Assembly: GCA_030149205.1 (NCBI GenBank)
Contig: JASBSB010000001.1
Coordinates: 960,001 to 992,000 of the forward strand
Direction: 5' to 3'
Source: Candidatus Heimdallarchaeota archaeon
Lineage (GTDB): Archaea > Asgardarchaeota > Heimdallarchaeia > Heimdallarchaeales > Kariarchaeaceae
Length of the DNA: 32,000 bases
Shown: one piece after another, positions 1 through 32,000 of the stretch
Numbering within the stretch: the stretch's first letter is position 1
Layout of the letters: each line of letters opens with the position of its first letter
Position numbers and translations under genes: made by a program
The notes under the pieces: generated by a model
Told to the model about the DNA's origin: nothing
Databases searched by the model: none
The model's input: only the letters and a program-made list of their open reading frames with translations

Positions 1-522
1 TCAACTCTTATCAAACATATCCCAAATAAGATACAGACTGACATTACTCCCGACATTCAACCTAGATTGTTTTTTGATAAACATTTCATGATAAAGTATT
101 CTCCAGATACAAATTTAGTGTTATTTGAGTTGGACGCGCCTACAATTTCAACTTGGACACAGTACATATCAGTTTCAGAATTTGTCTTCGTGCTAATCTC
201 CGAAGAAGATCTAAGTAAAAGAGATGATGAATTTAAAGAATTCCTTGAACACATAATCAAGAATAGGTCCAGAGAATCTAGAGTTCTCCTTCTTGTGACA
301 AAGGTCTCTAAGGGAACTAAGAAGAAAACAATTAATTCTAACCTTAGTTCCATTGTAGAAAGGATAGATGACTGTCCCATAGATTTATCTCATGATTTGT
401 TTCTTGTTTCAATGGGAAACCCATTTCCAGATCTTGGAGGTCAACAAAAAGTCAATCTGAATGAAAAAGAAATTCAACTGATTTTTAATAGTATCAAACC
501 ATTGAACAAAAACCTAAGCTAA
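1..522 (+). CDS. 5'-truncated degenerate small GTPase-like protein (Ras/Arf superfamily fold, probable pseudo-GTPase)
   Basis: Frame 1 is open from base 1 (STLIKHIPNKIQTDITPDIQPRL...), so the CDS starts outside the window. STLIKHI resembles the tail of a GxxxxGKS/T P-loop. Downstream segments follow G-domain order: NLVLFELDA (G3 position), TWTQYI, EFVFVLIS, RVLLLVTKVS (G4 position), LFLVSM (G5 position), final helix. Confidence 0.55.
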   Translation, partial: STLIKHIPNKIQTDITPDIQPRLFFDKHFMIKYSPDTNLVLFELDAPTISTWTQYISVSEFVFVLISEEDLSKRDDEFKEFLEHIIKNRSRESRVLLLVTKVSKGTKKKTINSNLSSIVERIDDCPIDLSHDLFLVSMGNPFPDLGGQQKVNLNEKEIQLIFNSIKPLNKNLS

Positions 523-524
523 AT

Positions 525-2345
525 CTATTTGCCTGATAAGAAAAATAGGGAATAGATCAGGATGAGATCAATACTTTCTGGGTCAGTTAGTATAGTGGAG
601 AGTGTTTTTAATATTAGGTCAGGCTCTTTATTTTCATAACTGACACCAATTAAATGATAATATTTAGGAGTTCCTATGATTATCTCTGTCTCAGTCTCAT
701 TTAAAGGGATTGTGTCAGCTTGAAACATGAACCTAAAAGATTCATTATTAGATTTAGCTATAATTATAAAAATATCGTTTCTTATTCCATTCATACGTTT
801 TTTGACCGAGGTAAATGGTGTTTGCCAATGAACATCCCTGTAGTAAGATGAACCTACTGTAAGAATTGTTTGATTTATCTGTAGGTTAGGAAGAGAGGAA
901 TACATGATGTTTTCAAGAACCTCACCATCAACAGAAACTAATTCAGGGAACACCTTACTTGAATTGTGGAACTTGATCAATTGAGTTGAGTTTATTTCCA
1001 ACAGGCTGGAACCTGACGCTAGTTGTTCTGCAATTGTTTGGTGGTCGATTTTGTCTTCTTGAATTACGATGGCTTCAAGAACATCAATCAAATTTTTATG
1101 TGGAATCCCTAGGTAAATTCCATCATTCTCTAACAGAACCTTCTGAGCCAGTTTGCTTCCAATCTCCTTAATCTCTTCAATAAGATCATCCCTGTTTAGC
1201 AGCTTGAATAATTGTTGGAGAGCTTCTTTTCTTTTCCCTTCTGAAATCAGACCTTCAGCAAGGATATAATCTAAGTATTGATCATAAGGAGGAATAAGCT
1301 CATTTTCAAGGAATTGTTGTAAATTATCAGGTGAAAGTGAATTGCTCCACTTAGAATTATAATTTAGTATTGTAAAGATTCGGGCCAAGGATAGATGAAG
1401 CCATGCTTGGGCTGGAAGAATTGGACTCCACTGATCAACAATTGATTTTAATTGGATGACTAACAATTGAGTTTTGTCCAGATCATTTTCACTAAGTGAA
1501 ACTGGGTTCCAAAGAATTCCTGTTGAGAATTGAATATAATCCCTCAAAATTGAAGCATAATACATAGGATCATCTTTTTTTCCCAATTCTCCAGCCAACA
1601 CCACAAAGTTCCCCAATTTACGAATCTCGTCAATTACCTCATCGGACAATGTTGCTTTAGATTGAACTATTTCGATTTGAATTATTAATACCTGTACACT
1701 CACTAATTCCTCAAGCTCTATATTGTCATCTTTTGTAAGCCTCTTTGATGTTGTAAATTTAACTGTCAATTTTTTTAATTTTGAGGTAACCTCATCTTTA
1801 ATCTCATTCAATGCTTCTAACTGAACATAGTTGCCACCAAATAAGTTGCTTAGCTGTAGAGTTAGATAATTCTTTAATGATGCATATCCAAAGTCTTTGT
1901 TGTAAATTAGCTCTTCATTCGAACTAAGTATACCATATCTCAAATTTTTTATCCTATAAGAATATTGAGCAAAATTCGTTAATTCAGTATCTCCATAATT
2001 TTCAGATAATAGATAAGCCCGGTCAATATATAGCTCTGCCTCAGCTAGATTGTATTCAACACTTAGGAAATGAAGCTTCTCAAGCCCAATAGCTAACATC
2101 GCATAGGGTAATTGCTTAAATGAAATCATTTCTAGTCCAAAGTCTTCCAGTAATTGTTTCGACTTTTCATTTTGTATTTTTACACTCTTCACCCATTCTG
2201 AGGCAACATGCATCCTCTCCTGACGGTCTGAGGGTTTGATTTTGGTTGAATCTGATCCTCTTTGTGGAATAGGGATATAACAGGTTAAACAGTACAATGG
2301 TGAGAGCATTGAAGGTTCAGTTCCACAGATCAGGCACTGTGTCAT
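525..2345 (-). CDS. Hypothetical protein with N-terminal CxxC-CxxC zinc ribbon, helical (TPR-like) middle and beta-rich C-terminal domain
   Basis: 606 aa ORF; CLICG...YCLTC at the N-terminus; amphipathic helical repeats; TATA-like element 26-31 nt upstream of the ATG. Confidence 0.65.
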   Translation of the reverse strand: MTQCLICGTEPSMLSPLYCLTCYIPIPQRGSDSTKIKPSDRQERMHVASEWVKSVKIQNEKSKQLLEDFGLEMISFKQLPYAMLAIGLEKLHFLSVEYNLAEAELYIDRAYLLSENYGDTELTNFAQYSYRIKNLRYGILSSNEELIYNKDFGYASLKNYLTLQLSNLFGGNYVQLEALNEIKDEVTSKLKKLTVKFTTSKRLTKDDNIELEELVSVQVLIIQIEIVQSKATLSDEVIDEIRKLGNFVVLAGELGKKDDPMYYASILRDYIQFSTGILWNPVSLSENDLDKTQLLVIQLKSIVDQWSPILPAQAWLHLSLARIFTILNYNSKWSNSLSPDNLQQFLENELIPPYDQYLDYILAEGLISEGKRKEALQQLFKLLNRDDLIEEIKEIGSKLAQKVLLENDGIYLGIPHKNLIDVLEAIVIQEDKIDHQTIAEQLASGSSLLEINSTQLIKFHNSSKVFPELVSVDGEVLENIMYSSLPNLQINQTILTVGSSYYRDVHWQTPFTSVKKRMNGIRNDIFIIIAKSNNESFRFMFQADTIPLNETETEIIIGTPKYYHLIGVSYENKEPDLILKTLSTILTDPESIDLILIYSLFFLSGK

Positions 2346-2370
2346 CAGAATGCAAGTTAACCTTCTCTTT

Positions 2371-2383
2371 CTTAAAGACTTTG
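2371..2383 (-). promoter_or_regulatory. BRE/TATA promoter of the 606 aa gene
   Basis: Minus strand reads CAAAGTCTTTAAG, 26-38 nt upstream of the ATG at 2345, which is typical leaderless spacing. Confidence 0.5.
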
Positions 2384-2577
2384 AAAACTACTTAAAATTT
2401 CATTGCCAGATTTTCATCTTGTTTTAGAGGCAGCTTTAATCAGAACATAATTATTAAATTATAGATTGATTGATCCCGCCAAACCTGTCAAAGATTTTTC
2501 GTATAACTCAAATTCGGCAAACTTATAAATCATGCTGATTAGAAAACTCACCAAATAATTGGTTGTTAGGGAAGAAC

Positions 2578-2606
2578 GATTTCGGAGGGAATAACCCTCT
2601 GAGATC
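2578..2606 (+). other. Intergenic stem-loop (12 bp stem with two G-U pairs, AAUAA loop)
   Basis: GATTTCGGAGGG-AATAA-CCCTCTGAGATC; unusually GC-rich for this intergenic region. Confidence 0.5.
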
Positions 2607-2665
2607 CTGATTTAGATTATTTGTTTATTTGTGACTTATTTTACTATTCTTATCAACAAGTCAGT

Positions 2666-2680
2666 CGAAAGTCTTTATTT
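2666..2680 (+). promoter_or_regulatory. BRE/TATA promoter of the GNAT gene
   Basis: CGAAAGTCTTTATTT; the TATA lies 27-33 nt upstream of ATG 2707 and shares the AAAGTCTTTA core with the divergent promoter. Confidence 0.5.
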
Positions 2681-2706
2681 CTCTTAAGAAATTGAAAATT
2701 AAACAG

Positions 2707-3426
2707 ATGAAATCAAATTTTGCTCAAAAGGTGATTAAAGATCGACAGTCCTTATTTTTCCTGAGATTGATGAACGAAAAAGACCTAGATGAGATCTCTG
2801 CATGGCCCTTCTTTACAGATCAGTATCTTAGTTGGGCTAATTTCTCATTCTTTCAACCACAAGAGAAAAGATTTTGGTTCAAGGCGAACAACACAGAGTC
2901 ACTGTTTTGGTTCTCTTTCCTTGTCGACGGGCATATACTTTCAAACCCAGAACACCTAAAGTCTTGGATAGAAGAAGGCTGTAAGGGCGAGCTTTCATTT
3001 CAAAACCCCCATAACTCCACCCATATAGAGCAATTTGATGATGAGCTTAGAAAATCATTCAACCTCGATGCAAACGCTTCGAGGAAATTATTGGTTGGAC
3101 GAATCTCTATAACTACAACACCAAATGAGGATGAAGTGATCTTTGGAATTGCGATTCATCCAGATTTTGTTAATTTACACCTGGGAAGATTAGCAACTCA
3201 AATGATGTTGTTTGCTCTATTTGAGTTATCAGACATAGACTCAGTCTGGTTGGAGACTCAGGAGGTAAACGTTAGGGCTCAAAGACTTTATGAAAGGCTT
3301 GGATTTAAGAGATTGGGATATCATTATAAGAGGAACAATGACAGAATTTTAGAAAAGAGGTATGCCTATGCCTTTACACGTCAAGAAAAAGAATTTATTC
3401 CAGATCTATTTATTGTGGAGGAATGA
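2707..3426 (+). CDS. GNAT family N-acetyltransferase (RimJ/RimL-like)
   Basis: LVGRISI...FGIAIHPDF..LHLG (acetyl-CoA loop), VWLET..VNVRAQRLYERLGF. ATG 2707 is preferred over TTG 2692 from promoter spacing. Confidence 0.85.
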   Translation: MKSNFAQKVIKDRQSLFFLRLMNEKDLDEISAWPFFTDQYLSWANFSFFQPQEKRFWFKANNTESLFWFSFLVDGHILSNPEHLKSWIEEGCKGELSFQNPHNSTHIEQFDDELRKSFNLDANASRKLLVGRISITTTPNEDEVIFGIAIHPDFVNLHLGRLATQMMLFALFELSDIDSVWLETQEVNVRAQRLYERLGFKRLGYHYKRNNDRILEKRYAYAFTRQEKEFIPDLFIVEE

Positions 3427-3576
3427 AGTCAGTGAGCATGAAGCGTGACCTTCCAACGATTGACTAAGAAGATCCCCCTAAATTACATATTTTTCACTTA
3501 TATAATATTTTTTTGGATTTAGAATGAATACTTGCTCACACAACCAAGTTTAATTTTAGTCACATTATTATTAATT

Positions 3577-5631
3577 ATGGAAGCACCGAAAGCAAAAATC
3601 ATCCCCACAAAGCGTACCATAAATGGCGTGGATCTTGAGGATAATTATGCGTGGTTAAGAGACAAAGAGAACCCCGAGGTAATTAAGTACTTAGAGGATG
3701 AAAATAAATATACTGAGGCCTATATGGGAGATACTTCAGATTTTCAGGAAAGCTTGTTTGAAGAATTGAAAGGGCGTATCAAGGAAACAGATCAAACTTA
3801 CCCAGTAACGAGGGATGGCTACCTCTATTACACTAGAACGGAGAAAGGGAAAAACTATCCCATCTACTGTAGAAAAAGAGGAAACATGGAGGCTGAAGAG
3901 CAGGTATATTTGGATTGTAACCAGTTAGCAGAGGGTCTTGAATATTTCAGATTGGGAGGGATGTCCTTAAGTCCAGACCAGCGGTTTTTAGCTTATTCGA
4001 CAGACGTTACAGGATATGAAATTTATACTATTGAAATAAAGGATTTGCAAAGTGGACAAAAACTTGCTGATAAAATAGAGAACGTTGCAGGTGATGTTTT
4101 ATGGACTCCAAATGGAGATTTTTTGATATATGACCTTCTGGACGATATTCACCGACCATTCGCAGTTTATTATCACAAGGTTGGAGGAGAAAACTCAGAA
4201 GATAAATTGATTTATCAGGATGACGATAATCAATTCTTTGTCTCTTTTTCCAAGTCTAGAGACAAGAAATATTTCTATATATCAAGCACATCACAAAACT
4301 CAAATGAGACAAGGTATGCGAGGTTTGCTCAGAATACTTCGAATTCACCCTTTGAATCTGAATTAGAGGTATTTATGGCTCGAAGAGACAAGATTGAATA
4401 CAACATCAGCCACCATGAAGGTGACTTTTATATTACAACCAATGAAAACGCCGTGAATTTTGAGGTATTTAAAACAAAGGTGGAATCACCAGAGAGAGAG
4501 AAATGGGAAACGGTCATACCACACAACATAAATGTGCAAAACTTGGGCGTGAGTTCTTTCAAATCACATTTGGTGTTTCTCCAGAGAAAAGGTGGGTTTA
4601 TTCACATGGAAGTTAGAGACCTTGAAAAAGGAGAAACTTGGCCTATAAAATTCCCAGAGGACATCTACTCTGTTTGGACTGGAGCAAACCCCGAGTATGA
4701 ATCTAAGGTTCTAAGGTTACATTTCTCGTCTCCTATTACACCGAGTATCACGTATGATTACGATATCGAGAAAAGAGAACTTTTACTTCGTAAACAGGAA
4801 GAGGTTAAAGGATATGAACCTAAAAATTATGTTACATTCCGTAAGTATGCAACAGCTAAGGATGGGACGAGGGTCCCACTCTCAATAGCCCACCATAAAG
4901 ATTTGAAATACGATGGACAAAATCCTACACTGCTTTATGGTTACGGTTCATATGGTTACAGTATTGATCCTGGCTTTGCAACGAACATGTTAAGTTTGTT
5001 GGAAAGAGGCATGATTTTTGTAATTGCCCATATCCGAGGTGGAGGAGAGATGGGTAAACCATGGTATGAGGATGGAAAGTTCTTGCACAAAAAAAATACT
5101 TTTGAGGATTTCATTTCAGCTGCTGAATATTTAGTGTCAGAGAGACTTACCAATTCAGGTAAATTGGCAATAATGGGAGGAAGTGCCGGAGGATTACTCA
5201 TGGGTGCGGTAGTCAATATGAGACCTGACTTGTTCAAGGTTGTTGTTGCGAGAGTACCTTTTGTTGATGTAATTAACACAATGTTAGACCCATCAATTCC
5301 TCTTACGACAGCAGAGTACAAAGAATGGGGAAATCCCAATGAAAAGGATTTTTTTGATTACATGCTATCCTATTCCCCCTACAATAATGTAGAAGCAAAG
5401 AACTATCCTAGTATGTTAGTAACAGCTGGTTTAAATGATCCTAGAGTCCATTATTGGGAACCTTCAAAATGGGTCGCAAAACTTAGAAATCTAAAGACCG
5501 ACAACAATATTTTACTGTTGAAGACAAACATGGGAGCTGGACATGGTGGGGCCTCTGGCAGATATGATAGTCTAAAAGAGACGGCCTTTATCTACACATT
5601 TATTCTGAAAGAGCTTGGGATCCTCAAGTAG
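3577..5631 (+). CDS. ptrB: Oligopeptidase B (S9A prolyl oligopeptidase family)
   Basis: DNYAWLRD N-terminus, beta-propeller region, HIRGGGE, catalytic GGSAGG, NDPRV and GHGG motifs. ATG 3577 is preferred over TTG 3532. Confidence 0.95.
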   Translation: MEAPKAKIIPTKRTINGVDLEDNYAWLRDKENPEVIKYLEDENKYTEAYMGDTSDFQESLFEELKGRIKETDQTYPVTRDGYLYYTRTEKGKNYPIYCRKRGNMEAEEQVYLDCNQLAEGLEYFRLGGMSLSPDQRFLAYSTDVTGYEIYTIEIKDLQSGQKLADKIENVAGDVLWTPNGDFLIYDLLDDIHRPFAVYYHKVGGENSEDKLIYQDDDNQFFVSFSKSRDKKYFYISSTSQNSNETRYARFAQNTSNSPFESELEVFMARRDKIEYNISHHEGDFYITTNENAVNFEVFKTKVESPEREKWETVIPHNINVQNLGVSSFKSHLVFLQRKGGFIHMEVRDLEKGETWPIKFPEDIYSVWTGANPEYESKVLRLHFSSPITPSITYDYDIEKRELLLRKQEEVKGYEPKNYVTFRKYATAKDGTRVPLSIAHHKDLKYDGQNPTLLYGYGSYGYSIDPGFATNMLSLLERGMIFVIAHIRGGGEMGKPWYEDGKFLHKKNTFEDFISAAEYLVSERLTNSGKLAIMGGSAGGLLMGAVVNMRPDLFKVVVARVPFVDVINTMLDPSIPLTTAEYKEWGNPNEKDFFDYMLSYSPYNNVEAKNYPSMLVTAGLNDPRVHYWEPSKWVAKLRNLKTDNNILLLKTNMGAGHGGASGRYDSLKETAFIYTFILKELGILK

Positions 5632-6298
5632 ATCTGATAATTTTTAAAATAACTTTTGCTAACTCTCTTTCTGCAGTTTGTTTAGATGTGGCAGGAGGTC
5701 CACTCAATTTGATATATTGCCCCAAGATGTATTGATTCACAGTTGAGATGAATAATGGGCTGTGGTCTGTTCCCCCCACTCGTGTTGTCGTATAATCCAG
5801 AGGCATCTCACCTTTACTTTGGAGCAATTCTTGAAGTTCTCCCTTATAGTTGACATCAATTATATCTGGTATTTCAGTAAATTTTTCGTTGATTATATCA
5901 ATAATATTCCTAACTATGTCTCTAAGAACTGAGATTTGGTTATGGAGATACGAGATCCCTATTAAAGCCTCAATACATTCTTTCAGGTCATTTTCACTTA
6001 CGTTAACGTCTGAAATAATTTCAATGAGGTTGAAATAATCTACTAAAAATCCTAAGGTTCTTCTGTTTACCAGTGAAGAAATTATCTGTGTGATCTTCCC
6101 TGAATTTAGAACACCGCTTTGTCCAATTTCCTCAACTAATATTAGATCTAATACTTTGTCTCCAAGAAGAGCGAAAAATTTGAATTCATCTCCTCCCTTA
6201 ATAGATTTTGGAGTCAGGGCAAGTTTTGTGTAATCTGAGGATGGGATTTTGAAAAATAACGTTAGAGATTCTAGGGTATACGGTTTTTCTGAAATCAT
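5624..6298 (-). CDS. rnc: Ribonuclease III family protein (RIII domain + dsRBD) with variant signature
   Basis: ALTPKS (cf. ALTHRS), FALLGDKVLDL (cf. LEFLGD), SLVNRRTL, ECIEALIG (cf. D..EALIG). C-terminal dsRBD: NYKGELQELLQ...GGTDHSPLF...SKQTAE. Confidence 0.85.
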   Translation of the reverse strand: MISEKPYTLESLTLFFKIPSSDYTKLALTPKSIKGGDEFKFFALLGDKVLDLILVEEIGQSGVLNSGKITQIISSLVNRRTLGFLVDYFNLIEIISDVNVSENDLKECIEALIGISYLHNQISVLRDIVRNIIDIINEKFTEIPDIIDVNYKGELQELLQSKGEMPLDYTTTRVGGTDHSPLFISTVNQYILGQYIKLSGPPATSKQTAERELAKVILKIIRST

Positions 6299-6525
6299 TA
6301 TTTCAATCCGTTAAAGGTAAATGAGCAAGTTGAAGGGCACATTGCTTCCTCATAAATTACGTCCATACCGTTTTTATCTACATTTGGGTGATGACCTCTC
6401 CATTTTTGATGCCAAGTTTTGCTGCTTTTCCATCTGTCAAATTCCTGAACTTTTTGATATGGGTTAATAAACAAGCTCCCAAGTAATAAATCCAACAATT
6501 TTTTTGGAGCTTTTAAAATGCTCAT
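6298..6525 (-). CDS. Small hypothetical protein translationally coupled to rnc
   Basis: Its TAA overlaps the rnc ATG (TAATG). TTAATATA lies 22-29 nt upstream of ATG 6525; ATG 6534 is an alternative start. No recognisable family. Confidence 0.5.
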   Translation of the reverse strand: MSILKAPKKLLDLLLGSLFINPYQKVQEFDRWKSSKTWHQKWRGHHPNVDKNGMDVIYEEAMCPSTCSFTFNGLK

Positions 6526-6670
6526 AATATCCATATCTCTATTCTACTATATTAATTTTCATATTTCAGAACTTCATTTACTTTAGTGTCAGATATTATA
6601 GAAAATCTATCTGATGATATTTTGCTTACTTGAAAATGTACATATACTAAAACACCTCCTCCCTTATTTG

Positions 6671-7630
6671 ATGTTAACTTTACCTGATCTTGAAGAAGCT
6701 TTTAATCGATTAGAGCCAGTAGTAAATAAAACTCCAGTTTTCACTTCTCGAACACTAAATTCAGAACTAGACCTAGAAATTTATTTTAAGCTTGAAAGTT
6801 TTCAGAGGATGGGGGCCTTCAAATTTCGTGGAGCTTATAATGCACTGTCCTTACTCTCTCCTTCAGAGAAGGAAAGAGGAGTTGTAACACATTCCAGTGG
6901 AAATCATGCACAAGCGATAGCGTTAGCTGGAAAGTTGCTTAAAATAAAAACTATCATTGTGATGCCATCTAATGCACCAGCAGTCAAAAAATCTGCAACA
7001 CTGGGGTATGGAGCTGAGGTTGTGGAATGCAAGCCAACTACCAGAGATAGGGAGGAGACCTGTGAATCTTTGATAAAGAAGCATGGATATACTTTAATTC
7101 ATCCGTATGACAATGATAACGTCATTGCTGGGGCCTCAACTGCTGTACAAGAGCTGATAAAGGAATATGGCAAATTTGATGCCGTTATTGCCCCTGTGGG
7201 TGGTGGAGGTTTATTAAGTGGTACTGCACTTTATTCCAAGTTAAGTGGGAATGTTAAGCGAGTCTTTGGTGCAGAACCAAGTCAAGCAGACGATGCGTAC
7301 AGATCATTTCACACAAACAAAGTACAGCCTCAGCTTCATCCAAATACAATAGCTGATGGATTGAGAACATCCTTATCTGAAAGGACATTTGGTTATATTA
7401 AAACCCACGTAGATGAAATTATTCGTGTAGATGAGGGAGAAATCGTTAATTCCATGAGATTCATTTGGGAAAGGATGAAATCTGTTGTTGAACCTTCTGG
7501 TGCTACCTCACTTGCTGCTGTAAGAAACGCCAGATCAGAGGGTCTTATTGAAGATCATCAAAAAATTGGTCTCATCATTAGTGGGGGAAACGTTGATCTC
7601 AACCCTTATTTCAAAATATTTGCGACCTAA
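6671..7630 (+). CDS. PLP-dependent serine racemase / Ser-Thr dehydratase (fold type II, no ACT domain)
   Basis: FKFRGA (PLP lysine), VVTHSSGNH, IHPY, PVGGGGL, AEPSQADD, TIADGL, WERMK.VVEP, SGGNVDL. Start placed at ATG 6671 (MLTLPDL). Confidence 0.88.
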   Translation: MLTLPDLEEAFNRLEPVVNKTPVFTSRTLNSELDLEIYFKLESFQRMGAFKFRGAYNALSLLSPSEKERGVVTHSSGNHAQAIALAGKLLKIKTIIVMPSNAPAVKKSATLGYGAEVVECKPTTRDREETCESLIKKHGYTLIHPYDNDNVIAGASTAVQELIKEYGKFDAVIAPVGGGGLLSGTALYSKLSGNVKRVFGAEPSQADDAYRSFHTNKVQPQLHPNTIADGLRTSLSERTFGYIKTHVDEIIRVDEGEIVNSMRFIWERMKSVVEPSGATSLAAVRNARSEGLIEDHQKIGLIISGGNVDLNPYFKIFAT

Positions 7631-7634
7631 AGGT

Positions 7635-8288
7635 TTAGTATCTACAGACAGTAGGAGAAAATATATTACGGATAGTGTAGTTTGACCAACCATACTGTAA
7701 ATCAAGAGATATGGTTTGGTTACGTGGAGACATGCTACACTGTTGAGTGAAATAATCCATTGTTAAAGAAAAATTCACAGGTTGTGCTGGTTGTATGGTG
7801 TTGGATCTACTTACGTTAAGAAAGAATGGCACATTGATATACGAGCTGTTGATTTCATACTGAACTGTAAAATAATGATTTGACAAGGCTTTATTAAAGG
7901 ATTTGAATAATCCAGGGGCTGTTGATACATGTGAACTTAGCAGAATGTCTTTACCGAATAAAGACAATACAAAGTATTTCGAACCATTTATTGTCTCGAT
8001 AGTCAAAACAACAGATGACTTGTCATTCAAATTTTTTTGAATAGTTTCCAACTGGGATAACCCAAAGGATTCAGTATTATTCATCATGATTAAAGGAAAT
8101 TTTATAATCATTGAACTGTCTACTTGTGTTTGTATCCTAATAGAGACATCTTCAGTGTATATATTAGGATTGACCCAAATCACTACAGCGGGGTAAAGTA
8201 AACCACCAATTGATACGAATAACAATGTCAAAACTATGATTAAAGTGCGACGACTTATCTTATAACCGTCTTTCTTCGAATTTCCCAT
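7635..8288 (-). CDS. Hypothetical membrane-anchored extracellular protein
   Basis: Basic N-terminus followed by a long hydrophobic segment; Ser/Thr/Asn-rich with several NxS/T sequons; two Cys near the C-terminus. Confidence 0.7.
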   Translation of the reverse strand: MGNSKKDGYKISRRTLIIVLTLLFVSIGGLLYPAVVIWVNPNIYTEDVSIRIQTQVDSSMIIKFPLIMMNNTESFGLSQLETIQKNLNDKSSVVLTIETINGSKYFVLSLFGKDILLSSHVSTAPGLFKSFNKALSNHYFTVQYEINSSYINVPFFLNVSRSNTIQPAQPVNFSLTMDYFTQQCSMSPRNQTISLDLQYGWSNYTIRNIFSPTVCRY

Positions 8289-8329
8289 AATTAAACTAAT
8301 TTGGAATCTAAATAAGTTTAAAGATGTGT

Positions 8330-9025
8330 TTATACTTTATTTTTAATTTTCCTTAAGGTTACACCCAGAACAAATATACCTAGAGCGGTTAACAGAAGTT
8401 CAAATCCAGGCACAGGAGAAGAACCTGTAGCTGCATTGCTAGAATTTCTAGTAATTAGAAAAGATGAAATATTCGCATCACTTCTAGCTCCATTCCATGA
8501 TTCAACATGTCCTCCGAATTTTAGTGCAACCCCTGTACTCTTTTCATATAGAACGAATGTTGATGCAACCATTCCCAAAGACCCAAGAACAAATTGAAAA
8601 TTGAAACTCATATTAAATTCTGTTGTGGATACATCATTCATTTTATATGGATTTAGGAAACCTCCAAAATTTGACGAATTCCCCCAGTATCCCCAATCTG
8701 TGTATAGAATCATGCTTGTGGGGGAAGACATGTTGGAAGAATCTGTTACAGTTTTTCCACCTGCCGTCATAGTGTATTTTACTGTATCATTAGATTTAAT
8801 TATCTCTTTTACTTCCATAGTTATCACTTCTCCCTTAGTAATAGTAAGATTTGAGAAAGACGGAGCTACAGTATTTGTTAGGGGAATGTTATAACTTTCA
8901 ACTTTAAAGGTAAATTTATCACCTACCTTGACACCTATCTTTGAAGTATCAATACTTGCATTCACGCTACTTATCAAAAGTAGAGCGGTAAATAGTCCTA
9001 AGACCAATATTTTTCTTTGGTTCAT
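8330..9025 (-). CDS. Secreted surface protein with PGF-CTERM-like sorting signal
   Basis: Signal peptide MNQRKILVLGLF...VNA; C-terminal S/T linker + VPGF + transmembrane helix + RKIKNK; multiple NxS/T sequons. Confidence 0.8.
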   Translation of the reverse strand: MNQRKILVLGLFTALLLISSVNASIDTSKIGVKVGDKFTFKVESYNIPLTNTVAPSFSNLTITKGEVITMEVKEIIKSNDTVKYTMTAGGKTVTDSSNMSSPTSMILYTDWGYWGNSSNFGGFLNPYKMNDVSTTEFNMSFNFQFVLGSLGMVASTFVLYEKSTGVALKFGGHVESWNGARSDANISSFLITRNSSNAATGSSPVPGFELLLTALGIFVLGVTLRKIKNKV

Positions 9026-9050
9026 GGTAATTATATATTCTCAATAATTT

Positions 9051-9058
9051 TATTTAAA
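9051..9058 (-). promoter_or_regulatory. TATA box of the surface-protein gene
   Basis: Minus strand TTTAAATA, 26-33 nt upstream of ATG 9025. Confidence 0.45.
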
Positions 9059-9171
9059 CATAATTAATCAATTTGTATAATTGTTTTGCTATAGTATTGC
9101 ATTCTGAATTTAATTCCAATTTTGTAATAAGTCACAATATCCAAATGTACGGTGTTCAAATATTCAAGTCA

Positions 9172-9963
9172 TTAGGATTTCTTTAGTTGTTTGATTGCTT
9201 CAAGACGTGAAACATATGTTGATAAAAGATGTTCATTCAAAGACTCTAATTCAACGAGTTTGATACTACTTTCTAATGTAGAACCTAGTTTCTCAAAGGC
9301 ATTGGGAGAGAAAATCAAGCGGTTTGAACCATCAATGAGAACAATTTTGTTAACATGACGGTACCCTAAAGCTTTTGGGGGAAGGTGCCCCACTATATCT
9401 TTGTCATTTTGAATAACCCATGAGTTTTTGACTATACTATTATACCTTCTAACAAACCACCTGTTTCCAAACCTGGGGACAGCAAAACCTGTGAAATGAA
9501 CAGTTTCTTTCCTATCCTGAATCATGTCAAAGCTCAGTAAACCACCAATTGCAGCACCTAATGAGTAGCCCACAATTTCGATTGTTGGAAGGATCTTTCC
9601 AGTTATTCTTCTAAGCTCATCTATTGCGGAATATACATCGTTTTTTATACTTTCATAAGCAGACAAAAATCCAGAATGTACTTTAGGTTTGAATAGTATT
9701 CTTCTTACTTGAGGATATTCTGTGAAGAGTAGATTGACATCACTAAAGAAGTTCTTTTCACTTCGACTACCCTTGAAACATATCAATATCGATCTATGTC
9801 CTTCAGCTATATACAGACCAACATCAGTCTTTTCATTTGATATCTCTTTAAAATACTCAAACCCGTATCGTCGTATATCCTTTTGAATTGTTTCCTTACT
9901 TGAGAAGGCAAGGTCAGCTAGCTTAGCATAAACAATCGCCTGCTCAATATCAAATGATTCCAT
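9172..9963 (-). CDS. Class 3 lipase family protein
   Basis: ICFKGS, KVHSGFLSAY, nucleophile elbow VGYSLGAA, FAVPRFGN, QNDKDIVGHLPP, C-terminal H (EHLLSTY). Confidence 0.9.
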   Translation of the reverse strand: MESFDIEQAIVYAKLADLAFSSKETIQKDIRRYGFEYFKEISNEKTDVGLYIAEGHRSILICFKGSRSEKNFFSDVNLLFTEYPQVRRILFKPKVHSGFLSAYESIKNDVYSAIDELRRITGKILPTIEIVGYSLGAAIGGLLSFDMIQDRKETVHFTGFAVPRFGNRWFVRRYNSIVKNSWVIQNDKDIVGHLPPKALGYRHVNKIVLIDGSNRLIFSPNAFEKLGSTLESSIKLVELESLNEHLLSTYVSRLEAIKQLKKS

Positions 9964-10191
9964 AGCAGAGATTAGACCCTATATATAAAATGGCTTTCAA
10001 TTATAAGATGAATATTGCTAAAGTTTTGCAATCCTCGAACGTAAAATAGTAGTTAAATCAAACGATAAAATATAAATGGGTTAAGGTTACCTAGCATTTG
10101 GAGAGGTTAATCTATAACTGTTCTGATCATCAATAGGCACGAAAGAGTTAAGAAAGTCAATATTGATGGTGCTAAAGTTGAACACAGAACA

Positions 10192-11487
10192 GTGTTAAAT
10201 GAATTTTCTGATTTACAATCAAACGCTGACCCCTATCATTTAATTGTATTTAACATGGATCGTGTTACAAAAAGAGATTTAGATTTTTACAGGAAACTTT
10301 TGAGAGAATTACGTCTGAGATTCCCAGGGATACACAGAGTGGTTGTAAATAAGAAAGTCTCACTAAAACAAACACTGGTAGAGTGGAAGACAAAAGGATG
10401 GATTACAAAATTATATGAAGATTTTGCTGATGAGAAATTTCTTCATTTTGTTTCAAACAGTCTGACTAAAGATCCAAGATCTAGACTCAAAACACCAGTG
10501 ATTTTGGATACGTCAAGCTTGGAAAATCAGCATTACATAAGTGACACATTCTTACAGCTTATTTCTACCATGACAAGTTCTGATAAGTCCACAGAGATTG
10601 GAAACCTCTTTATTGACTTTTTGCGAGGGAAAATTAGTGAGCTTAGAATGGTTCTAGAAATATTTAATGCAAATCCTATTAAAAACTTAGATCAGAGAGA
10701 AAAATTGATAGAAACTGCCTCAGATGTACTCAATCAAATTGAGATTCTAATATATTTCTTTGACCAAAAAATTCTTAGTATTCACATATATTTCATTCAG
10801 TCAGTCTTAAATTATCTATCAGGACACCAACACCTTGCTAATGATTCACTCAAAACTGCATTGGAATTCAAATCCTGGTTTGAGGGAAACTACCCAGAAC
10901 TTGATTTTTCAGTCTTGAATTCAGAAATAAATAGAATATCAACCATAACAGAGCAATTCTCCAAAGTGTTGACTGAGGATATTGAGCTGACATGTCGAAA
11001 AAGTATTGTGAATGTGGTAGCAGATGATATTCTTTCTTATATATCAATTAATAGTTTCATGTTTGAGTCTAATCATCAGGTAAAGAAGGATTTGACATTT
11101 ATTATGATTTATGACTCTATTACACTTTATTCAAAAACTTCTAAAAGGTACGCCAACAAAGAAATACCAACCCTTGTAGGTTCATTCATCTCAGCCCTTT
11201 TTGCGTTGGTATCTGAGATTGATGAAAATGAGGATAGAATTGATACAATAACTTTGTTTAAGGGGGCAATCTATCTCTTCAAAAGTCAGAAATTTATCTT
11301 CGTTCTCTATACCAATTTCCAAGATTTAAGGGATAAAATCGCACTTAAAAGATTAGGGCTCTCATTGGTTAATGAATTGAAAGGCAGTGACGAAATAACT
11401 TATGGGGTCTCCTCTCAGGTACAAAATCTAATCACTAAGACTTTAATCAAGTATTTCCCATCATTTAATGGGTTTAAGCAATCCTAA
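10192..11487 (+). CDS. Hypothetical protein: receiver-like N-terminus, helical middle, C-terminal longin/roadblock-like domain; true start probably upstream
   Basis: C-terminus FIMIYDSITLY...LVGSFISALFALVSEI...AIYLF...FIFVLY fits the Asgard longin-like pattern. The frame is open upstream to 10111 (SITVLIIN...). Confidence 0.6.
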   Translation: MLNEFSDLQSNADPYHLIVFNMDRVTKRDLDFYRKLLRELRLRFPGIHRVVVNKKVSLKQTLVEWKTKGWITKLYEDFADEKFLHFVSNSLTKDPRSRLKTPVILDTSSLENQHYISDTFLQLISTMTSSDKSTEIGNLFIDFLRGKISELRMVLEIFNANPIKNLDQREKLIETASDVLNQIEILIYFFDQKILSIHIYFIQSVLNYLSGHQHLANDSLKTALEFKSWFEGNYPELDFSVLNSEINRISTITEQFSKVLTEDIELTCRKSIVNVVADDILSYISINSFMFESNHQVKKDLTFIMIYDSITLYSKTSKRYANKEIPTLVGSFISALFALVSEIDENEDRIDTITLFKGAIYLFKSQKFIFVLYTNFQDLRDKIALKRLGLSLVNELKGSDEITYGVSSQVQNLITKTLIKYFPSFNGFKQS

Positions 11488-11534
11488 ATAGCCTCTTTCA
11501 TGTTCTTAATAAGATTCAATTTCGAACTATCCTA

Positions 11535-12776
11535 GTGGAAACACTAAGAAATATTTATGGGATTTATCTTTTTACCTTCCTTAATTCCTTAGGGAGGGGA
11601 ATCTGGTTGGGAAATGTATTGAGTGCCTATATATATTTCTTAGCAAACCAATCATATTCTTCTCTCGGGATAGTCTCATCTATCACAGGATTTGCTTCTA
11701 CTATTATTTTATTCCCTGCGGGGTATTTAACTGATCGGTTTCCTCGAGTACTTGTCTTATACAGCGGGGCAGTATTTGGAATAATTAGTCTAATCATTTT
11801 ATGGTTCACTAGTAGTTTAAATGGAGTCATTTGGGGATTGTTTTTTTGGGGATTATTCAATGGGAGTATGTCCCCCAGTACAGAGGCTTTGTTTGCTGAC
11901 TCTATTGTGACAGGAAACAGATCCCCTATTTACACAAAAAGGTATATCATTCAACAGGTTGCTATGGCTGTAGGTCCTTTTCTAAATATTGCATCTTTTC
12001 TTTATCTCGGGGACAATTGGAGCTTACCAATTTTAAAGGCAGTAATGAACATAGGAATCTCTTTTTCTGCACTTGCGATCTTAAGTTTATTCTTAGTGAA
12101 TGACAAGTTTACAATGGGAAGGAGCAGTGAATCAATTGACACAAAAGATACAATGAATCATAACCAAAAAGTTAGCAACAGCAAAGTGCCTTACATCCTT
12201 CTTTCAGCAAACTTAATCGTGGGAATTGGAGCTGGCATGACTATTCGGTACTTTCAGATCTTTTTTCTGGAGATTTACAAACTGTTTCCAGTGGGATTAA
12301 ATCTTTTGATGGGAGTCCTATTTGTTGTTACTGCTTTAGCAGGTCACCTGGCTCAGAAGGTTTCAACAAGATGGGGACGACCTCAAATAATATTCACTGT
12401 CCAGATGCTTGGAACCATTTGTCTTTTTCTAATAGCACTTTATCCACCATTAAGCATTTTAGTAATCATATTTTTATTAAGAGGCTCATTGATGAATGCG
12501 GCTCAACCACTTTCTAGATCTATTTTAATGGACTATATCCCAAAAAAAAGCCGAGGGAAATGGAATGCAGCCCAATTTATTGCTTGGGGTCTTTTTTGGA
12601 ACCTCTCAGCCATAATTGGAGGATTTTTAATTGAACAGTTTGGGTATCGAATAAACTTCTTAATTACAGCTGGAATCTATGTTATAGGCACACTTCCAAT
12701 TTTGCTACTTTTTTCAGCTGTTCCGAAGGAATCCACACCTAAAATTTCTCCCTCGGTTCATGCAGTAGCAGATTGA
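11535..12776 (+). CDS. MFS transporter
   Basis: About 12 hydrophobic segments; motif A (GYLTDRFPR) and second-half copy (KVSTRWGR); D..P.K.RG in the cytoplasmic loop. Confidence 0.92.
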   Translation: METLRNIYGIYLFTFLNSLGRGIWLGNVLSAYIYFLANQSYSSLGIVSSITGFASTIILFPAGYLTDRFPRVLVLYSGAVFGIISLIILWFTSSLNGVIWGLFFWGLFNGSMSPSTEALFADSIVTGNRSPIYTKRYIIQQVAMAVGPFLNIASFLYLGDNWSLPILKAVMNIGISFSALAILSLFLVNDKFTMGRSSESIDTKDTMNHNQKVSNSKVPYILLSANLIVGIGAGMTIRYFQIFFLEIYKLFPVGLNLLMGVLFVVTALAGHLAQKVSTRWGRPQIIFTVQMLGTICLFLIALYPPLSILVIIFLLRGSLMNAAQPLSRSILMDYIPKKSRGKWNAAQFIAWGLFWNLSAIIGGFLIEQFGYRINFLITAGIYVIGTLPILLLFSAVPKESTPKISPSVHAVAD

Positions 12777-12843
12777 TACTGATTCTCACACGTCAATATA
12801 CAAGGTATAGTAATATTTATTAAGCTAAAATTAACTTTAAGGT

Positions 12844-13272
12844 ATGTTAGCAAATTTAACGGACTATGAAAATTGTAGTATTTGGAATGGTTTAAGAATT
12901 ATTCGACCCAAATGGACAATTCAGATAATTTTAGAGATTATGGTATCACCTGAAACGTCCTTAAGTTTTTCAGAGTTGGAAAAATTGATCCCTGATATTA
13001 ATCCCAGAATGCTATCAAATAGGCTGAAAGATCTCTGTAAGTACAAGATCATTGAATCTTTCACTGAAAACCCAAAAACCCCTAAAAAGGTGAGATATAA
13101 ATTGACTAAAGCGGGAGCTGGATTGGTGCATGTAATAGTCACCCTGAGGGATTGGTCGACAGAATTCATCTCAGAAAACCCAGACTGCAAAAATGACACC
13201 TGTAGACACATTTTAAGATTAAAGCTAAACTTTGCTAAAGAATGGGGTGTAATTTCAGGAGAAACTAAATAA
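12844..13272 (+). CDS. HxlR/DUF24 winged-helix transcriptional regulator
   Basis: CSI...KWT..I, LSFSEL...I.PRMLS.RLK.L, KVRYKLT.AG; TTTATTAAG at 12816-12824 upstream. Confidence 0.92.
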   Translation: MLANLTDYENCSIWNGLRIIRPKWTIQIILEIMVSPETSLSFSELEKLIPDINPRMLSNRLKDLCKYKIIESFTENPKTPKKVRYKLTKAGAGLVHVIVTLRDWSTEFISENPDCKNDTCRHILRLKLNFAKEWGVISGETK

Positions 13273-13693
13273 AATTTGCAACGTCAAAATAAGCCAATAT
13301 TAAAGCATATACTATATGAGCCATCAAAATTCCAATACTCATTTTCACCCACCACTCTCTGGGGGCTTTCATCATTCCAAGCATTGCAATCATCATAATA
13401 GCAAAGATCATTGCATAAACAATCTCGTTCAAGTATGAGCCCAAGGTTATTTTCAATATCCCAACCCAAAGGTAATCATATACGAGAGGGTGAATAAGCG
13501 TTCCAATCATAAAGTGTACCCCCCAGGCACTCATTTTTGGCATACCCATCATTTCATTCATCATGCCTCCCAATCCGTCAGAGATCATACTCCAACTTGG
13601 GGGCATCAATTGCATCATGTAACCGTAGACAATCATTATAGACATAACAATTGTTCCTAAGAAACCACCGAGAATTAAATTTGGTAGAGTCAT
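13265..13693 (-). CDS. Small Met-rich four-helix membrane protein
   Basis: GGFLGTIVMS, AWGVHFMIG, AHIVY; 22 Met in 142 aa; TATA-like TTATAAAT about 23-30 nt upstream. Confidence 0.75.
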   Translation of the reverse strand: MTLPNLILGGFLGTIVMSIMIVYGYMMQLMPPSWSMISDGLGGMMNEMMGMPKMSAWGVHFMIGTLIHPLVYDYLWVGILKITLGSYLNEIVYAMIFAIMMIAMLGMMKAPREWWVKMSIGILMAHIVYALILAYFDVANFI

Positions 13694-13797
13694 GAAGACA
13701 TATTTGTTTTGAATTATTTATAAGACAGCTACGAATTTTCAAACTTGCTAAGAAATATTGCACATTTTTATCAAAATTCAATATGAAAATTAAACAA

Positions 13798-14418
13798 TTA
13801 ATTCTTCTGAAATATCATTGAAATATGCACTGGTGATATTCTCATGGTTGCAATAAAATTAAATGAAAAAAGATTACACATAAATTCCCAATCCTTAGAA
13901 GAATACCAACTAAAATTTCTTCTTCTACGAATTTTCTCCCCAACAGTTAATCTCTGAAAAGAGGAAGATTGCTCAAAGTACTCAAAATAGGTTTTTACTG
14001 GTTGTTGATCCCAATCCAAAATTACCAAATATCCACCATCAACTAAGGAAGAATGTATTGCCTTTAATACATCATCTAAATTTTCGAAGGACCTAAGAAC
14101 ACGAGATGCAAATATAACAGAATATTTACCATGCAAGTTAGTGTCTTCTTGTAAATGTTGTTTTATCAATGAATAAGGTTTCCCAAAGGATTTTAACCTT
14201 ATTTTGGACTCCTCCAACATTTCAGGTCTTAAATCTATCCCAGTAACAGAACCAGGGTTAAACCTCTCACAGATCTGCTCTAAAAGGAGTCCAGGTCCAC
14301 ACCCAATATCGAGGACAGAATTAAATCGTTTAACATGCTTCTTAACAAACTGGAAATATTGCTCCGTATGAACCTCTGAGAATGATTCTATCATTCTAAG
14401 TACAAATTCATCTCTCAT
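13798..14418 (-). CDS. Class I SAM-dependent methyltransferase
   Basis: VLDIGCGPG, TGIDL, LVDGGYLVILD. Confidence 0.9.
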   Translation of the reverse strand: MRDEFVLRMIESFSEVHTEQYFQFVKKHVKRFNSVLDIGCGPGLLLEQICERFNPGSVTGIDLRPEMLEESKIRLKSFGKPYSLIKQHLQEDTNLHGKYSVIFASRVLRSFENLDDVLKAIHSSLVDGGYLVILDWDQQPVKTYFEYFEQSSSFQRLTVGEKIRRRRNFSWYSSKDWEFMCNLFSFNFIATMRISPVHISMIFQKN

Positions 14419-14455
14419 AAAATTACAATTTGTACCGAACTCTAAAAAGTACAGG

Positions 14456-15343
14456 TTATTGAACTATGCCTGGCTTATCAATCAGGATTATATCTTCCTT
14501 TTCGAAAATCAAAAATAAATAAATTAATGTCTGAAGATTTGTGTAAGGAAACATAGCATATATCTCCTGTAGTGAGCCATCGGGGGAATCCGTAAGTGAT
14601 GTGAAAAACATTCGAATATCATCATTAGTTATTCCTGTGAGCTTTTTTTCAATCATAGTCAGTTTAGAACTGAGGTCTTCTGAGAATTTGATCTGAAAGT
14701 GTATCTCATGAGCCACCAACATAGTCTGAATCATCATTCTATCAAACTCTCTTGGGGGGTCTGATATGTACTCCATGATATATTCTAGGACATCGAGAAG
14801 GAGACCTAGCGTCAGAGGAGGCAATATCTCTATTGTATCAACTAATAATTGAAACCATTGTTCCATCATCGGAGTAAATGGTCGGATACTAGATTTAAGC
14901 TCGAATTCAATCATCCCCATTTTAGATACAATGAGAGAAAGGGGATGATTAGTAGGATTGTTGTTGGTTTGCAGGATGGCACGAAGGGTATCCATTCTTA
15001 GTTCAAACTCAAAACCAGCCAAAAATGGGACGATCCCCATTTTTAGAACCTTATATCCTTTTTGATTAACTCCTTGTGTCCCAGGTTTAGGTAGACCTAC
15101 TAAACCAATGTCTGCCCCCGTTTTCATGGGTGGGAACTCAAGTTTGGTTAATGTCCTGATGGCTGCTCCAGCATCTATTTGAAGATTATGTGACTTAGTA
15201 AGCCCGTGGTTACATTTATGTCGTACAGTTAAATTGAATAAGCCATTAGGTGAATCTTCAGCATACTTTGAGATTGCTACCTCATCTAATGAGAGCTTAT
15301 TGTAGGTGTTACACTGTTCACAAAAGTATGAGGTCTTCTTCAT
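14456..15343 (-). CDS. Hypothetical protein with N-terminal Cys/His metal-binding domain and possible C-terminal winged helix
   Basis: CEQC...GL...HKCNHG...H...ID...IR pattern, which I associate with Asgard hypothetical proteins; promoter AAAAGGTTTTTTAAG upstream. Confidence 0.65.
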   Translation of the reverse strand: MKKTSYFCEQCNTYNKLSLDEVAISKYAEDSPNGLFNLTVRHKCNHGLTKSHNLQIDAGAAIRTLTKLEFPPMKTGADIGLVGLPKPGTQGVNQKGYKVLKMGIVPFLAGFEFELRMDTLRAILQTNNNPTNHPLSLIVSKMGMIEFELKSSIRPFTPMMEQWFQLLVDTIEILPPLTLGLLLDVLEYIMEYISDPPREFDRMMIQTMLVAHEIHFQIKFSEDLSSKLTMIEKKLTGITNDDIRMFFTSLTDSPDGSLQEIYAMFPYTNLQTLIYLFLIFEKEDIILIDKPGIVQ

Positions 15344-15368
15344 CTATTTATAAAAATAATCTTTCCTT

Positions 15369-15419
15369 CTTAAAAAACCTTTTGGAAATACAGAGATGTG
15401 GTTAAAGTAAGCTTTTATT
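15369..15419. promoter_or_regulatory. Back-to-back divergent BRE/TATA promoters
   Basis: Minus strand AAAAGGTTTTTTAAG (15383-15369) for ATG 15343; plus strand AAAGTAAGCTTTTATT (15404-15419) for TTG 15442. Confidence 0.55.
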
Positions 15420-15441
15420 CAAGTTCATAAAATATAAAATA

Positions 15442-16368
15442 TTGAACCCAGAGGTTGTCTCTTTGAGCTCTGATTTCATTCAGGTGGTCAATGAATCCTT
15501 GTCAATGATTCCTTTAGACTTATCTGAGTATGAAAACATCACCTCAGTTATCATCACAGATGATTTAAGATTAGTTGATATGGATAAAGTCTCATCCTCA
15601 AAGGGGATCTTATTGATCGATAATAATCCTGTTATCACAACCCATAAGGAAAACATCCTTGTTTGGGAAATAAATTTCACAGAGATCACTCCTTTCTTGC
15701 TCAACTTCAAGCTATCTGTCTTAAATAAACTGATTACAAAAGAAGTATTAAGATCTACCTCGTTTCAAAATTTAGATAGGCCCTCGCTAGAGGATAAAAA
15801 CACAATCATTTTTATCACAGGAAGTGCAGGTGCCCCTAGAATGATTACTGACATATTAACCTCCCTTCACAAAAATATTCACCCCATAATAGTCGTTCAA
15901 CACATTTCGAGGTCCTTTGACAAAAGGTTTGTAAATAGAATCAATTCCAAAGGAAAAATAAACGCGGTGTTGGTAAGTAGTTCTTCCCAACTAAAAGATA
16001 ACCAAATTTATGTTGCTCCAGCTGATTACCACATAGAGATAATAAATTCACCGAAGGGGTTTATTGTGAAGAAATCAGAAGGCTCAAAGGTAAATTTTAC
16101 AAGACCATCAGCCGATGTTACTCTGTTTTCTATGGCAAGGCTCTCAAGTTTGATTCCTTTGGTTGTAGTGATGAGTGGGATGGGAAGAGATGGAAGAGAA
16201 GGAATTAGAATTTTAAAAAGAGAAAACCCCGATACTGTGGTTATCGCATTAGATGAGGATGAAAGTCCAGTAAATGGGATGAATAGAGAGGTTATAAAAT
16301 CAAATTTTGCGGATTATGTTTTGACAACAACACAGATCATCTCATTCATTCAGAGATTTAGAGCTTGA
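15442..16368 (+). CDS. cheB: CheB-type methylesterase with degenerate N-terminal receiver-like region
   Basis: Ser-His-Asp triad motifs TGSAGA, VQHI, MSGMGRDG; also IYVAP.DYH and RPSADV. TTG start. Confidence 0.88.
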   Translation: MNPEVVSLSSDFIQVVNESLSMIPLDLSEYENITSVIITDDLRLVDMDKVSSSKGILLIDNNPVITTHKENILVWEINFTEITPFLLNFKLSVLNKLITKEVLRSTSFQNLDRPSLEDKNTIIFITGSAGAPRMITDILTSLHKNIHPIIVVQHISRSFDKRFVNRINSKGKINAVLVSSSSQLKDNQIYVAPADYHIEIINSPKGFIVKKSEGSKVNFTRPSADVTLFSMARLSSLIPLVVVMSGMGRDGREGIRILKRENPDTVVIALDEDESPVNGMNREVIKSNFADYVLTTTQIISFIQRFRA

Positions 16369-16998
16369 ACTTCTTTTAAATGCTAACGTCATCCAAAAGC
16401 GGCTTTGGTCAATCGTTTCCCATTCATACCCCTTTGATTTCATCTGATTGGTTAAATCATCTATTCTATGAAGATATGGTCTAAACGAGTTGGTTAATGC
16501 TGCAATTGGAGAAAAAAGCTTCAGAAGTACTCTAAGGAATAACCAAGGACGAGGAAGTGTGACCACAATTTCCTCAGCGTTTAATGACACACATTTATTC
16601 ATCAATGTCTCTCTATCAGGATAGCAACAAAGTACCCTATGCATGGAGACGCCATCAACACTTTCCGCATCATTGAAATTTTTAAAGTTAACCACCTTTA
16701 GATCAACACCTTCTGAAATTCCCATTTCCTTAAAATTTTCTGAAGCCTCATTGATCATTGATGTAGAGAGATCAATCCCAATAACTTTTGTTTTTGGAGA
16801 TTTATTTTTAACCTCCATAAGTAATGTTCCAGGACCACATCCTACATCTAGCACAGATTTAGGATTTGATTCAACTAGATAGTTTACATGTTTCATTGCA
16901 CTTATGGGTAAACCTGAGGACTTTTGTCTATCCGACATTCGCTTGCTTTCCCGATCAAAAAATCTACTAATGGTCTGATCCTTTGTTGTCTTATTCAT
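16342..16998 (-). CDS. Class I SAM-dependent methyltransferase (HRVLCCYPD subfamily)
   Basis: VLDVGCGPG, IGIDLS.SM, HRVLCCYPD. Confidence 0.9.
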   Translation of the reverse strand: MNKTTKDQTISRFFDRESKRMSDRQKSSGLPISAMKHVNYLVESNPKSVLDVGCGPGTLLMEVKNKSPKTKVIGIDLSTSMINEASENFKEMGISEGVDLKVVNFKNFNDAESVDGVSMHRVLCCYPDRETLMNKCVSLNAEEIVVTLPRPWLFLRVLLKLFSPIAALTNSFRPYLHRIDDLTNQMKSKGYEWETIDQSRFWMTLAFKRSSSSKSLNE

Positions 16999-17021
16999 AA
17001 ATTACCACGGGTCAGCTAGAG

Positions 17022-17035
17022 ATTTAACCTTTCGG
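17022..17035 (-). promoter_or_regulatory. BRE/TATA promoter of the 218 aa methyltransferase
   Basis: Minus strand CCGAAAGGTTAAAT, with the TATA 24-29 nt upstream of ATG 16998. Confidence 0.6.
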
Positions 17036-17132
17036 TTTTCTGAAAGGTAGGAAATCTGACATTTTCTTCTGAAAAAGTGATTACACTTTAGTTACTTTAT
17101 TAACAAGGTGTCACGCTCAATAATTATTAGAG

Positions 17133-18761
17133 ATGTCTAAGTTAATTTTGATAAATCATATTGTGAGTCAAAACCTTAGGCAATATGTTGAAAGTATAAA
17201 TAAAACCTGTGTTTCTGGGAACACATACTTTCTAGTATACTTTGGCATCGAGAGCTATTTATCTAAAGTAATCCAATTAATTGAGGACAAAGATCCGCTG
17301 GAGAGGGAAAGGGTGATATTTTCGATCTTTGGTGATTCGGATATATCGAAATGTGCGTCCCTCAATATTCTAATTAATAATATTCTAGGCTTAAAGTTGA
17401 TGAGAGAGACTAATTTCTCTGTCATTCGTGATGCCTTATTGAATCAATTTAATACGTTGCTGAATGAATACTATCAGTTACATGTATGTGAAACATCAGT
17501 TGGAGTTCAAAACTTAAATGACATTATCATACGATACCCATTGGTTGATATATTTGATCAAAACGAGAGAGCCGTACTCTCTGATAATCAATTAGTCAGC
17601 ACTCAACAAATTGAGATGCTCACCGTTGATAACACCAGATACCACTTTTTTGGATTAATTGGGGATAAATTAGACAAAGTTTCTGAATTTAAAGACAAAT
17701 TTCTAAATTCAATCCAGCTAAACGAAGTCATTATCATTAATGTGAATATGAGTGCTGTTTATCAACATTTGCTCTCCACAAATCTTATTCCTTATTCAGC
17801 AGTTTTATCAGAGTTAAAGCTAAATGATTGTTGGCTAAACCTTTCTGATCTTGAGAAACATCGATACTCAACTAGATTACCTGACCCAAATAGGAAAAAC
17901 CCAATCATTTTGGCTCCCTATTTCAAATTCATCAAAAACCACCTTTCTTCTGTTAACATCCAGTCCAATATCAACCTGTTTGAAATTTACCTTGTCTCAC
18001 ATGACAGAAAGCCTGAATTTATTAATTTCCTACTTTCAAAAATTTCTAAATTCAATGACATCATATTAGAGGATAAAGGAAGAACAGTCAAAATAATTTT
18101 CCCCCAGAAAGTTAGGTTAGATACTTTGTTTGATCCCAAATTTCCAGAGTTTGAACAAATAATAGAATCAACAACCCTAGGAGAAAATATGTATCTAACA
18201 ATATTGCATGGATTTCGATTGTCTCCAGAGAAAATATTGAATAACACCCTTCCTGATGAATATGAGCTCATAAGTGATAACAATTTAGGAAACTACTATA
18301 TCATTTCTAACGAAAAAGTAAACGTTAACTTACAGGATTATGTGGAGAATCGAAATGCAGTCAATCTCTTAAAAAACTTAAATGGACAGCAGTTTTTCCA
18401 AATTCAGGTGTTACCACAAACTGACAATTTGAGCTTTCCCATTTTAACTATCGCCCAGTGGAAGAATGGAGTTTTACAGTTTACATTACCTTCGCTCTTA
18501 GACCCATTAAGTAGTATTAACTCTTGGAAAGGGAAGTCGTTTGATGTTGTGTGTATTTTTGATAAAGGAACCTCTTTTCTGCTTAGAGGTGTAATCCAGA
18601 GTCACGATAATTTTGATTTAAAGTATTGGCAAACAAATTTTTTTGATAAAGATCAATTTAATTTGATAAAAAGAAAAAGTGGGCTATCTGAAACATTTGA
18701 ATACTATTGGCAGAGAAACCTTTATTCTTATGAAATTGAAGAGGTGAGGATGATTGAATAA
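17133..18761 (+). CDS. Hypothetical protein, possible C-terminal split-barrel (PNPOx-like) domain
   Basis: 542 aa ORF overlapping the menA start by 8 nt; C-terminal LSFP...GVLQFTLP...VVC...SFLLRGVI pattern. Confidence 0.65.
   Translation: MSKLILINHIVSQNLRQYVESINKTCVSGNTYFLVYFGIESYLSKVIQLIEDKDPLERERVIFSIFGDSDISKCASLNILINNILGLKLMRETNFSVIRDALLNQFNTLLNEYYQLHVCETSVGVQNLNDIIIRYPLVDIFDQNERAVLSDNQLVSTQQIEMLTVDNTRYHFFGLIGDKLDKVSEFKDKFLNSIQLNEVIIINVNMSAVYQHLLSTNLIPYSAVLSELKLNDCWLNLSDLEKHRYSTRLPDPNRKNPIILAPYFKFIKNHLSSVNIQSNINLFEIYLVSHDRKPEFINFLLSKISKFNDIILEDKGRTVKIIFPQKVRLDTLFDPKFPEFEQIIESTTLGENMYLTILHGFRLSPEKILNNTLPDEYELISDNNLGNYYIISNEKVNVNLQDYVENRNAVNLLKNLNGQQFFQIQVLPQTDNLSFPILTIAQWKNGVLQFTLPSLLDPLSSINSWKGKSFDVVCIFDKGTSFLLRGVIQSHDNFDLKYWQTNFFDKDQFNLIKRKSGLSETFEYYWQRNLYSYEIEEVRMIE
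18741..18747 (+). promoter_or_regulatory. Shine-Dalgarno site for menA
   Basis: GAGGTGA ending 6 nt before the TTG at 18754. Confidence 0.55.
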
Positions 18762-20388
18762 GAATCTTAGACAACTGCTTGCTGAATATAAATCGATGAA
18801 TATGTACCTTCCTGATAAATCAATTCTTGGAAAAATTGGGCTTTCTAAGAATGGAAAAATTTTGATCTCCTCAAATATTTTAAACTCATTATCAGAACCT
18901 GAAAAATGTGTTATTTATTGGTTCAAAGCCACACCAAGCTCATTGATTGAGTCAGACAGGACTCCAAGAGTTGCGATTTTCGGAGAAATTAATAATTCTG
19001 GAGAAATTATTGTGGAAAGAGAAACATGGTGGAACCGGGAGGATATAAATCTTGAAACTTTGCTTCAGAGACAAAGCAGTCTCAAAAAGTTCAATCCAAG
19101 CGATCGATTTATGAAGGTATTAAATAATCTTAAGTTACATGAGGAAGCTGTAGTTATAGGATCAATATTCAATAATCCAATTCACTTTAAAACAACAATT
19201 TATTCAAGATCAGAGGACAAGGTGATTCTTTTCATCCCACTATCAGAGATGAGAGAACAACAACTAAAGTATACAAGAACCTTAAAAGTTCTGTGTACTA
19301 TGAATAAAGAAATATCAAATCTAGAATTGATAGGAGAAGTCCTCACCTTGACCAAAAAATTTGACGGGTTGTATATTAACCTAAAAATTCGACGAATTGT
19401 TTATGGTGACCGTACAGAGTTTGAATATTTAGAGGGTGAACCTTATTCTGAGATGAAAGAATTTCTGACGGGATCTTGGGTCACATTACGATACTTTTTA
19501 GGACTTACCAGGTTCTCATTTTTTCTGTTCCCCTTAGTTTCTGTCCTTTTGACCATGTTTTATTTGTACTCATCTGGTGTCAGTTTGTCGCCGAGGTCAA
19601 TCATTTTAGAATTACTTGCGATTCTGTTTCTACAGTTATCCATGAATGTGTTTAATGACTATTTTGACAGTAAAAGTTACGCAGATATCTTTAATCCTGG
19701 ACAAGGTAGTATGCATGGAGGTTCAAAATTTATAAAATTTGAGCTTATAGAACCTTCGAAATCATTTCAGATAGGAGTAATTCTTTCAGTTCTAGGATTA
19801 TTTTTGAGTCTTTTGCTCATTTATTTTTCCTCTCGTTTCGATTTATTAGCCTTTGGATTTTTTGTTTTTCTTTTTGCTCTTGCTTTTTCAACCCCACCTT
19901 TAAAGCTCTCTTATAGAGGATGGGGAGAGATCCAGATTCCAATACTTCTGGTTGTCGCACCAGTTGTAGGTACAATTTATCTCTTTACTGGATCTTGGGG
20001 GTTTACACCCTTTTTTGAACTTTATGGTTTGATTATACCCCTTGCATTAACATTATTCCAATTTACATTGGTGAACAGTATGGCAGATTCAGAAGCAGAT
20101 AAAAAAGCAGGAAAAGAAACATTAGCTATTAAGCTAAGTGGTAAAAATTTAACTCTTCTGTTATATGCTTCTTTTGGACTTAGCTACGTATTTTATCCAC
20201 TCCTTAGTTATTTTTATAATAATTGGGCGTTGAGCCTATTGCTCATACTTGCAATTCCACACTTCCTAGTAATTAATCAAATCACTGGATCTGACCACAA
20301 CTCCAAACTAGTTGATATGATCTCAATTAAAATTCTCATATTGTATCTTGGTTTTGGATTAATTTCTGTTTTTGCCCTTATCTTTTGA
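18754..20388 (+). CDS. menA: MenA-like 1,4-dihydroxy-2-naphthoate prenyltransferase (UbiA superfamily) with ~240 aa soluble N-terminal extension
   Basis: NDYFD...AD, GGS, FSTPPLKLSYRGWGE, NSMAD.EADKKAGKETLAIKL; about 9 TM segments starting near residue 245. Confidence 0.85.
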   Translation: MNKNLRQLLAEYKSMNMYLPDKSILGKIGLSKNGKILISSNILNSLSEPEKCVIYWFKATPSSLIESDRTPRVAIFGEINNSGEIIVERETWWNREDINLETLLQRQSSLKKFNPSDRFMKVLNNLKLHEEAVVIGSIFNNPIHFKTTIYSRSEDKVILFIPLSEMREQQLKYTRTLKVLCTMNKEISNLELIGEVLTLTKKFDGLYINLKIRRIVYGDRTEFEYLEGEPYSEMKEFLTGSWVTLRYFLGLTRFSFFLFPLVSVLLTMFYLYSSGVSLSPRSIILELLAILFLQLSMNVFNDYFDSKSYADIFNPGQGSMHGGSKFIKFELIEPSKSFQIGVILSVLGLFLSLLLIYFSSRFDLLAFGFFVFLFALAFSTPPLKLSYRGWGEIQIPILLVVAPVVGTIYLFTGSWGFTPFFELYGLIIPLALTLFQFTLVNSMADSEADKKAGKETLAIKLSGKNLTLLLYASFGLSYVFYPLLSYFYNNWALSLLLILAIPHFLVINQITGSDHNSKLVDMISIKILILYLGFGLISVFALIF

Positions 20389-20422
20389 ATCTGTACTTTG
20401 AAACATTAGCATAGATTTATAC

Positions 20423-20430
20423 TTTTAAAT
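20423..20430 (+). promoter_or_regulatory. Internal TATA box upstream of the GGR gene
   Basis: TTTTAAAT 21-28 nt upstream of ATG 20451. Confidence 0.45.
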
Positions 20431-20450
20431 TAGTATTTTTACTTGACGTA

Positions 20451-21821
20451 ATGACTGAAAAGGTATTGGAAACAGAGGTTGTTGTAGTTGGAGGTGGCCC
20501 TGCGGGAGTATCTGCTGCATTTACTTTAGGTAGACAGAAAATCCCGACGATTTTGGTTGATCGTAAACCCAAGGAAAAGATTGGTGATAAGGTATGTGGT
20601 GATGCACTTAACCCTATTTTGACAAAGTGGTGTTATGATCAAGTTGGTCTGCCACAACCTGATCCAGAGAAAAAAGAACTGATGGAAATAGCTGAGACAA
20701 TCGTTTTAAGAGGTTCTAACCCAAGGGTAATTTTGCCAATGGGTCTTGGTTCGGCGACAGTTGATAGGTTGAGATATGGACAAAAACTTCTTCACGCTGC
20801 AGAAGAACTTGAATCAGTTTCTGTTATGGCAGAAACCAGAGTGAAAGAGGTCATAGTTGAGAACAATGTTGTGAAAGGCGTTAAAGTTCTCACTCCAGAG
20901 GGTGAACAGTCAATTATGTCAAAAATAGTAATTGATGCATCAGGTTCATCTGGTGTTGTTAGAAGAAGACTACCATTGAGTATGTGCACAAAATTCCCTC
21001 AGAAAATACCAAGAGAAGAGATGATTGTCGCCTATCGTGAGATAATTAGAACCAAAGAACCACATCAGTTTCAGAAAGGACTGTACCTCACCTATGAAAA
21101 GGAACTTGAGGAGGTAATGCCAGGATATTACTGGTTTTTCAGTAGAGGTGAGCGTGAGCTAAACATTGGTCTGGGTTATTTAATGATAGAGGAGAATTTG
21201 GGGAAAAATATAAGAGAGTTAAATCAGAGCGTAAGAGATAGATATTTCCCTGACGCTGAGATCCTAGCCTCTCAAGGTGATCAGATCCCTGCTAGGATGC
21301 CTCTTCCCTCATTGGTTCACAATGGTTTTATTACTGCAGGTGATGCTGGTGCGTTGGCAAACCCATTAAATGGAGAAGGACACGGCCCCGCTTTATTTTC
21401 AGGAATTAAAGCAGCTCAAGAAATATTAAAAGTAAGAGAAGAGGGAAAAGAATACACTGAAGAACACCTTTGGGGTTACAACAAATGGGTTTGGAGTTAC
21501 TTTGGAGTAGAATTTGCTATGGGGATCGGAATCATTAAATTCATTTTCAAATTTGGGTATCCTGAGTTTGAATGGTTAATAGAACATGGGATCATAACTG
21601 AAGATGATATCAATACTCAGCTCTATGAGCCAGCAAAAGGACACAAAGGGATGTTAAAGAAAGTGTTTAAACTTGCTCGTAAACCAAGAGTTCTGATGGG
21701 ATTGAGAAAAACCCTGAATCATGTAGAGAAATTAGTGAAAATCGCACAAGAATATCCCGATATCGAAAATTTTGATGAATGGAATAGAAAGTTAGAAAAA
21801 GAACTTGAAACAGAGCTTTAG
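20451..21821 (+). CDS. Geranylgeranyl reductase family FAD oxidoreductase (prenyl reductase)
   Basis: GGGPAG, IGDKVCGDA, IDASG, VAYRE, PGYYWFF, NIGLG, AGDAG..NPLNGEG; motif spacing resembles Sulfolobus-type GGR. Confidence 0.92.
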   Translation: MTEKVLETEVVVVGGGPAGVSAAFTLGRQKIPTILVDRKPKEKIGDKVCGDALNPILTKWCYDQVGLPQPDPEKKELMEIAETIVLRGSNPRVILPMGLGSATVDRLRYGQKLLHAAEELESVSVMAETRVKEVIVENNVVKGVKVLTPEGEQSIMSKIVIDASGSSGVVRRRLPLSMCTKFPQKIPREEMIVAYREIIRTKEPHQFQKGLYLTYEKELEEVMPGYYWFFSRGERELNIGLGYLMIEENLGKNIRELNQSVRDRYFPDAEILASQGDQIPARMPLPSLVHNGFITAGDAGALANPLNGEGHGPALFSGIKAAQEILKVREEGKEYTEEHLWGYNKWVWSYFGVEFAMGIGIIKFIFKFGYPEFEWLIEHGIITEDDINTQLYEPAKGHKGMLKKVFKLARKPRVLMGLRKTLNHVEKLVKIAQEYPDIENFDEWNRKLEKELETEL

Positions 21822-21826
21822 TAACT

Positions 21827-23263
21827 ATGATTGATTGGTTTAACCTTTATCCAATTACCTCCAATAAAACATACCTCATATCTTCTAACCAGTCATACAC
21901 CTACAAAGAAATTGAACACATGATAAATGAATTAATCAAACAAATGGAGATAAACAATTTACCTCCCGGATCGAGAGTTGCTATTTTGTTAAATAACTCT
22001 CTAGAATACATCCTTATTATTTTTTGTTTAATCAAAGCCCAGATCCCCATCATTTTTTTAAACTCAAAAAATTCATTAGAAGTTAATTTAAACCAGCTTT
22101 CAGATGGACAAGCGACTCATCTCATTAGCTCCAATGAATTTGTTCCAAAAGATTCAGATTTGATTACTAGCTTATCAAACTTTAATAGTTTGACTCTTTT
22201 AAGGATAGCAAATTCTGACAAGAAAATCCTTAAACCTCTGGCTCCTAACACCCAATTTATTTTGTTCACTTCTGGCACCTCTGGAAAATCAAAAGCCACC
22301 CAACTTACTTTAGAAAATTTTTATCAAAGTGCTTTAACTTCCTCTCATAGATTAAAATATACAGAAAAAGACTCTTGGGTATTGACACTCCCCTTATACC
22401 ATGTGGGAGGGTTAAGTATTGTTTTGAGGTCTTTAATATTCAACATGACTGTTGTTTTAGTTGATCAGTTTGATTTGAAAACTATCAAAGAGGTGTCTGA
22501 GCAAAATTCACCTAGTATTATTTCTCTGGTTCCAACCATGCTTCACAGGATTTTAATCTCAGAAAAGCCAGAGTATTTACGGAGTTACAGGGTGATTCTT
22601 GTGGGTGGAGCAAGAACCCCCAATAATTTAATAAAACTGTCAAAAGAGCATAATCTAAATATTTTTGTCACCTACGGAATGACTGAAGCAAGCTCCCAAG
22701 TTGCAACAGCAATCCCAGAAGAGGTTTTTCAAGATCCAGAGACTGTAGGGATGTTACTGGAAAAGCTGGATGCTAAATTGGTCAACAAGATAGATGAGAA
22801 CGTGGGAGAGCTTTGCATCAAAGGACCACAGGTTATGAGAGGATACTTTAATGAGAGCTTCAGTGGTATTGATAATGAGGGTTGGTTTAACACTGGAGAT
22901 TTAGCTTCAATTTCAGATAATGGTTTTCTATACATTCAAGTCCGTAGAACTGACCTGATTGTCTGTGGTGGAGAAAACATTTATCCAAAGGAAATAGAAA
23001 GATTTGTTCTAGGGTTTAAGGATATAGAAGATTGTTTAGTGTTTGGATTGCCAGATGCTGAATGGGGGCAAATCGTTGCAATGGCAATTGAGACTCAAAT
23101 GGAGATGGACCTTTCAGACCTCAAATCAAAAATTGGCTTAAATCTAGGGACGTTTAAAAAACCACGACGGATTTACTCATTTAAAATATTTCCCAGATTT
23201 GAGTCTGGTAAACTTGACACAAGTAAACTGTTGAAACTAATAAAGAATAAGAATCAGACCTAA
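21827..23263 (+). CDS. menE: o-succinylbenzoate-CoA ligase (MenE-like, ANL superfamily)
   Basis: FTSGTSGKSK, LPLYHVGGL, SLVPTML, TYGMTEASSQ, WFNTGD, GGENIYP.EIE, GKLD; located next to menA. Confidence 0.8.
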   Translation: MIDWFNLYPITSNKTYLISSNQSYTYKEIEHMINELIKQMEINNLPPGSRVAILLNNSLEYILIIFCLIKAQIPIIFLNSKNSLEVNLNQLSDGQATHLISSNEFVPKDSDLITSLSNFNSLTLLRIANSDKKILKPLAPNTQFILFTSGTSGKSKATQLTLENFYQSALTSSHRLKYTEKDSWVLTLPLYHVGGLSIVLRSLIFNMTVVLVDQFDLKTIKEVSEQNSPSIISLVPTMLHRILISEKPEYLRSYRVILVGGARTPNNLIKLSKEHNLNIFVTYGMTEASSQVATAIPEEVFQDPETVGMLLEKLDAKLVNKIDENVGELCIKGPQVMRGYFNESFSGIDNEGWFNTGDLASISDNGFLYIQVRRTDLIVCGGENIYPKEIERFVLGFKDIEDCLVFGLPDAEWGQIVAMAIETQMEMDLSDLKSKIGLNLGTFKKPRRIYSFKIFPRFESGKLDTSKLLKLIKNKNQT

Positions 23264-23316
23264 ATTTACCTAACTTGTCCATAATTATTAATTTGCAACC
23301 CTAGCCCTAAGACACA

Positions 23317-23324
23317 TTTAATTA
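23317..23324 (+). promoter_or_regulatory. TATA box of the shikimate operon
   Basis: TTTAATTA 21-28 nt upstream of ATG 23345, within an 81 nt intergenic gap. Confidence 0.45.
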
Positions 23325-23344
23325 TCTTTAATCCAATCAAACAT

Positions 23345-24127
23345 ATGGAATTTTTAGATTCAATAGGTAAGAAACTAAGATATAGAAGATTTGTTGATCA
23401 AGAGTCAGGTGCTATTATAGCAGTCCCAATGGATCATGGCTTTACTCTCGGCCCTATCTCAGGGTTAAAGAACATCTCAAAAACAACTAATGCAGTTATC
23501 AAAGGGGGTGCTACCTGTGTGGTTGTTCATAAGGGCAATATACGGAATATAGCAACTCTACCCCCTGATAAAGGTATCATAATTCATGTATCTGGTTCAG
23601 TTAATTCATCACCTCATTCAAATCAGAAGGTACTGACAGGTGGAGTTGAAGATGTTCTTAGGTTAGGAGCTGACGGTATTTCGACCCATGTCAATGTTGG
23701 TGCAACTGGGGATAAGGACATGATTGCAGATCTTGCAAAGATTAGTTCCGATGCAAGCAAATTTGGAGTGCCAGTATTAGCAATGATGTATGCAAGGAAT
23801 GATGATGGTATGACCTCCACTGATGTCTCTTCACTTGCACACCTTGCAAGATTAGCTGAGGAAGCTGGTGCAGATATCGTTAAGGTAAATGCATCTAAAC
23901 TGGGAAAGGGATTTGATGAGGTGGTGCAAGGAACAAACATACCTGTAATTATTGCAGGGGGAGACAAAACCAGCAACTTTGAGACATTTTTAAACACAGT
24001 CAAATCATGTGTTGAGTTAGGTGCAAGTGGAGTATCCATTGGGAGAAATATCTTCCAACAAGAAAATCCTGAACAGGCCATATCAAGGGTTATTTCTGTT
24101 GTCAGAGAAGCGATGAGGGAGAGATAA
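23345..24127 (+). CDS. aroA': 2-amino-3,7-dideoxy-D-threo-hept-6-ulosonate synthase (class I aldolase, MJ0400 type)
   Basis: GKKLR.RR, VPMDHG, IIHVSGS, S.HVNVG, AMMYAR, GADIVK (Schiff-base Lys), IAGG, IGRNIFQ; directly precedes DHQ synthase II. Confidence 0.92.
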   Translation: MEFLDSIGKKLRYRRFVDQESGAIIAVPMDHGFTLGPISGLKNISKTTNAVIKGGATCVVVHKGNIRNIATLPPDKGIIIHVSGSVNSSPHSNQKVLTGGVEDVLRLGADGISTHVNVGATGDKDMIADLAKISSDASKFGVPVLAMMYARNDDGMTSTDVSSLAHLARLAEEAGADIVKVNASKLGKGFDEVVQGTNIPVIIAGGDKTSNFETFLNTVKSCVELGASGVSIGRNIFQQENPEQAISRVISVVREAMRER

Positions 24128-24129
24128 AC

Positions 24130-25143
24130 TTGCCATCTCAATTTCTTTTAGATACAGAATCAGAATCATTTTCTGAACTTTTGGAGACCATTTACACTAA
24201 GGTACAAGGAGTCATTACAAGGGATAATGAGATACTGGATTCTAAAGGTCTACCAGTGTATCAGGTTAAAAATCATAGTATCATGGCAGACTCTGGATTG
24301 ATTGGAAAAGTTGTAGAGATCAATTCCAACAGTGATATGCAAGAAATCATGGGGTGGGAACCTGAGGATAGTATTCAGATACTACTGATCAAAACCTCTG
24401 ACTGGAGAATCATTCCTATAGAGAATCTTATTGCTAAGTTTCATAGGCTGGGGGTAAAACTAGGGGCTTGGGCAAATTCTGTTGAAGAGATAAAACTTCT
24501 TGAAAACATCCTAGAGCTAGGTGTGGATCAGGTTGTTCTAAAAGTAACAGACACGGTAAGAACGGATATAGAAAAATATCTTGCTGCTTCTGCTTCAGAC
24601 AAGATTGAGCTAATTGACCTTGAGGTAGAATCAGTGGAAAGAATTGGAAACGGAGATAGAGTTTGTGTTGATACCTGTGCCCTCTTAAAAAAAGGAGAGG
24701 GGCTTTTGATCGGAGTAACCAGCAAATTATTCGCTCTGATTCAGGCAGAAGTTGAAGATTCAGGCTATGTAAACCCAAGGCCCTTTAGAGTCAATGCTGG
24801 TCCACTTTCAGCATATGTCTTGGGAGGGGATAAAACCAACTATCTTTCAGAGCTAAAAGCAGGGAGTCAAGTGACTGTGGTTTCAAAAACTGGAGAAACC
24901 AGAAAAGAGTTAGTTGCAAGAGTCAAGATTGAGAGACGTCCAATGTTACTGTTGAGATTGAAAGTAAACAATACTGAGGCTCCACTCATACTCCAGGATG
25001 CTGAGACTGTAAAGCTCATCACCTCCAAAGGAGATTCCGTAAGTGCTGGAGACCTTAAGAAAGGGGATCTCATCAAAGGTGCTTTGAAAGAATTCGGTCG
25101 CCACTTTGGAATGGAAGTAGATGAATTTATTGAGGAAAGATAA
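24130..25143 (+). CDS. aroB': 3-dehydroquinate synthase II (MJ1249 type)
   Basis: PIENLIA, GDRVCVDT, RPFRVNAG, YLSEL.AG, KIERRPM, LQDAETV, GRHFG; TTG start. Confidence 0.96.
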   Translation: MPSQFLLDTESESFSELLETIYTKVQGVITRDNEILDSKGLPVYQVKNHSIMADSGLIGKVVEINSNSDMQEIMGWEPEDSIQILLIKTSDWRIIPIENLIAKFHRLGVKLGAWANSVEEIKLLENILELGVDQVVLKVTDTVRTDIEKYLAASASDKIELIDLEVESVERIGNGDRVCVDTCALLKKGEGLLIGVTSKLFALIQAEVEDSGYVNPRPFRVNAGPLSAYVLGGDKTNYLSELKAGSQVTVVSKTGETRKELVARVKIERRPMLLLRLKVNNTEAPLILQDAETVKLITSKGDSVSAGDLKKGDLIKGALKEFGRHFGMEVDEFIEER

Positions 25144-25149
25144 TCGGTT

Positions 25150-26640
25150 ATGATAGCTGGAATAGTTGACTCAATTGAACTTGTCAAATCTGATATCTCA
25201 GATAACAATCTTTTGGAATTTAGAATTGATCTGAACTCTGAGCTGATCTCAAAGATCAGTGAAGCACCTCAGGATCAAGTAATCTTGACTTACAGAAGCA
25301 TAGATGAAGGAGGGAGAGGAGAAGAATCTGACAGATATAAGATACTCTCTGAATTAAGTCGAATTCCCACAGGTTTTATTGATCTTGAGATCTCGAGGGA
25401 TGCAAAATTCCTAGCAGAAAAAATGTATGAAATTGTTCAACCAAACATCATCCTCTCTTCCCACCAGTACCTGAAACCTATGCGAGAAACATACTTAAAG
25501 TTCAAAGAAAGTATTAAAACATTTATTTTGAATGTTTTAGGTGAAGAGGATGAGAATAAACAGCTACCTCAACTCATTAAAAGTATAGAGAAAACGTTGC
25601 ACAAGAAAATTATCATAAAGTTTGTTGGAGACCCCATCGACACTGTTGATTATCTGAAGACCTATGACATCATGAGTAAGCACTTTGAAAGGATTATCTG
25701 CTTAGGATTAAATAATTTTGCTCACATAGGTCGAACTGCAAATAGAAAACTAAACCAATATCTCATCTTTGCATCTTTGAATCAATCACAGAGATTCCCT
25801 TCCGTCACCGAGCTAAACAATCTGGTAGAATTAAATGGAGCCTTTACAGGGTTAATTGGAGATCCAATAGAACATTCACTGTCTCCTCTCATTCACAATC
25901 AACTCTTTGAATCGCTAAATTTGTCAGGATACTATCATCTACTTAAGGTAAACTCCTCAGAAGACTTGGGGTACCTCATAAACAAGCTACAGCTATTAGA
26001 CTTTACAGGAACAAACGTTACAATTCCCTACAAGGAGGATATTATTCAACATATTGACTCTCTCTATAAAGAGGCGGAGGAGCTAATGTCAGTAAATACC
26101 ATTAAATTTGAAAAAAGGAGAATTAAGGGTTATAACACTGACTGTTCAGGATTTTCTACATTCTTGAGATCCCATGGTTTAGAAAAAAGTCAGACAGCCC
26201 TTGTTTATGGGGCAGGAGGTGCCTCAAAAGCTGTGATTTATTCGCTACTGAAAGAAAATATTGAAGTTACCCTAGTTAACAGAAGCTTAGAGAGAGCAGA
26301 AACCTTGAAAGAAACATTTAAAGGAAAAATCATGGTGTCTTCCAAAGAACAATCACAAAAACAGAGCTATGATTTATTTGTAAATTGTACACCATTAGGA
26401 AGAACTGGTGATATTAGTGCCATCCCTGAATTTGGAACGTTTAACTCAGCAATGATTGACCTTTCATATTCAACCAAGAAAACAGGTACTGTTAAACTTG
26501 CGGAGAAATTAAATTTACAAAGCTTTGACGGTAAAGAAATGCTGTTTCATCAAGCAGTAGATTCATTTGAAATCTGGTTCGATAAAGAAGTAGATAGAGA
26601 ACCTTTACTTGACAAATTTTTGAAGGAGGTGTCACAATGA
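25150..26640 (+). CDS. aroD-aroE: Fused type I 3-dehydroquinate dehydratase / shikimate dehydrogenase
   Basis: N-half: LEFRID, LTYRS..EGG, IDLE, LSSH, IIIK. C-half: GDPIEHSLSP, NVTIPYK, VNT, NTD, GAGGAS, VNRS, NCTPLG, GKEMLFHQA. Confidence 0.9.
   Translation: MIAGIVDSIELVKSDISDNNLLEFRIDLNSELISKISEAPQDQVILTYRSIDEGGRGEESDRYKILSELSRIPTGFIDLEISRDAKFLAEKMYEIVQPNIILSSHQYLKPMRETYLKFKESIKTFILNVLGEEDENKQLPQLIKSIEKTLHKKIIIKFVGDPIDTVDYLKTYDIMSKHFERIICLGLNNFAHIGRTANRKLNQYLIFASLNQSQRFPSVTELNNLVELNGAFTGLIGDPIEHSLSPLIHNQLFESLNLSGYYHLLKVNSSEDLGYLINKLQLLDFTGTNVTIPYKEDIIQHIDSLYKEAEELMSVNTIKFEKRRIKGYNTDCSGFSTFLRSHGLEKSQTALVYGAGGASKAVIYSLLKENIEVTLVNRSLERAETLKETFKGKIMVSSKEQSQKQSYDLFVNCTPLGRTGDISAIPEFGTFNSAMIDLSYSTKKTGTVKLAEKLNLQSFDGKEMLFHQAVDSFEIWFDKEVDREPLLDKFLKEVSQ
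26625..26631 (+). promoter_or_regulatory. Shine-Dalgarno site for aroK
   Basis: GGAGGTG ending 5 nt before ATG 26637. Confidence 0.55.
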
Positions 26641-27512
26641 AAAGCATCACTTCTCGAACAGGTAGTGCTATCACAGTACTGAATGCCATGAAAAGTGGAA
26701 TAGGTGCAGCAATCGGCATAAGAGAGTATACAGATGTAAGGATAGAAGAAGGAGAGGGAATTTCTTTCAATATAAATCCAAGCCTTAATGATTTCAGGCT
26801 TGTTGAGGCAATAATTAATGAATATCAAACCCAGACAGGAGTAAAGATTGAGAACATCACAATACAAACTGATGCACCATTCCCTCCTGCAATGGGGATG
26901 AAAACTTCGAGTTCTGTCGCAAATGGATTAATTGAGGCACTCAACAGATATTTTGGAATCGAGATGGAAACAAATAAGTTAATCGGAATTGGTGCTGAAG
27001 CATCAATCAACGCAGGAGTTTCAATAACTGGAGCTTTTGATGATGCTTATGCCAGCTACCTTGGTGGTTTAGCTTACACTAACAATGAGAAAAGGGAGCT
27101 GCTAGGGCTATTTTCTGCACCTGAAAATTATGATGTGGTGCTTTTGTTACCAGACTACCCGATCCCTAAAGTCTTACTCAAGAACGTAATCCAATTGGTA
27201 GATGATGGACTGATCGAAGAGGCAAGAGAATCATTTGAAAAAAGACGACTTGTTGAGGCAATACAATACAATACAGCTGCATACGCCTCTGTATTTTTGC
27301 CTGATCCTGACATCATAACCAGATTAGAAGAGTTAAGTTGTGAGGTGATAGGACTAAATGGTGGTGGACCAGCAATGTTTGCTATAACCAAACCAAAGGT
27401 CACAGAAAGGTTTGTAGAAGAGGCAAAAGAGCTGATGCCAGAGTTGGTCTTATTAAAAACCACTTTTAGAAAATTGAACCGTGGAAAATTAAGGAGCTCG
27501 CCAGATGATTAA
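26637..27512 (+). CDS. aroK: Archaeal shikimate kinase (GHMP superfamily)
   Basis: AITVLNA, G.GAAIGI, PPAMGMKTSSS, ITGAFDDA.AS.LGG, GLNGGGP. Confidence 0.95.
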   Translation: MKSITSRTGSAITVLNAMKSGIGAAIGIREYTDVRIEEGEGISFNINPSLNDFRLVEAIINEYQTQTGVKIENITIQTDAPFPPAMGMKTSSSVANGLIEALNRYFGIEMETNKLIGIGAEASINAGVSITGAFDDAYASYLGGLAYTNNEKRELLGLFSAPENYDVVLLLPDYPIPKVLLKNVIQLVDDGLIEEARESFEKRRLVEAIQYNTAAYASVFLPDPDIITRLEELSCEVIGLNGGGPAMFAITKPKVTERFVEEAKELMPELVLLKTTFRKLNRGKLRSSPDD

Positions 27513-28782
27513 AGTTTACCCATCTAAACTATCAGGAACCATTAACCCCCCACCAAGCAAAAGCGTGACTCATCGAGCATTAATCCTTGCTGGGATGTGT
27601 CAGGCAGGATCGACAATCACTAACAAGTTAGATGGAGAGGACACTAATGCAACTCAAGCGGTTTTAGAGAGGATGGGGATGTTATTTAAGGAGTTTTCAA
27701 CTAATCGACTCTATGTATCCAACGTAATTCAACATGGAGCTGGAATGGCAGATTGTAAAAATTCAGGCACGACAATCAGACTCTTAACTGCAGTGCATGG
27801 CAATCTTACTGAAAAGACGACTCTAACTGGAGACAGTTCGTTATTAACACGACCTATGCAAGACCTTACACAATCTCTAAGAAACATTGGTATAGAAATA
27901 GAAGATACAGATGGAAAACCACCAGTGACAATCTCTGGAAAAAGGAGAGAGGGAAATCAAATAATCGATATTGAGGGCAACAAAAGCTCACAATTTATCT
28001 CTGGGCTTGCCTTATATGCAGCAATGAGACCAAACAAATCAGTTACTTCTATTCGGATACTTAACAAACTAAGCTCTAAACCTTATCTTGATCTCACTCT
28101 TAAAATGTTAGAAGAAATTGGCACTGACATCTCATGGTCTGATGATAGAACTCTGAAGGTGATCAGTAGGTACCCCTATATGAAACATGATTTTTATGTA
28201 CCACCGGATGCCAGCTCTGCTGCATTCTTTCTTGGAGCTGGGGTGTTGCGAGACAACAAAGTTACTGTTGAAGGAAATTTCTCAAGGTATCATCAGGCAG
28301 ATTACCAGTTAATTGAAATATTACAACAGTTAGGGGTAAATCTAGAATTCGAGAACTACAAAATTATTATTACTGGCAGCAAACTTATTGGTGCAGATAT
28401 AGATTTAAGCAATGCACCAGATTTATTCCCAATTGTTTGTGTAATTGCAAGTTTTGCAGAAGGAAAATCTCACATTTATGGTGCAAGCCATTTAAAGTAT
28501 AAGGAGACAAACAGAATTAAGACAACTGCTGCACTCATAAAAGGAATTGGTGGAATGATAGAAGAAAAAGAAGATGGGGCAATTATCACAGGACAAAAGA
28601 CCCTTAAAGGGGGTACAGAGATAGATTCGTTTGGTGATCATAGGATAGCCATGGCTGCAGCAATCGCTGGAACTGCAACTGATGAGCCAGTGACAATAAT
28701 TGATGAAGAATGTGTGGCTGTTTCATACAGGGATTTTTTTATGGATTTACAACACATAGGAGGAAAGGTTGAGGAAGTATGA
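27505..28782 (+). CDS. aroA: EPSP synthase (3-phosphoshikimate 1-carboxyvinyltransferase)
   Basis: PPSKSVTHR, NSGTTIR, L..RPM, SSQFISG, SKPY, PDASSA, KETNRI, DHRIAM. Confidence 0.97.
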   Translation: MIKVYPSKLSGTINPPPSKSVTHRALILAGMCQAGSTITNKLDGEDTNATQAVLERMGMLFKEFSTNRLYVSNVIQHGAGMADCKNSGTTIRLLTAVHGNLTEKTTLTGDSSLLTRPMQDLTQSLRNIGIEIEDTDGKPPVTISGKRREGNQIIDIEGNKSSQFISGLALYAAMRPNKSVTSIRILNKLSSKPYLDLTLKMLEEIGTDISWSDDRTLKVISRYPYMKHDFYVPPDASSAAFFLGAGVLRDNKVTVEGNFSRYHQADYQLIEILQQLGVNLEFENYKIIITGSKLIGADIDLSNAPDLFPIVCVIASFAEGKSHIYGASHLKYKETNRIKTTAALIKGIGGMIEEKEDGAIITGQKTLKGGTEIDSFGDHRIAMAAAIAGTATDEPVTIIDEECVAVSYRDFFMDLQHIGGKVEEV

Positions 28783-29870
28783 ATACCTTTGGCACAGTGT
28801 TTCGAACAACATTAATAGGTTCCTCACATGGAAACCTGGTTGGAGTGATCATCGAGGGTATCCCTCCCAACTTAGAGATAGATATATCAAATATAGAGAC
28901 CTTTCTGGCAAGACGGGCACCAGGGCAGTCTAAAGTAACTACAAGAAGAAAAGAAAAGGATAAACTCATTGTCGAAGCTGGATTGTTCAAACAGAGAACC
29001 ACCGGTGAACCATTTGTTGCTTTTGTAAGAAACTCTGATGTGGACTCAAGCTACTATGAAGAGATTAAGGACACGCCACGTCCAGGACACGCAGACTATC
29101 CCGCTTTTGTCAAATTTGAAGGTGCTAATGATTACAGAGGTGGAGGAAGATTTTCTGGCAGGATGACTATTGGGTTGGTTATTGCTGGAACTATTGCAAA
29201 ACAGCTGCTGAAACAGGTTGGAATTGATGTACGTGCATACACCAAAGAGATTGCAGGTCTTGAATCTGAAGTCATCAACACCACTGAAGATTATATTTAC
29301 TCTGAACAGAATATCGTTCGCGTCCCTGATAATGAAATGATTGAAAGTGTCACCAATGCAATTATGAAAGCCCGAAAGGATGGGGACAGCGTTGGTGGAA
29401 TTGTTGAATGCACCATTAACAATTTACCCGTTGGTGTTGGAGAACCCATCTTTGATTCAATTGAAAGTAAGCTCTCACACATCATGTTTAGCATTCCAGC
29501 TGTAAAGGGAGTTGAGTTTGGATCTGGATTCAATGCTGCAAGGATGAAAGGAAGTGAGCATAACGATGAATATTTTTATAATGAATCTCAACAGATTCGA
29601 ACCAAAACCAACAATGCAGGAGGAATCTTAGGAGGAATTAGCAATGGAATGCCAGTCGTCTTTAGAGTGGCATTCAAACCTACATCATCCATCCCCAAAA
29701 TTCAGACAACTGTTAATCTTCAAGAAAAGGGAAAACTCGAGAGCCTTAAGGTAAGAGGAAGGCATGACCCATGTATTGTTCCTCGTGCGGTTCCTGTGGT
29801 TGAGTGTTGTGCTGCAATTGCAATCTACGACTTAATGTTACAAGGAGGTATAACGACACATGCAGACTAA
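28779..29870 (+). CDS. aroC: Chorismate synthase
   Basis: G.SHG, TTGEP, RPGHAD, GGGRFSGR, SIPAVKG, NNAGGILGGISNG, FKPTSSI, GRHDPC. Confidence 0.97.
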   Translation: MNTFGTVFRTTLIGSSHGNLVGVIIEGIPPNLEIDISNIETFLARRAPGQSKVTTRRKEKDKLIVEAGLFKQRTTGEPFVAFVRNSDVDSSYYEEIKDTPRPGHADYPAFVKFEGANDYRGGGRFSGRMTIGLVIAGTIAKQLLKQVGIDVRAYTKEIAGLESEVINTTEDYIYSEQNIVRVPDNEMIESVTNAIMKARKDGDSVGGIVECTINNLPVGVGEPIFDSIESKLSHIMFSIPAVKGVEFGSGFNAARMKGSEHNDEYFYNESQQIRTKTNNAGGILGGISNGMPVVFRVAFKPTSSIPKIQTTVNLQEKGKLESLKVRGRHDPCIVPRAVPVVECCAAIAIYDLMLQGGITTHAD

Positions 29871-30927
29871 GAAGAAGGTAGTGGTATTAGGAGGAACTGG
29901 ACTTATTGGACAACAGTTTATTAGAATGCTTAGTAACCATCCAATGTTTGAGCTGGTCGGAATTTATGCCTCTGAAAGATCCACAGGAACTGACCTTAAA
30001 GATATTTGGAGATTACCACATACTGAGTGTCCCGAGGAGTTCAAAAATTTGATCATCCAAAATCTGGACACCCTGAATCCTGAGGATTTTCAGGTGTGTT
30101 TCTCTGGCCTACCAAGCAGTATTGCTGGAGAGCTTGAGGATAATCTGAGGATCAGAGGAAAAGCCGTCTTCAGCAATGCATCCTCTCACAGGATGGATGA
30201 GGATGTCCCTATACTCATCCCCGAGATTAACAGCGAGCAGATTAGACAGATAGAGTTACAGAGAAAGAGATATAACACAGAAGGATTCATCATAACAAAT
30301 TCAAATTGTTCCATATCGGGTGTAGCAATTTTTTTGGATGCATTAAGAAAAATCGTTAGTTTTGATGAAGCATTCGTTTCCACGTATCAAGCCACCTCAG
30401 GTGCTGGATTTGCAGGCCTTGAGAACAAAAGTTTTACGGATAATGTCTATCCTTTCATCCGTTCTGAAGAGGAAAAGATGAATGAGGAGGGTAAGAAGAT
30501 CCTTGGACATCTTACAGATGAATTGAGGATTGATCCATATCCAGTGAAAATCATAGCCCAGTGCCTTCGTGTTCCCGTGATAGAGGGACATACTGCTACA
30601 ATCACCATACCACTGAAGTTTAACGGGACGAAGGAGGACATAATCAATGCACTTCGAAACTACAACTCACCTTTACAACTTACCACACATACCGTAGCCC
30701 CACGCAACCCCATCATTGTTTTTAATGAGGAAGACAGACCTCAACCAATCCTTGATTCTTATATTGGTACTCCAAATCCAGCAAAGGGAATGGGTGTAGG
30801 TGTAGGAAGAATCCGTTATCAGGATGGTTACCTCAAAGCAATTGTCTTGGCTCATAACACAATTCGTGGTGGTGCTGGTGGGTCAATTCTCAATGCTGAG
30901 CTTGCTGTCATCCAGGGGTACATCTAA
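29860..30927 (+). CDS. asd: Aspartate-semialdehyde dehydrogenase (archaeal type)
   Basis: LGGTGLIGQ, SNAS.HRM..DVP..IPEIN, catalytic NCS, TYQA.SGAG, RVPV..GH, HNTIRGGAGG. Confidence 0.96.
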   Translation: MQTKKKVVVLGGTGLIGQQFIRMLSNHPMFELVGIYASERSTGTDLKDIWRLPHTECPEEFKNLIIQNLDTLNPEDFQVCFSGLPSSIAGELEDNLRIRGKAVFSNASSHRMDEDVPILIPEINSEQIRQIELQRKRYNTEGFIITNSNCSISGVAIFLDALRKIVSFDEAFVSTYQATSGAGFAGLENKSFTDNVYPFIRSEEEKMNEEGKKILGHLTDELRIDPYPVKIIAQCLRVPVIEGHTATITIPLKFNGTKEDIINALRNYNSPLQLTTHTVAPRNPIIVFNEEDRPQPILDSYIGTPNPAKGMGVGVGRIRYQDGYLKAIVLAHNTIRGGAGGSILNAELAVIQGYI

Positions 30928-30930
30928 AGT

Positions 30931-32000
30931 ATGGTTGAGGTTCATAAATTCGGGGGTGCCTCATATAAGGATCAAAACAGCATTAAAATTACTCTGAAAC
31001 GAATTCAGAGTCTTTCAGATAAATCAATTGTTGTAACCTCAGCATTTTATGGAGTGACTGACCACCTTCACTCTTACTCTAGAATTTCATCTTTGAATGA
31101 TGTCGATAAATTTATTTCCAAACTTTTACAGATGCATAACTCAAGACTTGATGGAATTTCAGAAATAAAGATAAGCAGAGATTTGAGAGAGGTTGTTGAG
31201 CTTTATGAACTCTTGAAGGGGTACTCTATCACTGGAATAGATACACCCAGGTTTAAGGATCTCGTTATCTCATTTGGTGAACAAATCTCTGCAAAATTAC
31301 TCTCAAATATTTTGGATGCACCTTATGTTGACCCAGCTGAATTTCTACTAACAACTGATGAGCATTATTCTGCATCAGTTCTGATCAAAGAGTCCAAAAA
31401 AGTGACTATTGAAGCTTTACTCCCATTGTTTGAGGTCTCTAATATACTAATTGTACCGGGTTATTTCGGCAAAAACTCCAAAGGTGAAATTAGTCTACTC
31501 GGAAGGTCTGGTACTGACTACTCGGCGGCTGTCATTGCAAACATGCTTAACGCAACCAAATTGGTGATCTGGAAAGATGTTACCGGCTTCATGTCTGGGG
31601 ATCCAAGGGTGGTCGGATCCCCCCAAATCATTAAATTTTTAAATTATAGTGATGCAGCAGATCTAGCATTTCATGGTGCAAAACTGTTACATCCAAAGTC
31701 AATTCACCCAGCAAGAGAGCTAAACATCCCAATAGTTATCCGAAATCTATTTGATGAGATTTCTGAGACCGTGATCTCAGATTCGACCCCGCAGATCAGT
31801 AATATAACCTATAAGTCAGGACTCAAGCTAGCAAAATATGCTTCCAAAGATCTTCATAATATTTTTCAGGAATTTCTGAGAAAAGAGCAAAGGGGTGAGA
31901 TCGAGATTGTTCTTATCCATAAATTTCCGAATAACTCATGGATTCTGTATGATGATTTCTTGAATGAAGCAGAAAGTTACTGTATTGTATACGTGAAGGG
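30931..32000 (+). CDS. lysC: Aspartokinase, 3'-truncated by the window edge (not in the ORF track)
   Basis: My translation from ATG 30931 is open to the end of the window: KFGGAS, VVTSA..GVTD, SFGE..SA, VPGYFG, LGRSGTDYSA, WKDV.G..SGDPR, LAFHGAKLLHP. Confidence 0.95.
   Translation, partial: MVEVHKFGGASYKDQNSIKITLKRIQSLSDKSIVVTSAFYGVTDHLHSYSRISSLNDVDKFISKLLQMHNSRLDGISEIKISRDLREVVELYELLKGYSITGIDTPRFKDLVISFGEQISAKLLSNILDAPYVDPAEFLLTTDEHYSASVLIKESKKVTIEALLPLFEVSNILIVPGYFGKNSKGEISLLGRSGTDYSAAVIANMLNATKLVIWKDVTGFMSGDPRVVGSPQIIKFLNYSDAADLAFHGAKLLHPKSIHPARELNIPIVIRNLFDEISETVISDSTPQISNITYKSGLKLAKYASKDLHNIFQEFLRKEQRGEIEIVLIHKFPNNSWILYDDFLNEAESYCIVYVK

Follow-up and report, generated by a model that had tools for sequence, protein, structure and literature searches.

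Positions 17,133 to 32,000 of the window, the 32,000-nt stretch of a Candidatus Heimdallarchaeota archaeon genome analyzed here (GCA_030149205.1 JASBSB010000001.1:960001-992000), carry a chain of genes that we read, with a probability of about three in four, as three tandem, co-directional units, each behind a putative promoter. The first pairs a split-barrel protein with a prenyltransferase fusion, the second consists of a geranylgeranyl-reductase family flavoprotein (GGR) and menE, and the third is an eight-gene operon, aroA'-aroB'-aroDE-aroK-aroA-aroC-asd-AK, that would lead from aspartate to chorismate. With much the same confidence, we regard the position of the first two units beside the aro operon as the product of a recent rearrangement, specific to the genus or to this genome, and not as a conserved, dedicated quinone supercluster. 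The locus would then comprise three neighbouring operons supplying both amino acids and quinone, a mostly ordinary and genus-specific arrangement. A 445-bit full-length match to Pfam Actin supports an Asgard origin for the genome, probably within the class Heimdallarchaeia. The features of the locus are these:

17096..17102, +, TATA-like box TTTATTA, 37 nt ahead of the ATG at 17133
17133..18761, +, 542-aa "hypothetical" protein, the split-barrel partner (C-terminal ~130-175 aa a PNPOx-like split barrel)
18796..20388, +, fusion of a PNPOx-like split barrel to a MenA-like UbiA prenyltransferase (PF01040, 61.7 bits)
20416..20429, +, two TATA-like boxes, TTTATA and TTTAAA, 35 and 27 nt ahead of the ATG at 20451
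20451..21821, +, GGR, Sulfolobus type (end-to-end alignment to 3ATQ/4OPT)
21827..23263, +, MenE, o-succinylbenzoate-CoA ligase (TIGR01923, 347.2 against a cut-off of 330.15)
23317..23323, +, TATA-like box TTTAATT, 28 nt ahead of the ATG at 23345
23345..24127, +, AroA', 2-amino-3,7-dideoxy-D-threo-hept-6-ulosonate (ADH) synthase (NF005556, 275.8 against a cut-off of 241)
24130..25143, +, AroB', 3-dehydroquinate synthase II (PF01959, 320 bits against a gathering threshold of 22.2)
25150..26640, +, AroD-AroE fusion, type I dehydroquinase and shikimate dehydrogenase (AroE half, TIGR00507, 230 against 200)
26637..27512, +, aroK, shikimate kinase of the archaeal GHMP type (TIGR01920, 157.9 against 126.85)
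27505..28782, +, AroA, EPSP synthase (TIGR01356, 379.2 bits)
28779..29870, +, AroC, chorismate synthase (TIGR00033, 407.6 bits)
29860..30927, +, asd, aspartate-semialdehyde dehydrogenase (TIGR00978, 355.7 bits), the sole copy in the genome by tblastn
30931..32000, +, aspartate kinase (AK), 416 aa, ending at 32181, 181 nt beyond the window (TIGR00657, 209.6 against 208.7)

A preliminary description of this DNA had proposed a chain of at least 12 plus-strand genes, and the ORF listing, together with Pfam and NCBIfam scans, finds 12 consecutive ones from 17133 to the end of the window. Eleven of its 12 gene names stand; the exception is "menA", whose product scores below the cut-offs of the MenA models. 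The same scans found no trp, phe or tyr genes within the window, as had been stated. Gaps are -11 to +6 nt within the aro-asd-AK block, which packs its eight genes tightly into 23345-32181, and 5 nt between GGR and menE. Larger gaps of 134, 62 and 81 nt precede 17133, 20451 and 23345, respectively, and all remaining gaps in the chain run from -11 to +34 nt, none with a TATA-like box. TATA boxes had been claimed before just these three starts, and it is there alone that we find TATA-like motifs, 27-37 nt upstream, the other nine starts being without them. At 35% GC such motifs are common, the chance of one per upstream zone being ~0.10 in this AT-rich window. The division into three units follows from the coincidence of the larger gaps with these boxes; read-through of all three as one transcript could also occur. 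A single operon or dedicated supercluster is disfavoured by the three TATA-like sites at the larger gaps and by a gene order that is kept only partly, and only within the genus.

The third unit bears out the archaeal AroA'/AroB' entry into the shikimate pathway that had been claimed for this locus, in that both genes are present and a search of the 93.5%-complete genome for DAHP synthase (PF00793) found nothing. AroA' scores 250.5 against the stricter TIGR01949, under its cut-off of 299.45, and is directly followed by the AroB' gene, whose product is below the cut-offs of the NCBIfam equivalogs. The genome yielded no AroA' paralogue and no candidate DKFP synthase. The AroD half of the AroD-AroE fusion reaches 39 bits against a cut-off of 139 for TIGR01093; a five-sequence profile of it matches the plant DHQ-SDH 2gpt (E 2e-19) and bacterial AroD, with invariant E, R, H and K columns that we take to be the catalytic residues. 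The aro genes, like asd, are single-copy by tblastn. AK is one of three paralogues in the genome, split by branch: an AK-Hom fusion on contig C2, an ACT-bearing AK in a tyrA-trpEG operon, and the AK of the aro operon, in which no ACT domain was detected. AK and Asd would provide L-aspartate semialdehyde, AroA' and AroB' would convert this and 6-deoxy-5-ketofructose-1-phosphate to 3-dehydroquinate, and AroDE, AroK, AroA and AroC would complete the path to chorismate; we infer this metabolic flow, and any co-regulation, over and above what was observed of the genes, namely their identities, copy numbers, spacing and synteny.

The archaeal DKFP/aspartate-semialdehyde entry is represented by AroA' MJ0400 and AroB' MJ1249 of Methanocaldococcus jannaschii (White 2004; Porat et al. 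2006; both cited in PMC9012536). The window resembles this system in having AroA' and AroB' both above family thresholds, with no DAHP synthase found, and downstream steps that are the standard AroD, E, K, A and C with an archaeal GHMP kinase. It differs in that the genes for substrate supply, asd and aspartate kinase, share the operon. Bacillus subtilis has an aromatic supraoperon, aro-trp-hisC-tyrA-aroE, which likewise packs common-pathway aro genes with genes of neighbouring pathways, in one direction and with several promoters. The neighbours here, unlike those in B. subtilis, are aspartate-pathway and quinone genes, and trp and tyr form an operon apart, which carries an AK of its own.

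The search of the genome for trp, pheA and tyrA placed all of these branches outside the window: trpDC(F)BA, CM-tyrA, trpEG and CM-pheA (CM-PDT) are present elsewhere, and the AK of the tyrA-trpEG operon has ACT domains. With aro and asd in single copy and the Trp, Tyr and Phe branches elsewhere, the operon must serve amino acids and quinone alike; there being no other shikimate pathway in the genome, it is a common source of chorismate for tryptophan, tyrosine, phenylalanine and menaquinone. Among the 12 genomes of the family, aroC and menD each occur in 11, CM-tyrA in 8, trpD in 5 and PDT in 4, which makes menaquinone the most constant chorismate consumer in the family. That men genes track aro better than trpD or PDT do would allow a closer functional link with quinone than is assumed here. 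The earlier view of the locus as one package mainly for quinone synthesis is not supported in this genome, in view of the single-copy aro genes, the three amino-acid branches and the three promoter-like sites, and gains partial support at the level of the family.

A classical, non-futalosine menaquinone route had also been suggested. The rest of the genome agrees: menF, menD and menG lie on contig C8, menB on C7, menC at 570 kb on C4 and menA on C10, and MqnA of the futalosine route was not found in the genome. Each of MenF, D, C, E, B, A and G exceeds a curated cut-off. With MenF, MenD, MenG, MenB, MenC and MenA present, the genome cannot be said to lack menFDHCB, though of menF/D/H/C/B/G only F, D, C, B and G were located; neither MenH nor a DHNA-CoA thioesterase was identified in the genome, only weak alpha/beta hydrolases. 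The enzyme set is that of classical men operons (E. coli menFDHBCE; menF-menD-(menB)-menA-menE in sister genera), but here it is spread over at least five loci; of the seven men genes identified, six fall outside the chain, and only menE adjoins the aro operon. MenE is the only unambiguous men gene in the chain, and its orthologues in other genera lie inside menF-menD-(menB)-menA-menE (loci L038, L040 and L042).

The GGR gene that precedes menE is less easily assigned to a pathway. Residues 4-451 of its product align with 4OPT/3ATQ (E 7e-51), and it resembles the Sulfolobus acidocaldarius enzyme (3ATQ/3ATR/4OPx) both in aligning end to end and in the GDK-C-GDA and YxWxF motifs common to the two. 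Unlike the Sulfolobus GGR and mycobacterial MenJ, it falls below the curated lipid-reductase and MenJ cut-offs (55.7 against 700 for the MenJ model NF045655), and the genome encodes four paralogues, this one included. On TIGR02032 it scores 144.9, slightly under the cut-off of 158.8. It may saturate a prenyl chain. In each of the three sister genomes an orthologue 66% identical to it adjoins the partner/fusion pair. A GGR paralogue has joined that module in this genus, and the one link to a menaquinone-specific role is neighbourhood to MenA-type genes within the genus.

The first unit is an uncharacterised module. Its prenyltransferase fusion was rejected as a canonical MenA, scoring 37-67 bits on MenA models with cut-offs of 102-555; in the genome search the fusion reached 40 bits on TIGR00751, compared with 230.6 bits for the canonical MenA at C10:2167-3009, and the "menA" label does not survive. 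Of its UbiA Asp-rich motifs, the first (NxxxDxxxD) is invariant and the second (DxxxD) is kept in most of nine homologues (alignment A1). The partner protein has no Pfam or NCBIfam match, belongs to a family that numbers just 6 among 1.84 billion representatives, and shows no recognisable family in its N-terminal ~360 aa. Sequence links connect its C-terminus to small PNPOx_N proteins whose genes stand just 5' of the fusion in other genera and families; the split-barrel assignment is an indirect one, through this chain of sequence matches, with an hhalign probability of 59%. A small split-barrel gene directly precedes the fusion gene, a UbiE/MenG-like methylase adjoins in sister genera, and in this genus the partner has been enlarged to 476-542 aa by an N-terminal extension. 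Partner and fusion are very divergent, at ~16-32% identity even inside the genus.

Comparison with relatives qualifies the men-aro synteny that had been anticipated. Three of the four genomes of the genus have menE adjacent to aro, with the order menE-aroA'...aroC-asd kept in G002 and G003, and none of the 7 genomes examined from other genera does; in the latter menE lies in or beside a men operon, with menA adjacent in 6 of 7 and no aro genes nearby. Across the family a six-gene aro core is retained, lacking asd and menE, and in G004 it adjoins tyrA. Among the genomes examined, asd after aroC is limited to this genus and AK right after asd to this genome. The GGR/partner/fusion module of the sister genomes is near MenA and not next to menE.

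These patterns bear on the proposal that the entire 15-kb chain forms a single functional supercluster, under selection to direct chorismate derived from aspartate mainly to menaquinone by way of ring activation, prenylation and saturation of the tail. In its favour, all 12 genes point the same way, menE stands directly 5' of aroA' in most of the genus, the genes upstream of the aro block are of prenyl or quinone type, and menD accompanies aroC more steadily than trpD or PDT does; aro and men genes are present in one genome, G008 (94% complete), in which trpD, PDT and tyrA were not found. We nevertheless consider the proposal improbable. Complete Trp, Tyr and Phe branches depend on one aro operon, nearly all men genes are elsewhere, the prenyltransferase of the chain is not a canonical MenA, the promoter-like sites number three, the adjacency is not seen in other genera, menD is missing from four genomes of the class that have aroC, and the second AK, in the tyrA-trpEG operon, ties aspartate supply to amino-acid synthesis. 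A variant in which the family keeps the shikimate pathway chiefly for menaquinone seems to us a comparably long shot: the genus would have built an operon from aspartate to chorismate that includes an aspartokinase isozyme of its own, and drawn to it menE, a GGR that saturates the tail, and a split-barrel pair that is tethered to a MenA-like prenyltransferase and links naphthoquinol prenylation to a redox step dependent on flavin. If true, the locus would be an emerging, co-regulated respiratory-quinone island.

The partner, fusion and GGR might instead be unrelated to menaquinone, prenylating and reducing another acceptor (another quinone, a lipid or a tetrapyrrole) and standing beside menE by rearrangement only. 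The module recurs beside men genes in the family and is also present without them: genomes of family f4 carry the fusion pair, flanked by subtilase and glycogen-type genes, and lack menD, menE and aroC. The best models for GGR are lipid (DGGGPL) reductases, with all four paralogues scoring alike, and split barrels of the same fold also bind heme or F420. This alternative deserves some weight but is doubtful, given that a MenG-like - partner - fusion - alpha/beta-hydrolase operon is divergent from menF-menD-menA-menE in genera g4 and g6, that the fusion lies ~2.5 kb from MenA in sister genomes of genus g1, and that its closest sequence relatives are MenA-type enzymes. We give almost no credence to the men-aro adjacency being an artefact of assembly or binning. 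The MAG comprises 12 contigs and the one in question stops 3.5 kb past the window, but it is 995 kb long, composition is uniform, and the same menE-aro-asd order appears in two independently assembled sister genomes.

The fusion measures 530 aa from its recorded ATG, and a TTG at 18754 would make it 544 aa. In a predicted model of its N-domain, residues 99-214 match the PNPOx-like chain 2ou5_B (Z 10.9, rmsd 3.2 over 118 aa), one of 53 chains at Z >= 8, the mean pLDDT of the model being only 62. Homologues from f4 pass PF01243 (34.4 and 28.7-29.3 bits against 28.1), and PF01243 and PF01040 occur together in an f4 homologue.

The window contains 42 ORFs of at least 80 aa, and from 17133 to its end the plus strand carries 12 large consecutive ORFs, identified by Pfam and NCBIfam scans (bit scores, with model cut-offs where they apply).

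17133-18761, +, 542-aa protein with no family match
18754 or 18796 to 20388, +, UbiA-family protein (PF01040, 61.7 bits), the UbiA domain occupying the C-terminal half only
20451-21821, +, GGR-family flavoprotein
21827-23263, +, MenE (TIGR01923, 347.2 vs 330.15)
23345-24127, +, AroA' (NF005556, 275.8 vs 241)
24130-25143, +, AroB' (PF01959, 320 bits)
25150-26640, +, AroD-AroE fusion (TIGR00507, 230 vs 200)
26637-27512, +, archaeal GHMP shikimate kinase (TIGR01920, 157.9 vs 126.85)
27505-28782, +, EPSP synthase (TIGR01356, 379 bits)
28779-29870, +, chorismate synthase (TIGR00033, 408 bits)
29860-30927, +, Asd (TIGR00978, 356 bits)
30931 onward, +, aspartate kinase (TIGR00657, 209.6 vs 208.7), 416 aa, its stop 181 nt beyond the window end

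The preliminary description had named the same chain, and its labels are borne out by these scans with the single exception of menA, given to the gene at 18796-20388. MenA models, with cut-offs of 102-555, give the product of that gene 37-67 bits, and a genome search with TIGR00751 gave it 40 bits vs 230.6 bits for a gene on another contig (C10:2167-3009). It was therefore rejected as the organism's MenA, and the real MenA is the gene on C10. The GGR and the Sulfolobus GGR (4OPT/3ATQ, E 7e-51) align from end to end, with the Cys and YxWxF motifs retained. The AroD half of the AroD-AroE fusion, which is kept across the family, is weak: phmmer against the PDB gave no match, and only a profile of five sequences succeeded. 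The E, R, H and K columns of that profile do not vary, and it lies nearest to the plant bifunctional DHQ-SDH 2gpt (E 2e-19), with matches to bacterial AroDs as well.

Gaps within 23345-32181 range from -11 to +6 nt, and GGR and menE are separated by 5 nt. Three gaps are larger (134, 62 and 81 nt), and each contains a TATA-like box 27-37 nt 5' of the start codon, where the background chance is about 0.10 per upstream zone. Because no such box occurs at any of the other nine gene starts in the chain, this distribution supports a division into three putative tandem transcription units. The 12 genes are co-directional, as expected of the one supercluster originally proposed, but the three promoter-like sites at the larger gaps speak against it.

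The host genome (3.31 Mb in 12 contigs, 93.5% complete), in which the window is C4:960001-992000, encodes a full-length eukaryote-like actin at C2:232008-233114 (locus L100; Pfam Actin, 445 bits), a match that marks the organism as an Asgard archaeon. The preliminary description named the absence of menFDHCB from the whole genome as a refuting result, but menF, menD, menC and menB are indeed present elsewhere in the genome, together with menG and menA:

menF-menD, contig C8, menD at 558783, overlapping (298.8 and 381 bits)
menG, C8, two genes 3' of menD (above cut-off)
menB, C7:440433 (413 bits)
menC, C4:570025 (TIGR01928, 302.6 vs 200.65)
menA, C10:2167-3009

MenH has no above-cut-off match, the best in the genome to TIGR03695 being 71 bits vs 208; the alpha/beta hydrolases that adjoin MenA or the UbiA-family fusion are candidates only. 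Neither MqnA nor DAHP synthase was found in the genome search. The aro genes and asd are all single-copy (tblastn), and with no DAHP synthase found a second shikimate pathway was rejected. There is also no AroA' paralogue in the genome, which leaves it without a DhnA-type candidate for DKFP synthase; for other archaea, too, PMC9012536 noted the missing source of 6-deoxy-5-ketofructose-1-phosphate. The DKFP route itself is established (White 2004 and Porat 2006, as cited in PMC9012536), and menaquinone use by Heimdallarchaeia has already been assumed (bioRxiv 10.1101/2024.07.04.601786). A literature search of limited coverage returned nothing about the men route of Asgard archaea, nor on asd or aspartate kinase within DKFP-type aro operons.

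The pathway logic put forward earlier is right: from aspartate through aspartate semialdehyde and DHQ to chorismate, together with the classical men route. Taken with the partners scattered elsewhere, the locus shows that these archaea make quinone by the classical route and supply it from a shikimate pathway that depends on aspartate semialdehyde. The idea of a supercluster dedicated to quinone fails for this genome, since the Trp, Tyr and Phe branches are present and there is one aro operon only. A cluster at 24-35 kb of contig C4 reads trpD-trpC-(trpF)-trpB-trpA ... CM-tyrA - AK(+ACT) - trpE - trpG, and a CM-PDT gene lies on C9. Because the aro genes are single-copy and the aromatic branches are located elsewhere, the single aro operon must feed both amino acids and quinone. 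The stretch 23345-32181 is thus a general aspartate-to-chorismate operon, next to which two small quinone/prenyl-type units have arrived in a single genus or genome. No major view is changed by the findings of this locus.

How chorismate is used can be followed across the 83 species genomes of the class, 12 of which, including this one, form its own family.

Occurrence of pathway markers in the class (one marker per branch; many genomes 63-89% complete; related genomes non-independent)
Marker; own family; elsewhere in class
AroC; 11/12; 4 genomes
AroB'; 9/12; 6 genomes
MenD; 11/12; none
CM-TyrA; 8/12; 1 genome
TrpD; 5/12 (the genus of the host plus one genome); none
PDT; 4/12 (the genus of the host only); 1 genome

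Menaquinone is the most constant consumer of chorismate within the family, MenD occurring in 11 of 12 genomes vs 8, 5 and 4 for CM-TyrA, TrpD and PDT. One member, G008 (94% complete), has aro and men genes, and TrpD, PDT and CM-TyrA were not found in it. At family level it is the men genes, not trp or phe genes, that constantly accompany the aro operon. The proposal that the shikimate genes serve mainly quinone synthesis finds some support here, men being steadier than trp and phe, but it is weakened by four AroC-positive genomes of the class set that are without menD.

Gene order tells a more local story. The order menE-aroA'-aroB'-aroDE-aroK-aroA-aroC-asd recurs in two sister genomes of the genus, G002 and G003. 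In the third (G001), menE lies at a contig end and the aro operon begins another contig, without menE in the preceding 1.8 kb. A 46-aa fragment there (L098:594-731, contig C38), 61% identical to the AroA' N-terminus and 1.1 kb upstream of intact aroA', may be a rearrangement scar where menE sits in other genomes. Aspartate kinase is close to the aro operon in all three sisters but is placed differently. The sisters carry a GGR orthologue (66% identity), the counterpart of the 542-aa protein and the UbiA-family fusion as a tight trio. That trio is followed by an alpha/beta hydrolase, CheB and canonical MenA, so its position upstream of menE is unique to the present genome. Other genera of the family have menE in menF-menD-(menB)-menA-menE operons and keep the aro core aroA'...aroC without asd or menE, beside tyrA in G004. 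The men-aro adjacency expected in relatives is confined to the genus, being absent from the seven genomes examined in other genera. An AroC search of genome contigs for related loci gave only distant bacterial and DHVE2 loci, with no useful synteny. Chemotaxis genes recur beside the men/prenyl module: CheB at window 15442-16368 (+) and in G003 (L061:9446-10483, -), and CheC and CheA on C10, where they adjoin MenA (L066:3021-5419). Such recurrent neighbours in the genus suggest one ancestral neighbourhood since broken apart.

What, then, are the first two genes of the chain? The recorded fusion protein starts at Met15 and has 530 aa, and therefore follows the 542-aa gene after a 34-nt gap, with no overlap. 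Most genomes of the family have a homologue, 467-549 aa long, and Asp-rich motifs are conserved in the alignment. The N-terminal 223 aa were modelled with AlphaFold2 from an eight-sequence alignment (mean pLDDT 62, good over residues ~100-205). The model matches FMN-binding split-barrel chains of PNPOx-like, flavin-reductase, FDOR and PilZ class, with 2ou5_B at the top (Z 10.9, rmsd 3.2, 118 aa) and 53 chains at Z of at least 8. AFDB clusters concur, and the ESM Atlas gave a weak PilZ-type lead only (score 0.8). A homologue in a neighbouring family (f4) has Pfam PNPOx_N (34.4 bits vs 28.1) plus UbiA, which at the level of sequence confirms the predicted split-barrel fold.

The f4 fusion gene is overlapped by a preceding gene for a 162-aa PNPOx_N protein. 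This protein matches a 152-aa ORF directly 5' of the fusion in genus g6 of the host's family (E 5e-20) and the 168-aa protein P0160 (E 3e-18). From P0160 the matches lead on to the C-terminal domain of the 542-aa family (library-wide E 1.4e-5; hhalign E 9.4e-5, probability 59%). By this chain of matches, the first two genes are a divergent copy of a pair consisting of a split-barrel partner and a split-barrel::MenA-like prenyltransferase, the partner being enlarged in the genus of the host. The 542-aa family has 6 members only among 1.84 billion representatives. Its AlphaFold2 model was unusable (pLDDT 32), the ESM Atlas gave no usable match, direct BLASTP against the fusion N-domain found no significant similarity, and a predicted complex of that domain with the partner C-domain scored 0.00, uninformative either way.

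In genera g4 and g6 the module is part of an operon with the order MenG-like - partner - fusion - alpha/beta-hydrolase, which runs divergently from the men operon. Two f4 genomes have the fusion pair among unrelated neighbours, and because menD, menE and aroC were not found in that family the module is not tied to de novo menaquinone synthesis. Their PNPOx_N genes overlap the PNPOx_N::UbiA fusion (L101:6897-9147 in G018; L102:1725-3615 in G014), flanked by a subtilase and by NTP-transferase/PGM/starch-synthase genes. The locus carries a further, highly divergent instance of the split-barrel::MenA-like prenyltransferase module, which is unstudied and to which a GGR has been added here. A 505-aa MenA-like protein from another metagenome (P0018) is fused to Flavodoxin_2/FMN_red domains of the NAD(P)H:quinone reductase type and is a second kind of flavoprotein-MenA fusion.

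Besides the aspartate kinase of the aro operon, the genome has a 473-aa enzyme with ACT domains between CM-tyrA and trpE-trpG (L077:12011-13432; C4:32011-33432). A third aspartate kinase forms one protein with homoserine dehydrogenase, on C2 (about 550.6-553.1 kb), and a search of the genus turned up no DapA. Each of the three aspartokinases appears to belong to a branch of its own, and two are sited in aromatic operons, which implies branch-specific control of aspartate flux into aromatics. The isozymes in the aromatic operons and the split-barrel::MenA-like module are the more unusual items.

Past base 32000, where general amino-acid genes had been thought possible, hom, thr and dap genes could be rejected up to the end of contig C4, 3.5 kb beyond the window. 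The 830 nt after the aspartate kinase stop (L099:2182-3009) are free of ORFs above 81 aa, of Rfam families and of tRNAs, and Rfam and tRNA scans of the window plus 3.5 kb beyond found nothing. Beyond them come small ORFs without assignment and unrelated to these pathways, then genes for a DUF2204 nucleotidyltransferase-like protein and a cupredoxin, and finally the contig end.

Just upstream of the chain, 16342-16998 and 13798-14418 (both minus strand) encode class I SAM methyltransferases whose UbiE/UbiG-like matches are weak. The former is divergent from the 542-aa gene and resembles the MenG-like methylase found ahead of the module in g4 and g6 in the SAM-binding motif only. Bacterial/eukaryote-type RNase III is uncommon in archaea; a 224-aa protein encoded at 5624-6298 (-) combines a Ribonuclease III domain with a dsRNA-binding motif.

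Follow-up and report, generated by a model that had tools for sequence, protein, structure and literature searches.

The stretch of DNA analysed here (the window; 32,000 nucleotides of a Candidatus Heimdallarchaeota contig) contains two overlapping genes that, on balance, probably encode a coupled pair built around a MenA-family paralogue: a fusion protein, in which two split-barrel modules, D1 and D2, precede a membrane prenyltransferase domain, and an upstream protein ending in a third such module, U. We consider that the pair descends from a PNPOx-MenA fusion widespread in Heimdallarchaeia, and that the modules may serve a redox- or quinone-related role. Coordinates are compiled in Table 1.

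Table 1. Features of the fusion gene, the upstream gene and their neighbours, in window positions
Feature	Position	Strand	Details
Class I SAM methyltransferase	16342-16998	-	genus-conserved neighbour; matches many methyltransferase families, PF01209 25.7 bits vs 20.1
Upstream gene	17133-18761	+	ORF for 542-aa soluble protein; stop TAA 18759-18761
U module, putative PNPOx-like split barrel	18330-18758	+	C-terminus of upstream protein (aa ~400-542); hhalign
Shine-Dalgarno-like GAGGTGAGG	18741-18749	+	4 nt before TTG start; read from sequence
Gene overlap, 8 nt	18754-18761	+	fusion TTG start / upstream-gene stop codon
Fusion gene	18754-20388	+	ORF for 544 aa; soluble N-terminus, UbiA-domain C-terminus
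D1, first, putative degenerate split-barrel module	18754-19089	+	aa 1-112; AF2 model and VIA-align wide search
D2, second, putative split-barrel module	19090-19449	+	aa 113-232, leading helix included; AF2, VIA-align, Foldseek, hhalign
Junction motif YGxxTExE (YGDRTEFEY)	19402-19428	+	just before helix into membrane domain
UbiA-superfamily, MenA-family membrane prenyltransferase domain	19489-20388	+	aa 246-544; PF01040 and hydrophobic segments
First Asp-rich motif NDYFDSKSYAD	19654-19686	+	N301, D302, D305, D311; sequence
Second Asp-rich motif DSEAD	20086-20100	+	D445-D449; sequence
Geranylgeranyl-reductase-family flavoprotein	20451-21821	+	adjoins gene pair in 4/4 species of genus
MenE (o-succinylbenzoate-CoA ligase)	21827-23263	+	two genes downstream of fusion; TIGR01923 347 bits vs cut-off 330

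The overlapping gene pair and its split-barrel modules

The sequence-only reading that preceded this analysis had described the two genes as overlapping, with a Shine-Dalgarno site between them, and both features were found: the 8-nt overlap lies behind GAGGTGAGG, an arrangement that, judged from its sequence, is one of translational coupling. Start/stop overlaps were likewise present in orthologues L003, L005 and L007. The fusion starts with TTG at 18754, 14 codons ahead of the public gene call, which begins at ATG 18796 and yields 530 aa. In alignments, residues 1-14 match the helix at the start of the orthologues, and the AF2 model also makes them helical, which favours the TTG start over the ATG. 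The 19-residue Kyte-Doolittle maximum of fusion residues 1-240 was 0.75, indicating no membrane segment, and the Pfam UbiA match was confined to aa 267-506, bearing out the earlier view that residues 1-240 are soluble; several hydrophobic stretches of at least 1.6 are found in aa 247-544. The maximum for the upstream protein was 1.18. Its N-terminal ~400 aa are fast-evolving and belong to no family that we could match: the protein had no match in Pfam or NCBIfam, its N-terminal 400 aa had no usable match in the protein atlas, and as a single query against 83 genomes it returned only itself. In each of the genus's 3 other species, an orthologue of 476-508 aa was located by position.

AF2 models of the fusion N-terminus displayed two beta-rich modules with helices between them, predicted with a pLDDT of 74-94. 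The strands of D1 (aa 15-92, followed by a helix at 100-111; pLDDT 75.6) and of D2 (aa 131-217; pLDDT 87-94 over aa 120-220) agree with the two repeats, at about 1-95 and 118-220, that had been delineated by eye from the letters. For D2, VIA-align matched the general stress protein 26 (GS26)-like structure 2hq7 with Z 11.4 (rmsd 2.7 Å over 114 aa) and Foldseek returned PNPOx/GS26 proteins at E 1.6e-4. At the profile level, D2 aligned with the single-domain fusions described below (hhalign 96%, E 4.6e-9), which the two-domain profile also finds at E 3e-7 to 1e-5. D1, D2 and U themselves had no Pfam match and no hit to PF01243 (PNPOx_N) over the gathering score; single domains of relatives and the D2 domains of genome G018 pass it at 37-42 bits, with 37.5 bits for D2 of L005, 42.2 for L011 and 42.4 for L017, and further representatives score 28-32 bits (P0032, 32.0). 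The model, combined with these profile links to Pfam-positive relatives, supports D2 as a PNPOx-like split barrel.

For D1, the support for a split barrel is structural. In an unbiased wide VIA-align search of 48,161 PDB chains, its best match reached Z 7.3 (rmsd 2.6 Å over 94 aa), and nearly all of the 50 matches listed were split barrels that bind FMN or belonged to the related PilZ/YcgR-N barrel group; the best Foldseek E was only 0.24. Searching by sequence, we obtained nothing from Pfam, a non-significant hhalign value to D2 (28-40%), and chance-level matches only when the D1 profile was run against PDB sequences. Even within the genus, the N-terminal regions share only ~20% identity. A word-index homologue search with fusion aa 1-245 recovered only the query, and a single-sequence six-frame search of 61 relatives gave two marginal matches.

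The last ~130 aa of the upstream protein had been said to show the same pattern as the two repeats, and profile comparison corroborated this for the ~140 aa of U, which aligned with D2 (hhalign 92.9%, E 3.8e-7) and with the single-domain fusions (92.7%, E 4.3e-7). U also aligns with stand-alone proteins of 135-162 aa whose genes precede the fusion gene in other genera; the positional orthologue in genome G018, a stand-alone protein of 162 aa, passes PF01243 with 28.7 bits against a cut-off of 28.1. Profile homology thus supports U as a third homologous split-barrel module. The suspected 'xVxIxG' strands are found at aa 73 (VAIFG) and aa 190 (LELIG) of the fusion and at aa 483 (LLRGV) of the upstream protein, and the Gly of each motif falls in the strand that holds the best-conserved residue of the alignments, a Gly. 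A complex prediction of D1-D2 with U scored 0.00 ('no answer') and speaks neither for nor against binding or the heterodimer first suggested.

PNPOx-like proteins usually bind the FMN phosphate through Ser/Thr-x-Lys together with Arg. None of these residues, sought at the positions generally expected for such proteins rather than by mapping on a structure, reached 40% conservation in 33 one-domain and 20 two-domain sequences, so cofactor binding is not indicated by sequence. Of the initial proposal of degenerate flavin/F420 split barrels, the PNPOx-like split-barrel assignment stands for all three modules, whereas flavin or F420 binding is not evident. The genome encodes CofD; CofH was not found in it, leaving the F420 supply uncertain.

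A diverged MenA-family domain and its distribution

The C-terminal domain of the fusion belongs to the UbiA superfamily by its PF01040 score (61.7 bits vs a cut-off of 34.2, aa 267-506), its two Asp-rich motifs and its multi-pass hydrophobicity. Across 21 fused proteins, D302, D305 and D311 were invariant and N441, D445, D449 and K454 nearly so. With both Asp-rich motifs intact, the membrane domain is presumably active and would prenylate an aromatic substrate in naphthoquinone biosynthesis. The junction motif provides three of the five invariant columns of the two-domain alignment (G218, E222 and E224). The best NCBIfam models for the fusion are DHNA polyprenyltransferases, with scores far below the cut-offs of the MenA equivalogs (TIGR00751, 37-40 bits vs 102.15; NF004751, 67 vs 264); other fusions score 103-119 bits on TIGR00751. 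A PDB sequence search with the UbiA domain found nothing, and a single-protein locus search returned only a flavobacterial MenA.

The gene had initially been identified as MenA, an assignment that does not survive comparison with the rest of the genome. A canonical MenA of 303 aa is encoded on another contig (G000:C10:2113-3024) and scores 318 bits on NF004751 (cut-off 264) and 231 on TIGR00751 (cut-off 102). As gauged by these profile scores, the fusion encodes a MenA-family paralogue that has diverged strongly, and not the MenA of this genome. MenB, MenD and MenG are also present elsewhere in the genome, and given the canonical MenA and MenG, standard menaquinone synthesis does not require the fused copy. 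A plain MenA annotation is hence not appropriate for the window's gene; reconstructions of the pathway in which the fusion is counted as MenA are right for this genome only through the canonical copy elsewhere.

Of 148 cluster representatives, 56 were fused. We also surveyed 83 Heimdallarchaeia genomes for the distribution of the architecture. In many of these a one-domain PNPOx-MenA was the only MenA-family gene found, and the g11 genomes had a single MenA-family match, in frames of 448-473 aa. Families f1 and f4 possess a canonical copy of ~300 aa and a fusion of 517-603 aa, and wherever a canonical MenA was present, the same genome had the two-domain fusion and a small PNPOx protein, often beside a UbiE-type methyltransferase. 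In other genera the gene order is UbiE/COQ5 methyltransferase (PF01209, 80-90 bits), small PNPOx protein, fusion. A homologue of the window's methyltransferase also adjoins the fusion in genome G001. Throughout the family, the four species of this genus included, both genes of the pair are open and conserved in length and order. Nothing could be learned from the genes around the one-domain fusions (thermosome, amidohydrolase, Rag-like GTPase).

The architecture, which had not been recognised as a described one, is accordingly common in Heimdallarchaeia and not unique to this gene, and one IMG record bears the automatic name 'MenA/general stress protein 26'. In the literature searched we found no paper on a PNPOx-MenA fusion; it is a novel arrangement of known parts, widespread and with no study behind it in that literature. 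In a tree of the UbiA domain, most two-domain forms grouped together, and a G018-type two-domain protein fell inside a one-domain clade; given this placement and the weak deep branches, we draw no conclusion on the number of D1 gains. The terminal branch of the window's protein was long (1.49 vs a median of 0.71). Strain differences amounted to 4 changed and 2 silent codons in the N-terminal part and 7 and 13 in the UbiA domain, a tiny sample from low-depth contigs, and are compatible with relaxed constraint of the N-terminal part.

Heimdallarchaeia are the archaeal class held closest to eukaryotes. In many of the genomes searched, the sole MenA-family gene found carries a flavoprotein-like domain, which suggests that prenylation has a need, for a cofactor, redox chemistry or the handling of substrate, that is absent from the textbook pathway. 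Menaquinone-based respiration has been predicted for the class (bioRxiv 10.1101/2024.07.04.601786).

Candidate roles of the modules

In the history that we propose, the ancestor would have been the PNPOx-MenA fusion now widespread in Heimdallarchaeia. In the window's family and one other, which have a canonical stand-alone MenA, the fused copy would have diverged fast and become a two-domain protein accompanied by a small PNPOx protein; in the window's genus, this partner would then have become the C-terminus of a protein of ~500 aa. We infer that D1 and D2 are cytoplasmic, and U may contact them. With considerable reserve, we suggest that the split-barrel modules are placed where the prenyltransferase opens to the cytoplasm, and that there they may bind a planar redox molecule, either a flavin or deazaflavin or the naphthoquinol head-group, and keep DHNA or demethylmenaquinone reduced, or pass it along, for prenylation and later C-methylation. 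Such a role would resemble that of a dedicated reductase described for phylloquinone: according to PMC5299476, which cites Fatihi et al. (2015), NdbB/NDC1 is a demethylphylloquinone reductase acting before MenG.

A less likely account is that the modules are degenerate and non-catalytic: with the fused copy released from constraint once the canonical MenA had arrived, they would have lost any cofactor site and now act as a structural, oligomerisation or regulatory, ligand-sensing scaffold, or be drifting to loss. The missing Pfam signal in the window's own D1, D2 and U, the unconserved cofactor-phosphate residues, the long branch, the low N-terminal identity within the genus and the fall in TIGR00751 score relative to other fusions all fit such decay, but not the conservation of both open genes in length and order, the invariant Asp-rich motifs and YGxxTExE junction, the folds still predicted or the retained start/stop coupling. 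We think it unlikely, though worth stating, that the fused paralogue and its partner, with the methyltransferases and the geranylgeranyl reductase, make a second prenylated redox lipid, which could be a naphthoquinone derivative or a different prenylated aromatic or heterocyclic compound; the split barrels would then be PhzG-like tailoring oxidoreductases. The genome also has the full canonical complement of MenA, MenB, MenD, MenE and MenG, the fused gene belongs to a separate cassette in related genera (UbiE-type methyltransferase, PNPOx protein, alpha/beta hydrolase), and PhzG is among the structural matches of D2 (Z 9.5-9.8). Prenylation of dihydroxyphenazine by MenA-like enzymes has been described (PMC4044012). 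Yet dozens of other split barrels match D2 at least as well as PhzG does, the only adjacent head-group biosynthesis genes seen are those of the men and shikimate pathways, and the one-domain fusions seem to be the ordinary sole MenA of many genomes, which makes the module compatible with standard menaquinone synthesis. Equally improbable in our estimate is that the modules form an unrecognised, MenA-attached reductase (or oxidase) of the naphthoquinone head-group, dependent on flavin or F420, with the triple-barrel paralogue and its methyltransferase producing a second, chemically distinct membrane quinone where a genome has two MenA-type genes.

Two further explanations can be given very little weight. 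Two-barrel PilZ proteins (PlzA, MotI, MrkH and VCA0042) appeared among the Foldseek and VIA matches, with YcgR-N and VCA0042 at Z 9-10 on D2, as would be expected of a PilZ/YcgR-like cyclic-dinucleotide receptor that regulates the prenyltransferase. However, whole-length alignments were poor (rmsd 16-19 Å, TM 0.21-0.28), RxxxR is absent from fusion aa 1-250 and from U, the lone [DN]xSxxG is DKSILG, and the relatives' sequence homology is to PNPOx_N and not to PilZ; a c-di-GMP receptor was rejected. Least credible of all is an assembly or frame error that joined an unrelated ORF to MenA, which could account for the later start of the database gene call and for an N-terminus lacking word-index relatives. 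It is effectively refuted by a contig from a second metagenome study that bridges 18627-18999 with no indels, by the even depth of 79 in the source run, and by the uninterrupted frames of orthologous fusions in the genus's 3 other species; the same fusion is, moreover, open in dozens of genomes (56 cluster representatives).

Comparison with known systems

The reading that we prefer, a coupled MenA-family paralogue with three split-barrel modules, combines features of several known systems. Like MenA (TIGR00751/NF004751), the C-terminal 300 aa of the fusion have the UbiA fold of a membrane domain and contain the two Asp-rich motifs, all best-scoring curated models are MenA, MenE lies two genes downstream, and NCBI gives the name MenA to less diverged fused relatives, which narrowly exceed the TIGR00751 cut-off. 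Unlike MenA, the fusion stays far below that cut-off, has 245 extra soluble residues and shares its genome with a separate canonical MenA. With the PNPOx/general stress protein 26 proteins (PF01243; 2hq7, 2fhq, 3ec6), D2 and D1 share the predicted fold and, through relatives, homology; the window's modules, however, fall below the Pfam threshold, show no conservation of the FMN-phosphate residues and are tethered to a membrane enzyme, whereas PNPOx-like proteins are free homodimers.

Mycobacterial Ddn (FDOR-A) is a split-barrel F420H2-dependent quinone reductase, and NdbB/NDC1, a type II NAD(P)H dehydrogenase, has a fold that differs from the split barrel. Their likeness to the fusion is one of functional analogy, a reductase that keeps a naphthoquinone reduced, with no specific sequence relationship; the F420-binding split barrels 3f7e, 5jv4 and 5jab are among the structural matches of D1/D2. 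Closest are the one-domain PNPOx-MenA fusions of other Heimdallarchaeia including Hodarchaeales (444-516 aa), which have the same domain order, a homologous UbiA domain and a single domain homologous to D2. They differ in having one barrel, with a helical insert that the window's D2 lacks, and no coupled PNPOx partner; they score above the MenA cut-off and are usually the only MenA-family gene found.

The fused gene and the canonical MenA

The fused protein of the window, a 544-aa product in which two soluble domains (D1, aa 1-112; D2, aa ~113-232) precede a MenA-family UbiA membrane domain, had been called MenA in the sequence-only reading. Close homologues that carry names assign the genome (3.3 Mb, ~35% GC) to Heimdallarchaeia, a class of Asgard archaea. 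The fused protein is not the MenA of this genome. A canonical 303-aa gene on contig C10 scored 231 bits against TIGR00751 (cut-off 102 bits) and 318 bits against NF004751 (cut-off 264 bits), whereas the fused protein reached 37-40 and 67 bits, respectively. Because the canonical gene passes both models and the fusion stays far below them, the fused gene is, by its profile scores, a diverged MenA-family paralogue and not the genome's MenA. MenB (413 bits), MenD (382 bits) and MenG (217 bits) are encoded elsewhere in the genome. The Asp-rich motifs of the fused protein are intact, suggesting that it is probably still a prenyltransferase. As had been claimed, residues 1-240 are soluble: they contain no hydrophobic segment (Kyte-Doolittle maximum 0.75), whereas several are present in aa 247-544, and the UbiA profile match is limited to aa 267-506.

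The overlap of the two genes, with an SD site between them, was likewise confirmed. The stop of the upstream gene (TAA, 18759-18761) overlaps the TTG start of the fusion, and GAGGTGAGG lies ahead of this TTG. In the public gene call the protein begins at ATG 18796 and has 530 aa. Since residues 1-14 correspond in the alignment to the helix at the N-terminus of the orthologues and are helical in the structure model, we favour the overlapping TTG at 18754 as the true start. Positions 18627-18999 are spanned without indels by a contig from an independent metagenome. A near-identical strain is present in a hydrothermal-vent metagenome of a different study (52% of sampled words); in the covered parts of 17280-20388 it differs by 29 single bases and has no indels.

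The canonical gene (locus L068) adjoins CheC and CheA on C10, a short contig of 11.9 kb. In two further genomes, G002 and G003, a CheB-like gene adjoins the canonical MenA, which follows the fusion ~3 kb downstream, and the window carries CheB. Given these Che neighbours, the two MenA-type genes may be ancestral neighbours, or contig C10 may belong near the window locus.

Features of the window and of related loci (window positions unless a contig or locus is named; G000 is the window's genome)
Feature	Position	Strand	Remark
CheB	15442-16368
Upstream protein, 542 aa	17133-18761	+	No family match
Upstream protein, N-terminal ~400 aa	17133-18329	+
Fusion, 544 aa	18754-20388	+	Contains UbiA domain
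Geranylgeranyl-reductase-family (GGR) flavoprotein	20451-21821	+
MenE	21827-23263	+
Archaeal shikimate pathway genes, asd, amino-acid kinase	23345-31998	+	Directly 3' of MenE: DeoC-type aldolase, DHQS-II, aroD-E, GHMP-type shikimate kinase, EPSP synthase, chorismate synthase, asd, amino-acid kinase
Canonical MenA, 303 aa	G000:C10:2113-3024
CofD (F420 biosynthesis)	G000:C7:237648-238544		Above cut-off
Alpha/beta-hydrolase after fusion, genome G006	L055:4199-5089
Alpha/beta-hydrolase after fusion, genome G008	L057:3127-4089

Split-barrel modules across two coupled genes

Single-sequence searches with the N-terminus of the fusion returned nothing. With the UbiA part as the query, 61 relatives were searched, and in most of them the domain closes open frames of 448-603 aa. 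The extension ahead of UbiA is either ~155 aa long and forms a single domain, or ~240-300 aa long with two domains. Pfam PNPOx_N (cut-off 28.1 bits) was passed by domain 2 of locus L005 (37.5 bits) and by loci L011 (42.2) and L017 (42.4), with further representatives scoring 28-32 bits. The one-domain forms were matched by the second half of the two-domain N-terminus profile (E 3e-7 to 1e-5 per genome), two-domain D2 aligned with the single domains (hhalign 96%, E 4.6e-9), and the window's D2 is tied to the one-domain forms by alignment as well.

An AF2 model of aa 1-250 consists of two beta modules (pLDDT 73.7 overall, 87-94 over most of D2), in keeping with the two split-barrel-like repeats previously read in this region. 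D2 (aa ~110-230) resembled GS26/PNPOx structures with Z 11.4 and an rmsd of 2.7 Å over 114 aa; the Foldseek check that had been proposed supported this (E 1.6e-4) and gave no hit for the D1 model. D1 also showed no significant sequence link in Pfam, PDB profile and hhalign comparisons. Its split-barrel matches came from comparing a D1-only model (pLDDT 75.6) with 48,161 chains without Foldseek, where the best match had Z 7.3 and an rmsd of 2.6 Å over 94 of 112 aa, a Z of 7 by itself being ordinary. Nearly all of the 50 matches listed were FMN-binding split-barrel or related PilZ/YcgR-N barrels. Because this list is near-exclusive and a DGYP-type N-terminal motif can be read in less diverged D1 sequences, the best reading of D1 is a degenerate split barrel.

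In other genera of the window's family, and in a second family, a 135-162-aa protein is encoded directly upstream of the two-domain fusion, often overlapping its start. That of genome G018 passes PF01243 (28.7 bits), and that of G006 reaches 21 bits. The small proteins can be aligned to the C-terminal ~140 aa (module U) of the upstream protein, in the window as in the three orthologues from its genus, with a YYWKR-type motif as the shared end, and the U alignment matched D2 (hhalign 92.9%, E 3.8e-7). On the basis of these two alignments, the earlier proposal of three repeats across two coupled genes is right. In the window's genus, the small PNPOx partner has turned into the C-terminal part of a protein of ~480-540 aa. 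The ~400 aa ahead of it in the window's upstream protein had no Pfam, NCBIfam or protein-atlas match and align poorly even inside the genus; they appear to be an addition, limited to the genus (possibly also genome G007), ahead of the small PNPOx partner.

Distribution and gene neighbourhoods in Heimdallarchaeia

Using canonical MenA as the query against 83 Heimdallarchaeia genomes, we found two genes in the window's family and in two genomes, G014 and G018, of another family: a canonical copy of ~300 aa (45-57% identical) and a two-domain fusion of 517-603 aa. Almost every genome of genus g11, and several from other genera, gave a single match, a one-domain fusion in a 448-505-aa frame; in many genomes of genus g14 the gene is 320-360 aa long and unfused. 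One-domain fusions barely exceed the MenA cut-off (103-119 bits) and are named MenA by NCBI. A search of UbiA-family proteins, as the sequence-only reading had suggested, covered 1.84 billion representatives, and 56 of the best 148 proteins with a near-complete UbiA match were fused. One fusion cluster comes from Hodarchaeales. Members of the cluster of P0011, a 462-aa one-domain fusion, are labelled Candidatus Marinimicrobia/Neomarinimicrobiota by NCBI in a family otherwise from Heimdallarchaeia; faulty binning, wrong labels or a transfer could explain this. In a quick tree with weak deep support, most two-domain forms cluster on branches that are long, and the end branch of the window's protein measures 1.49, the median being 0.71. 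The architecture had not been recognised as described, and we found no description in the literature searched (Heimdallarchaeia and menaquinone, UbiA and PNPOx, split barrel and prenyltransferase); the one-domain form, however, has already been picked up by automated annotation, one IMG record being auto-named 'MenA/general stress protein 26'. The fusion is a new architecture made from known families and widespread in one class.

In the other genera of the window's family, the gene order is UbiE/COQ5 methyltransferase (PF01209, 80-90 bits), small PNPOx protein, fusion and alpha/beta-hydrolase; the last might contribute a MenH-like or a thioesterase-like activity to the cassette. The conserved neighbours in the window's genus are a GGR-family gene and two class I methyltransferases, and the neighbourhood of one-domain fusions is uninformative.

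Possible role of the tethered barrels

The locus encodes a membrane domain of the MenA family, in which the catalytic motifs are present, two split barrels tethered to it and, in the coupled gene, a third barrel; its neighbourhood is one of quinone biosynthesis. UbiA-family enzymes have their N-terminus and active site on the cytoplasmic side, and the planar cofactors and substrates of PNPOx-like barrels (FMN, FAD, F420, heme, phenazines) are bound where two barrels meet. The mechanism we tentatively prefer, at rather less than an even chance, is that the split barrels would form a head-group handling or redox module attached to the prenyltransferase, which might keep DHNA or demethylmenaquinone reduced or hand it over. 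Three points speak against a classical flavoprotein: the usual FMN-phosphate residues are conserved in neither the one-domain nor the two-domain group, the window's modules are very diverged, and the supply of F420 is uncertain, as CofH (FO synthase) was not found in the window's genome (93.5% complete), in which CofD scores above cut-off. That the barrels are a non-catalytic scaffold or remnant is only slightly less probable than the preferred mechanism. A role of the fusion, a paralogue beside a canonical MenA, in a second-product pathway seems improbable, and this possibility overlaps with the preferred mechanism.

The proposed redox module has an analogue in phylloquinone synthesis. There, as described in PMC5299476, the reductase NdbB/NDC1 must act before MenG.
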